Positions 1-64,000 of a DNA stretch of 64,000 bases are shown here, one piece after another (position 1 is the first letter of the stretch; every line of letters begins with the position of its first letter). The position numbers were made by a program, and so were the translations under genes. A model generated the notes under the pieces. The model saw nothing but the letters and a program-made list of their open reading frames with translations, had not been told where the DNA came from and did not search any database. Where the stretch lies: the IMG/VR virus record IMGVR_UViG_3300025647_000027, positions 5,936 through 69,935 of that record, one strand, 5' to 3'. Source of the DNA: a virus (lineage: Duplodnaviria; Caudoviricetes).

Positions 1-1
1 T

Positions 2-100
2 GGTATTATTGATCCAAAGAAGGTAACAAGAGTTGCATTAGAAAATGCTGCTTCAGTTGCTGGAACAATCCTTACAACAGGATGTGCTATTAAATTATAA
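2..100 (+). CDS. groEL: C-terminal end of a GroEL/Cpn60-like chaperonin (5'-partial, not in the ORF track)
   Basis: Frame starting at nt 2 reads [32 protein letters not shown], matching the conserved GroEL C-terminal equatorial motif GIxDPxKVTRxALxNAxSxAxxxLTT; there is no GGM tail. Confidence 0.9.
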
Positions 101-104
101 ACCA

Positions 105-449
105 ATGAAAAACCTAACTAAAGAAATTGAACGCAGAGAGCATGCCAACATGATGGCACCATTTCCAGTGTATGACACTGACATTATTAACGATTTAAAA
201 TTATTAAACATGATAACAAAAAAGCAGGATTACAACAACGTGCCAGTGACATATTGCAAGACTTGTCTAAGATTGCACATTAAAGAAGTTTCATTTCCAA
301 AGGATGGAGCAATTAGTACTAAGGACAAGGCAGTTGTTCCATATTGTGTAGATTGTGGAAACACAGATCTAGCAGAAGCTCATATTACTGAGTGGGAAGA
401 TATGTATGAAGATAAGTACGGAGAAAGGTTTTTAGATAAAAAAGATTAA
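105..449 (+). CDS. Zinc-finger hypothetical protein
   Basis: CKTC and CVDC pairs; start moved to ATG 105 because the track start at 45 overlaps the GroEL frame. Confidence 0.7.
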   Translation: MKNLTKEIERREHANMMAPFPVYDTDIINDLKLLNMITKKQDYNNVPVTYCKTCLRLHIKEVSFPKDGAISTKDKAVVPYCVDCGNTDLAEAHITEWEDMYEDKYGERFLDKKD

Positions 450-451
450 CC

Positions 452-721
452 ATGAAAAAACTTTTAGAACTAAACCAATGGGATAGTAACGGAGTATTAA
501 GATACGCTTACACTTCAACAGATATGGAATATCTTGAAGATAAAGCTGATAGGATTTATAAAGTAATAAATGCAATTAACAAAGTAGAAGATAGGTACAA
601 GGTATCAATGAACTATGTTGGGAATGATGATGAACCAGAAGTTACATTGCATATACAAATAGAAATGAATGAACAACATAAATGTAAAAAGAATAAAGAC
701 CTCAAAGAGAGAGATATTTAA
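452..721 (+). CDS. Hypothetical protein
   Basis: 89 aa ORF in a tightly packed operon. Confidence 0.6.
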   Translation: MKKLLELNQWDSNGVLRYAYTSTDMEYLEDKADRIYKVINAINKVEDRYKVSMNYVGNDDEPEVTLHIQIEMNEQHKCKKNKDLKERDI

Positions 722-1052
722 ATACTGGCTAGAGTTCCTTAAGCCTTATCATAAGCTAAGACAAAAGGAAATTGACGCACTTGCACTTCTATTGTATTAC
801 AAGTATGAACTATCAAGAGAGGTTAAGAACAAAGACCTGGTAAATAAGTTGCTATTTGCAACAGACACCAGGAATCAGATAAGAGGAGATTTAGATGGAA
901 TGAGTCAAAAGGTGTTTAATAACTTATTGACATCACTCAGGAAGAAGGGAGTAATAATGAAAGGAAATATAATCAATCCAGTGCTTATACCAAATATGAC
1001 AGAGGATGGATTTAAATTGATATTCAATTTTGAGATAGATGAGGGAAAGTAA
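669..1052 (+). CDS. Putative winged-helix DNA-binding protein
   Basis: Helix-turn-helix-wing-like pattern SQKVFNNLLTSLRKKGVI...IINP. Confidence 0.5.
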   Translation: MNNINVKRIKTSKREIFKYWLEFLKPYHKLRQKEIDALALLLYYKYELSREVKNKDLVNKLLFATDTRNQIRGDLDGMSQKVFNNLLTSLRKKGVIMKGNIINPVLIPNMTEDGFKLIFNFEIDEGK

Positions 1053-1299
1053 AGCAGATCTTTTAAAGCTTAAGGAGCTTGCAGATAAGTATGGGTTGAC
1101 AGTGTCAGAAGTTAGGGATATAGTTCGTAGTCAGTTTGAGTATGTTAGAGTTGTTAACAATGCTCTTACAATAGAAGACAACTTAACTAGAGAAGAGTTC
1201 TCTAAGCTTAAGACTAACTTTACATTTCCAGCACTAGGAAAGTTATACGCAAGTTACTTTCTGTACAACAAGATTCAAGAGAATAAAAAAAAGAAGTAA
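1039..1299 (+). CDS. HU/IHF-like DNA-binding protein
   Basis: LADKYGLTVSEVRDIV helices followed by FTFPALGKLY, resembling the HU/IHF 'LxGFGxF' strand. Confidence 0.55.
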   Translation: MRESKADLLKLKELADKYGLTVSEVRDIVRSQFEYVRVVNNALTIEDNLTREEFSKLKTNFTFPALGKLYASYFLYNKIQENKKKK

Positions 1300-1326
1300 A
1301 AATTAGGAATTAAAGTAATTAATTAG

Positions 1327-1335
1327 TATATTTAC
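1327..1335 (+). promoter_or_regulatory. Putative -7 promoter box TATATTTAC
   Basis: Intergenic copy of a box that recurs at 2293, 15241, 25372 and 32902; resembles the Bacteroidota TAnnTTTG consensus. Confidence 0.5.
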
Positions 1336-1356
1336 AAAATAAATTTAAAACAAATT

Positions 1357-1572
1357 ATGAAAACACTTATTACGGCAATAGACAAAGCCCAAAGAGAAGG
1401 AGTCTACACATTAGAAGAAATTTCTGTTATATTAAGGGAATTAGATCAATTAGGTAGGATTGTTGAAATGCACGAGAAGCAGCAAAAAGAAGTTCAAGAT
1501 AAGATTGCAGCTCAAGACAAGGAGGCAAATAAACCTGAGAAGAAAGTTGTAACACCAAAAGCAGGAAAATAA
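1357..1572 (+). CDS. Hypothetical protein
   Basis: 71 aa ORF with an A-rich leader; TAATG-coupled to the next gene. Confidence 0.65.
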   Translation: MKTLITAIDKAQREGVYTLEEISVILRELDQLGRIVEMHEKQQKEVQDKIAAQDKEANKPEKKVVTPKAGK

Positions 1573-2144
1573 TGGATGTAAAAAAGGATGTAGAATTACA
1601 AAAGCAAAAAGCTCATAGTCAGGAGGTTCACAAAGATTTTTTCACTACGCGTGATAAATCTAAAAGAGGAACATCTGGTCTTGTAGAAGACTCTTCTGAA
1701 ATACTATCAGCTGAAGCTCAAGTTAAAGAGATGTTATATGAAGCATCTCTTAAAGAATGTCCTTTACCAAAAGGTACTGAGCCAATGTTCAATACCATGT
1801 TTTTGACAGCGCGAAGAAATAAACTAACCAACGAATCAGGTTTGTATTTACCAACAGCATCTTTTGGTGCTGATGGTAGTACAGACTTAGAACAAGACTT
1901 TTCTACAATACAGAAAGTTATGGAAGTTGGTCCACACTGTCAACAAGTGTGTAAAGGAATGGAAATTAAAATCAATGTTGAAAACTTTAAAAGGAGAATT
2001 GAAGGAGGAATGAATAGGCAGGTTGATGCTAAGTTTGCATACGAAATGCCAGTAGTAGTTATTAATGATGTTGAGTATATAAGGATCTCAGAAAGAGATG
2101 TAGATTATATCGTAGACACAAAAGGATTAAAAAATGAAAAATAA
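1572..2144 (+). CDS. GroES/Cpn10-like co-chaperonin with N-terminal extension
   Basis: PMFNTMFL...TNESGLYLP...KVMEVGP...VCKGMEI...INDVEYIRISERDV follows the Cpn10 motif order PLxDRV / TxGGIxLP / VxAVG / VKxGDxV / EYLIxxExDI. Confidence 0.7.
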   Translation: MDVKKDVELQKQKAHSQEVHKDFFTTRDKSKRGTSGLVEDSSEILSAEAQVKEMLYEASLKECPLPKGTEPMFNTMFLTARRNKLTNESGLYLPTASFGADGSTDLEQDFSTIQKVMEVGPHCQQVCKGMEIKINVENFKRRIEGGMNRQVDAKFAYEMPVVVINDVEYIRISERDVDYIVDTKGLKNEK

Positions 2145-2238
2145 TTTAGGGCCAATTCGTCCACAAGGCTTGGATGAAGAAACAGAAAAAGAGATAGAAG
2201 TTATTGATCCGGAAACTGTTAAAGGCGACGAAGATTAA
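2134..2238 (+). CDS. Small acidic protein (34 aa, not in the ORF track)
   Basis: MKNNLGPIRPQGLDEETEKEIEVIDPETVKGDED*; overlaps the stop of the GroES-like gene and precedes a terminator. Confidence 0.45.
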   Translation: MKNNLGPIRPQGLDEETEKEIEVIDPETVKGDED

Positions 2239-2261
2239 TAAACATCACAAAAGATGATGAT

Positions 2262-2290
2262 AGGCCTACTTGACAGTGGGCCTTTTTTTT
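2262..2290 (+). terminator. Rho-independent terminator
   Basis: AGGCCTACT-TGAC-AGTGGGCCT stem followed by a T-run. Confidence 0.8.
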
Positions 2291-2301
2291 CATATATTTA
2301 C
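2270..2301 (+). promoter_or_regulatory. Promoter TTGAC-N18-TATATTTAC upstream of the tRNA cluster
   Basis: Same boxes and 18 nt spacing at 25349 and 32879. Confidence 0.65.
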
Positions 2302-2309
2302 AGTTATAT

Positions 2310-2380
2310 CGCGTGAAGGTGTAAAGGTTGCATGGGTGGTTCATATCCACTACGGGAGGGTTCGAATCCCTGACACGCTA
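2310..2380 (+). tRNA. tRNA with CAT anticodon (Met/fMet or Ile2), imperfect stems
   Basis: Acceptor stem GCGTG/CACGC, anticodon arm GGTGG-TTCATAT-CCACT, T arm AGGG-TTCGAAT-CCCT; C1:T72 mismatch and no encoded CCA. Confidence 0.75.
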
Positions 2381-2388
2381 CTAAGAAG

Positions 2389-2505
2389 ATCAACGCAGAA
2401 GGCACACAAGCAGTTGTAAAATAACAAAATGTGGCCGCCTGCGTAACAATCAACAGTGACCCGCAGCCCCACTAAGTTGTAAAAACAACAGGGCTGCTCA
2501 CTGTT
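2389..2505 (+). ncRNA. Candidate structured RNA: two tandem long hairpins with a shared apical motif
   Basis: Stems ACGCAG/CTGCGT and AACAGTGA/TCACTGTT plus GCAGCCC/GGGCTGC; both hairpins are capped by AGTTGTAAAA..AACA. Confidence 0.55.
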
Positions 2506-2509
2506 AAAT

Positions 2510-2582
2510 GCCCTTATAGCTCAGCTGATAGAGCGTCTTGTTTGTACCAAGGATGTCGTAGGTTTGAATCCTGCTAAGGGCT
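2510..2582 (+). tRNA. trnT: tRNA-Thr(TGT)
   Basis: Full cloverleaf: GCCCTTA/TAAGGGC, D arm GCTC/GAGC, anticodon arm TCTTG-TTTGTAC-CAAGG, T arm GTAGG-TTTGAAT-CCTGC; no encoded CCA. Confidence 0.92.
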
Positions 2583-2598
2583 CAATAAAGAGAGGAAA

Positions 2599-3153
2599 AT
2601 GAATGTATTTGAAATTGTAAACAATCAGGTTACATTTTCGCCACAAGCGTTAATGATTAAACCTTTTAGAGAAATATGGGATTGTGATAAATCCAAAGAT
2701 AAGTTTCAGGCATCTCAAGAGTTGTCTTATGTGTATTATATGGCAGATGAAAGATCTGACTACATGTATATACTTGATGAAGAAGAAAGGCATGATCAAG
2801 TCTGCTTAGATATAGATCTAGGAGACAATTGGATAAAGCCTAAGTATATAGATGAAGCAATAGTCTATTACAAGAGACTATCTGAGACAACTAGTACTAA
2901 ATTATTAGAGAGTACTCGTGGTGTAATTGAAAAAATATCATCTTTCTTAGATACTATTGATATCAATGAGAGAGATTTAAGAACAAATAAACCTATTCAT
3001 GACATTAACAAGATAACAGCTTCTGTTGAAAAAATACCAAAGCTAATTAAAGCTCTTAATGAAATTGAAAAGGAGATTATAAAGGAAAAAGAATTAAAAG
3101 CCCAATCTGGTAACAAGATTGTAGGAATATTTGATACCAATGAGGGAATTTAA
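2599..3153 (+). CDS. Conserved crAss-like protein, possibly terminase small subunit
   Basis: Helical 184 aa protein directly upstream of, and overlapping, TerL. Confidence 0.55.
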   Translation: MNVFEIVNNQVTFSPQALMIKPFREIWDCDKSKDKFQASQELSYVYYMADERSDYMYILDEEERHDQVCLDIDLGDNWIKPKYIDEAIVYYKRLSETTSTKLLESTRGVIEKISSFLDTIDINERDLRTNKPIHDINKITASVEKIPKLIKALNEIEKEIIKEKELKAQSGNKIVGIFDTNEGI

Positions 3154-5479
3154 TGAAACACAGACAGAGTTAACTAAAGAGTTGCTTATTGGATTAAAGA
3201 GGGAAGAAAGAGAAGACCTCTTAGCTGATATAGACTCAATTCAGTTTATTCAAAACTTAGCCAGCCCTACAAGGCCTAGGCTTAAGGATCTAGAAAGATG
3301 GGAGAATCCTCTCTTACCATTAAAGTCTGATGATCCGAATATGTCTGTAAGAAAATTAGATCCTAACGGAAGGATAGCTGTTGATCTTACTAATCCGCAT
3401 GTCTTAGAAGACATGGAGTATTTTAGACATGCTGCTATTCATTTTGAGAAACACGGATGTTACACAAAGTTGTTTCCAAATCAGAATCCAAACTCTGAGT
3501 ATTATAAGTTCTGGGCTGAAGAAGCTAGACGTTGCAGAGAAGGGTATATAAGAGAAAGTGATGGTGAATGGATACCTGGTAATTATTATTTTCAGTTAAA
3601 CTACGCGCCATTATTAAGAGCAGAAGTTATTGACGGAACAAAGCAATCAGATAGGGTTGAAGCGTTCCCTTTTGTATATGATGCAGATTACTGGTTCTAT
3701 CATTACGTAGAAATAGCAAGAGCACATGGTATGCATGGGGCTAATCTAAAAAGAAGGGGTTGTGGATATTCTGTAAAGGCAAGCACCATGTTAGCTAAGA
3801 ATTTTATCTTAGGTGACAGAACTAAATCAAGAAGTAAAGTTAAGTCTTTTGCAATAGCAAATGAAAAAGAATACTTAACTAAGGATGGGATACTAAATAA
3901 GTTTGTCTCAACAATAGATTTCTGCGCCTCACACACTCCATTTCCTCGTATACGCTCATTAAAAGATTCCTTAAATGACATGCACTGGAGAATGGGGCGC
4001 AAAGACACAAGAACTGGTACTGAGGTAGGGGTTCTAAATGAAGTTCTCGGTGTTACATTAAAGAATGATGCACAAAAGGCCAGGGGTAAAAGGGGTGCGT
4101 TAGTACTCTGGGAAGAAGCAGGTAAATTTGATGACTTCCTTACTGCTTGGGGTATTGCTAGACCTTCAGTTGAAGAATCCGGATATGCGTTTGGATTCAT
4201 GATGGCAGGTGGTACCGGTGGTGTTGAAGGTGGAGCCTTTGAGGGATTAGAAGAAATATTCTATAACTCAGCAGGACATAACATCTATTCAATGCCTAAC
4301 GTGTTTGATAGAAATGCTTTTGGAAAAGGTGAATGCGCATTTTTCTTTGGAACATATTTAAACTATACGGGTAAGTATGATAAGAATGGAAATAGCGATG
4401 TAATAGGCGCCTTAATTGAAATCAATAAAGCAAGAGCAATTGTTAAGTATGGATCTAGTGATCCTAATGCAATTATACAAAAGAAAGCTGAGGAACCTAT
4501 AACACCACAGGAAGCAATTATGCGTACACAGGGTACAGCATTTCCTGTTGCAGACTTAAGAGATTACTTAGAAGATATATTACCAAGATTACAAAGCTTC
4601 GTTGATGAACATTGGGTTGGTAATTTAACATATGATGAAAAGGGATTTGTAAAATGGGAAGTTGATTCTGATATAATCCCAATTAGAGAATATCCTTATA
4701 AAGTAAAAGGAGCTACATCTGATGGAGCAGTTGAGATATTTGAGATGCCACAAAAAGATAGAGATGGCAGAGTATTTCAAAACAGATACATAGCAGGAAT
4801 TGACCCTATTGATAATGATTACACAATTGGTGGATCCTTGGCAAGTATATTTGTATTTGATTTGTGGACAGATAAGATTGTAGCAGAATATACTGGAAGA
4901 CCAGTATTAGCAGATAGTTTTTACGAGCAGTGTTTAAGACTTACACAGTTCTACAATGCTCAAGCTAATTATGAAAATAACCTTAAGGGTTTATTTACTT
5001 ACTTTTCAAATAAGAATGCATTGCATTTATTGGCTGATAGTCCGGAGATACTTAGGGATATGGAAATTGTTAAATCAACATTATATGGTAATAGATCTAA
5101 AGGCACTAGAACAACTGCTGAAGTCATCAAGCTTGGTAAAACATTACAAAGACAGTGGATGTTATCCCAGTACGAACTTGAGGTTTTTAATGAAGAAACT
5201 GGTGATAGTGACCTTATTACTGTACCTAACCTCAGAAGAATAAGAAGTATTGGCTATATAAAAGAAGCTATTGCTTGGAATCCTGATATAAATACTGATA
5301 GAGTTTCAGCAATGGATATGGTGATGATTCTTAGAGAGGATAGAAAAAGGTACATAGATAAATTTGAAGAGAATAAGATAGAAGATCCTATTAGTCACTT
5401 CCATGATGATCCATTTTTAGATGAAAATTGGAACAAAGCAATGAGAAAAGCAGGATGGGAAAAGAGTGGTACGATATAG
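3140..5479 (+). CDS. terL: Terminase large subunit
   Basis: Walker A-like KRRGCGYS, Walker B VLWEEAG, coupling motif GGTGG, nuclease IAGIDPID and late DRVSA; ATG 3140 preferred over the track's TTG 3131. Confidence 0.93.
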   Translation: MREFNETQTELTKELLIGLKREEREDLLADIDSIQFIQNLASPTRPRLKDLERWENPLLPLKSDDPNMSVRKLDPNGRIAVDLTNPHVLEDMEYFRHAAIHFEKHGCYTKLFPNQNPNSEYYKFWAEEARRCREGYIRESDGEWIPGNYYFQLNYAPLLRAEVIDGTKQSDRVEAFPFVYDADYWFYHYVEIARAHGMHGANLKRRGCGYSVKASTMLAKNFILGDRTKSRSKVKSFAIANEKEYLTKDGILNKFVSTIDFCASHTPFPRIRSLKDSLNDMHWRMGRKDTRTGTEVGVLNEVLGVTLKNDAQKARGKRGALVLWEEAGKFDDFLTAWGIARPSVEESGYAFGFMMAGGTGGVEGGAFEGLEEIFYNSAGHNIYSMPNVFDRNAFGKGECAFFFGTYLNYTGKYDKNGNSDVIGALIEINKARAIVKYGSSDPNAIIQKKAEEPITPQEAIMRTQGTAFPVADLRDYLEDILPRLQSFVDEHWVGNLTYDEKGFVKWEVDSDIIPIREYPYKVKGATSDGAVEIFEMPQKDRDGRVFQNRYIAGIDPIDNDYTIGGSLASIFVFDLWTDKIVAEYTGRPVLADSFYEQCLRLTQFYNAQANYENNLKGLFTYFSNKNALHLLADSPEILRDMEIVKSTLYGNRSKGTRTTAEVIKLGKTLQRQWMLSQYELEVFNEETGDSDLITVPNLRRIRSIGYIKEAIAWNPDINTDRVSAMDMVMILREDRKRYIDKFEENKIEDPISHFHDDPFLDENWNKAMRKAGWEKSGTI

Positions 5480-5486
5480 CTATAAT
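5477..5486 (+). promoter_or_regulatory. TAGCTATAAT motif, candidate late promoter
   Basis: Identical 10-mer upstream of portal, holin (15202) and scaffold (17004). Confidence 0.45.
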
Positions 5487-5537
5487 AATACAACAACAAT
5501 AAGAGTAAAATGAGTTATTTTTACAAAAACATGAAAT

Positions 5538-7955
5538 ATGTCAACAGATAAAAGTTTTCCAAGACAAAAGTTGTCCTTTAAGCAAAAAGGACCTAAATGG
5601 AGACAATCCCACTTGGACTGGGCCGATCATAACAGTTACTTAAATAATACTGTTATACGTAGAAAATTTAAAGGAAAGAAAATAAACCTTGACCTTTACA
5701 ATGGTAAGGTGGACTTACGTGATATGAAATTAGTTCTTAATCCAGGTGGATTAGAACAACACTTTATTCCTGATGCTATTCAGCATTATCCAATTATAGC
5801 ACCACGAGTTAACGTACTTGTTGGTGAGGAGAAAAGACGTAAGTTTGATTGGACTGTACAAATAACTAATCCAGATACTGTATCTAAAATTAAGAAAGAT
5901 AAGATGGCCTTGATCCAAGCAAAGATTAAGGAATTCATTGGGTCTGACTTATCAGATGAAGAACTAGACAAAGAACTTCAAGCATACGGTGACTACATAA
6001 ACTTTGATTACCAGGATTTAAGAGAGAAGCGTGCTAACTTACTTATGCGCAGCTACATTGAGAAGCTAAACATGAAGATTAAGTTTCAGCAAGGCTTTAA
6101 GGATGCTCTTATTATGGGTGAAGAAATTTACATGTTCGACATTGTAAATGGTAAAGTTACATTTGAAAAATTAAACCCACTTAAAGTACATACATTAAGA
6201 TCAGGCTACTCTAATAGAATAGAAGATGCAGATGTTATTGTAATTGATGACTTCTGGAGCCCTGGTAAAATACAGGATACATTCTATGAGGATCTTAAAG
6301 ACGCTGATGTTAAGAAATTAGACAACGGAGAATTTAAAGGAGACGGAACAGATTTAGATGGAGAGAATTTAGCAATTGATGATAAAGAAGGATGGGAAAT
6401 ATACGAGAGAGAAACAATAAATTCATTTATAGAGTCATCTGGGATATTCGCAGGAAGTGGATCTCAAGGAAGAAACACGTACACAGACGGAGCAGGAAAC
6501 ATAAGAGTTCTTAGAATGTTCTGGAAGTCAATGAAGCAAATACAAAAGATAACTTACTTTGACACATTAGGTAAAAACCAAATTAAATTTAGATCTGAAG
6601 ATTATATCTTAGATGAAGCTAAAGGTGAGACATCAGAAAGGTTCTGGGTAACTCAATGGTGGAAAGGTGCTAAGATTGGTAAAGATACTTATGTTCAGAT
6701 CAAACCAAGAGAAATACAATACAATAAAATAAATGAGCCTTCATTCAATTCATGTGGAATAGTTGGCCAGATATATAATACAAATGAGCAAGAAGCCGTA
6801 TCTATGGTTGATAGAGCTAAGCCATTCCAATACCTGTTTGACATATCATGGTATAGAGTGAATGAAGCGCTATCTAAATACTTAGGTGCTATTGTTGAAT
6901 TAGATTTAGCTAAAATACCAACCGGGTGGAATGTAACAAAATGGTTATATTTTGCACGTAAGTCTGGGATATCTGTTGTTGACAGTTTTAAAGAAGGACA
7001 GAAAGGTATGGCAAAAGGAAAACTTGCCGGGTCAGTAGGAAATACAACTGGTAAGGTTTTAGAACAAAGAGTTGGAGATTTCATTCAAGTCCATATGGAA
7101 ATGATGGAATTTGCCTCAGCTAAGATGGACGAGATAACGGGCGTATCTAGGCAAAGATTAGGTCAGACTGAAAACAGAGAGACTATGGGTGGGATAGAAA
7201 GGGCCGTATCTCAGTCCAATCACATTACTGAGGAATTATTTACTCTTCATGATTACTGTAAGAAAAGATGTTTTGAAATATTAATTGAGACAGCTAAGAT
7301 TGCACTGAAGGGGCAAGAATTAAAATTCTCTTACATTGCTGATGACATGACTAGACAGATCATGGAAATTGACGGTGATCAGTTTGCTGAAGAAGAATAT
7401 GGTCTTGCTGTATCTAATGAAGATGGAATAAATCAAATCCAACAAAAATTAGATGGAATGATTCAATTAGGTTTACAAAACCAAATGATTACATTCTCTG
7501 CTGCTATGAAAATGTATAACTCACCATCTCTACGTGAAGTACAACGAATGATTGAGAAGGATGAGCAAGCAATGAAAGAGCAACAAGCTAAGCAAGGAGA
7601 AATGGAACAAAAACAACTTCAAGCTCAAATGGAGCAACAAGCTGCTAAAGAACTTAGAGATGAAGAAAGATCTGCTTATGAGTTTGATAGAGAAGATGAA
7701 ACTAAGAGATATATAGCTGAGCTTAAAGAAGAGACTGAAAGAATCAAGATGGCTAATGAAGAGAATGGTGTAGAGATGCCAGATGATAACGATGACTTAG
7801 ATTACGAAAAATTTAGAGCTGAGTTAGGCATCAAAGAGAAAACCCTTTCTCAAGATATGAAGAAGCATAATGATGTAATGTCTATAAAACAAAAAGAAGT
7901 AGCAATTAAGAACAAGGTAGCTAATAAACCAGTTCCTTCAAGCGCGAAGAAATAA
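5538..7955 (+). CDS. Portal protein
   Basis: 805 aa gene following TerL; FPRQKL, HYPIIAPRVNVLVGEE, GVSRQRLG and a C-terminal coiled-coil barrel, as in crAss-like portals. Confidence 0.9.
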   Translation: MSTDKSFPRQKLSFKQKGPKWRQSHLDWADHNSYLNNTVIRRKFKGKKINLDLYNGKVDLRDMKLVLNPGGLEQHFIPDAIQHYPIIAPRVNVLVGEEKRRKFDWTVQITNPDTVSKIKKDKMALIQAKIKEFIGSDLSDEELDKELQAYGDYINFDYQDLREKRANLLMRSYIEKLNMKIKFQQGFKDALIMGEEIYMFDIVNGKVTFEKLNPLKVHTLRSGYSNRIEDADVIVIDDFWSPGKIQDTFYEDLKDADVKKLDNGEFKGDGTDLDGENLAIDDKEGWEIYERETINSFIESSGIFAGSGSQGRNTYTDGAGNIRVLRMFWKSMKQIQKITYFDTLGKNQIKFRSEDYILDEAKGETSERFWVTQWWKGAKIGKDTYVQIKPREIQYNKINEPSFNSCGIVGQIYNTNEQEAVSMVDRAKPFQYLFDISWYRVNEALSKYLGAIVELDLAKIPTGWNVTKWLYFARKSGISVVDSFKEGQKGMAKGKLAGSVGNTTGKVLEQRVGDFIQVHMEMMEFASAKMDEITGVSRQRLGQTENRETMGGIERAVSQSNHITEELFTLHDYCKKRCFEILIETAKIALKGQELKFSYIADDMTRQIMEIDGDQFAEEEYGLAVSNEDGINQIQQKLDGMIQLGLQNQMITFSAAMKMYNSPSLREVQRMIEKDEQAMKEQQAKQGEMEQKQLQAQMEQQAAKELRDEERSAYEFDREDETKRYIAELKEETERIKMANEENGVEMPDDNDDLDYEKFRAELGIKEKTLSQDMKKHNDVMSIKQKEVAIKNKVANKPVPSSAKK

Positions 7956-8692
7956 TGGGTACAATAACACTAAGTATAGCAGCTGAGTCCAATCAACCAC
8001 CTAATAAACCAGGTTTTGTTGATATTACTCTTGCATATAATCAATTGTATACATTTACAGTTGATGATTTTACAACACTTGCAAGTCCACCATATTCAGA
8101 TCCTGAAGGTGATGCGTTTCAGAGTTTAAAAATATTAACGTTACCAGCGCAAGGTGTTTTAACACTAAACGCTATTGCGGTTGCTCCAAATGATATTGTA
8201 ACTTCAACTCAGCTTGGACTTGGATTACTAAAATATCAAGCTGATGTTTTAGATACTGATGGATATCTTTCTCATTTTGGATACACAACATCAGATGTTG
8301 GGTCTAGCACATTTAGTGTTCTTTCAGGTAAAGCTGTAATTGGTGTAGCTGCTCAAATTGCTAATCTACCTCCAACAGTTGTTGGTACTGGTTCCGCAAA
8401 AATTGCTTATGGTGAGACATTAGTATTTACAAGAGCTATGTTTACTTCAGCTACAACTCCTGCTTTTTCTGATCCGGAAGGTGATCCAGCACTATACTTA
8501 AAGATAACTAGCTTACCTACTCTTGGAGAAATTTTTATAAATGGAATTGAGGTAACAATTAATGATGTAATTGATTTTAATGATATAGATGCAGGTTTGT
8601 TAACATATGTTCCAGACTTAGCAGATATTGATGGAGATTTACAAGGATTTACATTTCAAATAGCAGATGTTTCTGGAATATTTGTAGGATAA
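7955..8692 (+). CDS. Virion protein with two Ig/cadherin-like repeats
   Basis: Two repeats of FT..(Y/F)SDPEGD...KI..LP..G; paralogous to 23111 and 24559. Confidence 0.7.
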   Translation: MGTITLSIAAESNQPPNKPGFVDITLAYNQLYTFTVDDFTTLASPPYSDPEGDAFQSLKILTLPAQGVLTLNAIAVAPNDIVTSTQLGLGLLKYQADVLDTDGYLSHFGYTTSDVGSSTFSVLSGKAVIGVAAQIANLPPTVVGTGSAKIAYGETLVFTRAMFTSATTPAFSDPEGDPALYLKITSLPTLGEIFINGIEVTINDVIDFNDIDAGLLTYVPDLADIDGDLQGFTFQIADVSGIFVG

Positions 8693-8703
8693 AAAAAAAC
8701 AAA

Positions 8704-9396
8704 ATGGCAGATTTTAATATTACAATTGGCAGAGATAGTACGTATCAAGTCACTAAGACTAGTGAGACAAGCACTGAGTGCGCTACAATATACACTTATA
8801 CAGTAGAGGCTCTAGCGGCTGAATCAATAACAATTACATTAACTGGTAATTATGATAATGCTACATACACATCTAATGGAGTTACTAATCCTTTAGTTTC
8901 GCCACAAGTTGTTGCTTTTAGTGCTTCATTAACATTTTCTTTCTCAATAGAGAATTCTGGTAAGCCAGGTGTATTTTATAGTACTGACGTTAATGTAGTT
9001 AATACTACTACGGTAGAACCTATTGACGCATTTAATTTTACAGTAGAAAGAGCTAATGACGGAGCTAAGTGCGCGTCAGAAACATTGACTTATGATGAGT
9101 TAACAGATACTCCAGATAATAAAGTAGGGCAATCACTAAAACTAGTGAGAGTTTCTTTAGATGAAACTAAACATGAGTATGTAGATCCTGGTACATTAGG
9201 AAATGATCTAAATTATACCCATGTCCAAGCATCTAGTACTTCTTGGGCTATACCACATAATCTAGGAAAAATTCCTTCAGTCACAGTAATAGATGGATAT
9301 GGAAACAGAGTTCACGGAGATGTGGATTACGTTGACCTAAACAATCTAACAATAAAGTTTAACACAGCATTTGCTGGAACAGCCTATTTAAATTAA
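8704..9396 (+). CDS. Tail fibre-associated protein
   Basis: C-terminal WxIxHNLGK...FNxAFxGxAY domain shared with 10323. Confidence 0.6.
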   Translation: MADFNITIGRDSTYQVTKTSETSTECATIYTYTVEALAAESITITLTGNYDNATYTSNGVTNPLVSPQVVAFSASLTFSFSIENSGKPGVFYSTDVNVVNTTTVEPIDAFNFTVERANDGAKCASETLTYDELTDTPDNKVGQSLKLVRVSLDETKHEYVDPGTLGNDLNYTHVQASSTSWAIPHNLGKIPSVTVIDGYGNRVHGDVDYVDLNNLTIKFNTAFAGTAYLN

Positions 9397-10307
9397 TGGA
9401 AATATTTGGTACAGATATAGATTTAAATGGAAATGAGCTTAAGAAGCTTAGGGCAGAAAATATGTTAGCATTACCGACAGCTACATCTAACGACGTTGGG
9501 AGAATTATAATGCATATTGGTTTAAATAAGTTTTATGGATATAATGGATTTAATTGGGTTCCAATAGAAAGTTCTGTACAAACTTCTACTCAAATAGTAG
9601 ACAACAGAACATCTTTTACTGGGATAAGCCCTCAGCATACATTTAAACCTTTATTTGACGGAAGTGGTTTAGAATCTAAAAATGTAAGTATATCTGACAC
9701 ATTTATATTAAGAAGCACGTCGATAGGCAATGTAACTTCTTCTGTTAAAGGGAAAAGCTTACCAGGATATTCTTTAGATCTCGCAGGCGGAAACACACAT
9801 TTTGCTTCTCTTTATGAAGATAACGTCATGTATGTTTCTTCTTACAATGATTTTATGTTTACTTTCAATATAGAATTTATCAAAGAGCACGAAAGAAACT
9901 TTATAGGATTAAGCTCAAGTAATGCTGCATGGTCGCAAGGAGACCCAAGCTCTAAAACAAATATTATTGGTTTGGGTTACGACGAAGGTGATACTAATTT
10001 TCATATAATTTTAAATAACAACTCTGGGTCTGCGACAAAAATAGACACTGGCCTTGTCGTGTTAAATGGAGGAAATATTAGAGGTTATATTTATCAAGTA
10101 AACAACGTAGTGTATTACGATATTATTCAACAAAAAGATTTTACAAATCAAGATCTAATATTTAGTGGCAATAATACTGGTTTAAATAAACCTGGAGTAA
10201 ATAACTCATTATCGGTAGGATTAGGTTTTAGAATATATACAGACAGGATTACTTCTGGAACAGAAGGAGCAACAATTTTGAAATACATGAATCTTACTAA
10301 AATATAA
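9396..10307 (+). CDS. Tail fibre / receptor-binding protein candidate
   Basis: N-terminal DIDLNGNEL shared with 10711; beta-rich C-terminus. Confidence 0.55.
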   Translation: MEIFGTDIDLNGNELKKLRAENMLALPTATSNDVGRIIMHIGLNKFYGYNGFNWVPIESSVQTSTQIVDNRTSFTGISPQHTFKPLFDGSGLESKNVSISDTFILRSTSIGNVTSSVKGKSLPGYSLDLAGGNTHFASLYEDNVMYVSSYNDFMFTFNIEFIKEHERNFIGLSSSNAAWSQGDPSSKTNIIGLGYDEGDTNFHIILNNNSGSATKIDTGLVVLNGGNIRGYIYQVNNVVYYDIIQQKDFTNQDLIFSGNNTGLNKPGVNNSLSVGLGFRIYTDRITSGTEGATILKYMNLTKI

Positions 10308-10322
10308 ATAGAATATAAATAA

Positions 10323-10667
10323 ATGGAAATATTTAATAAAGATGTAACGGTATTAGGTGATTTGACAATCAACCCTGTTAATGGTGCTGGAGATATTCTA
10401 GTTAAAGACGGGACTAATGTAATAAAATACAGAACTGTTGCTGAACTTTTCAACGACATGTCTGTGGTAAATGATAAAAATTATGTACATGACCAAGCGT
10501 CTCCATCTGCTGTTTGGAATATTACGCATAATTTAGGAAAAAATGCAGCACCAATTGTAGTTGATTCAGCAGGCACGGTAGTTGTTGGGCAAATAGATTA
10601 TATTGATGAAAATAATATTACATTAACTTTTAATGGAGCATTCTCGGGATATGCTTATTTCAATTAA
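10323..10667 (+). CDS. Tail fibre-associated protein
   Basis: HNLGK domain paralogous to 8704. Confidence 0.6.
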   Translation: MEIFNKDVTVLGDLTINPVNGAGDILVKDGTNVIKYRTVAELFNDMSVVNDKNYVHDQASPSAVWNITHNLGKNAAPIVVDSAGTVVVGQIDYIDENNITLTFNGAFSGYAYFN

Positions 10668-10710
10668 AAAAAACAATAATTAAAACAAACAATAATTAAA
10701 ACAAAAAGAT

Positions 10711-12132
10711 ATGGCTTTTATTAAATATTTAGTGGATATTGATTTAAATAAAAATCAATTAACACAAGCGGCTCTGCAAAATTTAGTTACTGCCCCAGGC
10801 TCTCCCGCAACAGGACAAATATACTGGGATACAGTTTTAGATACTGCAAGAGTTTGGGATGGTTCAGCGTGGTTGGACTTGGGTTCTGACGGTATAACAA
10901 ACTTAGGATATACAGCTTCTCCAACAGACGGAACAGTATCATCTGATACAGGAACAGACGCGACAATTCCTGCTGGTAGTGGAACAAATGCAAGTTTAAT
11001 GCTACCTGGTGATAAAACAAAACTTGATGGCATAGAGTCTGGTGCTAATGTCACAGATGCAGCAAATGTAGATGCAGCAGGAGCTGTAATGAATTCAGAT
11101 ACCACAACTGCATCAATGAGTTTTGTTATTGATGAAGATGCGATGACATCTAACTCAGCAACTAAAGTTCCAACACAACAAAGTGTTAAGGCTTATGTAG
11201 ACGCTGAGGTTGGAGCAGTAGTTCCTAACTCGCCTACAGCATTAAGTACAGGTACTGTTACCAACACGACTTACGGTATTAATTCCGATGGGTCTAATAA
11301 TGATGTTATATTAGCAGCAGCAACTACATCTGCATCTGGTGTAATGACTGGAACTGACAAAACTAAGCTTAATAGCATAGAGACAGGAGCAGACGTTACT
11401 GACGCTACTAATGTTAATGCTGCTGGAGCAGTGATGGAATCTGATATTTCCGCTACTCCTTCTGGTAGAATTATAGATGATAACACAATGGGTACTGCAT
11501 CTCAAACAACTTTAGCTACATCAGCCTCTATTAAGGCTTATGTAGATAGTGTAGTTGCAGGCGGTATGATTTATAAAGGTGGTTATGACGCAGCTACCAA
11601 TTCACCATTATTAGACAGTACTCCAATAACAACAGCAATAGGTGATACATATACTGTAACAGCAGCAGGTACATTCTTTACTGAAGATGTTCAAGTTGGT
11701 GATTTACTTGTGTCTCAAGTAGCGAATGCAGCTAGTTTATCAGATTGGACTATTGTTAACAAAAATATTCCAGATATAGTTTCTGCTTCTGAAACAGAAC
11801 AAGGTATTGTTGAGATTGCAACTCAAGGTGAAGTTGATACTGGTACTGATACAACAAGAGTAGTAACGCCAGCAACATTAAAAGGAACTCTTGGTGTAAC
11901 AGGTAGTTTAAGCACTACTTTAAAATACACATCTTTGATAGGAGATGGCACACTCACAACAATAGCAGTAACTCATAATATTGGAGAAGAACATGTACAA
12001 ACTCAAATTTTTGATGCTACTACTGGAGATTTAGTTATTTGCGAAGTTGAAAATACTTCTGTTAACACAACAACATTTAAGTTTAATACTGCTCCGGCAT
12101 TGAATTCATTAAGGGTGGTAATAATAGGATAA
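10711..12132 (+). CDS. Tail fibre protein
   Basis: T/A/S/G-rich; DKTKLxxIExGAxVTDAxNVxAAGAVM occurs twice; ASETEQGIVEIATQGE...VTPATL fibre repeat. Confidence 0.75.
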   Translation: MAFIKYLVDIDLNKNQLTQAALQNLVTAPGSPATGQIYWDTVLDTARVWDGSAWLDLGSDGITNLGYTASPTDGTVSSDTGTDATIPAGSGTNASLMLPGDKTKLDGIESGANVTDAANVDAAGAVMNSDTTTASMSFVIDEDAMTSNSATKVPTQQSVKAYVDAEVGAVVPNSPTALSTGTVTNTTYGINSDGSNNDVILAAATTSASGVMTGTDKTKLNSIETGADVTDATNVNAAGAVMESDISATPSGRIIDDNTMGTASQTTLATSASIKAYVDSVVAGGMIYKGGYDAATNSPLLDSTPITTAIGDTYTVTAAGTFFTEDVQVGDLLVSQVANAASLSDWTIVNKNIPDIVSASETEQGIVEIATQGEVDTGTDTTRVVTPATLKGTLGVTGSLSTTLKYTSLIGDGTLTTIAVTHNIGEEHVQTQIFDATTGDLVICEVENTSVNTTTFKFNTAPALNSLRVVIIG

Positions 12133-12138
12133 TAAGAT

Positions 12139-15100
12139 ATGTCTGAAATAATTTCTAAGTCAAATATAACAATAGACGGTGTCATAACCGCAAATAGTCT
12201 AATAACATCTGGAGGAACAAGCTCTCAATTTGTAAAAGGAGATGGAACATTAGACCCGTCAACTTACCTCTTAAATATTACAGGAGAGTCATTATCAAGT
12301 TTATCAGATGTTACTATAACTACGATAGCAGCAGGAGAGCTTTTAAAGTGGGATGGTTTGGGTTGGATCAACAACACTTTAGCTGAAGCTGGGATAATGT
12401 CTTCTGCTCAGCAACTAGCAGTAACTAAAGCAGCAGTAACAAACCAATTTTTAACTTCTTATAATGCCACTACGGGCTTATTTACCTCGAAACAAGTTGC
12501 TTATTCGGGGTTAAGTGGAATACCAAGTACTTTTACACCGTCTCCTCATACCTTAGACTCACATTCAAATGTGACTATAACATCTAATACAAGTGGGGAA
12601 CTGTTGAAATGGAATGGCTCAGCTTGGATTAATAATACACTTGCAGAAGCAGGAATATCTGCTGTTGGTCATACACACGTAATCTCGGACATAACTGACT
12701 TTACAGATAATTCTTCAAATTGGGATACAGCGTACGGCTGGGGTAACCATGCTGCAGAACCATATAGACAATATAGATCAAGAACAATAACAGGGGTTTC
12801 TTTTGACCCTGTTGATACCTATCAATATTATGAAATAGGAAGGTTTGTATTTGGAAGTCTGCAAGGCGTTATTACTTTTGATTTATTATTCAGTGGTAGC
12901 GGTTTAGGAGCAGCATATCGTTATAGCGTTCCAGTTACATACGCAATGGATTATGTAATTAGGTATGGAATAACTGCAATTCCGTCAAATACCTGGGTTG
13001 TTTGGACGCCAGACTTCGACACTCCAAGGCATTATGTTAGTAATTCGGATGACGTTCAACTACAACTAAGAGTCATAGGCAATACAGTAGAGTTTAGAGT
13101 TGTTGTTACAACACCATCTGGCACCTCTGGCAGCACAGGAACTATATTTGCAAATATTACTCACTCAAATGAGTTTGTAGGAGGTACTTATACAGAGCTG
13201 ACAGGAACGGGAACAGACGCTACGGCATATACTGTGATCCCTAGCCTGGCTTCTCCCTCTTATGGTGTATCTCGTTTTTCTGGAGAAATTTACAGCAGAG
13301 GAAATATAATTTCTGCTGGAACAGTTACAGCAACAGGTGGAAACTCAACACAATGGAATACAGCATACGGATGGGGAAATCACGCTTCAGCAGGATACTT
13401 AACATCTGAAACAAATACTTTTCTAGGAGACGGCGGTAGTGCTACTACACACCCGGGTACAAGTAGGGTAATATTTACAGGACAAGTAAGTGCAGGATCA
13501 GCAGCACAGGGGATGCCAACCATAGACAATTCAAACGCTATCCTAAACATTAATAGACATCCCGGAGAGTATAACAGCCAGTTAGGGTTTAGTTCTAACG
13601 GAAGTATGTATTATAGAAGCTTCAGTGCAACCGCTATAAATAGTACACAAGCTTGGAGACAAGTTTGGGATTCTGGGAACCTTACTAACAACTCTACCAA
13701 CTGGAACACTGCTTTTGGATGGGGAGATCACGCAGGACTATATGCTCCAATATCTCATAGCTTAGATTCTCATAATAACGTGACTATTACATCTAATACT
13801 AGTGGTGAACTTCTGAAATGGAACGGTTCAGCTTGGATAAACAATACGCTTGCAGAGGCAGGGATAATGTCCTCTACTAAACAGTTAGCAGTAACTAAGG
13901 CTCTAATAACTAATCAAGTTCTAAACTCTTATAATGCTACTACGGGAGTTTTTACCTCTATACAACCTACATTTGCTAGTTTAGCTTCTAAGCCAACAAC
14001 TATTGCAGGTTATGGGATTACAGATTTTAACTCTTTAGGTGATGCTAGATGGTTAGGAATAAGTGCTACAGCTGCTAATTCAACATTATTTAATTCGTTA
14101 AATAGTGGTCAATTTCTAAGAAGTGATGTAGCTGATACAAAAACTAGTGGAGATTTAACATTTAATGATAGTATTAAATTACAACTTGGTACTGATAATG
14201 ATTTTAAAATGTTCCATGATGGAGCAGATGCTAGGGCTCAATGGATTACTGGGGATTTAGTATTCCAAGATAATCTTACAACTAGATTTACGTTTGAAAG
14301 AACTACTGGTAACTTTACAAACAAAGGAACAATAACATCACAAGGAGTAGGAGATAGTACATTTAGAGGTAGTTTGTTGGTAGGGACAGGAGAACCTTCT
14401 CCTGCTTGTGCATTTCATGTTGTTGATGAAGTTAATTTACTAGGAGGTGTTACAGGTGATTCACAAGAGTTTAGAAGACTTCAGTATAGAGGTGGGTCAG
14501 GTGGTAATGATATAAAAATAAGTGAATACGCTTTAAGAGATGCTACTGGAACTTCATGGACCACATCTAGGTATCACAACTCAATTGGTATTGATAATGT
14601 TTTTAAAACCCCAGGAGTTGATACTAAAGTATTTTGGGAACGTGATCCCCATAGTGGTTTTCACTATTTTGGTAATGCAGCTAACTATGTCTTGACAGTA
14701 GATGGTGTAGGAAATAATGTAGGTATTGGTACAACTTCTCCCTCATATAGACTAGATGTAACAGGTGATGGTAGATTTACTAGTAGTTTAGCGGCAAATT
14801 CTTTCATAAAGAGAGGAGGAACAGCATCACAATTTTTAAAAGCTGATGGAAGTGTAGATACAAATACTTACGTAATATCATTACCTTCTACTAGTTTTGC
14901 TACGTTATCACTAAATATGACTGATATAAGTTCAGGATTAATAGAGTATAAGAAAATAAATGGAAGATTAATACTTAGTGGAGGATTCACGGTAACATCA
15001 ACAGGTTTAATAAATGTAGGTACATTACCAGTAGGTTTTAGACCAAGTAGATTTAGGACATTGGTTGTAATCAATGGAGGTTCTGCTGGTCAGTTATCAA

Positions 15101-15189
15101 TTCAAACAGACGGTTCTATAACGGCTGATATTGACTCAATAACAGAATATAATATTGATATTGAAATAACACTAGATATTGAAGATTAA
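12139..15189 (+). CDS. Long mosaic tail fibre protein
   Basis: WINNTLAEAGI x3, WxTAxGWGxH x3, GGTxSQFxKxDG x2, KPTTIAGYGITD, GNNVGIGTTSP and GTLPVGFRP, all typical fibre segments. Confidence 0.85.
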   Translation: MSEIISKSNITIDGVITANSLITSGGTSSQFVKGDGTLDPSTYLLNITGESLSSLSDVTITTIAAGELLKWDGLGWINNTLAEAGIMSSAQQLAVTKAAVTNQFLTSYNATTGLFTSKQVAYSGLSGIPSTFTPSPHTLDSHSNVTITSNTSGELLKWNGSAWINNTLAEAGISAVGHTHVISDITDFTDNSSNWDTAYGWGNHAAEPYRQYRSRTITGVSFDPVDTYQYYEIGRFVFGSLQGVITFDLLFSGSGLGAAYRYSVPVTYAMDYVIRYGITAIPSNTWVVWTPDFDTPRHYVSNSDDVQLQLRVIGNTVEFRVVVTTPSGTSGSTGTIFANITHSNEFVGGTYTELTGTGTDATAYTVIPSLASPSYGVSRFSGEIYSRGNIISAGTVTATGGNSTQWNTAYGWGNHASAGYLTSETNTFLGDGGSATTHPGTSRVIFTGQVSAGSAAQGMPTIDNSNAILNINRHPGEYNSQLGFSSNGSMYYRSFSATAINSTQAWRQVWDSGNLTNNSTNWNTAFGWGDHAGLYAPISHSLDSHNNVTITSNTSGELLKWNGSAWINNTLAEAGIMSSTKQLAVTKALITNQVLNSYNATTGVFTSIQPTFASLASKPTTIAGYGITDFNSLGDARWLGISATAANSTLFNSLNSGQFLRSDVADTKTSGDLTFNDSIKLQLGTDNDFKMFHDGADARAQWITGDLVFQDNLTTRFTFERTTGNFTNKGTITSQGVGDSTFRGSLLVGTGEPSPACAFHVVDEVNLLGGVTGDSQEFRRLQYRGGSGGNDIKISEYALRDATGTSWTTSRYHNSIGIDNVFKTPGVDTKVFWERDPHSGFHYFGNAANYVLTVDGVGNNVGIGTTSPSYRLDVTGDGRFTSSLAANSFIKRGGTASQFLKADGSVDTNTYVISLPSTSFATLSLNMTDISSGLIEYKKINGRLILSGGFTVTSTGLINVGTLPVGFRPSRFRTLVVINGGSAGQLSIQTDGSITADIDSITEYNIDIEITLDIED

Positions 15190-15201
15190 TCTTATACAGT
15201 A

Positions 15202-15249
15202 TAGCTATAATATGAATAATTAAATAATCACTATTTAATATATATTTAC
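15202..15249 (+). promoter_or_regulatory. TAGCTATAAT motif plus TATATTTAC box upstream of the lysis cassette
   Basis: Both recurrent motifs lie in this intergenic gap (15202-15211 and 15241-15249). Confidence 0.45.
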
Positions 15250-15271
15250 AGAGTCAAACACGATATTTTTT

Positions 15272-15862
15272 ATGAAATCACAAATTTTTCTAATGCAAAC
15301 AATGACTAAGAAGAAGTTTATTACTCTGTCTTCTGTGTCGCTTATTATAACCACTTTATTAAATATGAGAGAGATTCTATTAGCTCTTGCTATTATCATT
15401 ATCGTTGACATGCTTACTGGCATTAGAAAAAGTTTATTTTTAAAAAAAGTAAAATCAAGTATATTAAAGAAAGAATTTTGGCATGCAATTAATTCATCAG
15501 GCCTAAGAGCCACATGGAGAAAAACTTACGAATACGCAATTGGAATAATAGTATTTATTGTTTTAGATAGTTTAGTTTTAAAATCATCGAGCATTATGAT
15601 GATGGGAGCTGAATATACATTATCAGAGATTGCAGTAGCCGCAGCTTGTATAGTTGAAATTTATAGTATATATGAAAATATGGAAGCTGTAAGTGGAAGA
15701 AATATGTTAAAAAAAGTACAATTTCTTTTTCCAGAATGGTTAAAGAAACTGTTAGAAAACAAACCAAAAATAAATGTGGAGACTGCTATTAATATTCATC
15801 AAGTCATTAAAGAGGAAGAATCCAAAGAAGACAACAACAAGTCAACCCCTGAAGAAAGATAA
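15272..15862 (+). CDS. Holin
   Basis: Several TM segments; VDMLTGIRK and EIYSIYENM resemble phage holin_4-type proteins; precedes an endolysin; several possible start codons. Confidence 0.75.
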   Translation: MKSQIFLMQTMTKKKFITLSSVSLIITTLLNMREILLALAIIIIVDMLTGIRKSLFLKKVKSSILKKEFWHAINSSGLRATWRKTYEYAIGIIVFIVLDSLVLKSSSIMMMGAEYTLSEIAVAAACIVEIYSIYENMEAVSGRNMLKKVQFLFPEWLKKLLENKPKINVETAINIHQVIKEEESKEDNNKSTPEER

Positions 15863-15875
15863 AATAGAAAAGAAT

Positions 15876-16349
15876 ATGGGATTCAAATTTAGCAACAATA
15901 GCGCTTCTAAATTAGCTACATGTCATGTAGATATACAAAAGGTTTTAAACCTTGCAATATCTAGAAGTAATGTAGACTTCGGAATAGCAGAAGGATATAG
16001 GACTGTTGAGACTCAGCAATCATATTACGCGATAGGTAGAACAATACAGCTACATAGAGGAACAATAACTAATGTAGATGGTATTGTAAAGAAAGGTAAA
16101 CATAATTACAATCCATCACAAGCAGTTGATATTTATGTGTGGCACGATGATGCTGATACTAGAAAGAAAATATCATACGATGGAATGCACTTAGCATATG
16201 TTGCGGGAATTATAGATTCTTGCGCAAGAGAATTAAAAGATAAGGGAGAAATTACACATAACATAAGATGGGGAGGAAATTGGGATTCAGATGGTATAAT
16301 TATATTTGATCAGAGTTTGGATGATATGCCACATTTTGAAATAAAATAA
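15876..16349 (+). CDS. Endolysin, M15-type (L-Ala-D-Glu) peptidase
   Basis: EGYRTxxxQ, KHN....AVD, RWGGNW and DMPHFE motifs; real start is ATG 15876. Confidence 0.88.
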   Translation: MGFKFSNNSASKLATCHVDIQKVLNLAISRSNVDFGIAEGYRTVETQQSYYAIGRTIQLHRGTITNVDGIVKKGKHNYNPSQAVDIYVWHDDADTRKKISYDGMHLAYVAGIIDSCARELKDKGEITHNIRWGGNWDSDGIIIFDQSLDDMPHFEIK

Positions 16350-16350
16350 A

Positions 16351-16995
16351 ATGGAGAAGATAAAAAATTATGTAATAGTAGGGTTGGTCATTGCTTTAGC
16401 AGTAATGATTTATATTAATACTAGGCCGGAGCCAATTCCAGATCCTATTACAATTACTATTCCTGGATCATCAGGATCTTCAGGAGTTGTTAACATTGAT
16501 AATGATAATGATTCTATTCCTGATCCGGAAGTTATTGAGGTGCCTGTATACATAAAAGGAGACACTGAGATTATAGTTGATCAAGAATACAAGAATAAGT
16601 ACGAAAAAGCTATAAAGGAGAAGGATAGTATTGAGGCTCGTAATCTATACTTAGAATCTATTCAGATTAAAGAGTACAATGAGGTTGCTATTGATAACGA
16701 CACTATAAAGGTTGACTTGTACGCTAAGACGCGCGGGTCATTATTAGCCTACCGTGTTAATTATGATATTAAAGAGAAAAAATTTACATACACTCCAGAA
16801 GTAATGCATGTTAGACCAAAGATGACAGTGCTAACTGGATTAGAATTAGTTTTACCACCAACAGGAACAAGTCAGCCTGATATTAAGTTTGATTTATACT
16901 TTCAAACACAGAATGGAAACGCTTGGGGAGGCGGTATAGACACTCAAGGAAACAAGTATATTGGCTTTAAAAAGTCATGGACAATACTAAAATAG
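16351..16995 (+). CDS. Membrane-anchored lysis accessory protein (spanin-like)
   Basis: N-terminal TM helix; follows the endolysin. Confidence 0.5.
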   Translation: MEKIKNYVIVGLVIALAVMIYINTRPEPIPDPITITIPGSSGSSGVVNIDNDNDSIPDPEVIEVPVYIKGDTEIIVDQEYKNKYEKAIKEKDSIEARNLYLESIQIKEYNEVAIDNDTIKVDLYAKTRGSLLAYRVNYDIKEKKFTYTPEVMHVRPKMTVLTGLELVLPPTGTSQPDIKFDLYFQTQNGNAWGGGIDTQGNKYIGFKKSWTILK

Positions 16996-17003
16996 TAACG
17001 TTT

Positions 17004-17013
17004 TAGCTATAAT
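17004..17013 (+). promoter_or_regulatory. TAGCTATAAT motif, candidate late promoter
   Basis: Third identical copy, upstream of the scaffold-capsid operon. Confidence 0.45.
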
Positions 17014-17082
17014 GCGTGCTATAAAAACAGTGATTGATTGCGTATTTTCGCATGTAAGGAGAATTATTATATATAATAAACA

Positions 17083-18180
17083 ATGGAAGGATTAACATTA
17101 AATGATCTTGCTTTTGATGACAACAGTACAGACGGACTGTTTGAAGAGTTTACAACTGCAAGTGACAAAGAATTAGAAGACTTAGGCAAGGCCCAAGACT
17201 CAAAAGAAAAAAATAAACCCACTGGTGAGGATCAAGATGATTCAGAGAGCGTAGCTAAGGGAAAAGAAACACAAGTTCAGGGAGGTAAAACTTCAGGTGA
17301 TGATGCGGGAAGCAATTCTTCCTCTCCTAAACCGAATGATACTGAACAGCTTTATTCAAACCTAGCTAACCAATTCAAAACTAGCGGAGTTTTACCTGGA
17401 CTTGAAGATACAGCAAGTATTAAATCGTTAGAAGATTTAAATGCTGCAATTCAAAAAGAAGTGGATTCGAGATTGACTGTTACACAAAAAACAATCAAAG
17501 AAGCTTCAGAAGCTGGCTTAGATGCCACAGCAGTTTCGAAACAACTTAACGTTGTAGAGAAATTAAAAGGAGTTTCAGATGAATATATTGAATCTGATGC
17601 AAACTTAGAATTCCGTAAAGGAGTTATTGCTCAAGATTTCTTGAGTAGAGGATACAATAAAGAAAGAGCTGATATTTTAGCTCAAAGAAGTATTGATTCC
17701 GGATCTGATATAGAAGATGCTAAATTAGCATTATCATCTATTATCGGAATAGAAGAAAAGAAAATAGCTGATGCAATCCAAGCAGCTAAAGATGACGAGA
17801 AAAATTCTATCAATGACATTAAGTCTCATCTTGAAAAAACTGAAGAAATAGTTCCTGGTATTAAACTCAACAAAGAACAAAGAGATGAGTTATATAAACA
17901 GATGACTACTGATTTAGGGAATAAGGAAAATGCTTTCATTAAAGCTCAAAAACAAGATCCTATTGGATCTCGTATTAAGTTAGAAGCAATTTTCTTTGTA
18001 ACAAAGGGATTAACTGATTTCTCAGTATTTGGTAATGCTAAAGAAACAGATATCTCTAAAAATATTGAAACTCTCTTAAGAGGAGCTGATTTCACTGAAA
18101 ATGGACGCATCAACACAGATGTACCGGATGATGATGGAACTTTTACATTAGCTGATCTTAAAGATTTACAAATAGAATAG
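17083..18180 (+). CDS. Putative capsid scaffolding protein
   Basis: Acidic disordered N-terminus and helical body; directly upstream of the MCP. Confidence 0.7.
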   Translation: MEGLTLNDLAFDDNSTDGLFEEFTTASDKELEDLGKAQDSKEKNKPTGEDQDDSESVAKGKETQVQGGKTSGDDAGSNSSSPKPNDTEQLYSNLANQFKTSGVLPGLEDTASIKSLEDLNAAIQKEVDSRLTVTQKTIKEASEAGLDATAVSKQLNVVEKLKGVSDEYIESDANLEFRKGVIAQDFLSRGYNKERADILAQRSIDSGSDIEDAKLALSSIIGIEEKKIADAIQAAKDDEKNSINDIKSHLEKTEEIVPGIKLNKEQRDELYKQMTTDLGNKENAFIKAQKQDPIGSRIKLEAIFFVTKGLTDFSVFGNAKETDISKNIETLLRGADFTENGRINTDVPDDDGTFTLADLKDLQIE

Positions 18181-18206
18181 TAACAACTTTTTTAAACAAT
18201 TAATAA

Positions 18207-19706
18207 ATGCAATTAGGTAGATTTCAGGTAACTGACGCAAAAGCTTTTGCAGGAATGATAAATCCAGAGAACACTTTAGGTGCAATTTGGAAAGCAGCTC
18301 CTCAAAAGATCAATGACGCTATGATCAAACTTTTAGCTATCCATAGAGGTAAATCTCTTGAGAATATGCTAAACATGTTTGAGACTAAGTATGTAGAAAA
18401 TGACAATGAATTCTATTGGGAACTTATAGGTAGCTCTCGTAGAAATATTCCATTGTTCGAAGCACGCTATAAAGGTGCAGCAGTAACATCAGGAACCAAC
18501 AACGTTGGTGAAGGTGGAACAACTTTCGAATTAGCTTTCCCAGAACAATGGTTCTTCAAAGGTGAGATAATCGTAGGTGAGAAAAATGAGGTATATCCTA
18601 TCCGAGTAATTGATGATGGCCAAGCAGAAGGTAACCTTTGGGTTTACACTTGTGAAACAGCTGGATCAAGCAGAGATGGTATCCCAGGTGAAGAATTAGT
18701 ATCAGGTAAAAGATTCAACGAAGAGTTCGCTCCAGTTGGAAAAGGTCTTTCCAGAGAAGTAGGTGGAGTTCGTAGAGTTACTCCTGTTTCTATGAGAGGT
18801 GAGTTAACCACTATTAGAATTGACCACAAATTACCAGGTGATGCAACAGGCAAGAAAGTAGTTATGGGTATTCCTGTACTTACTAAGTCTGGTGAGAAAA
18901 AAGTTTTCCCAACATTAGCTCTTTACGAAGACTGGTTGGTTGAGCAAGAATTCTCAATGTACAAAAACAAATATTTGCTTTATGGTAAATCTAACAGAAC
19001 TGCTGATGGTGAATACCACAACAAAGATGTATCTGGAAGATCTATCAAAATCGGATCTGGTATCCGTGAGCAAATGGAGCAATCAAATACTTACTACTAC
19101 AATGACTTCTCTATCGAGATGTTAGAAGAAATCCTTTTCGGATTATCTGAAGGTAAATTAGGATTTGACCAACGTGTATTCATCTTGAGAACAGGTGAAA
19201 GAGGTGCCGCTGAATTCCACAAAGCTGTCTTACAGACAACTTCAGGATGGGCAACTAACGTATCTACTCCAGGAACCAACGCTCAAACTGTAAGTTCAAC
19301 TACTTCTCCATTACATAGTAATGCCATGAAGGCTGGATTCCAGTTCACTGAGTACATGGCGCCAAACGGTGTAACAGTTAAATTAGAGGTTGATGACTTC
19401 TATGATGACAAAGTACGTAACACAATACGTATCCCAGGAAGTAATGGTGTAGCTGAATCTTATAGATTCGATATATTCTACATCGGAACTCCAGAAGAGC
19501 CAAATATCCAAACTGTGAAAGTTAAAGGTAAAGAAGAAATCAGAGGTTACCAATGGGGCTTCAGAAATCCTTTCACCGGAGCTATCAACAATGGTAACAT
19601 GGGTACTTTAGAGGATGCTGGTACAATCACTAAGTTCTGTCAGTTAGGTGTCGTAGTTTACGATCCAACTAGAACAGCGCAATTGATACCTTACGTATTA
19701 GCGTAA
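18207..19706 (+). CDS. Major capsid protein
   Basis: 499 aa; SSRRNIPL, GSGIREQ, TGERGAAEFH, AGFQF.EY.APNGV and AESYRFDI as in crAss-like MCPs; strongly biased codons. Confidence 0.92.
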   Translation: MQLGRFQVTDAKAFAGMINPENTLGAIWKAAPQKINDAMIKLLAIHRGKSLENMLNMFETKYVENDNEFYWELIGSSRRNIPLFEARYKGAAVTSGTNNVGEGGTTFELAFPEQWFFKGEIIVGEKNEVYPIRVIDDGQAEGNLWVYTCETAGSSRDGIPGEELVSGKRFNEEFAPVGKGLSREVGGVRRVTPVSMRGELTTIRIDHKLPGDATGKKVVMGIPVLTKSGEKKVFPTLALYEDWLVEQEFSMYKNKYLLYGKSNRTADGEYHNKDVSGRSIKIGSGIREQMEQSNTYYYNDFSIEMLEEILFGLSEGKLGFDQRVFILRTGERGAAEFHKAVLQTTSGWATNVSTPGTNAQTVSSTTSPLHSNAMKAGFQFTEYMAPNGVTVKLEVDDFYDDKVRNTIRIPGSNGVAESYRFDIFYIGTPEEPNIQTVKVKGKEEIRGYQWGFRNPFTGAINNGNMGTLEDAGTITKFCQLGVVVYDPTRTAQLIPYVLA

Positions 19707-19721
19707 TAGTTTTATAATAAT

Positions 19722-19739
19722 CCCTCTCTTCGGAGAGGG
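19722..19739 (+). terminator. cUUCGg hairpin after the MCP (terminator or mRNA stabiliser)
   Basis: CCCTCTC-TTCG-GAGAGGG, extendable by AATAAT/ATTATT; weak U-tract. Confidence 0.65.
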
Positions 19740-19833
19740 CATTATTTAAGTTTTAGTGGAATATTGAACTTTATCAAATCCACATTATTATAAGGAGAAT
19801 TAGGAAGAATTATTTATATTAAATTTAGGAAGA

Positions 19834-20730
19834 ATGAGCGCGAAAGCAAAAGTATCAGAAGATGCTGTTAAGGATACAACTCCTGTAACAGATTTTTTAA
19901 GGAATGAAACAGTGACTGTTAAGTATTTAGTAAAGACTAGTACTAACATCAAGGATCCAAAGCATGTTGGCTATGGAGGATTATTTAACGGAACAGAGAT
20001 AGCAATACCTGCTCCGACGTTGGACAATAAGAAGATGAAAAATGTTCTTACCAACAAAGAGAAAGAAGGATTAGAATTCGTATTAGGTGGAGTTAATCTA
20101 TCTATTTATTCAGACTTCTGGAAAGAAAGTAATAAGGAGAATGGTATTTTCCCAATTTACTTAGGAAAAGATGATATGGTATTGGATCTTTCTGATCCGT
20201 ATGATTATATCAGATATAAAGTCTTAAAAGTTAGTCCTTTAGTGGCTGGTAGCCTTGACGAAATTAGAGACAAAGCTACTTATAGGTTTGTATTAGTTGC
20301 AGAAGGAGAGCAAACTTTAAAAGACAAAGCTGCTGTTGGAAACAAAGTATTAGCATTTGAAAAATATGTTGAATACAAGAACAACAAAGCTGTATTGAGA
20401 TACATCTTGAGAAACTTAGGTAGATACACTGCTAAGAATCAGAAATTAGATTTCTTACAGATTGAAACTGCTAAGATGATTGAAGCAGATCCTAACTTGT
20501 TCGTAGCAATTACGAATGACAAATTCATCACAACTAAGGTTCTTATTGAAGAGTGCCATGAGCACAATGTGATTGATAAGAAAGACAAGAAGTTCTATAC
20601 TAAAGAAGGAGAGCCACTTTCTGAGGGAGATACTCCAACGTTAGAAGTAGCGGCGGCATATCTTGCAAGTCCACTAGGACAAGAGATGAGGTTGACTTTA
20701 GAAGCAAAATTAAAGAATACTAGAGAGTAA
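19834..20730 (+). CDS. Conserved crAss-like capsid-module protein
   Basis: LDLSDPYDYIRYKVL motif; directly downstream of the MCP. Confidence 0.7.
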   Translation: MSAKAKVSEDAVKDTTPVTDFLRNETVTVKYLVKTSTNIKDPKHVGYGGLFNGTEIAIPAPTLDNKKMKNVLTNKEKEGLEFVLGGVNLSIYSDFWKESNKENGIFPIYLGKDDMVLDLSDPYDYIRYKVLKVSPLVAGSLDEIRDKATYRFVLVAEGEQTLKDKAAVGNKVLAFEKYVEYKNNKAVLRYILRNLGRYTAKNQKLDFLQIETAKMIEADPNLFVAITNDKFITTKVLIEECHEHNVIDKKDKKFYTKEGEPLSEGDTPTLEVAAAYLASPLGQEMRLTLEAKLKNTRE

Positions 20731-20734
20731 TTAA

Positions 20735-21475
20735 ATGACAGTAGCAGAATTCAGATCAGAATTTGACTTACTATATAATAACACATTAGGAGAAGGTGCA
20801 CCGGGTCTTGATAATTATGAAAGATCCGTGTATCTAACCACAGCGCAAGAAGAGTTGGTAAAGTCATTATATACAGGAGGCAATCCTTCAAGACAAAGTT
20901 TTGAGGATTCTGAACACCAGAGAAGAGCTCTTAATGAGTTAGTGAAAGATTACAAAGCAACTGATGTTGTTGCCTCAAATAGAGGTTTAGTGGAAGACTC
21001 TAAGATGTTTTCTCTACCAAATGACATTATGTTCATTGTTGCTGAAACAGCTACAATATCTAGCTCAGTATCATGCTTGAACGGAAAAGTAGTGATAGTA
21101 AAGCCAATAACTCACGATGAGTTTATGGTAAGTTATAAAAATCCTTTCAGAAAACCTAACACAAATAAAGTGTTTAGAGTTGATATTTCTAAAGAAAATA
21201 GCTCAAATACTGTTGAATTAGTGTCTTCTGAAAATTTAAGTCAATATAATATAAGGTACGTAAAGTACCCTAACCCAATCATCCTCAGTAATTTAACTAC
21301 TGATACACAAGTTGGAGGATTAGGTTTAACAATAAATGGTGCAACAAGTGTTGCAGGATCCGAATTAAATTCGTATCTTCACCGTGAGATTGTAAATAGA
21401 GCAGTGGAATTAGCTGTAAGAGATTACAGAGAAAACACACTACAAACTAGAATACAAACAAATAATAGAGTATAA
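20735..21475 (+). CDS. Tail ring / head-tail adaptor protein
   Basis: EFDLLYNN..APGLDNYERSVYLTTAQ, YVKYPNPI and HREIVNRAVELA motifs plus synteny. Confidence 0.75.
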   Translation: MTVAEFRSEFDLLYNNTLGEGAPGLDNYERSVYLTTAQEELVKSLYTGGNPSRQSFEDSEHQRRALNELVKDYKATDVVASNRGLVEDSKMFSLPNDIMFIVAETATISSSVSCLNGKVVIVKPITHDEFMVSYKNPFRKPNTNKVFRVDISKENSSNTVELVSSENLSQYNIRYVKYPNPIILSNLTTDTQVGGLGLTINGATSVAGSELNSYLHREIVNRAVELAVRDYRENTLQTRIQTNNRV

Positions 21476-21495
21476 ATTAAAAACAATTAAACATT

Positions 21496-22461
21496 ATGGG
21501 ATTAGCTGGGCAAAACCAAGTTAGACATTTTTATTCAGGATTAGCCACTCCTGGACACACAAGTATTACAGCTTTAAAAGCTGGAACTGCTGGAGACATC
21601 GTAGTATTATCTGCTGATGGAACTGACGTTGCAGCAAACACAGCTTGTAAGCTTTACAAGAAAAACGCAGCAGGTAACATTGTTGCATCAGACACAATCA
21701 AACCAGGAAACTTAATCTATGCAAAAGCAATAGAGTATGTGGCTCCTACGTTAGGTGTCGTAACATTTAGCGCATTAGCAGCTCCGGTTGTTGGTGAACT
21801 AGTAACAGTAGAAATAGTAGTCAAAGGGTTTGGCTCTTATTCTCCTGAAGACGAATATGTAAAGAAAGCTTTTTACAAAGTAGTTACTGGTGATAATCGG
21901 GAAGCTGTTGTAGATGGGCTTATTACATCATTAAATCGTAATTTCTCACGTGAGGTTGGAGCAACTGCTTCTACAAATCCTTACTTTACTTTTACTAAAA
22001 CAGGAGCTACAACTACTGCCGCTTTAGTAATTACTGAGAAAGATCAAGTTGACAACTATGTTGTTGGTAAGAAAGAGAAAACAAACATTGATTTCTATGC
22101 TGATTTAAAGATGACAACTTTACCTACTAAAACTGTTGTTGCATCTGACCCTGGAATTGGATCAGGTAAAACAGTAGCTTCTATGGAATGGTATTTAAAA
22201 GGTGAAAGAAATGATTTCTACCGTGAGGCTGGATATCCACACAACTTTGAGAATACTTATGAAACTAGTAAGACTGGAACTTACAATATTATCGAACTTG
22301 CGTACTTTGATGAAGGACGTGATGAAGCTAAGAAAAGTAAGAAACAAATTACTATCGCTATTCCTTACACTAACCTAGCTGGCCAAGCCGCTACAAACGT
22401 GTTGATTAATGACTTAAACACAGCTTTAAGCGCAGGAATGACTACATTTGCAGTAGCGTAA
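21496..22461 (+). CDS. Abundant structural protein (auxiliary capsid protein candidate)
   Basis: NQVRHFY and MEWYLKGERND.YR..GYP motifs; biased codons; followed by a terminator. Confidence 0.7.
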   Translation: MGLAGQNQVRHFYSGLATPGHTSITALKAGTAGDIVVLSADGTDVAANTACKLYKKNAAGNIVASDTIKPGNLIYAKAIEYVAPTLGVVTFSALAAPVVGELVTVEIVVKGFGSYSPEDEYVKKAFYKVVTGDNREAVVDGLITSLNRNFSREVGATASTNPYFTFTKTGATTTAALVITEKDQVDNYVVGKKEKTNIDFYADLKMTTLPTKTVVASDPGIGSGKTVASMEWYLKGERNDFYREAGYPHNFENTYETSKTGTYNIIELAYFDEGRDEAKKSKKQITIAIPYTNLAGQAATNVLINDLNTALSAGMTTFAVA

Positions 22462-22485
22462 TTACTGATTAAAAATCAAATAACC

Positions 22486-22522
22486 AAAAGGGGTAAGGAG
22501 TTAATCTCTTTATCCCTTTTTT
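22486..22522 (+). terminator. Rho-independent terminator
   Basis: AAAAGGGGTAAGGAG-TTAAT-CTCTTTATCCCTTTTTT. Confidence 0.75.
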
Positions 22523-22533
22523 AATACAAAGAA

Positions 22534-23106
22534 ATGGCTATAACAGTTAATACATTTTTAGTTTCTAATGACAAGACAACAATAACAGTTGTACTTGATG
22601 CAGGTGTCGGTAATTTAATTACAGGAGCTACTCTGTGGACAGAAGCTACATATAAAGATCCTAATAATGGAGTTGATTTATCTTCATTGTTGTCAGGGAT
22701 TAATAATAATGAATCATTTACTATTACCACTGCAATTGCAGGTGTTGATAGTTTCGAGGGTATTTACTTCGGAGAATTCACATCAAATGAACCAGACGCA
22801 GCTATTGTTGCTACGGCTCCTATGGCCAAATACTATGCTGTAATGGCTAAGCTATTAGCTGAGGTTGACCTATCATGCTTGAATTGTAATGAGAATTTTC
22901 AAAACGCGCTCTTACTAGACTTATATGTTGAATCAATGAAGAATGCCTTACAACTAGGTAGATTTCAAGATGCAATTACATTCCTAGATAGAGTTAACCT
23001 ATACACATCAACATCATGTGATTCTTGCGATAGTATAAATCCAGTAGTTTCATCTGCCGGAAGTATAGTTTCAATAGGTGTTATTGATTGTGTCTTAACA
23101 GTTTAA
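22534..23106 (+). CDS. Structural protein (tail hub candidate)
   Basis: Position in the structural module; Cys clusters CLNC and CDSC. Confidence 0.55.
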   Translation: MAITVNTFLVSNDKTTITVVLDAGVGNLITGATLWTEATYKDPNNGVDLSSLLSGINNNESFTITTAIAGVDSFEGIYFGEFTSNEPDAAIVATAPMAKYYAVMAKLLAEVDLSCLNCNENFQNALLLDLYVESMKNALQLGRFQDAITFLDRVNLYTSTSCDSCDSINPVVSSAGSIVSIGVIDCVLTV

Positions 23107-23110
23107 TAAT

Positions 23111-24067
23111 ATGACAGATAATAATGCAAATGTATTCGTATCATCAATGCTACGAATAGACAAAAGATTTAAGTTTTATGGAGCTGGCTCAATAGCCAAC
23201 ATTTCATTACTTAAAATGATATATAAATACGCTTGCTATTCTGATACGTATGTTACTCTTCAAAAGCTAGACGTAATGGTTAGTCTTCTTCAACAAAAAG
23301 ATCCAGATATCTGTATGAACACAATTAATGTGACAGGATCAGGTTTCTTCCCAGAAGATTCACCAGTAGTTGATATACCTGATAACGCAAGTAATACAGC
23401 TCCAACAATAAGTGCCAACACTATTACAGTGCCTGAGGCCATATATACATTTGCTGCTTCAGAATTCTTAGTTGGATTCGCTGATGCTGATGGTGATGGT
23501 AGTGGAAATATAGTTATAAAAACTTTACCCGGGGCCGGTACATTAAAATTAAGTGGAGTTGCAGTGACTGCTGGCCAGGTGATAACACAGGCTAATATTT
23601 TAAACTTAACGTATACAAGAAACGTAGATACAGCTTATGGAACTTCATTCACTTGGAGTGTATATGACAACAATCAGAATCCTATGCAATCTTCTCCAGC
23701 TACAATGACAGTTACAGTTCTATCTAATACAGAGAATGCTACTGCTGTGATAGGTGATAATACCATCTATCCTGCAAACAGAGCAATAACAACTCTTACA
23801 TTAGCTATGTTCACAACTGAGACAACTGATCCTTATTCTGACGCAGAAGGTGATTTACTTGCTGCAATTAGAATAGATGAGATTTCATTAGAGAATTCTG
23901 GAGTATTTAAGATAGCAGGAACACCAATAGTAGTTGGTGATATAATAACAAGAGCACAACTTTCAGCAGGAGATTTTACTCATGAGGGTCCTGATCAAGA
24001 TTCAGTTAACTCAGATGTATTTGCTTACTCTGCAAGGGATGAAGGTTCTTTAACTTGGGTTCAATAA
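23111..24067 (+). CDS. Virion protein with two Ig/cadherin-like repeats
   Basis: FADADGD and YSDAEGD repeats, paralogous to 7955. Confidence 0.65.
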   Translation: MTDNNANVFVSSMLRIDKRFKFYGAGSIANISLLKMIYKYACYSDTYVTLQKLDVMVSLLQQKDPDICMNTINVTGSGFFPEDSPVVDIPDNASNTAPTISANTITVPEAIYTFAASEFLVGFADADGDGSGNIVIKTLPGAGTLKLSGVAVTAGQVITQANILNLTYTRNVDTAYGTSFTWSVYDNNQNPMQSSPATMTVTVLSNTENATAVIGDNTIYPANRAITTLTLAMFTTETTDPYSDAEGDLLAAIRIDEISLENSGVFKIAGTPIVVGDIITRAQLSAGDFTHEGPDQDSVNSDVFAYSARDEGSLTWVQ

Positions 24068-24252
24068 TGTTTAGTAGATTAATAACAAGTAGAAAATTAT
24101 GGGGCGCTCTAATAGGGAGCGCCTGCATAATGATATTAGTAGTAATAACTCCTGAAAGCTCTATTGGAAATGTAGTAGCAATTGTAGGAGGATTATGGAT
24201 GGCAGCAATAGGTGGCCAAGCAGTATCTGACGCTTTAAAGAAAAAAGAATAA
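24067..24252 (+). CDS. Small two-TM membrane protein (holin-like)
   Basis: SRKLW motif and two hydrophobic helices; TAATG-coupled start at 24067. Confidence 0.6.
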   Translation: MFSRLITSRKLWGALIGSACIMILVVITPESSIGNVVAIVGGLWMAAIGGQAVSDALKKKE

Positions 24253-24548
24253 TGGCATTATTTACAATAACAAATAACGGAGGTAATCTTACAGAATTTA
24301 GTGTAAGCGCTATAACTGGTAATGGCTGTGCTTTAGCTGATCTTTCTCCATACAGTGCGTCGTTATGGCACAATGGGTTTGGTTCATATCCTGTAATAGG
24401 TGATATTATTTATACAACTAGTACTGGCGCAACAAAGGCAGTTAGTATTGGAGGCGTATTCAATGATAGTCATCTTCAAATGGGAAATCTCGAGTATTTA
24501 AAAACAGATGCTTCTGGAATAATGGTAGCTTTACGCTGTGAAGCATAA
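24252..24548 (+). CDS. Small virion-associated protein candidate
   Basis: 98 aa, beta-rich; N-terminus MALFTIT resembles those of neighbouring genes. Confidence 0.55.
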   Translation: MALFTITNNGGNLTEFSVSAITGNGCALADLSPYSASLWHNGFGSYPVIGDIIYTTSTGATKAVSIGGVFNDSHLQMGNLEYLKTDASGIMVALRCEA

Positions 24549-24558
24549 AATAAAAAAA

Positions 24559-25302
24559 ATGGCAATATTTAATGTAACAACAGGAGGAAGTGTAAACCTA
24601 CCTCCAACACAAGTAGGTGATATAACTATTGACTTAACGTTCAATGAGACTTACGTATTTACAATAGCTGATTTCACAACTCTAACCACTCCAGTTTATT
24701 CTGACCCGGAAGGAGACAGCGTACAATCAGTTAAGATATTAACTCTTCCAGCTGTTGGAGGATTATTATTATCTGCTGTTGCGGTTACTGTTGGTCAAGA
24801 AATAGCTTTAGCTGACATAACAGGTGGAAACTTAACGTATGTTGCCGATGTAGCACAAACGGCTGGATATACTGATTCAGCAATGACATTTAATATAGCT
24901 GATGATGGATCTGGTTCATATGGAGCAATAACTCCAGGAGTAGTTACATTTACAGCTGAAGCAGAGGTTAATCTTCCTCCAAGTTCAATAGGAAATCTTA
25001 CAATAAACCTTGTTTACGGTGAGTTCCATGTATTTACAAGAGCTAATTTTACAACAGAAACAACACCAGCTTATGTTGATCCAGAGGGAGATCCCGCATT
25101 GAATTTAAAGATATTATCTTTACCTGCAACTGGAAATTTGAAATTAAGTGCAGTAAATTGTACTGTAAATCAAGTTGTGCCATTTAGCTCTATTGATAGC
25201 GGACTTTTTACTTATGCTCCTAATGTGGCTATAACAACTGTACAAAATTTAACATTTGATTTTGCAATTGCTGACTCTGGTTCATTGCAATATTCATCAT
25301 AA
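24559..25302 (+). CDS. Virion protein with two Ig/cadherin-like repeats
   Basis: Full-length paralogue of 7955 (YSDPEGD, YVDPEGD); start at ATG 24559. Confidence 0.7.
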   Translation: MAIFNVTTGGSVNLPPTQVGDITIDLTFNETYVFTIADFTTLTTPVYSDPEGDSVQSVKILTLPAVGGLLLSAVAVTVGQEIALADITGGNLTYVADVAQTAGYTDSAMTFNIADDGSGSYGAITPGVVTFTAEAEVNLPPSSIGNLTINLVYGEFHVFTRANFTTETTPAYVDPEGDPALNLKILSLPATGNLKLSAVNCTVNQVVPFSSIDSGLFTYAPNVAITTVQNLTFDFAIADSGSLQYSS

Positions 25303-25348
25303 TTGTTTATAACTAATTCTATGTATCAATAGTTTATGATACTATTTC

Positions 25349-25380
25349 TTGACTTATATACATAAAATGCGTATATTTAC
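25349..25380 (+). promoter_or_regulatory. Promoter TTGAC-N18-TATATTTAC
   Basis: Recurrent bipartite motif in an intergenic gap. Confidence 0.65.
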
Positions 25381-25401
25381 AAAAATCAATATATATATTT
25401 T

Positions 25402-26505
25402 ATGAGTTCAGATATCAATAAAATTAAGGATTTTTTAGGGAGAAGAAACGGGTATTTAAAATGTGGCAATCAGAGGATTTCTGATGCATTAGACGTTGAA
25501 TACGGAGGTTCCGGAACCTTTACCTTAGAAGATATTAAAAAAGCAAAAAAAGAGGTTAAAAAGCATCAGGCAGCTCCTGAGATTAAACCTCTAAAAACAT
25601 TAAGTCAATCTCAAGAGAGTGAATTGAAAAAGCAACTTGAAGAGATGGCGCAAAAAATGGGTTTAACTTTAAGCCCAGTGGTAAGTGCAAATAATGCGCC
25701 AACCACTTTATTAAAAAAGAAAGTTAATTTACATGCAGTGCAAACACCACCGTTGGCAAATCAGGTTGGAATGCACATTGTATTAGGATGTAATCACGTA
25801 CCTTTCCATAATGTCAGAATGCATGAAGGCATTAAGGAATTATTAGCTGATTACAGAAGTGAAATAAAAGGGTTCCATTTAATTGGTGATTTTTTGGATA
25901 TGAATACTCTGTCTTCTCATGATAAAGGAAGATTCACCGCAGTACCGGGTTTAACACTTGACGATGAATACGAAGTTGGCAATGACATATTAGATGAATA
26001 TGAGGCCATACTTCCAAAGAAAGTGTGGAAAACTTACCTTTATGGTAACCATGAGGATAGGTATAACAGATGGATGAAAAATATGGACAACGCTAAGACA
26101 CCATTAGATTCACCTACTGAAGCCTTAAGATTATGGGAAAGAGGGTTTAATGTGAAAGAGTCTTGGCAACAAGATTACTTTACGCTTGGAAAACATCTAG
26201 ACATATTCCACGGAATATATTTCAATGTTCATTGCGCTAAAGCTCACATGGATAAACTAAGAGGAAGTTGCATGTTTGCACACACTCATAGAATTCAGAC
26301 CTACATAGAAGGTAACACTGGTAGTTTTAATATTGGTGCTTGCGCTGATTTTAATAGCAAAGCTTTTAATTATGCCAGTAGAGCAATGAAGTCACAATGG
26401 CAAAATGGTTTCTCGATAGTAATGATAGATTCAGACGGAACTTATCACACAACTCAAATCATATGTCAAGACGGAGGATTTTTCTTTGGTGGAAAGAAAT
26501 ATTAA
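25402..26505 (+). CDS. Calcineurin-like metallophosphoesterase
   Basis: GDFLD, GNHE, FHG and AHTH motifs; motif I is atypical (GCNH). Confidence 0.8.
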   Translation: MSSDINKIKDFLGRRNGYLKCGNQRISDALDVEYGGSGTFTLEDIKKAKKEVKKHQAAPEIKPLKTLSQSQESELKKQLEEMAQKMGLTLSPVVSANNAPTTLLKKKVNLHAVQTPPLANQVGMHIVLGCNHVPFHNVRMHEGIKELLADYRSEIKGFHLIGDFLDMNTLSSHDKGRFTAVPGLTLDDEYEVGNDILDEYEAILPKKVWKTYLYGNHEDRYNRWMKNMDNAKTPLDSPTEALRLWERGFNVKESWQQDYFTLGKHLDIFHGIYFNVHCAKAHMDKLRGSCMFAHTHRIQTYIEGNTGSFNIGACADFNSKAFNYASRAMKSQWQNGFSIVMIDSDGTYHTTQIICQDGGFFFGGKKY

Positions 26506-26802
26506 ATGGATAATGACGTAATAATAGGGTCAATAACAATACCATATAGCCTCTCAAATAATGAGAGGCTTTTGTGGTTAGAGGATTGGATATATGCTTC
26601 ATCTGAAGGTTTGTTATGTAGACGTATAGTTGAACTTATATTTATACAAGAACATCATATATCAGATTCTATAAAATATTTAATGGAATGCAAGAGGTGG
26701 ATCTATATTGGCGGTAATGAATTTTACGCTCCTAATGGAACTATTGCTAGGTTCTTATATGATGAAGAAGCTGACAAATTACTAAATGAAATAAGAAGAT
26801 AA
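26506..26802 (+). CDS. Hypothetical protein
   Basis: 98 aa ORF abutting both neighbours. Confidence 0.55.
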   Translation: MDNDVIIGSITIPYSLSNNERLLWLEDWIYASSEGLLCRRIVELIFIQEHHISDSIKYLMECKRWIYIGGNEFYAPNGTIARFLYDEEADKLLNEIRR

Positions 26803-27485
26803 TGACAAAAAGAGAATTAGTCTATACAGTTTTTGAGAAACTTAAAATTAACAGTGATGACATGGACATCTCTGAAGAATTAGTTTCCTTCCTTATAGAT
26901 AGCAAAAGAGCAATGTTGCTTAAACAAAGATTTGACGCCAAGCCTTGGGCTATGCCAGTTGAAACTAAACAAGAATTATGCTTAAGTCTTGAAGTAGCTT
27001 CTGTTATTAATGGATATCCTTGCTTTGGAAGAATTTTAAGAACTACTGAAGCTTTACCTTCTAGTATTAAGATTAAAGGAAAAGAGGGTCCAATGACTGT
27101 TAGGAAATATGACAGCTCGGCCATACATGTAAATATAATCCCATTAGAAAGAATACCTTTCATTGGACACAATCACTTTACAGCTCAGATGATATACGGA
27201 ACTGTTGATTATGATAATAAATTCTATTTAGTCTCAGGATCAAATAAGTTAAAGCTTATGACTGAAATTAAGATTGCTGACATATTTGAGAATCCTGATG
27301 ATGCTCATGCATTAAAATGCACAGCTGCTAATGAAACAGCATGTGAAGCATGGGATAGAGCATATCCGGTAGAATTATCAATGGTTGATGACATTGTAAA
27401 ACTAGTTGTACAAGATTTATCAAGAACTTTAAGTATTCCTGATGATAGTACTAATGACGCAGATGGAGAAAGAAAAGGACAATAG
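26802..27485 (+). CDS. Tail ring protein
   Basis: RELVYTV.E.L...SDD, RA.LLKQ, FENP and YP motifs plus crAss-like synteny. Confidence 0.7.
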   Translation: MTKRELVYTVFEKLKINSDDMDISEELVSFLIDSKRAMLLKQRFDAKPWAMPVETKQELCLSLEVASVINGYPCFGRILRTTEALPSSIKIKGKEGPMTVRKYDSSAIHVNIIPLERIPFIGHNHFTAQMIYGTVDYDNKFYLVSGSNKLKLMTEIKIADIFENPDDAHALKCTAANETACEAWDRAYPVELSMVDDIVKLVVQDLSRTLSIPDDSTNDADGERKGQ

Positions 27486-27972
27486 AAGTCACATAGTAAA
27501 GGCTGACTACGGAACAAATGATTATTATAGATTCTATAAAAAGAAATATAGAACAGATGTGTCTAGACTTATTTATGGTAAAATCATAAGAGAGTTTAAT
27601 GAGCATACAAGAGACAGGTTATCTAGAAAAGGAGCAGGATATATTATTCCTAACGGATTAGGAAAGATAGAACTACGTAAGATGAAAACTGAAGTTAAGA
27701 TTGATGACGACGGTTCTATTATAAACCACCTTCCAACCAACTGGAAAGAAACAAGAAAACTTTGGAGTGAAAATCCAAAGGCAAGAGAAAAAAGAGTGAA
27801 AATTAAGTTTACCAATGAGCATACTGACGGTCATATGTTTAGAATTGTTTACTTAAGATCCAAAGCAACATATAAAAATAAAAGCGTATATAAGATGAGA
27901 TTTAATAGAACAATGAAGAGAGATCTTTCTAAATCTATATTTCAGGGTCGTATTGACGCATTCTTAAAATAA
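27463..27972 (+). CDS. IHF-like protein of the crAss tail module
   Basis: P.GLG.IELRK, NWKETRKLW and F.FNRT.KR.L; typical position before the tail tubular gene; start could also be 27442. Confidence 0.75.
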   Translation: MEKEKDNRSHIVKADYGTNDYYRFYKKKYRTDVSRLIYGKIIREFNEHTRDRLSRKGAGYIIPNGLGKIELRKMKTEVKIDDDGSIINHLPTNWKETRKLWSENPKAREKRVKIKFTNEHTDGHMFRIVYLRSKATYKNKSVYKMRFNRTMKRDLSKSIFQGRIDAFLK

Positions 27973-27978
27973 CAAGAC

Positions 27979-28785
27979 ATGGCACAAACAGGTAGAGTAG
28001 TAAGTTTAAAAATAGTAGCTGATAGGCTAATGCAAAATCCAGTTCTTAAGGATCTTACTTGGGAGTTTATTGTAGACAAAGCTGTTGAGGTTATGAGTTT
28101 ACTTGACGCTCCTGCATTGTATATCTCTAAAGAAGATAATATAAAGATAGTAAATCACAAGGGTAAGCTTCCGACTGATGTTATGCATGTTAACCAGGTA
28201 TTTAAAGTTGGTTCAGTTCTAACAGGAACAGCATCATCAACAGGCCTAGATAACAATTATTCAACAAGCGCCGCTACATCATCAACATCAACGTCTTCTA
28301 ATTCAGGATACACACTAATACCATTAAGAACAGGAACTGATACTCTTCATGATCACTATGGAAAGTTTAAGTCTGCTTCTACTGGATCAACTGGAGGACA
28401 AACATATTCATTGAATAGCAATAACATCTTTACTAATTTCGAATCAGGAACAGTGGTTATAGTTTACAAAGCTATTGCAACTGATGAAGAGTGTTATCCA
28501 TTAGTAACAAACAATGCATCATTACTTAGATGTATTGAAAGCTATATAAAATACAGATGGTTTGATATCTTAAATGATATGGATCAAATCTCTGATAGAA
28601 AATTCAACAAGGCTGAAGTGGACTATTGCGCAAACGTTGCTCAAGCAGACGCTAATTTAAAATTACCTTCTGATGATGAAATGGAGACGCTAGTCAATCA
28701 AATAACTCAACTAATACCTTCTAGAACTCAATTCCAAGATAGATTTGCATTTCTAGGAGCACAAGAACACTTACGTATACACTAA
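27979..28785 (+). CDS. Tail tubular / ring protein (P22 gp4-like)
   Basis: I.TNFESG...IVYKAIATDEECYP motif plus synteny. Confidence 0.75.
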   Translation: MAQTGRVVSLKIVADRLMQNPVLKDLTWEFIVDKAVEVMSLLDAPALYISKEDNIKIVNHKGKLPTDVMHVNQVFKVGSVLTGTASSTGLDNNYSTSAATSSTSTSSNSGYTLIPLRTGTDTLHDHYGKFKSASTGSTGGQTYSLNSNNIFTNFESGTVVIVYKAIATDEECYPLVTNNASLLRCIESYIKYRWFDILNDMDQISDRKFNKAEVDYCANVAQADANLKLPSDDEMETLVNQITQLIPSRTQFQDRFAFLGAQEHLRIH

Positions 28786-28788
28786 GAT

Positions 28789-31700
28789 ATGATTAAGCAA
28801 CAATTACTTGGTTATAAAGGTATGTCAAAAGACCTTGCTAAAAACAAGCAGTCTGATAAATACTTTGATGCCAAAAACATAAGGATATTAGCTACTGATC
28901 AGCAATCATCATTCTCTGTAACAAATGAGCATGGTAATCAGCAGGTATTTACTATTCCTATTCCGGTATTTAATATTACTGATACACAGATTGATTATAC
29001 TGTTGGAAGCACAACTAAGAGCTTAGAATATGCAACAGTGACATCTGTTATACCTAGATGTGATTTAGAATCTAATTATTATGGTTCTGCTGGACCTGTT
29101 AAAGTATCAGGAACACAAACTATAATTGGAGTTAAAGCCCTTAGGGATTCAGCTATTATAGTATCAACTGACAATGCTGGGTTTGATTGCTTTTGGGAGT
29201 TAGTAAATGTTAACTCAGGTCAATTCGACTTGAACTTAATTTACATGAATGATCTTGGCTTAAGCACAAGTAATCTTGTTCAGATAGAATATAACTACGA
29301 AAATTCTGTTATACAAAAAATATATTTTGTAGATGGCAAGAATCAAATAAGAACAATGAATATACGTCAGAGTATTGCTAATGGTGACTCTAAGAATTTA
29401 ATTGATGTTCCTTCTACTTCTATTGATACCGTATCTACATTTGATTTATCACAACCTACTGTTAATAGCGTAGTGTCTGGTGGTAATCATACAGCAGGAA
29501 TGATTCAATACGCTTATGGGTTATATATATTGAATGGATCTCAAACCACCATCTCTCCACTATCTGAACTTGTGTCTCTTGACAAAGGAGTGGGTCTTGG
29601 TGGAGGAGATGTTAATGAAAATGTTGGACGCGCTGTTATTGTCAACGTTCCTGATATTGACACCTCATTTACTCACATTAGAATATATGCAATTAAATAT
29701 ACTTCATTCAATGAGGAGCCTGAGGTTTCACTTATTGCGGATAAGGAAATAGATAATTTCTCAGAACTTACTTATTATGATGATGGATCACAAATAGAAT
29801 CTGTTGGATTAGCTGCTTTTGTGTTTTTAGGATCAGATCCAATTATACCTAAACATATAGCTACAAAAGACAATAGATTGTTTCCTATTAATATTAAGGA
29901 AGATTCATTTGAATTTGATCTTGATACAAGATGTTATGGACATAATAGTGGTGGTACAGCTGTTGTGTGGGAGAATGTTTATCTAAACACTTCTAATATT
30001 CTTGCTGGTAATTCATTAACTGTTGACGGAACTTACTCAAATGTTCCAGAGAGACATGATGCAATAAATAAAGACTACTCTGTATACAAGTATCAAAAGA
30101 ATGGTACTACATTAGGAGCTGAAGGGCCATACTTTAAGGTTGAGATTGATCAAAGTACACTTACTGATGCACAAGCTGCTAATAAACAATTCCTTAAAGA
30201 TAGAGAATTATACAGAATAGGTATTGAACTATATAATAGAAGAGGTCAAAAAAGTGAACCAAGTTGGATGTGTGATCTCTTAATTCCAGAGGGAAATTTA
30301 GAAGGAAACTACAACAAGCTTAAAGTAACTCTTAAGCCTGAATTTTATGTTTGGTTAAATGACAGTTCTAACTTTCCTACACCGGATTTTAAGCCTATTG
30401 GATATAAAGTGCTAAGAGCTGATAGAACAGCTACTGATAAAACTATACTTACACAGGGCATTGTTAATCCTATGATTGCTAATTATCAGCATACAAATAA
30501 GATTGTTTCATTGGCTCAAAGAAAAGACGCTGTTAATACAAACAAGTCTGACAAGATGCCTGGGCCAATAAGAAAATTTCAAACATTACATCCTTTTACT
30601 AAATGCAGAGATTATGCTGAGACAGCTTGGGATGGTGATAATGATAGTACATTTAATCAATTAGGAAGAGGAAGCAAGAGAGAAGGATTTAAGGCTCCGT
30701 CTTCTAAAGATTGGCGTGCTCAAAACTTCCAACACAGTAGACTTATGCAAATGTTCTCACCTGAGATATTGTTTGATCCTATTAGTATTGATTCATCTTA
30801 CGAATTGTACACTGTTGGCGTTATGAAAGAAAGCTATTCGGCTAACTGGTCAACAGAAACTAACCCTACTTCAGGTAATCATAATGTTAACGCAAAATTC
30901 TTAAATGGAATTTCACCAGGAACAGCAGGTGTAACAATAAGCCCAATTGAAAGCAATGCTAACTATTTAATGGATAATAGCTTCTTTGGCCCAACAAATA
31001 GTGATCATGATATAGCAACTCATCAAGTTTATAGAGAATTTACAGGAACATTCCACAAAGCAACAGCTAGTGATACTGTTAGAAGAAATGAATTATATGG
31101 AACTCCAGAAATAACTGAAAGAGGAGCTGACTTTACTACTTACAATAATGATTTTAATGTAAGATATTGTAATCATTATAGATCAATGCTTATTGATGAT
31201 TGGAGGAGAAGTGATGCTGTAAATAACGATTGTGAAGTTCAAATACTTGGTCTTTCATCTGAAGGAGCCAAGTGTGTTACACTTATGGAAGGGCCTGACG
31301 ACAAATCTTACTCTTTAGCTAACAGAAAGCCAATTGAAACTATATACTCTGAGGCTGGAATAGGTCAAACAGATGGAGTTCTTGTATGTGAATTTGTTAA
31401 AGATAAGAACGCAAAATACATAGGATCTATTTATGGAGGTATGACATTTGAAGCTAAATCAATCAGTTCGTATATTGGAATTGGAACTTATAACCCAATA
31501 TTAACAAATGGAGTGCTTATATCTTCACCTGGTGATACTTTTGTAAATACATTTACATTCACTAAGGTAGCTAAAACAGATCTTGAAGAAACATCTCAAC
31601 AATACAATAGATGGTGTGAGATAGTTTCTGTTAAAGTTGAAACTACTGTTGATCTTAAAAACAGAAGTGATTTGTCATTATCTGAATGGGATAATAAGTA

Positions 31701-32859
31701 TCAACCAAAATATGAGGATTACCAAAAGTACAATAGAGTTTATTCTCAACAACCTACATTAGTTCAGAATTCTGAAACAGGGTTTAAGTCTAAGAAAATT
31801 CAAGAGTTTGATACTAGGATAATGGCCTCTAAAGAGAAAATACCTGGTGAATCTGTTGATAGTTGGACAGATTTCTTACAGAATGAGACTATGGACCTAG
31901 ATGGTCAATATGGTCCAATTAACGCTGTAACAAATGCTGGTGATGAAATATACTGCTTACAAGATTCAGGTGTTGCTCACATATCTATTAACCCAAGAGT
32001 TCAAACAACTGGTGAAGATGGTGTAGCAATTGAATTAGGTACAGGTGGTATTCTTCATGATTACCAATATGTAACAACTAAATCAGGATGTTTAAATAAA
32101 TGGGGAGTAGTATCCACTCAAAATGGTTTCTACTATGTTGATATCTTAAACAAAGGTATCATACAATTTAATGGACAGATTAAAGGATTATCTGATCAAG
32201 AAGGATTCCATGCTGAATTTAACAATTCAATGATATACAATGATCTTGTTCAAGACAATGTTGTATCAGCTTTTGGAGTGTCATCAGGATACAATAGTGT
32301 AAACAATGATGTTTACTTTTCTTTGAAAATGTCACAGGGAAGTTTTACAATTGCTTTCAATGAAGCTACCGGCAGTTTTGTTTCTTATTATGATTATATT
32401 CCCGCCTGGTATATAAATAAAGGGGCCCGAATGATCACTACAAATCCAAATACTACTCAAGTGTGGGAACACTTCAAAGGTAAGAAGAATCACTTCTATG
32501 GTGTACATTATCCTTCTACAATAGAATTTAATGTAGCTCCTCAAGGAGGAAGAGATGTTGTATTTAACAATGCATCATATAAGATGGAGATGACTAATAC
32601 TTCAGGAACAGACTTACCTTCAGTAGGATTGACAAAAGTAAGAGTATACAATGACTATCAAGATTCTGGTGAAGTTACACTAACTCTTCGTGATAACATG
32701 TTCAAGAAATTCAGACACTGGAAGGTTAATTTGCCTAGACACGCTGGGTCTCGAGACAGAATGCGTAACCCATGGAGTTTCATAGAATTTACATTTGATA
32801 ACACATCAGGAAACAATATGGTCTTACATGACATGACCATTCATTATACAGAGTATTAA
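28789..32859 (+). CDS. Tail stabilisation / muzzle protein (P22 gp10-like)
   Basis: 1356 aa; GMSKD, YFDAKNIRI, IYFVDGKNQIR, GDTF, GESVDSW and KKFRHW...RDRMRNPW as in crAss-like Tstab. Confidence 0.85.
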   Translation: MIKQQLLGYKGMSKDLAKNKQSDKYFDAKNIRILATDQQSSFSVTNEHGNQQVFTIPIPVFNITDTQIDYTVGSTTKSLEYATVTSVIPRCDLESNYYGSAGPVKVSGTQTIIGVKALRDSAIIVSTDNAGFDCFWELVNVNSGQFDLNLIYMNDLGLSTSNLVQIEYNYENSVIQKIYFVDGKNQIRTMNIRQSIANGDSKNLIDVPSTSIDTVSTFDLSQPTVNSVVSGGNHTAGMIQYAYGLYILNGSQTTISPLSELVSLDKGVGLGGGDVNENVGRAVIVNVPDIDTSFTHIRIYAIKYTSFNEEPEVSLIADKEIDNFSELTYYDDGSQIESVGLAAFVFLGSDPIIPKHIATKDNRLFPINIKEDSFEFDLDTRCYGHNSGGTAVVWENVYLNTSNILAGNSLTVDGTYSNVPERHDAINKDYSVYKYQKNGTTLGAEGPYFKVEIDQSTLTDAQAANKQFLKDRELYRIGIELYNRRGQKSEPSWMCDLLIPEGNLEGNYNKLKVTLKPEFYVWLNDSSNFPTPDFKPIGYKVLRADRTATDKTILTQGIVNPMIANYQHTNKIVSLAQRKDAVNTNKSDKMPGPIRKFQTLHPFTKCRDYAETAWDGDNDSTFNQLGRGSKREGFKAPSSKDWRAQNFQHSRLMQMFSPEILFDPISIDSSYELYTVGVMKESYSANWSTETNPTSGNHNVNAKFLNGISPGTAGVTISPIESNANYLMDNSFFGPTNSDHDIATHQVYREFTGTFHKATASDTVRRNELYGTPEITERGADFTTYNNDFNVRYCNHYRSMLIDDWRRSDAVNNDCEVQILGLSSEGAKCVTLMEGPDDKSYSLANRKPIETIYSEAGIGQTDGVLVCEFVKDKNAKYIGSIYGGMTFEAKSISSYIGIGTYNPILTNGVLISSPGDTFVNTFTFTKVAKTDLEETSQQYNRWCEIVSVKVETTVDLKNRSDLSLSEWDNKYQPKYEDYQKYNRVYSQQPTLVQNSETGFKSKKIQEFDTRIMASKEKIPGESVDSWTDFLQNETMDLDGQYGPINAVTNAGDEIYCLQDSGVAHISINPRVQTTGEDGVAIELGTGGILHDYQYVTTKSGCLNKWGVVSTQNGFYYVDILNKGIIQFNGQIKGLSDQEGFHAEFNNSMIYNDLVQDNVVSAFGVSSGYNSVNNDVYFSLKMSQGSFTIAFNEATGSFVSYYDYIPAWYINKGARMITTNPNTTQVWEHFKGKKNHFYGVHYPSTIEFNVAPQGGRDVVFNNASYKMEMTNTSGTDLPSVGLTKVRVYNDYQDSGEVTLTLRDNMFKKFRHWKVNLPRHAGSRDRMRNPWSFIEFTFDNTSGNNMVLHDMTIHYTEY

Positions 32860-32878
32860 CTTTGTATGATAGTCAATA

Positions 32879-32910
32879 TTGACAATTAACGTCTTATTTC
32901 ATATATTTAC
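32879..32910 (+). promoter_or_regulatory. Promoter TTGAC-N18-TATATTTAC
   Basis: Recurrent bipartite motif ending 6 nt before ATG 32917. Confidence 0.65.
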
Positions 32911-32916
32911 AGTATA

Positions 32917-33633
32917 ATGGTAACAAGAGAAGAAAAAAAGGAAGCAAAAAAGAGATGGTTTAAAGGTTTCTTTTGGTTAGGAGCATTAGGATTTTTAACA
33001 TCTTGGTTTATGTTCTTCCCAGCTTGGTGGAGCAGGAAAAGAGGTGATAGGAGCATGTTCTGGGGATGGATGGATGATTCAAGACTTGATGATAACACAT
33101 CACACGGATATTCAATGGACTATTATTCTTTCTTATTGAGATACAATAAGACTAAAGAGGATATCTGGGTTGCTTACAAATGGCACAAAAGAAATGCTTG
33201 TTGGAATTTTAAAGAAAGACTTGGTGGAGGATTAGACACTTCTTTTCCTAATCATGTTGGAAATAATAACATCATTCCATTAGAAATTGAAATAGACAAC
33301 CTTCATACGTATGATGGTACAAAGTTAAGACAAGATGGAGCTTGGGTAATAAAGGCTGGATTAAAGTATATTCCTCAGGATCCTTCAGAAGACATCTGGC
33401 AAGTAATGCAAGGTGACGAAATGTCAAAAAAGACTTCTATAATTGGAGAAGGATTAATATGGTATAAAGTGCATGGTTCTGACTTGTTGTATTTCAGATA
33501 CTCTGAGTGTAAGATTGTTGAATACAAAATATTCGGCATTACAATATGGAAAGGATGGAGAACAATAGCTCAATCAACAGGAAAAACTATTGGTATGAAC
33601 TTTAAACACCAGAAAATTAAACCCTGGAAATAA
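32917..33633 (+). CDS. Trp-rich membrane-anchored hypothetical protein
   Basis: N-terminal hydrophobic aromatic helix; has its own promoter. Confidence 0.65.
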   Translation: MVTREEKKEAKKRWFKGFFWLGALGFLTSWFMFFPAWWSRKRGDRSMFWGWMDDSRLDDNTSHGYSMDYYSFLLRYNKTKEDIWVAYKWHKRNACWNFKERLGGGLDTSFPNHVGNNNIIPLEIEIDNLHTYDGTKLRQDGAWVIKAGLKYIPQDPSEDIWQVMQGDEMSKKTSIIGEGLIWYKVHGSDLLYFRYSECKIVEYKIFGITIWKGWRTIAQSTGKTIGMNFKHQKIKPWK

Positions 33634-36305
33634 TGTCGGATAAGAAGAATATAAAGAAAGATTTTGATAGAGAAGCCTTTAAGAAGGCTATTGCTCATGT
33701 TGAGTCTAGTGGAGGTAAGTTTCTAGAAAATACAACTAGTTCTGCCGCCGGTAGGTATCATTTTTTGTATAGATATATTCAGGATATTCCTTTATTACGC
33801 GGCGTAACTAAACGTGAGTTTATTAACAGGCCTGAGCTTCAAGAGCAAGTAATGGATATGGCCATAGATGGTACTCTTCCTGGATTTCCTTCGTATAAAG
33901 AATACGCAAAGGAACTTCAAGGTAAGTATAGAACAAATTTAGGATTACATGATATTGCTGCACTAACACATTTCTTAGGTAAGGGTGGTGTTAAAAAGTA
34001 CCTATCTAATCCTGATGGATTTGTTGTTCCAGGTAAGAATGCAAGCGTATTACAATATATAAATAAATTTAGAAAAGCTTTTGGTCCAGACTCTACTATT
34101 TCAGATCAAGATATTGCTAAAAACAGTCCTGCTGAAGCAGGATTAAATGTAAAAGTTCAAGACAAGACAGCTGTTGCTCCTAAGGTTATTAAAGAAGAAA
34201 AGTTTAACTTTAAAGACTCAGGAAGAGATTATATAGACTATCTTAATAATGGAGAGTTATATGATAAAGCTCCTGTTGAAGCTGAAGGTACTATTAAAGC
34301 AGTTGAAAATACAGATGAAGCTCCGACAGAAGCTCAGTCACAAACTCCGACACAAACTGGGTCACAAGTAGGTGAAGGCACTGTATTAGCAGAGGATCCT
34401 AAAAAAATATTACCAGTAACAGGTGAGCTTGCGGGCAAACCAATGGATGAGCATTTAGGTTTCTTAAACACTCTTGCAATGGGAGGTTTCTTAAATCAAC
34501 ATGGTGCTCAGGATATTATACCTATTGAGAATGGTGGTACACATGAAGAGAATCCTTATGGTGGCGTACCTATGGGTATAGGCGCTAATGGCAAAATGAA
34601 CACTGTTGAAGAAGGTGAAGTTAAATTTGGAGATTACGTTTTTTCAAATAGACTATCACTTGGTGGACCAATTACTCAATTAGGTACAAAAGCAAATACA
34701 TTTGCTGATGGAGGTGATCTAAATAAAGAAAAAGATAAAGAAAAAGATAAAGAAGAACTATCTGAATCTGATTTATCAACCAAAATTCTTAGAAACATTT
34801 TACCTATTCCTAATAACGCGGCTCAATTAGTCTCAAGTCTTGCAAATAGTGACAGTAAGTTTAGTACTAAAGATTCAAGCTCGGCAGCTAATAAACACCT
34901 GTATAGAAGCGTACTTAATGCTATAAAAAGAACTGGAAAGACCCAAGGTGGCACAGAATACGAAGATTACAGCAAGGATATAAGCAAAGATCTCAATGGA
35001 TTGTCAATGAAATCTCCTAATATGATTGCAGGTAGTTTTGTATCTCCAGAACTTGAGGCTGCTACTACATTTGGAAGAGTCTCATATAAGCAAAATCCTG
35101 AAACAGGAGAGATAGAAATATACGATTCTTATGACTTTAGTAAAACTGGTGATAAGAATAATGTTTATGCAAAAATAAGAAAAAAAGCTGGAGATGTTTC
35201 TGATGGAAAATTAGATTCAAAACCAAAACTTATAGGTAAATTTAATCCTAACGAAGAAAAAGATTTTATTGGTAAAATAGGTGATTTTATGGACAATGTA
35301 CTAAATCCAATAGATAATTTTAATATACCTTATTCTTCTGTAAAAAAAACTAGTGATGCGGTATATAATTCTGGAAAAAACGCGTATGATTATGGAAAAA
35401 AAATAATAAATGAAGGTTTAGATTCTTTGTCTAATATGTTCGATAAAGGCGGAGACTTGACAGGTCCAACAGACCCAAAGAAAAAAGAATCTAAAAAGAA
35501 CTCTGATAATCCTGTTACTGATCCGGTGTTTGGACCTGTACTTGAGGATAAACCCTTAGAATTTATAAAAAATGAATGGCAAACAACTGGATATGGAGGG
35601 CTGAAAAAAGTTTCAGAGACATTTGAAGTTCCTGATGTTAGAGAAGACTACATGATAGATAATTATGTCACTACACAGAAAAGTGATAAGGTTAACTTTG
35701 ACTTAGCTATTAATGATAAGAATGCGCTAGAGTTTCTAAACAGATACAATAATCCATGGTCAAGACAAAAATTAGCTGAGCAAGCTGGGCTAAGTCCTGA
35801 GGATATAGATAATATGATATTAAAAGGACTTAATGTAGACAAAGAAATTGGCGGAGAAGTTCTTGGATCTAAAGCATCTTATGATGCGTCAAAAAATAAA
35901 ATTAATATGGGCCCTGAATTTGAAGGTAAAACAGGTGTTGAGACCCATGAAAGAGTTCATGCTAGTTTATTTGATGCAGCTCAGGGAGAAAACTTAATGA
36001 AGATATTAGGCAATCCTTTTCAACAGGAAACTAGAAGCTTCATGAAAAAGCATTCTCCTGACACTGTTCGTTATCTTAAAAAGCCACATGAGGCTTATGG
36101 TAATTTTGTAGAGTTTAGAGAAAAACTAGGATTAAAGCCTGGTGAGCAGATTGATGAAAAAGAACTAAATAAAAGAATAAAAGCAAAAGGCCTTACAAAT
36201 GAAAACTTTATTAGAGTTTTCGATGATAGTAAAGTAGTAGAAGCATTAAACACAATTGCCAAAGTAGATACAAAACCTACAATGGACGAATATAGAATAG
36301 CATAA
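33633..36305 (+). CDS. Multidomain cargo protein: lysozyme/transglycosylase-like N-terminus, crAss cargo motif, C-terminal zincin-like domain
   Basis: AIAHVESSGG...SSAAGRYHF; GGTHEENPYGGV...VEEGE...VFSNRL; THERVH...HEAYG. Confidence 0.75.
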   Translation: MSDKKNIKKDFDREAFKKAIAHVESSGGKFLENTTSSAAGRYHFLYRYIQDIPLLRGVTKREFINRPELQEQVMDMAIDGTLPGFPSYKEYAKELQGKYRTNLGLHDIAALTHFLGKGGVKKYLSNPDGFVVPGKNASVLQYINKFRKAFGPDSTISDQDIAKNSPAEAGLNVKVQDKTAVAPKVIKEEKFNFKDSGRDYIDYLNNGELYDKAPVEAEGTIKAVENTDEAPTEAQSQTPTQTGSQVGEGTVLAEDPKKILPVTGELAGKPMDEHLGFLNTLAMGGFLNQHGAQDIIPIENGGTHEENPYGGVPMGIGANGKMNTVEEGEVKFGDYVFSNRLSLGGPITQLGTKANTFADGGDLNKEKDKEKDKEELSESDLSTKILRNILPIPNNAAQLVSSLANSDSKFSTKDSSSAANKHLYRSVLNAIKRTGKTQGGTEYEDYSKDISKDLNGLSMKSPNMIAGSFVSPELEAATTFGRVSYKQNPETGEIEIYDSYDFSKTGDKNNVYAKIRKKAGDVSDGKLDSKPKLIGKFNPNEEKDFIGKIGDFMDNVLNPIDNFNIPYSSVKKTSDAVYNSGKNAYDYGKKIINEGLDSLSNMFDKGGDLTGPTDPKKKESKKNSDNPVTDPVFGPVLEDKPLEFIKNEWQTTGYGGLKKVSETFEVPDVREDYMIDNYVTTQKSDKVNFDLAINDKNALEFLNRYNNPWSRQKLAEQAGLSPEDIDNMILKGLNVDKEIGGEVLGSKASYDASKNKINMGPEFEGKTGVETHERVHASLFDAAQGENLMKILGNPFQQETRSFMKKHSPDTVRYLKKPHEAYGNFVEFREKLGLKPGEQIDEKELNKRIKAKGLTNENFIRVFDDSKVVEALNTIAKVDTKPTMDEYRIA

Positions 36306-37834
36306 TGAAAAAGAAAGAAAGCAATAGCATAATGGAGATGTTCAATTTACCTTCGTATACAAAAGGTAAAACTTTTGCTGAAGCTAGTAAACTAATTGCC
36401 AAGAAGTTTGAGGGTAGAACAGATAAGGAGTCTGTTGATACTCTTCAAGATCTACAAGGAAGGTTACAGCAAGCACAAGAGTACATTAAAAAGCAGTCTC
36501 AGCCAACTGAGCAACCACAACCACAAGCTCCTGCAATGGGGCCTACTAATGATCATTTCCTAGGAGGTATAATGAGTATGTTAGGTGGTGCTGGTGGAGC
36601 TGCCGGTGGGGCAGCAAGCGCCGCTGGTGCGGCGGGCGCAGCAGGAGGAGCAGCAGGTTTATTAGGTGGAGCGTCGTCTGCAATACCTGGACTAGGAGCT
36701 CTGTCTAAAGCTCCAGAAGCTATTAATCATTTTAAAGAAGGTAATGCCGCTAAAGGTATTATGAGTGCAGCAAGTGGAGCTGCTAGTATGATACCTGGTG
36801 TAGGCGCAATAGCTTCTCCAATTCTTGATATAGCAGGAAGTTTTATAGGTAATGGGGCCGCTGAAAAAAAGGCACAAGATATAGCTGTAAATAATACTGC
36901 TACTCAGGCTAAAGCATTTAATAATAAATATGCAGGTGGAGGATTTATGGATAATATAGATCCTAATGAATTGGTAAGTATGTTGAAAGCACAAGGAAAT
37001 ACATCTCTTACAACACAAGGCCCTATTGGAGGTCCTGTAATGAATTCAGCTGGTAGAGAAATACAACAAACAGTAAATGAAGGAATCAGTCCTTCTGGAG
37101 TAACAGGAATGAGAGGTTTACCAGAAACATCTGTTAATGCTGGTATTGAAGCTCAAGGATTGGCTCAAGTAGGACAATCTGCTGAAGAGCAATTAAGATC
37201 TAGTGCTTTAAAAGGACTAGAACCACTTACTAATTCAGCACAAGGTACAGAACAAGATACGGCACAAGAAGGCGGATATGATCCATCTACATTATTAAGA
37301 TATGCGCCTGCTGTTACTGATGCTTATCAATTAGCTACTCTTGAGAAACCTGATGAAGTATCAAGAGGTAGACTTGGAAACAAGTATCAATCACAACAAG
37401 TAGACGAAAGAAGTTTAGTTCAAGGAGTTCAAGAAGGTATAAATAACAACAGAGATGCTATATTAGGTTCATCTGGTGGTTCTGGAGCAGCTGCTCGAGC
37501 TAATTTACTAGGATTAAGTCTTCAGGGAACAAAAGCTTTATCTAGCGCTATGCAATCAGCTGGTGAAGCTAATAGACAAGATAATAGAACTGGACAACAG
37601 TTTAATTTAGGTGTTGATCAAACTAACTTACAGCAATCAAATGCTGAGCAATTAGCTAATGAGCAAAATCAAGGTGCTTATGATACTCAGAAGAGTCAAT
37701 TGATTTCTCAATTAGGATCCAACCTTGGCGAAGTAGGAAAAGAACAATTATTCAAAAAATACCCAGAGCTAATGGGAATGGACTTTGATGCTCTTGGCAA
37801 GTATATGAACGGCAAGAAAAAAAAGAAAAAATAA
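36305..37834 (+). CDS. Cargo/ejection protein with Gly/Ala-rich membrane-insertion segments
   Basis: KGKTFAEASK, long GA-rich hydrophobic stretch, Q/N-rich coiled coil. Confidence 0.75.
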   Translation: MKKKESNSIMEMFNLPSYTKGKTFAEASKLIAKKFEGRTDKESVDTLQDLQGRLQQAQEYIKKQSQPTEQPQPQAPAMGPTNDHFLGGIMSMLGGAGGAAGGAASAAGAAGAAGGAAGLLGGASSAIPGLGALSKAPEAINHFKEGNAAKGIMSAASGAASMIPGVGAIASPILDIAGSFIGNGAAEKKAQDIAVNNTATQAKAFNNKYAGGGFMDNIDPNELVSMLKAQGNTSLTTQGPIGGPVMNSAGREIQQTVNEGISPSGVTGMRGLPETSVNAGIEAQGLAQVGQSAEEQLRSSALKGLEPLTNSAQGTEQDTAQEGGYDPSTLLRYAPAVTDAYQLATLEKPDEVSRGRLGNKYQSQQVDERSLVQGVQEGINNNRDAILGSSGGSGAAARANLLGLSLQGTKALSSAMQSAGEANRQDNRTGQQFNLGVDQTNLQQSNAEQLANEQNQGAYDTQKSQLISQLGSNLGEVGKEQLFKKYPELMGMDFDALGKYMNGKKKKKK

Positions 37835-37835
37835 G

Positions 37836-38027
37836 ATGACTAGAGCGTATTTATTGTTACTAAATGTAGTTGACAATGATGATATTTATATTGATCATAG
37901 GTTAAACAGATTCGTAATCACTTACAATAATGAAAGAATTATCATTAAATGTGAGGATGTTAAGGATTTTATCACTATATTTATGAATGATAAGAATGCG
38001 ATGTTAACAAAGCTTAACGACAAATAA
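37836..38027 (+). CDS. Small hypothetical protein
   Basis: 63 aa ORF that fills the gap between two cargo genes exactly. Confidence 0.55.
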   Translation: MTRAYLLLLNVVDNDDIYIDHRLNRFVITYNNERIIIKCEDVKDFITIFMNDKNAMLTKLNDK

Positions 38028-38028
38028 T

Positions 38029-40296
38029 ATGAGTAACAGATTTTCACAAACTACAACAGCAGGATTTAAGGGTCTTTCCTTAGATGAGATAATGGCTATT
38101 CCATTAGCTAAACAAACTCGTCAGGATGCTTCATTGGCGGCAACTGATGAATTACAAGCGCTAGAAGCTAAAAGACTTGAGAGTGATGCTCCTGTCGTTG
38201 ATGCAGAATTAGAAAGAATTAGAAAGGAATCAGAACAGATTTCAAAAGACTTAATGGAAAGAGGTGTAGATAGAAACTTATCTAATAAACTTCGTAGTCT
38301 TAGATCATCTCAAAAGAAATCCTTTGGTGCTTCTGGAGTTGTTGGTCAATCTGAAGCTAACTATAAAGCGGCTCAGTCTTATATTAATAATCTTGCAACT
38401 AAGAAAGAACAACAAGCTGGATGGTCACCTCAACAAGCTAAAATATGGGCTACCTCACAGGTTAGTAATTTTGGCAGTTCATTTGATGAATTAGGTAATT
38501 TTAGACAGTTTCAAGGAGCAGGTATGTCTCAAAAGGTAGAGAGTAATGATTGGATTAATAAAAATCTAAAACTTATTGCTTCAGATACTAATCAAGAGAT
38601 GATGAAATATGCTGGTAATTTAGATCAATTCAATGAAGCATATGCCTCTGGTCTAGTTACAGAGAAAGACTTCAATAAGATTATGTCTTCCTTAACCATT
38701 ATGGCAGCTAATGATCCGGATTTACAAGCATCTCTAAAACAACAACAATTCTTTGACCCCAATGCAGGTGATCCAAAAAATATTGGATCATGGTCTGTAA
38801 AATACAGAGAAGATGGTACAAAGACTGACGTATTTACACCTGGTAATGAATTTGGTAGACAATTGTATGGCGCCGCATTAGGAGTTAAATCAATGGATAA
38901 GACATATAAGTTTCATTTTCAAACTGATATTGCTGCTAAAGCTTTATTTGAAGCTGGCCTTGAAGAAAAAGAAGCTAATGCATTAGTTAGAGCTGCTGAT
39001 GGTGTATTGAATACTATTACTCCTGATAATATTGATCAGATTAGAGAAAATACAGATTTAGCTTTAAAAGAACTTGATAGACAAACTGGTGCTTTAGCTG
39101 CTAACTGGACTCCAGAGAGAATAAAGGCTAATCCTGATGCGTATGCTTTAGCTCAAAAGAGTCTTAATGATTCTAAAGTTAAGTATTTTAATCTCCAGAA
39201 TAGAATTAAGAGTATAGAAAAAGAAACATTTAAAGAGCTTACTCCTGTTGAACAGGAAGGAAAAGTTTTATATGATAAATTAAGAGAGGGTATTCCAGGT
39301 TATGAACAAGCTAAAAATCAAGATGAGGTTATAACATCTTTAACTGATGCTATTAGAAAATTACCTGGCGGAAAAGAAGTTGTTGGAGAAAGTGGTACTT
39401 TAAGTGAGAGCGGAACAGGAAGTGATGAAATGGAGAATTTCTTAACTTCTAAATATCTAGAACTTAAAGGTGAGAAAGTTAACAAAAATTCAAGAGCAAA
39501 TAGAAGTATATTTAACTGGGTTGGTAGTGAAGACTTAGCTTATGATGATGGTATTGTAGATAAAATGAAAGATGGAGCAAGGGCCCTTAAAGATAAATCT
39601 AAAAAATATCTTGAGCAAAACCCTTATTCTGAATCGTATACTGAATTCGGAGCATTAAACTCTGGTAAGTATTCTAGTAGAATTGGTGCTATTAACCAAA
39701 ATCTAACAGATAATTTCCAAGGAGCTGGATACTCAGAAGCTTATACTGGTATGTCAATAAACCAATATGTTCAAGAGAATTATCCAACTGACCCTTCTTC
39801 AACTGAAGCTAAATATAACTTTGAAATAAGAGTTACGGATGGACTAGATGCCATGGGTTACCCAATTGAACACTTAGTTATTAAGGACAGAAATGGTTCT
39901 GTAATGGAAGTTAAAAGTGTAACAAGAGGTGAGGCTGGTAGAAAAGAACAAAGAGAAACTGGTATTGAGTTGATGAAATCTACTGATCCTACTCTACAAA
40001 AGAAAGGTAAACAAATGCTTGCTAATGATACTATGATGCCTATGATTAAACAAAATGGTGGACTTAGAACAGGAGCTGTTGAAGGTCAGTTTACAGGAGA
40101 ATACAGTAAAGTTGATGTAGATGGAAAGGAACTTCCAATAGTTTGGACTAAAGAAGAAATAGGTGGTCAAGAAATATGGAGAGTAAACGTTGGAGGATTT
40201 AAATCAAGAGAAATACACGGCGAAACAGATATGGCTTCATATCTTGCCGATGAATTATTAGCAGAAATAGATAAATATGGTACAGGAGACAATTAA
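38029..40296 (+). CDS. Cargo/ejection protein
   Basis: 755 aa helical protein two genes upstream of the virion RNAP. Confidence 0.7.
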   Translation: MSNRFSQTTTAGFKGLSLDEIMAIPLAKQTRQDASLAATDELQALEAKRLESDAPVVDAELERIRKESEQISKDLMERGVDRNLSNKLRSLRSSQKKSFGASGVVGQSEANYKAAQSYINNLATKKEQQAGWSPQQAKIWATSQVSNFGSSFDELGNFRQFQGAGMSQKVESNDWINKNLKLIASDTNQEMMKYAGNLDQFNEAYASGLVTEKDFNKIMSSLTIMAANDPDLQASLKQQQFFDPNAGDPKNIGSWSVKYREDGTKTDVFTPGNEFGRQLYGAALGVKSMDKTYKFHFQTDIAAKALFEAGLEEKEANALVRAADGVLNTITPDNIDQIRENTDLALKELDRQTGALAANWTPERIKANPDAYALAQKSLNDSKVKYFNLQNRIKSIEKETFKELTPVEQEGKVLYDKLREGIPGYEQAKNQDEVITSLTDAIRKLPGGKEVVGESGTLSESGTGSDEMENFLTSKYLELKGEKVNKNSRANRSIFNWVGSEDLAYDDGIVDKMKDGARALKDKSKKYLEQNPYSESYTEFGALNSGKYSSRIGAINQNLTDNFQGAGYSEAYTGMSINQYVQENYPTDPSSTEAKYNFEIRVTDGLDAMGYPIEHLVIKDRNGSVMEVKSVTRGEAGRKEQRETGIELMKSTDPTLQKKGKQMLANDTMMPMIKQNGGLRTGAVEGQFTGEYSKVDVDGKELPIVWTKEEIGGQEIWRVNVGGFKSREIHGETDMASYLADELLAEIDKYGTGDN

Positions 40297-43200
40297 TGAT
40301 CCTTTAGACTTAAGCATTGTAGAGAACGCATCAACAGATGAGACGTTAATGCAAAAAGATCCTCAAGAGGATACTAAGCCTAAGGCTAAAGCTAAGTTTG
40401 CTAGTGTTGACCCTACTGAAGAAGTTGTAGCTGATGACCCTAATAACGGTAAAGCTAAATTTTCAGGTGGAGGCCCACAGGTTGTTCAAGATAAAATGTA
40501 TAAAGGATTAGATATCGAAGATTATACAGACTATCTTGGATCTAACATCTTTATGCCTACTGGTGGCGTTGACGCTTTAAATAAGCAACGCGCTATGAAT
40601 CAATCCGGTTGGGAGCAAGCAGGTAATATGCTTGGTCAAGCTGTTGTTGGTGAAATTGTAGGTGGTACTATTGAAGGTTTAGGTTACATCTTAGATGTTG
40701 GTAGCGCACTGGATTATATGACTGGTAATGAAAAGGACTGGGGTAACTTTATGACTGAAGCTGGTAAAGGATTAAGAACATGGAGTCAAGATGCAATGGC
40801 TATACATACTGTTAATCCAGGTAAATTTGATCCGGGAGATTCAGGATGGTGGTTTAGTAACGGTGTTAGTGTAGCTTCTACATTAAGCATGCTTATCCCT
40901 TCTATGGCTGCAACCAAAGCATTAGGCTTCTTGGGTAAGGGAGCAAGTAAGCTTGGTGGTAAATTCTCTAAGATACTTGATGTTGCAGGAAACATGGGTA
41001 AACAAGCTACATGGATGACAGAAGGTATTTCTCAAGCAATAGTATCTAGACATATAGAAAATTCTATGGAAGCTAGTGGCACATTCGAAAGTGCAAAAGC
41101 TGATTACTTAACAAGAACAAATAAAGAAACAGGATTACCATTTACTGAAGAAGAAGCAACTAAATTAGCTTCTGAGGCCGCTGCTTCTAACTACAATAAA
41201 GGCTGGGCCATGTTACTTCAAGATATACCCCAGTATTTAGCATTAGGTAAAATCTTCAATCCTCACACAGGTAGAATGGAGAATGCTTTATCTAAGGCTT
41301 CTCAAAAAGGTAAACAATTAAAATTAAAACCATGGCAACAAAAAGTTGGTAGTGGAATTGGAACATTCTTGTCTGAAGGTTTTGAAGAATCTTACCAATA
41401 TTATATTGCAGAACAAGGTAAAGCACTTGCTGATCTAAATGCTGGATTAATCACAAGAGATAAGTATAATGAGATCATGTCTGACGCCATTGGCTCTGAC
41501 GAGATGATGACTTCTGCATTCTTTGGTGGATTAGGTGGTAATTTATTTCAAATGGCAGGTAAGGGCTTAAATGAGCTCGGAAAAGGAAAGAAAAGAAGAG
41601 AATTCGAAAGCAATTACGAGGAAACTTATAGGTCTACACTTAATGATCGTGCTAAGAATTTCATGTCTATGCAACAAAGGCTAGCTGATGCTGACAACAA
41701 CGATAATGTTGAGGCCAGAGAGATGGTATTAGATGAAATGATGTTGATGATGACTACTGATGCACTGCACCGTGGTAAATTTGATCAACATATTGAATCT
41801 CTTCAAGGTATAGCTAACATGACTAAAGAAGAAGCTAAAGCTTTAGAACAACAAGGTGGTGGTGAATTCAATTTAGAATTAGCTAAGAAGAGTATTCCTG
41901 AAATAATCAAAAAGTCTGAAGAGATGAGATTAGATTATTTGAAGTTCTCTAACAAATACGAAGGTAATATTGCGGCTAAAATGGCCCAAAACAATTACAG
42001 AACTAAAAGATTTGTTGAAAACTCAAAGAAGATGGATGAAAAAATCCAATCTACTACTTATTCTGTTCCGAATATTAATGCTATGTCTACAACTCAACTT
42101 AATAAAGTTGAAGGAGTAATTAAGTTAAGAGCTTTAGCTGAAATGAATCAAGCATTTAAAGATCAACTTAAATCAGGTAAAGTAAGTGAGTTAAGAAAAC
42201 CACATATTGAAAAAATCATAAAAGAAAATGAGGCTAGAATATCTAAGCTAACTAAACAATATGATGCTGAAAATAAAGATGATCCAAGAGATGCTGACAA
42301 AAAGAGAGAAGATTCTAGGATAGCGCAAGGTTTCACAAAAGATATCACTGATGAGCTTGTTCAAGCTAATATGGTTAAGGAGCGTAATAACGCAGAGATA
42401 ATGCTTAATCAATTAGAGAATGATGCTATTCGTAGTGAAAGTTATAGAAATGGCCTTAAAAAAGAAGCTTTAAAAGAAAAGGTTAACTCTAAAATAGAGA
42501 ATGAAGAGCAAGGTGAGGCTATTAAGAAGGAAATTGAAGATGCTCCATTCTTAACTAAGGATGAAAAAGCTGCTGAACTTGCTACTGTTAATGAGAATAT
42601 AGAGGAATTAGCTAATGAGGCTGCTGTTGCTCAAGAATATAAGAATGATGAGGCTAGAGAAGCTGAGAAGTTAGCTGCTGTTAATGAAGCTAAGAAAGAT
42701 ACTAAGACTATAACCAATGCTAACAATGCTAAGGTTAATGATAACGTAGAAGATGAGTTCGCTGAGGAGCAAACTACTGTCTCTAAGATTACTAAAAGCA
42801 AAGAGAAGTCACAAGATAGAGCTATTAATACTAAAGCGTATAAGAACATAAAGGTTCCTATGTATGCTAATCTTAATGGTCCTGGTTGGAAAGACTGGGT
42901 GTTTAATGGTAAGGACAAAACTGGAATCAAGGATGGCAAACCAGTCATTTTAGATTTTGTAATAGGTGATCCTGGTGGAAAATATTCGCAATTAGCCCAA
43001 CAGGCAATTAATATTTACAACAGAGCTAAGGCTAATCCTAAAAACAAGCTTACATCTGAGGAAAAAGATATTTTATTTAATCATCTTCCTATAAAGATTC
43101 AACTTACTGAAGAGATTTGGTCATATATACCTGCATTCTCTCCATCAAATACATTCTTTAAAACTAATGAATTGCCAAAAAGAGAGGCTATCATTAGACA

Positions 43201-45970
43201 GATGTTTAAAGGAAACACTAAAACTCAAGTTACTTATCAATTTGGAGGAAACTTACATGTTGAAGAAACTGAAGATAACACTGTACCTGAAAACAATATA
43301 ATGGATTTCCCATTTATTGATGGTAATATGGGTAAAGTAGACTTAATGGTCACTAATGAAAATGGTACTTTAGTTAAGGCTAGTGATAAAACAGATCATC
43401 CTGACTTTGAAGGATTACAAATAGATGTATTAAGAACACAAGATGACAAAGGAAATCCAGTGCCTTACAAAGGTGGTGTATTTTTAAATGTTCCTAAGGC
43501 TAATGGAGATCCATTTCCTTTAAAACTTAACCTAAGACGTCCAACAACAGTAGAAGCTACATTTGTTGCAGACTTACTTATAGCTGTTATTACCAAGAAG
43601 CTTGGTAAAGAGGCTAGATTAAGTGAACATCCTGAGTTATTTAAAAGATTTAAAGAAGATCATCCTTCTGAATTTGCTGTATTAGGTAAAGATGCTAAAA
43701 CAATGGATGTTGCTAAATTATTTGTACATATGACAGCTGAAACAGCAGGTAAAGAAACTCATTTACACTTAACAGGTGAATGGATTCATTATGGTACAGA
43801 TATGAAAGCTGCTGTTACTCCTAAAAATGTAGTTGACAATAGAGATGCTCTTATTGGATTTATACAAGACTTCAAGAGACGTCAACTTAATCTTAAACAA
43901 TGGAATGATGCTGTAATAGGTCCTAAGTATAGAGAAATGATGACTAATGGTGTAATGTCTACTGACGCTGTTGTTGGTACTGAGAAGCCATTATTTAATG
44001 AGAATAAAACTCTTGGCCGTGACAATGGATTACCTCCATTTAAGTTTGATATAGGATTTGCTGTGCCTGAAGATACTCCCGAAGTTACTGAAGTGAGCCC
44101 TAAGGAAGCAACTAAGACTAACAAAGATATTGATTCTAGACAAGCAGCTTCTGATAATGCTGGTGTTGTTGATGAAAGGGAAAAAGGCTTTGCCGGCGTA
44201 TTCTTTGATAAAAATAGAAAAAGAATTCCAGTATACGGTAAAAATGCTGACATGGTTCGTAAGCTAATAAAGGAAAGATATGATGCTGAAAGATTATCTC
44301 AACCTGCTCAAAAAGCAGCTACTGTTATTAAGGAAGTTCCTACTCAAGAAATAACAATAGATCCATTAAGTAAATCAATAGATGCACAAAAAGCTGAAAT
44401 AGAAAGAAGAAGACAAGAAGAGTTAAAAGATACAGGGGCTACAGACAACAATCTAACAAATGGAAGTAAATGGAGAAAAGTCGAAGTCAAAGAAAATGGC
44501 AAAATCATCCCATTTAATAACTTTACTGTTAAACTAGATGAAGCTATTAAGCTAGCATCTGTAATGGATATAAATAAAGATTTTGGTAAAGATGATAAAT
44601 TTAAAGGGTATGGGTGGAAAGCATACATTGCATTAGGGAAAGAGTTAGATAAGTTAGGTTATAGTTTTATAGCTTCTAAAAATTTATCAGATGGTGCTAT
44701 TAAAACTTGGGATAAGTTAGTTGAAAAAGGATATGCTTATAAAAGAGGAGATAGAAGTTATAAATTTCAAAATAAAGAAAATTCTTCTAATAAATACAAT
44801 AAATATTTTGATACATTAAAAGAAGCTGCTTTTAACCAATTAAATAGTATGTTTGGTAATATACCGTACAGTTCTATTGAAGATTATAAATCTGTTATTG
44901 ATGTTGAAAAAGACAATAATAAAATGGCAGAAGGTTTAAAAAGAACCCTTTCTGCTTATGATGCTAAAGATTATAATATTATAGAGGAATATGGATATAA
45001 AAATATAATAGACGATATATCAAATAATGACCTTTCATTTGAAAAAAGTAACAAAAATGATAATCTAAATTTAGAAGTAGAGTTGATTGAAGATAAAAGA
45101 TTTGATAAAATCAACGCTAAATATGATGCTGAATTAGCTGCTTTAGAAAATAATGAAAAAGCTAATATAGAAAAAAGAAGACAAGAAGAGAGGATAGTAC
45201 ACACAGATATAGATAAAAAGGGGAGAAAACATACTTATTTTACAAAAACTACAGAAAAAGACGGGTTAACTAAAACAAAGTTTACTTTCAATAGAAGTGA
45301 TAAAGATTCTACACAAAGAAACACTGCATCTGTACCTACAGATATTGCTTTAGGGGATAAATATGTAATACCAAAAGAAACAAAAAATGCTGATGGAAGT
45401 ATGTCTGACCAAATTCCTGAAGACACTATTGTACATTCTGTTTTAGAAATAAGAGAAGGAGATGGTAAAATAGGAGCTACTGTAATGTTTCAAGGTAAAA
45501 ATGACCCCACTATAAGGTGGAAAGGAGATATTGTTTTAGAAATCAATGCTGAATATGATGCAGAAATAGCTGCTTTAGGTGATACTACTGTTGAAGATTC
45601 TTCAACTGATCCTGTTTCTAATGGTATTTGGAAAAAGTTTATTGACAAAGGCGATGTATCTAAAATTCAATTAAATAAGATTGCTAAAAAAATTGCTTCA
45701 AATGATTTGCTTTCTTCAAGAGAAAACGCTATCTTTACAGGCAAGACTGCTGAGATAAATGAAATTCTTGTAGATTTACGCGCTTCAGAAGAAGTTAAAG
45801 CTAGAAATAAAATGGCACAAAGAGAATTAAAAGCTAATAAGAACGTAGAAGTAGAGTCTTCTGAAGAAGCAAAAGATGCTGAGAAGATTGATAAAAAACA
45901 AAACACAAAAGAAATAGATCCTAACGTAATTAAAACTGAAGAACAGGGAGACTGGGATTGTATAATATAA
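40277..45970 (+). CDS. Giant cargo/ejection protein with C-terminal polyvalent cassettes
   Basis: 1897 aa; TM-like glycine-rich N-terminal segments, EGFEESYQY motif, coiled coils, bracketed inserts at 44.1-45.6 kb. Confidence 0.8.
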   Translation: MVQETINDPLDLSIVENASTDETLMQKDPQEDTKPKAKAKFASVDPTEEVVADDPNNGKAKFSGGGPQVVQDKMYKGLDIEDYTDYLGSNIFMPTGGVDALNKQRAMNQSGWEQAGNMLGQAVVGEIVGGTIEGLGYILDVGSALDYMTGNEKDWGNFMTEAGKGLRTWSQDAMAIHTVNPGKFDPGDSGWWFSNGVSVASTLSMLIPSMAATKALGFLGKGASKLGGKFSKILDVAGNMGKQATWMTEGISQAIVSRHIENSMEASGTFESAKADYLTRTNKETGLPFTEEEATKLASEAAASNYNKGWAMLLQDIPQYLALGKIFNPHTGRMENALSKASQKGKQLKLKPWQQKVGSGIGTFLSEGFEESYQYYIAEQGKALADLNAGLITRDKYNEIMSDAIGSDEMMTSAFFGGLGGNLFQMAGKGLNELGKGKKRREFESNYEETYRSTLNDRAKNFMSMQQRLADADNNDNVEAREMVLDEMMLMMTTDALHRGKFDQHIESLQGIANMTKEEAKALEQQGGGEFNLELAKKSIPEIIKKSEEMRLDYLKFSNKYEGNIAAKMAQNNYRTKRFVENSKKMDEKIQSTTYSVPNINAMSTTQLNKVEGVIKLRALAEMNQAFKDQLKSGKVSELRKPHIEKIIKENEARISKLTKQYDAENKDDPRDADKKREDSRIAQGFTKDITDELVQANMVKERNNAEIMLNQLENDAIRSESYRNGLKKEALKEKVNSKIENEEQGEAIKKEIEDAPFLTKDEKAAELATVNENIEELANEAAVAQEYKNDEAREAEKLAAVNEAKKDTKTITNANNAKVNDNVEDEFAEEQTTVSKITKSKEKSQDRAINTKAYKNIKVPMYANLNGPGWKDWVFNGKDKTGIKDGKPVILDFVIGDPGGKYSQLAQQAINIYNRAKANPKNKLTSEEKDILFNHLPIKIQLTEEIWSYIPAFSPSNTFFKTNELPKREAIIRQMFKGNTKTQVTYQFGGNLHVEETEDNTVPENNIMDFPFIDGNMGKVDLMVTNENGTLVKASDKTDHPDFEGLQIDVLRTQDDKGNPVPYKGGVFLNVPKANGDPFPLKLNLRRPTTVEATFVADLLIAVITKKLGKEARLSEHPELFKRFKEDHPSEFAVLGKDAKTMDVAKLFVHMTAETAGKETHLHLTGEWIHYGTDMKAAVTPKNVVDNRDALIGFIQDFKRRQLNLKQWNDAVIGPKYREMMTNGVMSTDAVVGTEKPLFNENKTLGRDNGLPPFKFDIGFAVPEDTPEVTEVSPKEATKTNKDIDSRQAASDNAGVVDEREKGFAGVFFDKNRKRIPVYGKNADMVRKLIKERYDAERLSQPAQKAATVIKEVPTQEITIDPLSKSIDAQKAEIERRRQEELKDTGATDNNLTNGSKWRKVEVKENGKIIPFNNFTVKLDEAIKLASVMDINKDFGKDDKFKGYGWKAYIALGKELDKLGYSFIASKNLSDGAIKTWDKLVEKGYAYKRGDRSYKFQNKENSSNKYNKYFDTLKEAAFNQLNSMFGNIPYSSIEDYKSVIDVEKDNNKMAEGLKRTLSAYDAKDYNIIEEYGYKNIIDDISNNDLSFEKSNKNDNLNLEVELIEDKRFDKINAKYDAELAALENNEKANIEKRRQEERIVHTDIDKKGRKHTYFTKTTEKDGLTKTKFTFNRSDKDSTQRNTASVPTDIALGDKYVIPKETKNADGSMSDQIPEDTIVHSVLEIREGDGKIGATVMFQGKNDPTIRWKGDIVLEINAEYDAEIAALGDTTVEDSSTDPVSNGIWKKFIDKGDVSKIQLNKIAKKIASNDLLSSRENAIFTGKTAEINEILVDLRASEEVKARNKMAQRELKANKNVEVESSEEAKDAEKIDKKQNTKEIDPNVIKTEEQGDWDCII
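44390..45577 (+). repeat. Paired bracket repeats KAxIExRRQEE / INAxYDAExAAL
   Basis: Left brackets at 44390-44425 and 45158-45193, right brackets at 45110-45145 and 45542-45577; similar at the DNA level too. Confidence 0.85.
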
Positions 45971-45995
45971 TAAATTTTAAAACGCTATAAAGCAA

Positions 45996-48900
45996 ATGGG
46001 AAAGAATTCGAATTGTATAGGCGCCATGAAGTTTGAGGAAAAGCTAGTTACCATTTTGGGAACTCAAGAACTAGCTAATGCAGAAGCACGAAGAATTGCT
46101 TCTGATTCATTCAAACAAGTATTCGGCGATTGGGAAAACAATAAAGACGCTAAATGGACTGACAAACAAGGTGCATTAAGGCAAGATGATAATGGTTATC
46201 CTAGATTATTTAAATCTGGTAACCAATTCTACTATAAACTTAAGAATGGCAAGAAAGACTTCTTAAACAAGATTAAGTTTCCAGAAATAGATCCAGACGA
46301 CGTATTTGAAATCACTAATCAACTTAGATATGAGCTATTCTCAACTAAGGAGGGATTTGATTTTAATAACATTGAGAACATAAAAGGTCTCAAGATAGCT
46401 GAGTCTATTCAATCTAGCATTGATGCTTATAGAGCTGAAAATGTAGGAGATCCTGATGCACAAATGCGTGCAGATCTTATTGAAAAATATAAGGAAGACT
46501 TTGTTATTGAGGTAAGAACTCAAATTGAAGACATGGGTCTTACATCAAGTAAGCGTATTAAAGCAGGTGCTAGAAAGGATCAAATTGTTGACTTAACTGA
46601 TGAGAATGGAAATCCAGAAGGGGAAATGGCTGAAGAAGACAAATCCACTGGAATGAATTTCGCCGAAAGCTTTACAAAGAATTCTAAAGACACTGCGTCT
46701 GTAAATGTAAAGTTATTATTATCCACTGTATTAGATACTAAAAGAGAGCTTAGGAAAAATCCTGACGGAACTCCGTATGTAAATGAGAACGGTAAAAATG
46801 AAATGGTTATTTCTACTGTTCCTGGTAGGTTTTTAGGTAAGCCACAATTTGTTGAATTTGATGACGTATGGACTACCTTGGAGCCAATGCTAGCTGACTT
46901 AGTTAACTTTAACCTAGGAGGAGATGTTCAGGATGTATTTGACTTAATGGTTGAGAAGCTTGAGGGCTTAAAACTAGTTAAGCCATGGACAGAAGGATTA
47001 GTAGACAGACTAAAAGAATTAAATACTTCAGAGAAGATTGGTGAAAGAAATAAAATTACAGAATTTTTCCAAGCTTTCTCCAAAGCTCAACTTGATTATT
47101 ATGTAACTGAAGTTAACGGTCGTAATATAAAAGTAATCAATGCTTCTTCTACAAACTCGAGATCTAGTAAGCTTAAAGCTGAATGGGGCCGTAATTTTAG
47201 AAAGAAATTCTTAACCAGCAAGGGTAAGATGAATAAAGCTGTCGATGTTGAACAAATATCTGACATGATTACTGAGTCAAAGAAAAAGTTTATAAGCCAA
47301 GTAGGCACAAGAGGAACAACAGCCTCTAAAATTAAAAGTATCAGTGAGAATCTTCCTATTCTAATGGGAGCAATGAATGCGCTTGGTATCAACGTTAACA
47401 ACCTTGATATGCGTAACTTTATTCTTCAGGTTAGTGATCCGGAAAAAAGATATGGTGAAGTAAAAGCTTTATATGAAGGTATGGAAAGAACCATGGCTAT
47501 CATAAAAGATGATAAAGCTCCATTTGTTGTAGCTGGTGAATTTAAAAATCCATTTGATGATCAATTGGTATTAGGTAGATTAGCTACTGCAAGAGGATTG
47601 AGCGCTATTCAATTATCTGAGAATACAATTGTTGGTAATGAAGGTAAGACATATTGGACCTATTCTTCATTAAGTTATTTACATAACAAGCTTAATGCCT
47701 GGAAACAGCAAGCTGGTGTAGATGATACTATGGATATACAAGCTTTAGCTAGCTTAACTTATAACAAGAATTCTAGATGGTTGAAATACTTATTAGCTGC
47801 TGATATTGTTAATGACAGTGAGCGCGAAGCTAAATCATTAGAAAGAATTCAGGATGTTCAAATAGGCTTGTCGAGCTCTATGAAATCCAAAAATAAGAAT
47901 GACGGTGTTGATAATACTAAGATAACAATTGCTGATGCTATTAATGATAGTATGGTAAAAATTCTTGGTAAGAAAGCTTCTGCTCAAAAGTCATTATTTC
48001 CTACTATTGTTCCGGCTGATAAATCCCGTAAAATGGATCTTGCAGGTTTCGAAATGTTTGAAACAGGTATCGTATATACTAATGGTAAAGGAACAGAGGT
48101 TGATGATGCTACATCTGATATCTTTATAGATTACTTTGAAGATGAATTCAACAGGATGGCTGAGGCAGCTGATGAAATAGATAATCTTCCTGATTCAGAA
48201 AAGATAGAGCACTATCATACTAAGAGTATGAATGCGCTTCAGTCTCAATTGTTTCCAGAATTCTCACCTGCTGAAGCTTCTAAGGAAGTTAAAGCTATCT
48301 TATATGATAAGAACCGTCCTAAAAAATCTACAATTTCTGGATTATCTAAAACTCAGAAAGAGGCTTTAAGACCATTTGTTGTACAAGCTATCAAGGATAG
48401 AATGAAAGAAACTCTTCAGGAGTTAAGAAAAAATAAAATTATAGAAGTTGATCCAAAAGAAAAGGGTGGATTAAAGGCCCTTACTATTGATAAATCTTTA
48501 ATGGCTTCATATGAGTCTCAAAGTTCACCAGTGCATACAATGGTTGGTGATTATGTTGTTAATGGACTTATTTCTACTATTGAATATACCAAGTTATTTT
48601 CTGGTGATCCTGCTTATTATAAAAATCAAAGTGATTTGATTAAAAGGATTCCTGCTACCTATACTGATGGATTGCAATTAAGACTTAGTGAGAATGATCA
48701 CAAGTATTTTAATCAAGCAACAGTTAATGGTGTTGAGGTTGCTTCTAAGTATATGAAAGAGATAAGAGATTCTCTTACTGACAAGAAATTAATAGAAGCT
48801 TATAAAAATGTAAATACAACTGATGCTCAAGCATGGATAACTCCTCATAGATGGAAGTTTCTTAAAGAGAGATTAGGCCAATGGGGTGCTCAGCATGAGA

Positions 48901-51900
48901 AAGTATTCAAGAAAATGATGGATGGTAAAGAGTTAGAGCCTAAGGAACTTAAACTTGCTGCTCAACCATTGAAAGGTGTGTATTTCGAAGTTAATGACGG
49001 ACGTCCTGTATATTTAAAATATTCACAGGCCGTACTAGTTCCTAGTTTAGTTAAGAACACTCCGATGCAAGCTCTATATAATAAGATGACAATAGATCCT
49101 GCAACAGGTGAGCCATTTGAAAATAAAAAAGATGAACTTCATGAAGTTATTACTCGTGACGGTGTAAAAGTTGGAGCAAAAGGAATAACAGATATTCACT
49201 CTAAAGACGGTGAGTTATTGGCAGAGTTTGAATTAAATTCAACTCCTTTAATTAATTCAGGTTGGAAATTACAACAAGATCTGCCTACAAAGCTTATTCA
49301 TGATACTCTTACTGGATCTCAAATCCAAAAGAACATATTAGCTGGTATTGACTTATCTTCTAAATTAGCTAACTATGAACTTAATGGTGAACCTAAAACT
49401 GGTAGAGAAATCATGCAAATGATTCATGATACTATTGGATCATTAGTTGGAGAAGGAAGAGAATCACTTGTAAATAAGTTCGGAATAGGAGAAGATAATA
49501 AGATTACTAATATGACGGCAGTCTATGAAGCTCTTATTGACGAATTTAAATCAAGAGGTGGAGATGAAAATATTATCTCAGCCTTAGAAAAAGAGATGTC
49601 ATTTGATGCTATTCCTCAATTAGCAGGAAGAGTACAAAGTATCTTTATGTCTATCTTTAATAAAGAACTTATTAAAGTTAAGACTAATGGAGGTTCTTTT
49701 ATTCAAGTATCACCATTTGGACTTGAGTCTGTTCAGGAAATTGTAAAAGATGACTCCGGTGAAGGTCCAACTAAAGTTCTTAGATCCGGTATCAAAATAG
49801 TATCTGATAACTATGATCCAAAAGGATTAAAGCCACCACGTATTGATAAAAAGACTGGAAAAGTTTTACCTGGTCAAGCAATGTTACCATATAGTGCAAT
49901 AAGAAGCGCTATTGATAAGTATAACAAACAATTTAAAAATGAGAATGATCCACAGAGAATAAATCCATGGAACATGTCAGCTGCTAAGCTTAAGGAAATT
50001 TTAGATCCTAGTGCACTACAAATGGTTGCTTATAGAATACCTAACCAAGGAATGTCTTCTAATGATCCTTTAGAGATTGTTGGTATACTTCCTCCTGAGT
50101 TAGGAGATAGTATTGTTGCTTACGATGCTGTACCTGGTAAGACTGGTAGTGACTTTGATATAGATAAGATGTATGTCATGACGCATCACCTTGAAGTGAG
50201 AGATGGAAAAATCCAAAAGGTACCAAGTAACATGGACTCCAAAAAAGGTAAGCAAAATATGCTAGTAGATTTATATACTAGTGTTCTTACTAGTCCTCAT
50301 ACTTACGATCAAATGATGACATCTATTGATGCTGGTTTCTTAAAGAATGATATCGTTGACTTATTTCCTCCAAAGGAATTAGGAAGCTTACAGTTTATGA
50401 GCCCTATGCAACAAATCAAGACTAAGTTTGAATACTTGTCTGGTAAGTTCGGTGTGGCCCAGACTGCAAACCAGTTAGTGGACCATGCAAGCAACCAAAG
50501 TTTAAACATTAGACTTAACGGATACTTAGGTATTGGACATAAAGACTCTAAAGGCAATACAAAGTTTGATAACATTACAGACACAGATGGTAAGAATAGC
50601 ATTAGTGATGTACTATCTGCATTCTTAAACGCGTATGTTGATATTGCAAAGGATCCTTATATTTCTCGTGGTAACCACAATGTTAATACAGCAAGTATTA
50701 CATTTATGTTGTTACGAGCAGGAGCCCCTGTATCATGGGTTAACAGGTTTGTAGGTCAACCTATTCTTAAAGATTTAGTTGATGTTATAAACATGTCTGA
50801 TGGCAAAACTGCAAGAAGATTAACTTTTGGAGACTCAGGTAAGACTGTAACTCCAATTGAGTATATTAGATTGCAATACGGTGTTAAGAAAGGTGATGCT
50901 ACTGAAACTGATGTTGCTGCTTTAAGCCCATCTAAGATGGAGACTGCAATTAAAAAAGAAGGCGCCCTTACTACTGAAGAGAAAATTGAACAAGGTAAGA
51001 TCCTGGATGTATTTGAATTCCTTCAAGATCATGCACGAGCTTTCAATGCCAGTGTATCTGCTGCTAAGGCTGATACCAAAGGTAATGGAGGTGGAGTTCT
51101 ACCTTTACATATTGCTAAAAATAAAGTGAATGCCGTTCTTAATGCTAAGAAAATATTAGGATATGCTTCTAAAGGGTTTACTGATGCACATGCTACCTCT
51201 ACTATGATGGGTCATTACTATCATAACGGAGTGTTATGGGTTAGTAAAGTTTTAGAATCTAGTGATTTATTCTTAGCTGGTAAGCAAGAAGTATTACATG
51301 CTTTTGACGGCGTATCTGAAGCTTTAGGAAAAGGATTATTAACTGATCCTGAATTAGGAAGAGTGTTAGAAAATTCTTTTAGATCTTACTCTATGTCTGG
51401 ATTATCTGTCTTTAAAGATAACAACTCAGATCATGACTTTTTATTTAAAGTTTTACCAGAACAAATTTCTGCACTTAAAGAAACTAATGATAATTTCTTA
51501 ATCCAAGAACTTAGAATAGAGACTTCAGGTGGATACGAATTCTTAGGGATAGATTCTAGAACAGCTACAAAAAGTTTTAACAATAGAATATATAGAGCGT
51601 GGTCTCAACTACTTAATTCTTCTGATCCGGCCGAAAGAAAGCTTGGAGTGGATTTAATAAGATACGCGTACTCACAATCTGGATTTAATAATAATTTAAA
51701 TCAATTCTTTTCACACATCCCACATAATTTCTTTGCAGAACAAGGTATTGCATTTGAGATTGATGAGATGTTTAGAACTATTGACAATATGGTTGCAGGT
51801 GAAGACTTTAAAGATCAAATGCTAAGACATCAATGGGATAATAAAACATTGGGTTCTAAATTAGTTCCTGAGCTTAGAGCTGATAAAATAAAAGGTTTCG

Positions 51901-54900
51901 GAGGTTTATTTAGTCTTGGAACCGGATTTATCAGTGACGAAGAAAAATATTCTGTTGCAGTTGATGTAGATTTTATGGGTAATAAAACATTCCCTAAATT
52001 TACAAAAGTAATGCTTAATCAAAAAGAAGTATATGATAAAGGTGCTATTCCAAATTATGGTTTATTCATATTAAGAGGAGAAGTTAATGGAAATCCTGTA
52101 TATACTCGTACACATAAGCTTGGACACAAATCTAGTAAAGGTAGTATATTCGAATACAATGAAAAAGAAGCTCCTACTAAGTCTGTTGTTGAAGGAAATA
52201 ATGTTCCTACTAAGATTAAGGGTGAGATTAGAGATATAATGAAACAACTTAGATCTGATCCTGGATTTATTGAGGAAAAAGATGCAATTACTATTCAAGA
52301 AAGTACTCCAAGTGAGAATGTTCGAGAAGTATCTAAGAAAATCATTAGTGATATTGATATAGCTTCATTTAAGAAAAGAATTAAAGATGGACAATTGCCT
52401 AGTGAACATTTTACTAATGACAGTGTATTTGCTGAAATCAAAAATTCTAAGACTGAAGGAAAAGGTAAAATGCCTCAGGATCACATGTGGATTAAAAATT
52501 CAAATGATAGATACGATATGATTGGTCAACAATCTGGTGAAATTATTGTTGCCAATGTTGACCTTGAAACTGGATTACAATATACAGAGGTAAATATAGA
52601 TAAAGCAGATAAAGCTCAAGAAGAAAGAATATTACCTAGTGATGACTATCAATTTGAAGAACTTCAAGTGTTTAATGCTAAGATAGCTCACTTACAAAGT
52701 AAAATGAACGTAGATGTTATTATGGATAGCACAGTTCCTACATCAAGAGTATTAGGAGCTTCAGATCCTAGAACAATTGCTGCTGGTAAACCTGTTATCT
52801 TAATTAATCCTAAGGCTATCTTTAAAACTACTGCTATTCACGAATTTGCGCATATCTTTATAGATGCATTTCCTGGTGGCTTAAAGAACAAAAGATTGCA
52901 GAAGGCATTACAAGAGCTTAAGAGAACAGGATTGTACGATGAAGTAAAAGAAGGTTATCCTGAGCTGAGTGATGAGATGTTTGAGAAAGAACTTTTGGCC
53001 ACTGCAATTGGTAGAGAAGGTGTTGACATTTGGGATAGCAATGAAAAAGCTGGAATGTGGACAGCATTTAAAAATTGGTTCTTTGACTTCTTAAGAAGAG
53101 CTTTTGGATTAAATCAAAGCGAAGTAACAAGCTTAACAAAAGAGTTATTAAACAATACTGTTAAGACTGATTTGCTAGCAAACTTATCGGAACAGGATCA
53201 ACAAGAGAAGAATTTCGGACAACAAGAAGAAAAAGATGAAGAAGTTGTTGAACTTGAAAACACTTATAATCAAATTGTTTCTTCTATTGCTAACTTGAGA
53301 CAAGCTATTGAGCCTCGTACTAAAAAAGAACTTAAGGTTGAAGAATCTAAAAAGGCTGGATTAGAGAAAGGTGAGAAAACTAAATATCAAGAAGTTAAAG
53401 CTTTAGATGAGAAATTAACTGATGAGATGAGTAGGCTTAATGAAACAGCTAACTCAAGAGCAATGCTTAGATATGTTGCATTTTCACAGAAGAGTGTTAA
53501 TGAATACAAATCACTTGTTAGTAGGTTAACTGAAAGAGGTAAATTAACTCCTGAGGACATCAAGAATATTAAATTCTTTACATCTGTATTCACTATGATT
53601 CCTGATGTTAAGCAATTGATGTTAGAGCAATATGAAAAAGGATATCTTAAAGATAACAATGGTCAAAAGAAAAAGAGAATGGCCGTACTTGATAAGATTA
53701 TAGCTGATTATGATACTTTAAATCAAGAGATGTTAGGTGTTTCAAGAAGAATATACGCGCAAACAATGGTAGAGCATTCTAATGAGCACGTAACTGCTTG
53801 GAGAAAGAAATTTGAGAAGCAATATGCTGATCTTGAGTCTAGAAATGCTACTCCTGATGAGAACATGTATGTCTGGGTTAACGCTAAGATGACAGCAAAT
53901 AAAGATAAGATTGAAAGTGAAGCGCTTAAGTTCTATGAGAACCAGGCTAAGAAATCTTTATCAGATATTCATGCATCCACCGGGTGGTTGGTTTCTGAAA
54001 AGAACATAGCTAATGCTGAAATTCAAACAGTTTCTAGAATGATAGATGCTGCTGATTTTGAAGTTGACAGATGGGTCCAAGCTCAAGCAAAAGAAGTAGA
54101 AGATTCTTATAAAGAGTTCTCTAAAGACTATGCTAGCTCACTCGGAACAGAAGGAAGATATAAGAAATTTGTTGATCAAACTGATGAAGGATCTTATTTG
54201 ATATCAGAATACAAAGCAGATTTCTTAGCTAAATACTATGAGGCTAATTCGTGGATGAATAAAAATGTATACGAGGAAAAGTTTGCAGGAATAGAAGTTA
54301 CGAAAGATGGTAAATATACATATAATGGAGAAACTAAAGAACTTCTTTTACCTCGTAATGGATTAAAAGTCGAAGGTACTCATGTGTTTTATACCGAAGC
54401 TGGAATAACCCACTCAATGACACTTCAAGAGGCTATTGGAAAGAGTGAGCGTGCTTACTGGGTTGAAGAGAATACTGATACTCAAAAGACATCATATGGA
54501 TTGGATCTTAAGCCTAAGAAATCAATATGGGCTAATCCTGCTTATGAAGAATTATCTGTTAAAGACAGGGAGCACTTGAAATCTATGAGAAAAATGATAT
54601 TAGACGCGCATGTCTTAACTGAAGGTAAGCAAACTCTAATTGAAAAAGCAGGTGTTGCTGATTTTTATAGATTACCAGGCGTAACAAGATCTAGTAAGGC
54701 TAGAGCTCTTGCAGGTGATTTAAAATCTCTTGTTAGTGACAGTGTAACTGACATGTTCAAGAAGAAAGAAGATGAATTTGAATTAGAAGCTGAAGGAACT
54801 AAAGCTGCTGACAAAGGAAAGAATTCTATTCGCAGAATGGCTGACCTTACTAATAAGCAGAAGTATGATGTTCCTATTCCGTTCAGAGCTAAGCTTAGCA

Positions 54901-56546
54901 AAGCAGATCAAAGTCTAGATATTCACACTATCTTACTTATGAATTTGAAAGAAGCTAAGAACTATGAGCAAAAGAAAAAGCTTGAAGCTCAAGTGCATGT
55001 TATGATTGATGTTATGAGTAATAGACTTATTCCTAACCATTCAGGATTACAGAAGCTTGCAGTTATGCACGGGTTCAGTAGAGATAAAGAGATTCAAATG
55101 CATTTACCTAAGGAGCAATTGCCTGAGGATGTTAAGACTCTTATTTCTATAATGGAAAGTAGAATCTATGGAATAAAAGAGAAAGATGCAGGGTCCGCTG
55201 CTGGCGTAAATATGCAAAAGGCCACAACAACTCTCTTAAAATACGCAGGTAGTGTAGCTCTTATTGGTAACTTCGTTAACTCTTTTGTTAATGCAACTAC
55301 TGGTACAGTTAACAACTTAATAGAAGCATGGGGTGGTGAAACATATAATCTTACTAACTGGAAGAATGCTGGTGTTAAATACTGGAAAGATTCTAAAGGA
55401 TTAGTAGATGATATTGGATCTAATGTAAACTCTTCAAGAACTAACATGATGTTGGATGTATTCAACGTATTAGGTTCAAGAGAAAGTTTAAATAACAATT
55501 TCGAAGATAATAGTAGATTAAAATCTATGATGAACACTAGTAAGCTACGTCCAATAGCACAAGGCGGTGAGCATATGATGCAATCTAAAGTGATGTACGC
55601 AGTCTTGGATAATATTAAAGTTCTAAACAAGAAGGGGGAATATCTAGATAAAAATGGTAACGTGACAAAAGATGTCGCCAAGGCTGCCACTTTAGATGAA
55701 GTTATGTATTTTGAAAGAGATAAGAAAGGAGAATCAGTAGCTAAGCTTCCTGCTTGGGTTGCCGCAACTACTTTTTCACCTCAACCGGGTAAGCAGGATG
55801 AAATACTTGTTGACGCGAGAGGCCTAATTAAGAAAAAAATCATAGACTTACATGGTAACTATGATAATGATCTTAAGAATAAAGCTCAACGTGAATGGTG
55901 GGGTAAACTATTATTCTTCTTGAAAAAATGGATGGAGTCAACTACTCTTCGTAGATTTAGAGGCTATGCAACAGCGCTTAAGAAATCTGAAGAATTGAGA
56001 GATGTAGATAAATATTACTCTGAAGATATGAAACAATATCAAGAGGGATATTATATTACAGCTGCAAGGTTTATAAAGAATTCTTTATTACCTGCTGCAA
56101 AAGAACTTAAGTTCGAAGCTATAACAGCTGATTACAAGAATATGTCTAAACATGAGAAAGCTAATATGAGAAGATTAGTTGCTGAATTTGGTATGATGAC
56201 ATTGACGCTATTGGCTTATGCAGCCATGGGAGGATTTGACGATGAGCCAGATGATGAGACTTTAATGGCCAGATACTTCTTAAGAAGAGAGTTATCAGAA
56301 CTAACGTTCTATTTAAATCCTGCTGAAACTATTAAGTTGATGAAGAATCCAACAGCCAGTGTATCTGTTATAGAGAGATACACTAAAGTTCTTGGACAGT
56401 TCATGTCACCAACTGAGCGTTATGAGCAAGGTAGAAATGAAGGAAGGCTTAAGTTATGGGTGAAGACTAAGAAAGCTTTACCTTATTGGGCCCAAACTGA
56501 AAAAGATTATAAAGCATCACTGCGTTTCTTGCAGATTATGGATTAA
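45996..56546 (+). CDS. Virion-packaged RNA polymerase fused to a zincin-like domain and a large C-terminal region
   Basis: TDAQ, YRIPNQG (~50031) and catalytic GSDFDIDK (DFDIDK at 50151-50168), AYVDIAKD, as in crAss-like vRNAPs such as phi14:2 gp66; HEFAH at 52839-52853. Confidence 0.92.
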   Translation: MGKNSNCIGAMKFEEKLVTILGTQELANAEARRIASDSFKQVFGDWENNKDAKWTDKQGALRQDDNGYPRLFKSGNQFYYKLKNGKKDFLNKIKFPEIDPDDVFEITNQLRYELFSTKEGFDFNNIENIKGLKIAESIQSSIDAYRAENVGDPDAQMRADLIEKYKEDFVIEVRTQIEDMGLTSSKRIKAGARKDQIVDLTDENGNPEGEMAEEDKSTGMNFAESFTKNSKDTASVNVKLLLSTVLDTKRELRKNPDGTPYVNENGKNEMVISTVPGRFLGKPQFVEFDDVWTTLEPMLADLVNFNLGGDVQDVFDLMVEKLEGLKLVKPWTEGLVDRLKELNTSEKIGERNKITEFFQAFSKAQLDYYVTEVNGRNIKVINASSTNSRSSKLKAEWGRNFRKKFLTSKGKMNKAVDVEQISDMITESKKKFISQVGTRGTTASKIKSISENLPILMGAMNALGINVNNLDMRNFILQVSDPEKRYGEVKALYEGMERTMAIIKDDKAPFVVAGEFKNPFDDQLVLGRLATARGLSAIQLSENTIVGNEGKTYWTYSSLSYLHNKLNAWKQQAGVDDTMDIQALASLTYNKNSRWLKYLLAADIVNDSEREAKSLERIQDVQIGLSSSMKSKNKNDGVDNTKITIADAINDSMVKILGKKASAQKSLFPTIVPADKSRKMDLAGFEMFETGIVYTNGKGTEVDDATSDIFIDYFEDEFNRMAEAADEIDNLPDSEKIEHYHTKSMNALQSQLFPEFSPAEASKEVKAILYDKNRPKKSTISGLSKTQKEALRPFVVQAIKDRMKETLQELRKNKIIEVDPKEKGGLKALTIDKSLMASYESQSSPVHTMVGDYVVNGLISTIEYTKLFSGDPAYYKNQSDLIKRIPATYTDGLQLRLSENDHKYFNQATVNGVEVASKYMKEIRDSLTDKKLIEAYKNVNTTDAQAWITPHRWKFLKERLGQWGAQHEKVFKKMMDGKELEPKELKLAAQPLKGVYFEVNDGRPVYLKYSQAVLVPSLVKNTPMQALYNKMTIDPATGEPFENKKDELHEVITRDGVKVGAKGITDIHSKDGELLAEFELNSTPLINSGWKLQQDLPTKLIHDTLTGSQIQKNILAGIDLSSKLANYELNGEPKTGREIMQMIHDTIGSLVGEGRESLVNKFGIGEDNKITNMTAVYEALIDEFKSRGGDENIISALEKEMSFDAIPQLAGRVQSIFMSIFNKELIKVKTNGGSFIQVSPFGLESVQEIVKDDSGEGPTKVLRSGIKIVSDNYDPKGLKPPRIDKKTGKVLPGQAMLPYSAIRSAIDKYNKQFKNENDPQRINPWNMSAAKLKEILDPSALQMVAYRIPNQGMSSNDPLEIVGILPPELGDSIVAYDAVPGKTGSDFDIDKMYVMTHHLEVRDGKIQKVPSNMDSKKGKQNMLVDLYTSVLTSPHTYDQMMTSIDAGFLKNDIVDLFPPKELGSLQFMSPMQQIKTKFEYLSGKFGVAQTANQLVDHASNQSLNIRLNGYLGIGHKDSKGNTKFDNITDTDGKNSISDVLSAFLNAYVDIAKDPYISRGNHNVNTASITFMLLRAGAPVSWVNRFVGQPILKDLVDVINMSDGKTARRLTFGDSGKTVTPIEYIRLQYGVKKGDATETDVAALSPSKMETAIKKEGALTTEEKIEQGKILDVFEFLQDHARAFNASVSAAKADTKGNGGGVLPLHIAKNKVNAVLNAKKILGYASKGFTDAHATSTMMGHYYHNGVLWVSKVLESSDLFLAGKQEVLHAFDGVSEALGKGLLTDPELGRVLENSFRSYSMSGLSVFKDNNSDHDFLFKVLPEQISALKETNDNFLIQELRIETSGGYEFLGIDSRTATKSFNNRIYRAWSQLLNSSDPAERKLGVDLIRYAYSQSGFNNNLNQFFSHIPHNFFAEQGIAFEIDEMFRTIDNMVAGEDFKDQMLRHQWDNKTLGSKLVPELRADKIKGFGGLFSLGTGFISDEEKYSVAVDVDFMGNKTFPKFTKVMLNQKEVYDKGAIPNYGLFILRGEVNGNPVYTRTHKLGHKSSKGSIFEYNEKEAPTKSVVEGNNVPTKIKGEIRDIMKQLRSDPGFIEEKDAITIQESTPSENVREVSKKIISDIDIASFKKRIKDGQLPSEHFTNDSVFAEIKNSKTEGKGKMPQDHMWIKNSNDRYDMIGQQSGEIIVANVDLETGLQYTEVNIDKADKAQEERILPSDDYQFEELQVFNAKIAHLQSKMNVDVIMDSTVPTSRVLGASDPRTIAAGKPVILINPKAIFKTTAIHEFAHIFIDAFPGGLKNKRLQKALQELKRTGLYDEVKEGYPELSDEMFEKELLATAIGREGVDIWDSNEKAGMWTAFKNWFFDFLRRAFGLNQSEVTSLTKELLNNTVKTDLLANLSEQDQQEKNFGQQEEKDEEVVELENTYNQIVSSIANLRQAIEPRTKKELKVEESKKAGLEKGEKTKYQEVKALDEKLTDEMSRLNETANSRAMLRYVAFSQKSVNEYKSLVSRLTERGKLTPEDIKNIKFFTSVFTMIPDVKQLMLEQYEKGYLKDNNGQKKKRMAVLDKIIADYDTLNQEMLGVSRRIYAQTMVEHSNEHVTAWRKKFEKQYADLESRNATPDENMYVWVNAKMTANKDKIESEALKFYENQAKKSLSDIHASTGWLVSEKNIANAEIQTVSRMIDAADFEVDRWVQAQAKEVEDSYKEFSKDYASSLGTEGRYKKFVDQTDEGSYLISEYKADFLAKYYEANSWMNKNVYEEKFAGIEVTKDGKYTYNGETKELLLPRNGLKVEGTHVFYTEAGITHSMTLQEAIGKSERAYWVEENTDTQKTSYGLDLKPKKSIWANPAYEELSVKDREHLKSMRKMILDAHVLTEGKQTLIEKAGVADFYRLPGVTRSSKARALAGDLKSLVSDSVTDMFKKKEDEFELEAEGTKAADKGKNSIRRMADLTNKQKYDVPIPFRAKLSKADQSLDIHTILLMNLKEAKNYEQKKKLEAQVHVMIDVMSNRLIPNHSGLQKLAVMHGFSRDKEIQMHLPKEQLPEDVKTLISIMESRIYGIKEKDAGSAAGVNMQKATTTLLKYAGSVALIGNFVNSFVNATTGTVNNLIEAWGGETYNLTNWKNAGVKYWKDSKGLVDDIGSNVNSSRTNMMLDVFNVLGSRESLNNNFEDNSRLKSMMNTSKLRPIAQGGEHMMQSKVMYAVLDNIKVLNKKGEYLDKNGNVTKDVAKAATLDEVMYFERDKKGESVAKLPAWVAATTFSPQPGKQDEILVDARGLIKKKIIDLHGNYDNDLKNKAQREWWGKLLFFLKKWMESTTLRRFRGYATALKKSEELRDVDKYYSEDMKQYQEGYYITAARFIKNSLLPAAKELKFEAITADYKNMSKHEKANMRRLVAEFGMMTLTLLAYAAMGGFDDEPDDETLMARYFLRRELSELTFYLNPAETIKLMKNPTASVSVIERYTKVLGQFMSPTERYEQGRNEGRLKLWVKTKKALPYWAQTEKDYKASLRFLQIMD

Positions 56547-56571
56547 TCATTTTTAAGTTTCATGTAATAAA

Positions 56572-56610
56572 AAAAAACTCCTGTTGGTCATTAGCCTTCA
56601 GGAGTTTTTT
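56572..56610. terminator. Bidirectional terminator where the two genome arms converge
   Basis: AAAAAACTCCTG...CAGGAGTTTTTT inverted repeat with A- and T-runs on either side. Confidence 0.85.
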
Positions 56611-56642
56611 ACGCGGTCTTTCAAAACACAGCCAAGGAGATG

Positions 56643-56886
56643 TTACTCTCCGAGTATACTATTAATGTTAGTTATAACATTTTCATTAGCAATCACTTCA
56701 GCCTTAAGGCTGTCTTGTGCTAATTTTAATTCTTCTGCTTGTTTACGTAAGTTGCTATCTTCTTCTAACATAGCCTCATTACTTTTACTTAAATTATTTT
56801 TCAAAGCTGCAAAATATTGATTTGTGGCTTTGAGATTTAGAGATTAATTTCTCTGCTGTACTTGTATTTGTTGTTGTATTAAACAT
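56643..56886 (-). pseudogene. Frameshifted coiled-coil protein gene
   Basis: MFNTTTNTSTAEKLISKSQ.. continues in the +1 frame as ..ATNQYFAALKNNL...NINSILGE*; length 244 = 3n+1. Confidence 0.55.
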
Positions 56887-56893
56887 TTTAATT

Positions 56894-57376
56894 TTAATTT
56901 TGTTTATTGAATAATTTCTTTATTAATAATCCTTCTCCTGTTGAGGGAGGTGTGTGCGGTGGTTGAGGTATTGATGTTACAGGTGTGGTAGCATGAACTA
57001 TTCCTTGTGTGTTCTTTGTAATACCCATACTCTGCATCATCTTTTGAGCAGTTTGTTCAACATCCCTGTCTTCTGCTTCTTTCACCAAACCACCTTCTTT
57101 CATATCAGTCCACGTTTGCTTGTGTTTTAAAAACACTATCTTACCAGTTTTTGATCCAATAACAGCATTGTGAAGAGACATTACACCGAAGTGTTCGTCA
57201 TCTAAGGCTAGTATTCCAGTCTTAGGCTCATACCCGTAGATTCCTTCAGGTATTCCCATAAAGGTTTCTGTAACGTGCATGTGTGTAACATCAAATGGTT
57301 TTGTAACTACTTGACAGTCTTCTAAGAAGTAGTCAATATACGCTCCATATGATTTCTTTGCTTTTTTATTTAACAT
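56894..57376 (-). CDS. Hypothetical protein
   Basis: 160 aa ORF in a packed minus-strand operon. Confidence 0.7.
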   Translation of the reverse strand: MLNKKAKKSYGAYIDYFLEDCQVVTKPFDVTHMHVTETFMGIPEGIYGYEPKTGILALDDEHFGVMSLHNAVIGSKTGKIVFLKHKQTWTDMKEGGLVKEAEDRDVEQTAQKMMQSMGITKNTQGIVHATTPVTSIPQPPHTPPSTGEGLLIKKLFNKQN

Positions 57377-57690
57377 TTATCTTTTTTTATTATTGGTAAA
57401 AATCCTAATTCTCTTAATGATTCATGATCAGATGGAAATGTATGAGTGTCATATCCATCCTTTATGCAACATTCGCTTACAACAATAATTTGCCCATCCT
57501 CTCTTCCTGGGCTTCTAAAACCATCTATCTTATAGGTTCTTCCTGCAATTGCGTAAGGAACAGGATTACCATCATCATCTACATCGTCATCCATATAACC
57601 TGTCTTGGTACAAAGAAGATGTGTAGCATTCCTTGTGTTAAGAGCTATCTTATGAATTATGCTTTCTTTCTTTTTACCAATTATCCCCAT
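57370..57690 (-). CDS. Hypothetical protein
   Basis: 106 aa ORF overlapping its neighbours. Confidence 0.65.
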   Translation of the reverse strand: MGIIGKKKESIIHKIALNTRNATHLLCTKTGYMDDDVDDDGNPVPYAIAGRTYKIDGFRSPGREDGQIIVVSECCIKDGYDTHTFPSDHESLRELGFLPIIKKDKC

Positions 57691-57869
57691 TAGAACAAGT
57701 TTATAATGAAATCTTGTCTTGCTTTTTGAGCTTGTACTAATGTATCATATTCTCCTACGTACATTGAGTGTTTTGTTGCATTAGAGCTTTTACCTCTGTA
57801 ATCTACTCTTGCTTCAAATTTTCCTTTGGATAAAACTCTTATCCCTTTACTTATAGCTGTCTTTGCCAT
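57690..57869 (-). CDS. Stand-alone AP2-like DNA-binding protein (59 aa, not in the ORF track)
   Basis: MAKTAISKGIRVLSKGKFEARVDYRGKSSNATKHSMYVGEYDTLVQAQKARQDFIINLF*; fits the AP2 pattern G..KxxAxI....LGxFxTxxxAxxAR. Confidence 0.65.
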   Translation of the reverse strand: MAKTAISKGIRVLSKGKFEARVDYRGKSSNATKHSMYVGEYDTLVQAQKARQDFIINLF

Positions 57870-57925
57870 TTTTATTTAATTTTAATTTAACAATCATTAT
57901 ATCTGTCCTCAAAGTCTTGAAGTTG

Positions 57926-58140
57926 TCATTCAATATCTAAGTCAGGTTCTATCTTATCTTTTATTTTTCCAGGACTGCACATTGCGCAACTACATGGTTT
58001 GCCTGTTGTCTTATATATGTGTAATTTATGTTTTTCATTATCAGATAAAGAGTCAATATTTACATGTAGATTTTTTTAATTCTCTTCTTTTGTTTTAGCC
58101 TTCCAAGCTCTCTTCTTCTTTCTTTATTTATTTTATTCAT
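57926..58140 (-). pseudogene. Frameshifted small Cys-motif protein gene
   Basis: MNKINKERRRELGRLKQKKRIK then a -1 shift at an A7 tract (58071-58077) into NLHVN...KTTGKPCSCAMCSPGK...DIE*; length 215 = 3n-1. Confidence 0.55.
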
Positions 58141-58151
58141 TTTATTCATTT

Positions 58152-58469
58152 TTAAAAAGGTATATTTTTTCCATACTCTTCAGGTTTAATATAACCCTTA
58201 GCTATTTTACTTTTTCTGATCCAATCTTTTGTCTTTTGAGACATAGATGAAATACATCTTCTTTCATTTTCGGGGTCGAACATGTTTAATATGAATAAAT
58301 AATTGTCATCGTGATTCTCAATACCATCTATTCTTTCTACTTTTCCGGTCACATATCCATGTGTATTGTCAAAATTATCAAACCAGTATTGCCTAGCTCT
58401 GTTTTTAACCTCTGCAAACACATCATCCGGAGGAGCAGTATCATATATACTTCTCTTCTTCTTTAACAT
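58152..58469 (-). CDS. Hypothetical protein
   Basis: 105 aa ORF. Confidence 0.7.
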   Translation of the reverse strand: MLKKKRSIYDTAPPDDVFAEVKNRARQYWFDNFDNTHGYVTGKVERIDGIENHDDNYLFILNMFDPENERRCISSMSQKTKDWIRKSKIAKGYIKPEEYGKNIPF

Positions 58470-58473
58470 ATAC

Positions 58474-58773
58474 TTAATTTTCTTTTTTTAAATTATATAT
58501 TCTCTCATATTCAGCATCAATTGCCGCAATATAAGCTATTACATCATTAGGATCTTTTTGATCATAAAGTCTACTGCTTAATGGTAAGAATTTCTCTCCC
58601 TTCTGTTTAAATACTTTTACCATTTGAGTATTACGAGATTGAGCAGCAGCATATAAGGTAAAACCTTCTTTATTACACCACCTCATAGCGTCAATATTCC
58701 TATGATAAAATCTCCTTCTGTTCTCTTTTAACTCAGCCTCTTTCTTAAGGCGTTGTTGTTGTTTGTTTATCAC
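58474..58773 (-). CDS. Hypothetical protein
   Basis: 99 aa ORF with GTG start. Confidence 0.65.
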   Translation of the reverse strand: MINKQQQRLKKEAELKENRRRFYHRNIDAMRWCNKEGFTLYAAAQSRNTQMVKVFKQKGEKFLPLSSRLYDQKDPNDVIAYIAAIDAEYERIYNLKKEN

Positions 58774-58774
58774 A

Positions 58775-59557
58775 TCATCTTCCTTTTGCTTCTGGATATA
58801 AATCTTTTACAAAGTCTGATTGCCAGTACTCTTTAGTATTTATGTCCATTATTGTTAATTTTCCTCCCCAGCCTCCACCGGTGTCTACGTTCCAAACATT
58901 TTGTCTGTTCATAGGTACGTGAATTCTATCACCAGGCTTAATTACATCTGCTTCTGGATAATGTGCTTTACATATATTAGCCATCGTAGTGGTATGTCCA
59001 ATAAATACCTCTTTATGAGCATTTACTTTAGCACCAGATAAAACTTGCTTCCACATGTTTCTATCCCACACTCGTAAGTATGGTATTGTGCCTGCTACGC
59101 CTTCTTCTCTATTGCATCCTGCATGAACAAATGCTTGGTCTTTGTTGGTTACATAATATGGATGAAGTGCCGTTAGAAACGCTCTATGAGCGTCTAGACT
59201 TCTTGGATCATTATCATTGTCTGCCCAAAAGGCTGTATAAGACTCTAATGTTGTATATCCACCATTTTGTAGCCAATCTGGTTGAGCTACTCCCATGTTT
59301 AAGAATTCTCTTAACCATCCATCGTGGTTTCCCTCAATGCATATGATTGCATCTTCATGTCTTTTAAGATCCTTAATTTGTTCTTTTAATTTAATGATGT
59401 AGTCAACTACACCAGCAGATTCTGGCCATCCGTCAACGTAGTCACCTACGAAGATTAAATTATCTTTCTTTATATTATATGCACAGCGATCAAGCACTTG
59501 TATTAATGCTTTAAGACCGCCATGCACATCTCCAATAACTAATGTTCTAGCTTGCAT
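58775..59557 (-). CDS. Metallophosphoesterase (Ser/Thr phosphatase-like)
   Basis: GDVHG, GDYVDG, GNHD, FVHAG, GHT and DTG motifs. Confidence 0.9.
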   Translation of the reverse strand: MQARTLVIGDVHGGLKALIQVLDRCAYNIKKDNLIFVGDYVDGWPESAGVVDYIIKLKEQIKDLKRHEDAIICIEGNHDGWLREFLNMGVAQPDWLQNGGYTTLESYTAFWADNDNDPRSLDAHRAFLTALHPYYVTNKDQAFVHAGCNREEGVAGTIPYLRVWDRNMWKQVLSGAKVNAHKEVFIGHTTTMANICKAHYPEADVIKPGDRIHVPMNRQNVWNVDTGGGWGGKLTIMDINTKEYWQSDFVKDLYPEAKGR

Positions 59558-59609
59558 GATCTTCGCATATTTCTGTTCCTTCTATATCTATAAATCCTTT
59601 CATTTTTTT

Positions 59610-59912
59610 TTATTTTATTACTCTTAATTTTCTTTGAGAAGTCATTGTTCTGGCATGAGTGCCCTTCATTGATGACGTAACCCACTTGCTTTTTCCATAA
59701 TGGAAGTACATTCTATCAGGACCATCTATAATTTTATAAAATACAGAAGCATAAGAATGCCTTGTAACTATTGCTTCATAAAGATTGCCGTAATAAATTA
59801 CAGAAACCTTATCTCCTGTGTTAATCTTCCTTCCTTTTATGTCTAGGTGGCCTGTTTTTTCTTTCTTGATTATTGACTCTGGAGTCTGTTTCTTTTTTTT
59901 TAATAATAGCAT
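59610..59912 (-). CDS. Hypothetical basic protein
   Basis: 100 aa; DIKGRKINTGDKV. Confidence 0.6.
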   Translation of the reverse strand: MLLLKKKKQTPESIIKKEKTGHLDIKGRKINTGDKVSVIYYGNLYEAIVTRHSYASVFYKIIDGPDRMYFHYGKSKWVTSSMKGTHARTMTSQRKLRVIK

Positions 59913-59945
59913 CTTCTTCGCATATTTTAATCACATCATCTAATG

Positions 59946-60392
59946 TTAATTGCTTTCCCATGTTAGCGGAATGTTTTTTCTGTTTAACTCGTAATTATAA
60001 TTATGATATTCAAGCGCTTGTTTTAGTCTATTGTAATTAATAGCTTTAACACTTTCTCTTTCTTTCCATCCACTGATAAGTAAAACTAATTTACTTTTAT
60101 CAACAGTGAATGATTTCTTCTTTTGGGCACATAGCATTGCTTTTTCTGCCCAATAACCGTCTTCGTCAAATGATATAGGTACTACTCTTAAGAGTCCTTC
60201 TGTATCAAAAACTTTATTATCAACTACATATAGTAAATCAGCGTCAGCAAGATGAATGAATTTTTGATTCCATGTTTGACCGTTGTTTACTGTATAGTTT
60301 TTTTGTTGTTTCATTTCATTTTTAAGATCATTTGGTATCGTACAAAATGACCCTGGACCAACTGGCCTCATTGCTTTTTTACTTAAAAACAT
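59946..60392 (-). CDS. Hypothetical protein
   Basis: 148 aa ORF; 3' end uncertain. Confidence 0.65.
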   Translation of the reverse strand: MFLSKKAMRPVGPGSFCTIPNDLKNEMKQQKNYTVNNGQTWNQKFIHLADADLLYVVDNKVFDTEGLLRVVPISFDEDGYWAEKAMLCAQKKKSFTVDKSKLVLLISGWKERESVKAINYNRLKQALEYHNYNYELNRKNIPLTWESN

Positions 60393-60409
60393 TTTCTTTC
60401 TATCATATT

Positions 60410-60440
60410 AAAAATGAGGTGGCCTATTTGACCACCCCAT
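60410..60440 (-). terminator. Rho-independent terminator after the HNH gene
   Basis: Minus strand reads ATGGGGTGGTC-AAATA-GGCCACCTCAT-TTTT. Confidence 0.7.
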
Positions 60441-60455
60441 AAAATTAAAATTTAC

Positions 60456-61028
60456 TTACTTAAAACTTGCTATTTTTTTACAAGTTTCTACAAAGAAGTT
60501 ATGTGTGAATTTATTTTTCATTAGATTAACATGTTGAGATACAAACTGAACATTTCCAGGGATATACCCTTTAGAAGAATCAATTCTATCTACTGACGCT
60601 GTATAATCTTCATCATTCCACTTTTTAGGAAGAGTTAATTTTTCATTAGTATAAGCACATTTACCTTTCTGTTTATTCCATAAATCATCAAGATATTTTG
60701 CATCAATAGTAACGTCTAATTTTCTTCCATTTTTACTTCTTCTTTTTGCACTTTTTTTAACATGTTTGCCAAAAAAGTTACCACTAATATTACCAGAGCC
60801 TTTCCAGGAGGCGTTACGCTCACCCGTTATGTTGTTATTATTTAAACAACCGCAAGATCTGATATTATTATTTTTCCTATTTAAGTGCCTTGTGGAAACA
60901 AGCTTTTCATTTCCACAATTGCACTTACACTCCCATAGTTTACTGCCTCCACGACTAGATCCAGCCAACTTAACTACTGTTAGTTTGCCGAATGTTTTTC
61001 CTGTCAAATCAACTTTTTTATTTCCCAT
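60456..61028 (-). CDS. Free-standing HNH/His-Me homing endonuclease-like protein
   Basis: DLTGKTFGKLTV, WECKCNCG, SCGC, KQKGKCAYT and SVDRIDSSKGYIPGNVQFV..VNLMK; start is ATG 61028. Confidence 0.8.
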   Translation of the reverse strand: MGNKKVDLTGKTFGKLTVVKLAGSSRGGSKLWECKCNCGNEKLVSTRHLNRKNNNIRSCGCLNNNNITGERNASWKGSGNISGNFFGKHVKKSAKRRSKNGRKLDVTIDAKYLDDLWNKQKGKCAYTNEKLTLPKKWNDEDYTASVDRIDSSKGYIPGNVQFVSQHVNLMKNKFTHNFFVETCKKIASFK

Positions 61029-61032
61029 ATTA

Positions 61033-61064
61033 TAAATATACAAAAAATAATTCAATTGGGCAAA
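61033..61064 (-). promoter_or_regulatory. Bacteroidota-type promoter TTTG-N20-TATATTTA
   Basis: Matches the TTTG(-33)/TAnnTTTG(-7) geometry; ends 4 nt before the HNH ATG. Confidence 0.65.
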
Positions 61065-61069
61065 CAGGC

Positions 61070-62980
61070 CTATTTCACGGGACAGCCACCAATCCCACAA
61101 GCACCTAAATCTTCAAAGTCTTCCTCATTAATCACTACGGATTCAATAGGCTTAACTCTTGCAATTAAGTACTCATACTGTTCTTTACTAATAGGTTCTT
61201 CAGGTAATTGTTTGAAACCTGAAGTGCTTCCTTGAAGTAAGAAACTAAGTGTTTTAAAATTCTCAGCAAAATTCTCTTCAATGTATTCTTTAAGAGCTGG
61301 CAAATCCTCTTTAGTGTAGTATGCTGTTACTGATACAGAGTTATCTGACCAATTTTTCTGCATAAACTTCACTGTTTCGAGTTGCTCAAATACAGTAAGA
61401 TCATCAAATGATGGAACACCATCTGGATATTTACAAGGGAATTCTACAATCATACTAGATCTGTCAAGAGTACCGTCAAAGTTCTCTTTAAATTCTACAT
61501 GAAATCCATGAGTTTTGCAAACCTCTATTAAAGGTGAGCTTGAGCTTATGGTTATTCTTCTTATATAATACTGTCCAGCCACTGATGGATGAACTCCTGG
61601 TGTTACACCTGCCAATAGTGATAATGTGCCACTTGGTTTTACCGTGGTAAGCTTTATACTTACCGGGAATCCCATCGCCTTAGAGTATGTTTTATCATAT
61701 TCTCTTAAGTACGAGTATCCTGGATCTAACCAACTTAATTGCTCATCTGAAGCCATCATCACTCCTGTAATGCCTATACCCATTCTCATGTTATTGTTAA
61801 CAACTTCTTGAGTTTCTGGGTGATGACACTTTAGAGCTAATGAATGCTTATTAACTCTATACAGCATTGTTATTACTTTCTTAAACCTTTCATAACTAGT
61901 TATGTTAGGCAAATAGACTTCTGCTAGGCAGCAAGTTTCTTTGTCTTCTAAAGACTGCTCTGCACAAGGATTAAACCCTTCTACTCTCGGATCAGGATAT
62001 TTATACTCACCAGTTCTACCAACTTTCTTAGATAAAGCTATGTTTATCAATCCGTATGGTTCTCCCTGTTGATAAGTATCCCAAAACTCTTGTGGAAGTA
62101 ACTTTGCGTCATAACAGTCAACAGAGTTATTACTCATTCCTCTCCAGTTTGGAATAGGACCTAAATCCCATCTCTTAGCTTTTAAGAACTCTAAATCATC
62201 ATAGTCTCCTATGGCAATCTGAGCTGAGCGTCTAACATTACCTGCTACTACTATGCTCCCAATGATGTTCATAATATCTAAACAATCAATAGGACGTAAT
62301 TGCTTACCTCTTCTATTTTGAATCACTTCGGTGATTTTATCAAGACCTTCAACAAGGATAGTGGGTCCAGAGGCAACCCCTCCAAACCCTTTTATATCCT
62401 CACCATAACCCCTAATCAATTGGCAACTATATGTGAAACCTTCTCCTGAGTAAAAGTGAGCTTTTAATACTTTTCCAAGTAATTTAACCCACCCCTCCCG
62501 GGTATCTGGCACTATAAAGTCAGCTTGCTTATCATCAAACCTTTCTATTTTTAACTTTTTATTAACCACCTTCGGTAGTTTAAATACGTGTTCGCGTTTA
62601 ATTGAGTATCCTACTCCTGAACCAAGCATCAACATGTCCATTGTCCATGTAAAAGGCCTGATAGGGTGATCTACAACAGTAAATGCACAGTTCTGTAAAC
62701 TAGGTAAACCTAATTGATCAACTGTTTTTGTGCCTAACTGCCACATAAAACGTCCTGCAACAGAACCTTCCATATTGTGTCTCATATCACGATAAAACTC
62801 TTTCTCATCTTCTGTGAGATTAAGTTTCAACTGTTTGGAAATTCCGGACAGTTCACGCTCTACTCCTTCCGTAAATGTTTCTTTTGTTCCATCTTTTTTT
62901 GTTCTAGAATATGTTCTAGCGTGGGTGATGTAGCCTAATGGGCCCCACTTAACTTTCCTTTCCGTCATTTTCACTTTCAT
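61070..62980 (-). CDS. nrdJ: Class II (adenosylcobalamin-dependent) ribonucleotide reductase
   Basis: LQNC, GSGVG, VAGNVRRSA, NPCAEQ.L, TTVKPSGTLS and C-terminal CGIGGCPVK. Confidence 0.92.
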   Translation of the reverse strand: MKVKMTERKVKWGPLGYITHARTYSRTKKDGTKETFTEGVERELSGISKQLKLNLTEDEKEFYRDMRHNMEGSVAGRFMWQLGTKTVDQLGLPSLQNCAFTVVDHPIRPFTWTMDMLMLGSGVGYSIKREHVFKLPKVVNKKLKIERFDDKQADFIVPDTREGWVKLLGKVLKAHFYSGEGFTYSCQLIRGYGEDIKGFGGVASGPTILVEGLDKITEVIQNRRGKQLRPIDCLDIMNIIGSIVVAGNVRRSAQIAIGDYDDLEFLKAKRWDLGPIPNWRGMSNNSVDCYDAKLLPQEFWDTYQQGEPYGLINIALSKKVGRTGEYKYPDPRVEGFNPCAEQSLEDKETCCLAEVYLPNITSYERFKKVITMLYRVNKHSLALKCHHPETQEVVNNNMRMGIGITGVMMASDEQLSWLDPGYSYLREYDKTYSKAMGFPVSIKLTTVKPSGTLSLLAGVTPGVHPSVAGQYYIRRITISSSSPLIEVCKTHGFHVEFKENFDGTLDRSSMIVEFPCKYPDGVPSFDDLTVFEQLETVKFMQKNWSDNSVSVTAYYTKEDLPALKEYIEENFAENFKTLSFLLQGSTSGFKQLPEEPISKEQYEYLIARVKPIESVVINEEDFEDLGACGIGGCPVK

Positions 62981-63536
62981 TTAAAAACTGTTCAATCTTA
63001 AACTTTGTCTCACTGCAAAAGTTTATGAAATTCTCATTATGCATGTCAGGCTTACTCGATAATTCATCATTTGGGTCAATCTTGACACCTAATGCTTCAT
63101 TCATCTTTATTCTTAAACCTTCATCTCTAGCGAGTATTTTCATAATTTTAGAGCCATTACTAGCTCCTTTCCTTTTTAAAAAGTCATCTATTGCAGCCTT
63201 ATGTTCATCACTGAACATACTATATTTTCCATTAACAAACAATGTTCTAGCATCTTTCATATTTTTAGATAATCTGAACTTATAAAGTACCAAACTATCA
63301 TAGTCTTCATGACCAACATAAAGATGATTTTCCATTAACTGTTTCTCCCAAGCTGTGTATTGTGGATTTGCACTCCATTCATACAGCACACAAAATTCAT
63401 CTTCATCACCATTACTTAAATAAGAATTTCTTAATAAGTGAATGTATTTAAAGTGAACTTGTGAGTCAACTAAGGGTAGAAAATATGTAAGACTCTTGTT
63501 AAGAATGATTTCGATTTTGTTCTTTCGTACTTTCAT
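62949..63536 (-). CDS. Conserved phage hypothetical protein
   Basis: 195 aa; F.NGKYS.FS and ELSSKP motifs. Confidence 0.7.
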   Translation of the reverse strand: MKVRKNKIEIILNKSLTYFLPLVDSQVHFKYIHLLRNSYLSNGDEDEFCVLYEWSANPQYTAWEKQLMENHLYVGHEDYDSLVLYKFRLSKNMKDARTLFVNGKYSMFSDEHKAAIDDFLKRKGASNGSKIMKILARDEGLRIKMNEALGVKIDPNDELSSKPDMHNENFINFCSETKFKIEQFLNESENDGKES

Positions 63537-63999
63537 TGTTTACTATTCCGTCTAACATTATTCTTCCTTCATTTTCATAAACCTCTTGCAGGTACTCACA
63601 ATATCTGCCTTCTTTGCAGTTATAGTAATCATCTAACAAGTCTCCAACTCCTCTGTGTACATACCCGAAAACATCTGTAAATCCATTCATTGCATGGAAG
63701 TGTAGTTCCTCAGGCATAACCCAAACGACAGGTTTATATGGATTCATTTTTGAGATATAAAGAAACTCAAAGTCTTCTACTGTATATCCTTTTAAGTCAG
63801 GGTCATTAGCCACAATATTCATTAAGGCCTCTTTGTAGAGCGCTCCTTGAATGTAATATTTATGAATAAGTATAACTTCATTGAATTTTTCAGCAGGAGA
63901 TTCTCCTGTCTTTAAATCTACTGGATAAATTTTCTTTTCATTGTGATCTATCCTAACACAATCTAACATTCCTTTGCACTTCAACCCTCTAACTTCAGC
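63499..63999 (-). CDS. PD-(D/E)XK (RecB/Cas4-like) nuclease, 5'-partial
   Basis: KGMLD...VDLKT...YYIQGALY; the frame stays open to the window edge. Confidence 0.85.
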   Translation of the reverse strand, partial: AEVRGLKCKGMLDCVRIDHNEKKIYPVDLKTGESPAEKFNEVILIHKYYIQGALYKEALMNIVANDPDLKGYTVEDFEFLYISKMNPYKPVVWVMPEELHFHAMNGFTDVFGYVHRGVGDLLDDYYNCKEGRYCEYLQEVYENEGRIMLDGIVNNESTKEQNRNHS

Positions 64000-64000
64000 G

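Follow-up and report, generated by a model that had tools for sequence, protein, structure and literature searches.

Two hairpins in the leader of a crAss-like phage's operon for packaging and structural genes are copies of a small folded RNA module that recurs in one clade of aquatic crAss-like phages. Across the clade, the module is a unit of 45–60 nt present zero to three times per phage (20 curated units at 14 loci), with stems that covary, a short 5' flank that covaries with the hairpin loop, and a constant position and strand. It is an accessory element, and our best guess is that it is freed by tRNA processing as a compact, nuclease-resistant small RNA.

Two hairpins at the head of a late operon

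In the window (the whole stretch of DNA analysed, 64,000 nt of a 69.9 kb virus record), the hexamer ATCAAC can be read directly at 2389-2394 and 2449-2454, 60 nt apart, and a hairpin starts after each copy. RNAfold applied to the + strand over 2384-2509 gave exactly two hairpins, 2393-2444 and 2452-2505, at −46.6 kcal/mol, where shuffled sequences averaged −24.2 (z = −6.72, with none of 200 shuffles as good), and each was also more stable than its shuffles when folded separately. The original prediction, made from the letters of this DNA, had described these two hairpins with the same stems and ATCAAC starts, all of which are thus reproduced, and had placed them in a GC-richer spacer, as is indeed the case (GC 0.47-0.48 over 2301-2550 vs. 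0.26-0.40 on both sides). The − strand of the region folds about equally well (−52.1 kcal/mol, z = −6.31, a slightly lower energy than the + strand), so that the strand is not identifiable from folding alone.

Copy 1 of the module (2389..2444, + strand, z = −4.55) is composed of a flank CAAC at 2391-2394, a lower stem pairing 2395-2398 with 2439-2442 (extendable to 2393 with 2444), an upper stem pairing 2401-2408 with 2430-2436, a loop GUUG at 2413-2416 and an A-run at 2418-2421. The corresponding parts of copy 2 (2449..2505, + strand, z = −5.61) are a flank CAAC at 2451-2454, a lower stem of 2455-2459 with 2498-2502 (extendable to 2452 with 2505), an upper stem of 2463-2469 with 2491-2497, a loop GUUG at 2476-2479 and an A-run at 2481-2485. 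Both hairpins carry a AGTTGTAAAA loop (AGTTGTAAAATAACA from 2412, AGTTGTAAAAACAACA from 2475), and this motif and the flank are all that the two copies have in common, their stem sequences being different.

Upstream of the leader, a terminator-like hairpin with a T-run (2262..2290, + strand; 9 pairs in a stem at 2262-2283, then TTTTTTTCAT) closes the gene in the GroES position, an ORF with no PHROG match. The loop of this hairpin contains a −35-like TTGACA, and a promoter-like site overlaps it (2270..2298, + strand; TTGACA, a 17 nt spacer and TATATT, matching 11 of 12 consensus positions), from which a putative leader transcript would start near 2305. The same overlap of terminator and promoter is seen again upstream of the leader in relatives, the promoter motif is kept across 41 distinct leaders, and a second promoter-like copy, 75% identical, lies in the window at 32866-32913, immediately 5' of ORF 32917. 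On the other side, the leader ends at a gp16-like ORF (2599..3153, + strand, 184 aa; phrog_16390, 6.3e-13), which encodes a homologue of crAss001 Gp16 and is the first gene of a long, co-directional late operon (2599-56546, ~54 kb); TerL (3131-5479, + strand; phrog_6681, 2.7e-102) and the portal (5538-7955, + strand; phrog_6547, 2.2e-125) follow.

The hairpins had been described as lying between two tRNA genes, which holds better for one side than for the other. The downstream gene is a sound tRNA-Thr(UGU) (2510..2583, + strand; called by ARAGORN; Rfam 59.6 bits, E = 4.4e-12) that starts 4 nt past the end of copy 2, whereas the upstream neighbour is a weak tRNA-like element with anticodon CAT (2310..2380, + strand). 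Its Rfam tRNA score (25.2 bits, E = 0.012) is below the gathering score of 29, it has non-standard pairs at both ends of the acceptor and T stems, and ARAGORN made no call there. At the matching position of the closest relative (L001), ARAGORN calls a tRNA-Met, and the 2310..2380 element is probably a decayed or atypical tRNA-Met.

The module in related phages

Four protein-anchored scans provided the 20 curated units. Every one of them is on the gene (sense) strand, preceded by the conserved late promoter and followed by the gp16-like ORF, and most are packed against tRNAs. The anatomy is that of a 4-nt 5' flank (NAAN), a lower stem of 3–6 bp, a small asymmetric internal loop, an upper stem of 5–8 bp, and an apical loop holding the complement of the flank (NUUN) followed by an A-run. 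Relative to the next tRNA, the unit ends 4–5 nt away in the window, L001, L148 and L171, the four loci out of 14 in which a tRNA stands between the unit(s) and the ORF. On the 5' side, the flank starts at 1428 in L151, where the preceding tRNA ends at 1426/7, and at 1432 in L152, where the tRNA ends at 1430/1, while in L163 the module flank overlaps the encoded CCA. A position flanked by tRNAs is not a defining trait of the module, contrary to what the original prediction implied: the leaders of the L004-L007 type and of the L019 type, only 84–87 nt long, hold one unit alone and no tRNA. At ten of the 14 loci, a unit is the last element, 15–27 nt before the start codon.

Many relatives lack the module. 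No insert was present in 19 of the 41 distinct leaders, which are then 8–33 nt long; neither of two virus records of relatives contained a module match, and the lack of one anywhere in a 92%-complete relative (90.5 kb) indicates that the operon works without the module. Leaders are mosaic even among phages whose neighbouring proteins are 98% identical. As a separate observation, the leaders also hold further structured modules, at least one of them covarying.

Nineteen of the curated units and one doubtful candidate from outside the clade (L070, see below) were aligned with MAFFT (alignment A2, 20 rows). Folded row by row, 18 of the 20 reached z ≤ −2.48, and the hairpins of L004 and L007 were no better than shuffles (z = −0.33 and −0.70). 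The + strand was the more stable one in 14 of the 20 rows, and G-U pairs numbered 37 on the + strand vs. 25 on the − strand.

Covariation of the stems and detection by covariance models

In a 13-row model alignment, 99.3% of the 141 stem cells pair, compared with 69.0% after shuffling (0 of 500 shuffles reach the observed value) and 31–51% when the partner is slid by 1–3 columns, and ten of the 12 stem pairs have changed on both sides. Homologous units in relatives thus keep both stems through compensatory changes, which bears out the selection on structure suggested by the original prediction and supplies the covariation in homologues whose absence would, by its own terms, have refuted it.

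Covariance-model detection was made without pseudoknot information. A model built only from UAAG-type units of other phages (R1) found window copy 2 at 22 bits (E = 0.015 in 180 kb), and two further rounds gained L148, L001b and L019, then L008u2 (E = 0.0013) and L001a (E = 0.027). Copy 1, unseen in building model R3, scored 16.5 bits with it (E = 0.27 in 80 kb, 1.7 in 502 kb) and is a weak member of the family; copy 2 was the sole R3 match at E ≤ 5 in the whole 69.9 kb record. The final model recovered copy 1 weakly and did not recover L163u2, L163u3, L164u2 or L152, and an R3 search of the crAss001 locus (L263), L070, L098 and L140 found nothing. A strict descriptor gave 46 distinct matches in 734 kb (both strands), of which 13, corresponding to 12 units, fell within leaders.

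Complementarity between flank and loop

The original prediction had both hairpins capped by an apical GTTGT/A(T/C)AAC stem. This stem does form when the two hairpins are folded with RNAfold, but it is absent from most relatives and hence not a general feature; what is kept instead is the complementarity of the loop GUUG with the CAAC of the ATCAAC flank. In A2, whose units were partly chosen with this complementarity in mind, 97.5% of the 80 flank-loop helix cells are paired, against 81.2% after shuffling (0 of 500) and 11–50% in slid controls, and pairing is full in 18 of the 20 units, the mismatched ones being L148 (C.A) and L163u2 (A.G). These counts refer to A2 only, as the model alignment (A6) sets the flank one column apart between classes.

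Two of the four flank-loop pairs show both-sided changes, in seven sequences each: the outer pair is CG in 11 units, UA in seven, UG in one and other in one, and the inner pair CG in 13, GC in six and UA in one. The resulting flank/loop types are CAAC/GUUG (7), UAAC/GUUA (4), UAAG/CUUA (3), CAAG/CUUG (1) and CAAU/AUUG (1), and there are two wobble forms, UAAG/CUUG and UAAG/UUUA. The upstream spacer sequence is common to window copy 2 and L163u3, yet the former is CAAC/GUUG and the latter CAAU/AUUG. In L205, pairing is possible only via G.U and the A-run is weak. The covariation of an H-type pseudoknot, in which the loop pairs with the flank, is therefore found on A2, and the NAAN/NUUN covariation suggests, on sequence grounds, a fold of this type.

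Several results bear on the strength of that suggestion. In the nested fold of the window copies, GUUG(U) of the loop is already paired, within an apical stem of 5 bp, and the last 2–3 bases of the flank lengthen the lower stem; a 4-bp pseudoknot would displace 7–8 of these nested pairs, and in these two copies it may not be the ground state. In the minimum-energy folds of 17 of the 20 A2 rows, the last flank base pairs with the base after the stem, which gives the flank a rival partner, and a 4-bp helix across a hairpin of 12–15 bp would need a sharp bend. A rescan without the complementarity rule returned 72 flank/loop combinations, 14 of them complementary, against 32 with six complementary on the reverse strand and 103 with 17 in five shuffles; alternative flanks for one hairpin and tRNA arms dominate these results, and the rescan is too noisy for a clean control.

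Searches beyond the clade

A search against Rfam 15, which the original prediction had also named as a check, gave no family at its gathering score over the two hairpins, the best overlapping match being Mahella-1 (17.7 bits vs. 70.7, E = 0.99), and no match at E ≤ 1 on the units of 11 related loci. Regarding tRNAs, Rfam showed nothing over 2389-2505 at E ≤ 10 and nothing overlapping the units of the 11 loci at E ≤ 1, and ARAGORN was silent on the units; the hairpins are thus neither cloverleaves, as first noted, nor recognizable degenerate tRNAs. Small self-cleaving ribozymes were rejected too (no match to any Rfam ribozyme family), as were intrinsic terminators, the single terminator-like site in 2100-2700 being the one at 2262-2283: the hairpins are followed by GTAACAAT and AAATGCCC, and the reported lack of a terminator U-tract was confirmed, no T-run following either of them. 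Further candidates set aside were a dispersed repeat of REP/MITE type (by pattern search and R3, the 69.9 kb record contains no copy besides the two in the leader, and the stems are variable), a ToxI-like type III antitoxin (the tandem units are not near-identical, and no endoribonuclease toxin gene is adjacent) and, by inspection, an integron attC site (the complement sits within the loop instead of 3' of the hairpin, at the end), IS200/IS605-type ends, a CRISPR-repeat mimic, a T-loop and an anticodon-loop mimic.

A DNA search of annotated phages for near relatives retrieved three records, with tRNA-to-tRNA matches only. As to spread outside the clade, two pattern scans of viral contigs matched at least 117 and at least 119 stretches; among the matches listed, one convincing outside candidate was left after folding (L070:5186-5250; the phage is unrelated, and no tRNA lies close by), and L140 was ambiguous. 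In L098, a relative of L070, the 5' half is common to both and the 3' half unpaired, on which ground L070 is left out of the members even though it is a row of A2. We found no description of the module in the literature; overlap is possible with the 8,495 candidate structured RNAs from IMG/VR that one study lists without names (PMC10690425).

Proposed explanation and alternatives

Taken as a whole, the explanation that we propose carries about even odds. Transcription from the late promoter would give an untranslated leader carrying modules and phage tRNAs. In each module, flank and loop would pair as a 4-bp helix that stacks on the upper stem at its apical end, making an H-type pseudoknot, with the A-rich stretch crossing this helix and the lower stem beside the upper one. 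Because the modules lie 0–10 nt from tRNA ends, RNase P and tRNA 3'-end nucleases would excise them, at some loci by a cut directly at the flank, so that the loop would take up the new 5' end. This would yield a small RNA that is compact and resists nucleases, whereas a module that is last before the ORF would give the late mRNA a structured 5' end. The close spacing of units and tRNAs is consistent with release of a discrete small RNA. As to function, it is tempting to guess that the released RNA acts in trans, for instance with a protein of the host or the phage as its binding partner, and that it is accessory cargo as the neighbouring tRNAs are; a role as decoy or anti-defence RNA is likewise a guess.

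A cis-acting element of the late-operon leader (a 5'-end stabilizer of the gp16-like/TerL mRNA, a translation enhancer close to the start codon, or a put-like RNA modifying RNA polymerase so that it reads through the ~54 kb operon) is a possible, if unlikely, alternative. It would account for units that are always in the sense leader, directly 3' of a promoter overlapping a terminator and at the head of a long co-directional operon, and for those that come last before the start codon or alone in a short leader, but not readily for the window, L001, L148 and L171, where processing of the intervening tRNA would part the unit from both mRNA and polymerase. The leaders without insert and the 92%-complete relative without a match also argue against it, and a cis cap does not require two or three tandem copies with different stems. 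That the units are structural filler or processing spacers, i.e., plain stable hairpins that prevent misfolding of neighbouring tRNAs and the mRNA, act as a barrier to Rho or exonucleases, or show where cleavage should occur, with no separate role for the flank-loop complementarity, seems to us improbable. Units do fill slots of the tRNA array at tRNA-like spacing, stem sequence is free as long as pairing is kept, other structured modules occur in the leaders, and the nested fold of the window copies is more stable than the pseudoknotted one would be; however, a filler hairpin needs no conserved NUUN and A-run loop, its flank would not have to follow the loop through five Watson-Crick types, and single units exist with no tRNA to insulate.

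An element acting as DNA (a pac or recombination site beside the terminase genes, extruded as a hairpin, or else a mobile palindromic repeat of small size) is very improbable. The location immediately upstream of the gp16-like ORF and TerL, the equal folding of the − strand in the window and the leader mosaic would all fit, but a pac site is indispensable and the hairpins are absent from many close relatives, their copy number goes from zero to three with the orientation always that of the gene strand, and the excess of G-U pairs and the more frequent stability on the + strand, together with the wobble forms in the flank-loop helix, point to RNA. The element is not repeated elsewhere in the 69.9 kb record, and in a mobile repeat the stem sequence should be conserved, whereas here it is the variable part. 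Decayed tRNA remnants, which the tRNA slot and the decayed-looking neighbour at 2310-2380 might bring to mind, are scarcely credible given the lack of any tRNA signal from Rfam or ARAGORN on the units and their own conserved architecture.

Phage tRNA clusters are usually annotated as tRNAs and "spacers", and here the spacers have a conserved, covarying fold with a pseudoknot-type signature. They share a recombination hot spot with tRNAs and with one or more further RNA modules that covary. If stable and trans-acting, the module would add a new class to the few phage small RNAs found beside tRNAs; if it caps a 5' end made by tRNA processing, tRNAs could be placed in an mRNA leader without incurring 5'-end-dependent decay. 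A bolder reading, which we hold to be doubtful, is a new functional class: a self-capping pseudoknot freed from tRNA arrays by the nucleases that process tRNAs. Through its conserved loop and A-run, this RNA would capture a host factor (e.g., a ribonuclease or a defence sensor), titrating or redirecting it. The late operon head would then be a "non-coding RNA island", in which the pseudoknot moves as a cassette together with tRNAs and no fewer than two further structured RNA modules, also undescribed. The natural variants with 0, 1, 2 or 3 copies make the clade tractable.

Comparison with known systems

Stabilizer hairpins at the 5' terminus of transcripts in bacteria and phages, such as that of the ompA 5' UTR, are stable, lie near the transcript 5' end and leave no free single-stranded tail. 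They require neither a conserved loop nor flank-loop pairing, and unlike them, module units are separated from the mRNA by a tRNA in four of the 14 loci. In phage HK022, put RNA is a processive antiterminator: a pair of neighbouring stem-loops, close behind a phage promoter where a long operon starts, that acts in cis on RNA polymerase and needs continuity with the nascent transcript. The module, likened to put by description only, comes in one to three units and is missing from many relatives, and a tRNA processing site can intervene between a unit and the operon.

ToxI antitoxin RNAs are made up of direct units in tandem, each a few tens of nucleotides long and folded as a pseudoknot with A-rich single strands. 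Pseudo-ToxI mimics carried by phages can serve as anti-defence, letting them escape type III toxin-antitoxin systems. ToxI repeats are near-identical and lie beside the toxin gene, whereas the tandem units of the module differ in their stems, single units also occur, and the neighbours are tRNAs, the gp16-like ORF and TerL rather than a toxin gene.

H-type pseudoknots with an A-rich third loop include the preQ1-I and SAM-II riboswitch aptamers and viral frameshift pseudoknots. The module has the same order of strands (helix-1 5', helix-2 5', helix-1 3', A-rich loop, helix-2 3') and likewise a short first helix followed by an A-rich segment. It differs from them in matching no such Rfam family, in having no evident conserved core of the ligand type, and in that its first connecting segment pairs with the 3' tail to make the lower stem; compared with riboswitches, it is also without an expression platform, and a tRNA can separate it from the ORF.

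Phage T4 carries RNAC and RNAD in its tRNA gene region. In a 2022 study, they are classed as late RNAs and called "RNAs of yet unknown functions" (PMC9697503). Compared with them, the module is shorter and varies from zero to three copies, and both host and phage family differ. We know of no report of flank-loop complementarity for RNAC or RNAD. The likeness, by description only, is that of phage-encoded small non-coding RNAs with late expression, the latter being predicted for the module.

The hairpins and their genomic setting

Direct reading of positions 2389–2505 confirmed the predicted ATCAAC copies (2389 and 2449, 60 nt apart), and RNAfold returned the two predicted hairpins (2393–2444 and 2452–2505) from 2384–2509 at −46.6 kcal/mol, against a mean of −24.2 for shuffled sequences (z = −6.72, 0 of 200 shuffles as low). 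The loop motifs are AGTTGTAAAATAACA from 2412 in copy 1 and AGTTGTAAAAACAACA from 2475 in copy 2, and GC content reaches 0.47–0.48 (0.26–0.40 in the surroundings). Because the opposite strand folds equally well (z = −6.31), the strand cannot be named by folding alone. Neither hairpin resembles a cloverleaf or a terminator, as had been proposed: the Rfam tRNA model does not match them at E ≤ 10, the best overlapping Rfam family is at chance level (17.7 bits), and neither has a T-run 3′ of it.

The placement between two tRNA genes was only half right. Downstream, tRNA-Thr(UGU) (2510–2583) is sound by both ARAGORN and Rfam; the upstream element (2310–2380, anticodon CAT) reaches 25.2 Rfam bits against a gathering score of 29, is missed by ARAGORN, and shows non-standard pairs at either end of its acceptor and T stems. 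In two related loci (L002, 1378–1488, and L003) no more than roughly the first 23 nt of this element remain, with unrelated sequence after them, and the slot looks like one of tRNA decay or replacement in an exchange hot spot.

A terminator-like hairpin (2262–2283) with a T-run after it lies 5′ of the two hairpins and holds within its loop the TTGACA of a promoter-like site (2270–2298; TTGACA, 17 nt, TATATT; 11 of 12 consensus positions), an overlap also kept in relatives. The promoter block recurs, 75% identical, at 32866–32913, ahead of ORF 32917. The hairpins thus appear to lie in a transcribed, untranslated leader, in the order promoter, tRNA-like element, hairpin 1, hairpin 2, tRNA-Thr and ORF. 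This gp16-like ORF (2599–3153, + strand, 184 aa) is a homologue of crAss001 Gp16, whose gene has a GroES-like gene on one side and TerL on the other. TerL (3131–5479, +; phrog_6681, 2.7e-102) and portal (5538–7955, +; phrog_6547, 2.2e-125) follow, and the + strand carries every large ORF between 2599 and 56546. The window corresponds to a crAss-like phage's packaging and structural arm, its record being a 69.9 kb viral contig of 72% estimated completeness. Two giant ORFs (40277–45970, 1,897 aa; 45996–56546, 3,516 aa) end this arm, in a position that crAss-like phages use for the virion RNA polymerase and the giant proteins next to it. Diverged direct repeats inside structural ORFs (8055–8527 and 23796–25134; 58–130 nt, 60–74% identity) have TTACA...TCTGATCC.GAAGGTGA in common and are probably repeated protein domains.

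Distribution among relatives

Related loci came from querying viral contigs with the gp16-like protein by itself (21 loci), with its alignment (22 loci) and with TerL (80 of 100 loci kept), and from querying metagenome contigs with the gp16-like alignment (21 loci). These gave 41 distinct leaders (from conserved promoter motif to ORF): 19 span only 8–33 nt, the promoter passing straight to the ribosome site, and 22 have inserts of 84–755 nt, mosaics that combine tRNAs with small hairpin modules of non-tRNA type. Window-type hairpins occur in 11 of these 22 and in three loci whose promoter is lost at the contig end (L008, L147 and L163), for a total of 20 units at 14 loci, one to three each. 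No unit was found anywhere in a 90.5 kb relative (92% estimated completeness), or beyond the leader in the window's own record. As far as the scans tell, the module is confined, among the matches listed, to one aquatic crAss-like phage clade.

The closest relative (L001) has gp16-like and TerL proteins each 98% identical to the window's. It carries two units at the same position, with upper stems that cannot be aligned to the window's, tRNA-Phe instead of tRNA-Thr, and an ARAGORN-called tRNA-Met (2616–2689) in the slot of the weak element. Given such differences beside nearly identical proteins, the leader is a hot spot for exchange.

Several leaders hold further elements. L147 has 15 ARAGORN tRNAs on the gene strand (39–1427), within the ~1.4 kb that precede the gp16-like ORF, then one unit; its promoter was not located, and the whole array would seem to belong to the late leader. 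Short ORFs lie between promoter and RNA modules in L148 (~1215–1345), L171 (~870–1060) and L001 (2246–2600). A second, likewise undescribed module of ~85 nt shares these leaders (L008:82–164, L145:1015–1097, L146:104–186, L151:1267–1349, L153:1411–1493, L164:989–1071, L167:1102–1184, L171:536–618, L178:1016–1098, L234:1356–1438), often immediately 5′ of a UAAG-type unit (named by its 5′ flank). It combines a conserved 5′ half (TTGTTCCGYCGT ... TCGCTACCA ... GGGAC) with a 3′ hairpin showing compensatory changes at 11 of 11 predicted pairs. A third, ~90-nt non-tRNA block, closed by AGAAAG...CTTTCT and containing TTGGGGATCAGGGCCTC, lies inside the tRNA arrays of L147 (~610–700) and L145 (~1280–1380). 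Rfam matches neither.

Conserved architecture and stem covariation

All units follow a common plan. A pyrimidine precedes the 4-nt flank (NAAN), which leads into the lower stem; a small, asymmetric internal loop separates this from the upper stem, and the apical loop contains NUUN and then an A-run. The apical stem GUUGU/A(Y)AAC, noted for the two hairpins in the original prediction, is not general, being absent from most relatives. In a 20-row MAFFT alignment (A2; 19 units plus the doubtful candidate L070), single folds reach z ≤ −2.48 in 18 rows, the exceptions being L004 (−0.33) and L007 (−0.70).

Covariance models were built stepwise with pseudoknot information withheld. The first drew on five UAAG-type units; in a search of 180 kb it scored window copy 2 at 22 bits (E = 0.015), with 12 of 12 modelled pairs standard even though flank and loop depart from the model at both variable positions. 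The second added L148, L001b and L019, and the third (R3) L008u2 (E = 0.0013) and L001a (E = 0.027). At this last stage window copy 1 (E = 0.27) and L007 (E = 0.42) matched weakly, L004, L163u1 and L147 lay near E = 10, and L163u2, L163u3, L164u2 and L152 escaped the search. Against related and unrelated loci totalling 502 kb, R3 had 14 matches at E ≤ 5, of which 13 were units or duplicates. In the 13-row model alignment, 99.3% of 141 stem cells pair (69.0% when shuffled, 0 of 500 shuffles reaching the observed value; 31–51% with slid partners) and 10 of 12 pairs have changed on both sides, figures flattered by an alignment fitted to structure but far from both controls regardless. Both stems keep pairing, and the proposal of a structured RNA is supported, the hairpins belonging to a conserved, covarying module.

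A pseudoknot-type signature

In the pairing-naive A2, all flanks fall at columns 4–7 and all NUUN loops at columns 30–33. Flank and loop pair in 97.5% of 80 cells (81.2% shuffled, 0 of 500; slides 11–50%), a figure to be read knowing that unit curation was partly guided by this complementarity and that a criterion-free rescan was too noisy as a clean control. The two central A-U pairs are almost invariant and variation sits in the outer ones (first: CG 11, UA 7, UG 1, other 1; second: CG 13, GC 6, UA 1). Flank/loop combinations are CAAC/GUUG (7 of 20 units), UAAC/GUUA (4), UAAG/CUUA (3), and one each of UAAG/CUUG (U.G wobble), UAAG/UUUA (G.U wobble; L205), CAAG/CUUG and CAAU/AUUG; L148 (C.A) and L163u2 (A.G) are mismatched. 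Window copy 2 (CAAC/GUUG) and L163u3 (CAAU/AUUG) share an identical upstream spacer, so the two differ by paired substitutions at a single orthologous site.

From the flank, the strands run through the 5′ sides of the stems to the loop complement and A-run, and end with the 3′ sides of the stems. An H-type pseudoknot whose third loop is A-rich has this order, except that here the lower stem arises by pairing of the first connecting segment with the 3′ tail. The module carries a pseudoknot-type signature that the original prediction did not see. The nested fold of the window copies already pairs the loop GUUG(U) in a 5-bp apical stem, and the last flank base could extend the lower stem in 17 of 20 A2 rows; the 4-bp helix thus has competitors, and may be transient or depend on a partner.

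L070, from an unrelated phage, offers a well-folding CAAC...GUUG-UAAAA hairpin (5186–5250; z = −3.98). It is unlikely to belong to the family, since its relative L098 (~2379–2435) has the 5′ half in common and leaves the 3′ half unpaired.

Level of action and possible release

The gene strand carries 20 of 20 units, holds more G-U pairs (37 vs. 25 on the opposite strand), is the stabler strand in 14 of 20 A2 rows, and accommodates two wobble forms of the flank-loop helix. A packaging site would be indispensable, and many relatives lack the element; nor is it dispersed in the manner of a mobile repeat. Together, these patterns favour an element acting at the RNA level.

Unit spacing resembles tRNA packing in arrays: flanks start 1–2 nt past the tRNA discriminator base in L151 and L152, the flank overlaps the encoded CCA in L163, and 4–5 nt separate unit and following tRNA in the window, L001, L148 and L171. 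We envisage that the leader would be transcribed late together with its tRNAs and cut at tRNA borders by RNase P and tRNA 3′-end nucleases. The window's hairpins would be freed jointly as a ~120 nt fragment, or individually following trimming. At some loci the cut would put the flank at the extreme 5′ end, hidden by pairing with the loop, yielding a compact RNA resisting end-dependent nucleases. We give this structural and processing picture a probability of about 0.5. The hairpins could plausibly be released as a small RNA, and the distribution as an accessory cassette with tRNAs, in tandem copies that differ in stems and share the loop, suggests a trans-acting role, e.g., protein binding; any particular target would be far more speculative. 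The protein decoy of the original prediction may be taken as a guess.

The main alternative is that the module would serve the late mRNA in cis, as 5′-end protection or an aid to translation or elongation. This suits the 10 of 14 loci where a unit is the last leader element, abutting the ribosome site 15–27 nt before the start codon. A tRNA comes last in the other four, window included, and the tRNA that intervenes in the window does not suit a cis role. Single units with no tRNA occur in leaders of the L004–L007 and L019 types. Overall, we consider the cis role less likely than processing with the tRNAs.

Comparison with known RNAs

The window region and the units of 11 loci match no Rfam 15 family, and no description of the module was found in the literature searched. 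By fold, its nearest counterparts are H-type pseudoknots with A-rich loops, by position the HK022 put RNA, and by repeat-plus-pseudoknot logic ToxI-type antitoxins, from which it differs in lacking both near-identical repeats and an adjacent toxin gene. It may already be present, nameless, among the 8,495 unnamed candidate structured RNAs catalogued from IMG/VR (PMC10690425). The nearest analogues by kind are RNAC and RNAD of T4, late RNAs whose function is still described as unknown (PMC9697503), and we place the module among the small structured RNAs that phages carry together with tRNAs.

Follow-up and report, generated by a model that had tools for sequence, protein, structure and literature searches.

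How does a single phage gene come to hold, in frame and one after the other, two unrelated protein segments framed by the same pair of short motifs? The question is raised by the ORF P0002 in the window, by which we mean the whole 64,000-nt stretch of viral DNA analysed here (Table 1). The first-pass annotation had described this arrangement as an array of cassettes, with variable payloads between conserved brackets, inside an ejected virion protein. The parts that it named in these two units all lie exactly where it had placed them, in frame and within one ORF (40277-45970), which reads KAEIERRRQEEL, a 228-aa payload (payload A), INAKYDAELAAL, the linker ENNE, KANIEKRRQEER, a 116-aa payload (payload B), and INAEYDAEIAAL. 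None of the outcomes that the first-pass annotation had named as refuting its interpretation was observed, and that interpretation is supported in the main. Our best explanation, which we consider probable as a whole on the basis of sequence comparison, is that the ORF specifies a virion protein of the cargo type in a crAss-like phage. The protein would be polyvalent, with two mobile in-frame cassettes, swapped by way of their brackets, in its C-terminal part.

Table 1. Features of the window that bear on the cassettes and their host gene.
Feature	Position	Strand	Remarks
Cargo protein 1 homologue	33633..36305	+	890 aa, 0 Cys
Probable virion cargo-type protein P0002, cassette host	40277..45970	+	1897 aa, one ORF
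Backbone residues 79-477	40511..41707	+	Homology to crAssphage 'RNAP associated protein fused to zincin protease'
Backbone residues 869-1243	42881..44005	+	Homology to Cellulophaga phage phi14:2 g067
Putative 'decayed third unit'	44120..44296	+	Backbone stretch kept in all close relatives, faint bracket likeness
Variable region	44341..45703	+	DNA homology to cassette-free L191 absent
Opening bracket O1, KAEIERRRQEEL	44390..44425	+	Opening HMM 20.8 bits
Payload A, 228 aa, composite	44426..45109	+	Between O1 and C1
Closing bracket C1, INAKYDAELAAL	45110..45145	+	Closing HMM 32.7 bits
Linker ENNE, 4 aa, joins cassettes	45146..45157	+	
Opening bracket O2, KANIEKRRQEER	45158..45193	+	Opening HMM 12.9 bits
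Payload B, 116 aa	45194..45541	+	Between O2 and C2
Closing bracket C2, INAEYDAEIAAL	45542..45577	+	Closing HMM 4.9 bits, degenerate copy
Conserved C-terminal tail, ends ...EEQGDWDCII	45578..45967	+	Holds only Cys of P0002
Virion RNA polymerase (vRNAP)	45996..56546	+	3516 aa, sole Cys is residue 7

The cargo role of P0002 is suggested by its neighbours, cargo protein 1 and vRNAP, and by homology of its backbone to virion proteins. From 5' to 3', the cargo protein 1 homologue is followed by two other ORFs, P0002, and vRNAP as the next ORF. The first of these matches PF25725 (E 9.2e-23) and 7qog_M, PhicrAss001 gp45 (E 2.2e-13), while residues 12-1404 of the last match 6vr4_A (E 2.3e-224), the structure of the phi14:2 vRNAP (6VR4). 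Within P0002 itself, tblastn relates residues 79-477 to the crAssphage RNAP-associated protein (~26% identity, E 1e-19 to 5e-19) and residues 869-1243 to phi14:2 g067, a 'virion structural protein' (23% identity, E 3e-12); both labels are those given in the database records. The C-terminal tail is kept in P0004-P0008, P0010, and P0016. P0002 would presumably be present in virions and be ejected into the host. The cargo-block proteins of the window are nearly devoid of cysteine (0, 0, 0, 1, and 1 residues, that of P0002 at residue 1895), as are the payloads: payload A has none, and the 282 distinct payloads described below have a single one in all their 22,391 residues, compared with a frequency of 0.0054 in the other ORFs of the same loci. 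Near-absence of cysteine is thus common to payloads and cargo proteins, and it lends indirect support to a place of P0002 in the virion.

The opening helix has the consensus EAKKADIERRRQEEL and the closing helix DKINAKYDAELAALE. In the window the brackets are alike as DNA, as had been claimed, with 91% identity over 35 nt for the opening pair (44388-44422 and 45156-45190) and 90% over 39 nt for the closing pair (45108-45146 and 45540-45578). The further claim that the payloads are richer in AT than the surrounding gene holds for payload A (GC 0.262, backbone 0.354); payload B is just slightly lower than the backbone (0.316) and close to the conserved C-terminal tail (0.315). A decayed third unit, from NKDIDSRQ (44120-44143) to IKERYDAERL (44267-44296), had also been proposed and is not supported here. 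The opening HMM finds nothing at this position, the closing HMM scores -3.4 bits on YDAE alone, the DNA likeness is just 62%, and 44120-44296 is a fixed part of the backbone, conserved in all close relatives.

The brackets are not limited to one genome. A degenerate DNA pattern for the closing-bracket motif KYDAELAAL (~37 bits) finds at least 118 loci in IMG/VR, where 1-2 would be expected by chance according to our own arithmetic. Among the matches listed, 118 of 119 lie in frame within long open frames, and in these same matches INA precedes the searched motif and E comes after it; the bracket pattern is far beyond chance. A scan with the opening-bracket pattern finds 109 stretches of IMG/VR DNA, and a profile of the minimal unit matches 490 protein clusters at E<=0.001 (62 at E<=1e-10) among 1.84e9 representatives, nearly all of the 490 being giant phage proteins. 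Of 10 carrier records sampled, 8 encode a homologue of the crAss-type vRNAP. A scan of prokaryote genomes (596 Gb) gave 41 pattern matches, of which just about 5-7 represent genuine brackets, every one of them on a MAG contig of low GC. The cultured phages of INPHARED gave no match to the cassette region or the minimal unit at the sensitivity used.

Where the brackets occur, they generally do so as ordered pairs. Among 134 proteins, the order of opening (O) and closing (C) brackets is OC in 90, OCOC in 5, and C-only in 27. A closing bracket lies within 450 aa of 72 of the 109 opening-bracket matches; the rest comprise 20 in an unrelated small protein, 11 that are cut, and 6 without a closing bracket, so that 72 of the 78 assessable matches in giant ORFs are paired. 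The 27 unpaired closing brackets in locus ORFs include 7 near the 5' end and 7 with a weak opening bracket. The other 13 have no opening bracket detectable by HMM; some of these have a degenerate one by eye, and ~6-7 seem truly unpaired.

The first-pass annotation had further held that the two brackets pair as an antiparallel helical stalk. AlphaFold2 (AF2) predicts the 55-aa minimal unit as two helices (residues 2-20 and 28-54; pLDDT 85.6, pTM 0.66), and its closest structural look-alikes are antiparallel two-helix hairpins (TMq up to 0.69-0.83), none with a significant E-value. In the loaded cassette 2 of the window, pLDDT is low for the opening helix (46-55) and drops from 86 to 57 for the closing helix; the stalk is therefore backed by prediction for the minimal unit only, and large payloads would, we infer, leave the hairpin intact. 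Payload B is predicted to be all-beta, with 8-9 strands (AF2, pLDDT 80-92), and its fold has no Foldseek match at E<=0.001 in PDB or BFVD.

The payloads are highly diverse. We count 282 distinct payloads of 12-330 aa in 321 cassettes, and the 213 of at least 35 aa form 129 clusters, of which 87 have a single member. Payloads A and B share 3% identity in a forced alignment and have no cross matches; neither matches Pfam, nor does payload A match PHROGs. The N-terminal half of payload A is possibly GNAT-like, to judge from a weak Atlas lead (Acetyltransf_1, rank 7, score 0.91, in 27% of cluster members), and its C-terminal half is a second module. Homologues of these halves lie outside brackets in L165, P0018, and P0017, and overlap an opening-bracket match in L087. 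Those of payload B occur in P0003, P0009, and P0011-P0015, in P0015 without brackets. These modules exist without brackets as well, and the brackets are therefore not required for their presence. Among 65 payload representatives, just 10 Pfam families are matched, each by one representative. Because most payloads have no recognisable function, an effector role is an assumption, under which they would act on the host. In P0112, ART-PolyVal (PF18760, E 4.6e-12) occupies residues 692-801, exactly between the opening bracket at 659-674 and the closing bracket at 807-822.

If the payloads are mobile, they should differ between relatives and recur between strangers, and both patterns, which the first-pass annotation had set as tests, are observed. 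Relatives with the same backbone as P0002 carry no cassette (P0005, P0010, P0016), one (P0004, P0006, P0008), or two (the window and P0007) at the orthologous site. The cassette-free locus L191 aligns with the window on either side of it, at 86.3% over window positions 38565-44340 (L191 1-5767) and 88.3% over 45704-48000 (L191 5997-8296; blastn); between both blocks lie 1363 nt in the window and 229 nt in L191. Conversely, among 102 pairs of cassettes with homologous payloads and both flanks available, neither flank is related in 90, and these include payloads that are 94-99% identical. Cassette 2 itself recurs mid-protein, on a different backbone, in P0003. Independent data from other studies contain such arrangements as well: a contig of run X7 matches window positions 45156-45578 except for a 3-nt insertion and 5 differences, and its flanks on either side are unlike those of the window; one of run X11 also carries cassette 2 (45156-45578), with a downstream flank like that of P0003; and one of run X5 tracks the backbone to 44430, continues with 134 other letters, and re-enters at 45540.

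The limits of these exchanges coincide with the brackets. For all 8 locus pairs compared, substantial blastn homology (74-95%) is confined to a stretch that begins inside the opening bracket and stops inside the closing bracket or at most ~11 nt beyond. Brackets are also more alike as DNA than would follow from codon usage: the same-codon fraction reaches 0.713 for the closing bracket (predicted 0.501+-0.011) and 0.764 for the opening bracket (predicted 0.546+-0.022), figures that ignore relatedness among the phages. Exact shared runs are typically 16 nt long (median; 90th percentile 27-30 nt, maximum 47 nt), and a run of at least 20 nt is common to one third of the bracket pairs taken from different loci. 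The earlier proposal that the brackets serve as homology arms is consistent with where DNA homology ends, and recombination is the route that this would suggest.

We propose that each cassette places a variable payload between two conserved helices, one opening and one closing, and that the helices would zip into an antiparallel alpha-hairpin with the payload at its tip. The ends of such a hairpin would be adjacent, and the module would therefore fit into a flexible stretch of any protein, or into tandem strings, with its neighbours undisturbed. As DNA, the brackets would be the sole sequence common to otherwise unrelated giant genes; recombination inside them could swap, add, or remove payloads with the reading frame kept, presumably by homologous recombination rather than by a dedicated enzyme. 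The cargo protein would then carry its payloads into the virion and presumably on into the host. A more far-reaching version, which we hold tentatively and regard as plausible rather than probable, is that environmental crAss-like phages possess a dedicated in-frame domain-cassette system, a counterpart of the integron for protein segments. Its helices would act as a folding adaptor for fitting any domain into any cargo protein, as the DNA site at which co-infecting phages exchange cassettes (where a dedicated enzyme may take part), and perhaps as a signal tied to packaging or ejection. If so, the bracket profile would serve as an index to every domain that these phages inject, a repertoire still mostly unknown, and the hairpin would offer a ready-made natural scaffold for domain insertion.

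It is also possible, though rather unlikely, that the hairpin is primarily a functional domain, such as a tag for packaging or for targeting to the capsid, a site where a conserved virion partner or DNA docks, or an ejection signal, with exchange as a by-product; its loop would merely tolerate insertions, and its strict conservation would result from binding and not from recombination. This could hold together with our preferred explanation. The motifs are nearly invariant across backbones that are otherwise dissimilar, a conservation far stricter than a passive scaffold needs, which points to a further function in binding, targeting, or processing. The opening helix has a conserved RRR, and nearly every carrier is a giant protein of the cargo type from a phage that encodes a vRNAP. 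Short units are common as well (18 of 109 O-to-C pairs listed among the 134 proteins have 18-30 aa between the helices), which on this account indicates that the hairpin is retained for its own value even where it bears hardly any payload or none. A binding tag leaves unexplained why DNA homology between unrelated genes starts and stops in the brackets, why one protein may contain several copies (up to 9 matched stretches in P0019), and why P0005, P0010, and P0016, close relatives of P0002, have no cassette. An improbable alternative takes the brackets or the adjoining linkers as processing sites, at which a phage or host protease would free the payloads after assembly or injection. For polyvalent proteins with embedded peptidases, domain release by autoproteolysis is proposed in the parts of Iyer et al. 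(2017, PMC5512222) cited here. In crAssphage, the backbone homologue carries the annotation of a zincin protease fusion, HExxH occurs in 46 of 162 bracket-bearing proteins, and the linkers between tandem cassettes of other proteins are short (mostly 2-23 aa) and many are rich in P/T/S/Q. P0002 itself, however, has neither an HExxH motif nor a match to a peptidase family, and proteases cut helical hairpins poorly. The residue after ...AAL also varies, being E in 80 of 117 among the matches listed and otherwise including K, G, N, D, and S; after C2 in the window it is G.

Two further accounts would remove exchange between genomes altogether. Assemblers may have joined different phages at the short bracket repeats and so produced false contigs, an account consistent with the exact runs of up to 47 nt shared between genes, with the Logan contigs of run X4 that break at or near brackets, and with the many short contigs that cover brackets only. 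We consider this very unlikely, as independent data show the same configurations again. The cassette-free form is seen on two contigs as P0005 and again as L191; one short payload between O1 and C2 is found both in P0004, on a 98-kb contig, and in the X5 contig from another study; and cassette 2 lies inside the unbranched X7 and X11 contigs of two further studies. Exact shared bracket runs are mostly below the final k of common assemblers, and payload copies in differing contexts diverge by 1-26%, as expected of separate lineages and not of mis-joined reads from one population. The remaining account, that the array arose by local tandem duplication of one domain that later diverged, would suit adjacent units with bracket DNA 90-91% identical, but it is barely credible given that payloads A and B are unrelated, that relatives hold other payloads at the site, and that cassette 2 occurs at an internal site of the P0003 backbone and in foreign contexts.

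The setting of the gene is that of the Crassvirus cargo block (PhicrAss001 gp45-gp50), which, like the window, runs from cargo protein 1 through large cargo proteins to vRNAP. These cargo and RNAP-associated proteins are described by Bayfield et al. (2023; PMC10172136), in the cited parts of which bracketed variable inserts, as in the window gene, go unmentioned. The gene is also akin to those of polyvalent proteins, giant multi-domain proteins of mobile elements with varied effector domains that are thought to be delivered with DNA (PMC5512222, in the parts cited). P0002 likewise joins backbone regions, two unrelated payloads, and a tail; the window payloads match no Pfam family, but the ART-PolyVal domain of the polyvalent family itself occurs as a bracketed payload in P0112, and other matches are to FtsK_gamma in P0008, Peptidase_M78 in one payload, and, weakly, PP2C_2 in P0018. 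In the cited parts of PMC5512222, the domains are strung together, a two-helix bracket and exchange of DNA delimited by it are not described, and recombinational variability is raised merely as a possibility, from neighbouring small ORFs. A published description of the bracket system was not found in our literature search, and bracketed cassettes would be a form of polyvalent or polymorphic protein modularity.

Polymorphic toxins of the CdiA/Rhs type resemble this system in that a conserved border of the variable domain marks where recombination swaps cassettes on a constant delivery scaffold, a source of great diversity. Their variable toxin is C-terminal, with one conserved pre-toxin border (e.g., VENN), an immunity gene, and downstream orphan cassettes. 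The toxin layout, with the variable domain at the extreme C-terminus, was rejected for the present case: the cassettes here are internal and may be tandem, with two borders predicted to pair; a conserved 130-aa tail follows in P0002, and the P0003 cassette lies mid-protein. The gene downstream of P0002 is vRNAP. Inteins are in-frame mobile insertions in host proteins as well, and they splice themselves out by means of a Hint domain with defined terminal residues. An intein was likewise rejected, Hint being absent from the Pfam results for the window payloads (which have none) and from the 10 families matched by the 65 representatives; the payloads are without intein borders and are presumably retained in the protein.

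In the pilE/pilS and vlsE minicassettes of antigenic variation, variable segments lie between short in-frame stretches that are conserved and provide the homology for segment replacement, as the brackets appear to do. There, gene conversion within one genome draws on silent donor loci and varies one surface protein, whereas exchange here would extend across phage genomes and unrelated genes, with whole unrelated domains as payloads. Integrons, finally, provide a platform on which interchangeable cassettes, with conserved sites at their borders, accumulate. An integron cassette is a complete gene that lacks a promoter and has an attC site, and the IntI integrase moves it at attI; the cassettes described here are in-frame parts of one ORF, and the label 'integron-like' given to them earlier stands only as an analogy. 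What sets the present cassettes apart from those of integrons is that they are protein segments, and that their borders are translated and apparently structural.

The 1897-aa cargo-type protein P0002 carries two cassettes in tandem, each composed of an opening bracket (O), a payload, and a closing bracket (C), and its gene is the sole bracket carrier detected by a bracket search of the window. Every motif reported in the first-pass annotation lies where it was placed, all within one ORF. The likeness of the brackets as DNA also holds: the two opening brackets agree at 91% across 35 nt, the two closing brackets at 90% across 39 nt. The payloads had been described as AT-rich; this is clear for payload A (GC 0.262 vs. 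0.354 for the backbone) and slight for payload B (0.316). A decayed third unit, proposed at 44120-44296, is not borne out: the bracket HMMs miss it, its DNA likeness is 62%, and the stretch is constant backbone in all relatives. Local duplication was considered as the origin of the array and rejected.

Bracket array of P0002 and neighboring cargo-block genes in the window
Feature	Position	Strand	Description
P0002 ORF	40277-45970	+	1897 aa; single frame holds the whole bracket array
O1 KAEIERRRQEEL	44390-44425	+	opening bracket, cassette 1
Payload A	44426-45109	+	228 aa
C1 INAKYDAELAAL	45110-45145	+	closing bracket, cassette 1
Linker ENNE	between C1 and O2	+	joins cassettes 1 and 2
O2 KANIEKRRQEER	45158-45193	+	opening bracket, cassette 2
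Payload B	45194-45541	+	116 aa
C2 INAEYDAEIAAL	45542-45577	+	closing bracket, cassette 2
Tail of P0002	after C2	+	130 aa
Cargo protein 1 homologue	33633-36305		890 aa; PF25725, E 9.2e-23; PhicrAss001 gp45 chain 7qog_M, E 2.2e-13
Virion RNA polymerase (vRNAP)	45996-56546		3516 aa, directly downstream of P0002; 6vr4_A, E 2.3e-224

The source IMG/VR record comprises 69,935 bases, with an estimated completeness of 72%. The homologue of cargo protein 1 sits two ORFs upstream of the immediate neighbor of the P0002 gene. P0002 itself resembles a crAssphage "RNAP associated protein fused to zincin protease" over residues 79-477, and phi14:2 g067, annotated as a "virion structural protein," over residues 869-1243; a zincin in P0002 was rejected, the HExxH motif being absent. 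According to the accessible portion of PMC10172136, the counterpart block of PhicrAss001 (gp45, gp46, gp47, gp49, and gp50) is found in virions, and its authors expect ejection following partial unfolding. We infer from synteny and homology that P0002 is an ejected virion protein. Searches of the PDB with the P0002 sequence, of Pfam with P0002, payloads A and B, and three giant carriers, and of PHROGs with five window proteins returned no match; no model matching the brackets was found in either Pfam or PHROGs with the window proteins, or in Pfam with the three giant carriers. The 755-aa ORF before P0002 (38029-40296) runs 20 nt into the start of the P0002 ORF (40277-40296), suggesting translational coupling inside the cargo block. 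In the vRNAP, residues 12-1404 alone align to the best stretch of the phi14:2 polymerase chain 6vr4_A (2194 aa), leaving ~2100 residues beyond the aligned part.

The brackets extend well beyond this genome. At least 118 IMG/VR loci match a degenerate DNA pattern for the closing-bracket peptide KYDAELAAL; among the matches listed, 118 of 119 are in frame within long open frames, the consensus (xDKINAKYDAELAALE) is longer than the query pattern, and most have EAKKADIERRRQEEL 33-280 aa upstream. Separate HMMs for the opening and closing brackets, applied to 134 proteins, gave the order OC in 90, OCOC in 5, a closing bracket only in 27, no bracket in 6, and five rarer strings. From the other direction, a search that began with the opening bracket gave 109 matches. 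In 72 of them a closing bracket lies within 450 aa; in 11 the locus ends too early, 20 fall in an unrelated 62-78-aa protein of small contigs, and 6 have no closing bracket by HMM, though a divergent copy is discernible by eye in one or more of the 6. The 27 unpaired closing brackets, in locus ORFs, divide into 7 near the 5' end, 7 with a weak opening bracket, and 13 without one by HMM. True single brackets exist as a minority, and the supposition that brackets occur as ordered pairs is sustained by both counts.

The 62-78-aa protein family shares REDIERRRQEEL with the opening bracket. It occurs on small viral contigs (including L124, L128, L129, L131, L139, L145, L147, L148, L150, and L151), several of which are whole records of 4.5-13.6 kb. 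Because this family lacks a closing bracket and shows no other relationship, its charged helix probably came to resemble the opening bracket by chance convergence.

When 1.84 billion cluster representatives were searched with a profile of 14 minimal units, in which few residues separate the two brackets, 490 matched at E<=0.001 and 62 at E<=1e-10. The matched proteins are mostly 1000-6700 aa long, with up to 9 matched stretches per protein. A crAss-type vRNAP homologue is encoded by 8 of 10 sampled carrier records; the other two are an estimated 31% and 82% complete. Prokaryote genomes (596 Gb) yielded 41 pattern matches, of which ~5-7 are true brackets, on low-GC MAG contigs, and the others lie in unrelated proteins. 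Most prokaryote matches stem from SGEPGDKYDAELAALF in a conserved ~820-900-aa protein of Dehalococcoidia and some Actinomycetota MAGs (loci L192-L231), unrelated to the phage bracket. INPHARED phages contained no match to the 486-aa cassette region, the P0002 gene DNA, or a minimal unit. In IMG/VR, the 486-aa region found two matches only, both bracket-level, and the backbone just upstream of the cassette site gave 14 pattern matches, none of them confirmed.

Comparison of relatives suggests that cassettes are gained, lost, and exchanged. On the same backbone, the cassette site is empty in P0005, P0010, and P0016, holds one cassette in P0004 (payload ~47 aa), P0006 (~170 aa), and P0008, and holds two in P0007 and the window; variation of the payload at an orthologous site, as anticipated in the first-pass annotation, is therefore observed. 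DNA of the cassette-free locus L191 aligns to window 38565-44340 (86.3%) and 45704-48000 (88.3%), with 1363 nt between these blocks in the window vs. 229 nt in L191. P0003, whose backbone is arranged differently, has payload B (73% identity) at an internal site, enclosed by the same brackets. Both flanks could be compared for 102 cassette pairs whose payloads are homologous: neither flank was similar in 90 and one was dissimilar in 11, and the flank-dissimilar pairs include payloads 94-99% identical.

The borders of this shared DNA coincide with the brackets. In 8 of 8 locus pairs, the giant ORFs have a single stretch of substantial nucleotide homology (74-95%), which begins within the opening bracket and stops within the closing bracket or no more than ~11 nt beyond it; two pairs each have one extra short match. 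In locus L043, for example, homology spans 1558-2381 and the brackets lie at 1555-1602 and 2341-2388. Bracket codons are also conserved beyond what codon usage predicts, with same-codon fractions of 0.713 for the closing bracket (0.501+-0.011 expected) and 0.764 for the opening bracket (0.546+-0.022 expected), in a test that ignores relatedness. Some bracket positions are fixed for rare codons, such as ATC, and one third of bracket pairs from different loci have an exact run of at least 20 nt in common.

It is unlikely that these arrangements are assembly chimeras joined at the bracket repeats. Contigs from sequencing runs of other studies back up these borders. A contig from run X5 follows the backbone (~96% alike) to 44430, continues with 134 other letters, and returns at 45540—one short payload between O1 and C2, like P0004. 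A contig from X7 matches window 45156-45578, with 5 differences plus a 3-nt insertion, and its flanks do not resemble the window; one from X11 carries cassette 2 followed by letters read as NDKTDNFSK, as in P0003. Parts of the window stretch have no cover in X5, X7, and X11. A joint in X4 (44425 to 45102) is left out of the evidence as weak: one side has only 27 letters, and the run shares its sample with the likely source. Runs X6, X8-X10, and X12-X22, each with a small share of the window words, were likewise left out.

The model that best fits these observations is one in which the cassette would be a self-contained module whose translated borders fold into a hairpin, joining the module ends. 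Cassettes could then be inserted in frame into flexible parts of cargo proteins, because the hairpin would bring their ends together. Crossover within brackets during co-infection would replace, add, or remove a payload; the brackets would be natural crossover points because they are the sole DNA common to unrelated carrier genes, and either ordinary homologous recombination or a dedicated enzyme could drive the exchange. The main rival reading is that the hairpin has a function of its own, for example in binding, targeting, or processing. The very strict conservation of the brackets favors it, and it is compatible with cassette exchange.

The structural evidence concerns mainly the bare unit. 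Bracket-to-bracket distances range from 12 to 330 aa (median 73), and units with 18-30 aa between brackets are common. AlphaFold2, given a 14-row alignment, predicts one such unit of 55 aa as two helices (2-20 and 28-54) linked by a loop, with mean pLDDT 85.6 and pTM 0.66. In the PDB, this unit most resembles antiparallel hairpins of two helices (the CHMP4B hairpin, Nodamura B2, a Gfh1 coiled coil, and a chain of an RNA polymerase subunit); TMq reaches 0.69-0.83, and no E-value is significant, as expected for so small a fold. In the cassette 2 model, payload B is all-beta and confident (pLDDT 80-92), whereas the opening helix reaches pLDDT 46-55 and the closing helix drops from 86 to 57. The antiparallel stalk envisaged in the first-pass annotation thus has support in the bare unit and may also form in loaded cassettes. 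A complex prediction that paired the opening and closing stretches of cassette 1 (35 aa each) scored 0.11 against a mark of 0.34, giving no answer and counting neither way. Linkers of tandem cassettes are mostly 2-23 aa, many of them P/T/S/Q-rich. A T4-type L-x-E or phiKZ-type cleavage motif was considered at ...AALE and dropped, as the residue after AAL varies.

The payload repertoire is broad. The collected loci and proteins yielded 321 cassettes with 282 distinct payloads, and the 213 payloads of at least 35 aa formed 129 blastp clusters, 87 of them singletons. Among 65 representatives, including A and B, Pfam identified 10 families, such as Peptidase_M78 and HTH types, and PHROGs 3, with one member each; Pfam placed neither A nor B in a family. 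In P0112, O (659-674) and C (807-822) exactly enclose an ART-PolyVal domain (E 4.6e-12, residues 692-801). The site of P0008 that is orthologous to that of the window is occupied by an FtsK-gamma domain, and P0018 gives a weak PP2C match. Payload A is composite: its relatives are found in L087, L165, and P0018 for the N-half and in P0017 for the C-half, mostly outside brackets; the ESM Atlas offered a weak Acetyltransf_1 lead. Relatives of payload B occur in P0003, P0009, and P0011-P0015; the ESM Atlas returned nothing for it, and Foldseek found no match to the cassette 2 model in the PDB or BFVD at E<=0.001. The first cassette of locus L037 holds a 246-aa payload with a zincin-like HEFIH motif, a candidate delivered metallopeptidase, that recurs in L043, L179, and L133 at 91-95% DNA identity with unrelated flanks. 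In L135, an opening bracket directly precedes sequence like the P0002 tail (window 45578-45967; ...NREPLSDREKAIFSDKTGEINKI...), so the C-terminal tail may itself behave as a module.

Cysteine is nearly absent from this repertoire, with 1 Cys among the 22,391 residues of the 282 payloads. Its frequency is 0.0003 in bracket-bearing ORFs vs. 0.0054 in other ORFs of the same loci, and the cargo-block proteins of the window have 0, 0, 0, 1, and 1 Cys. Payloads and cargo proteins are therefore under a common, unusual constraint, which fits their traveling together. Giant carriers have a Cys frequency of 0.0004, and 75 of 112 proteins of at least 1000 aa (P0003-P0168 and the window) have Cys in the last 6 residues, against an expected share of 0.002. 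The one Cys of P0002 is Cys1895, third from the end (...DWDCII; window 45961-45969); that of the vRNAP is residue 7 (46014-46016), and the three cargo ORFs upstream of P0002 have none. The terminal Cys may be an anchoring, linking, or packaging signal, and Cys-poor payloads together with the lone terminal Cys of carriers hint at rules for packaged, ejected proteins.

CrAss-like phages rank with the most abundant of known viruses, and the cargo that their giant virion proteins deliver to the host is, to our knowledge, largely unknown. The motif pair is a simple sequence tag with which candidate delivered domains can be catalogued by the hundred; the small sample analyzed here already gave its 129 payload clusters, most without a known family. 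It also provides a testable model for how giant polyvalent proteins are built and diversified, through recombination bounded by translated adaptor helices. The bracket hairpin, as a natural and apparently context-independent domain-insertion scaffold, may further serve protein engineering.

Other modular systems differ in their borders or their mode of movement. Polymorphic toxins have a single conserved border, ahead of the C-terminal toxin; integrons move whole genes, via an integrase; antigenic-variation minicassettes are confined to one genome; and inteins splice themselves out. A literature search found no paper with the bracket peptides and no description of the bracket system, and the "cassettes" of crAss papers are DGR cassettes. 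P0002 fits the concept of polyvalent proteins, and the ART-PolyVal payload of P0112 is a signature domain of that class; the available text of the founding paper describes no conserved borders or bracket-delimited exchange (Iyer 2017, PMC5512222). The bracket system can be regarded as a variant, widespread and sharply defined, of modular exchange in delivered multi-domain proteins.
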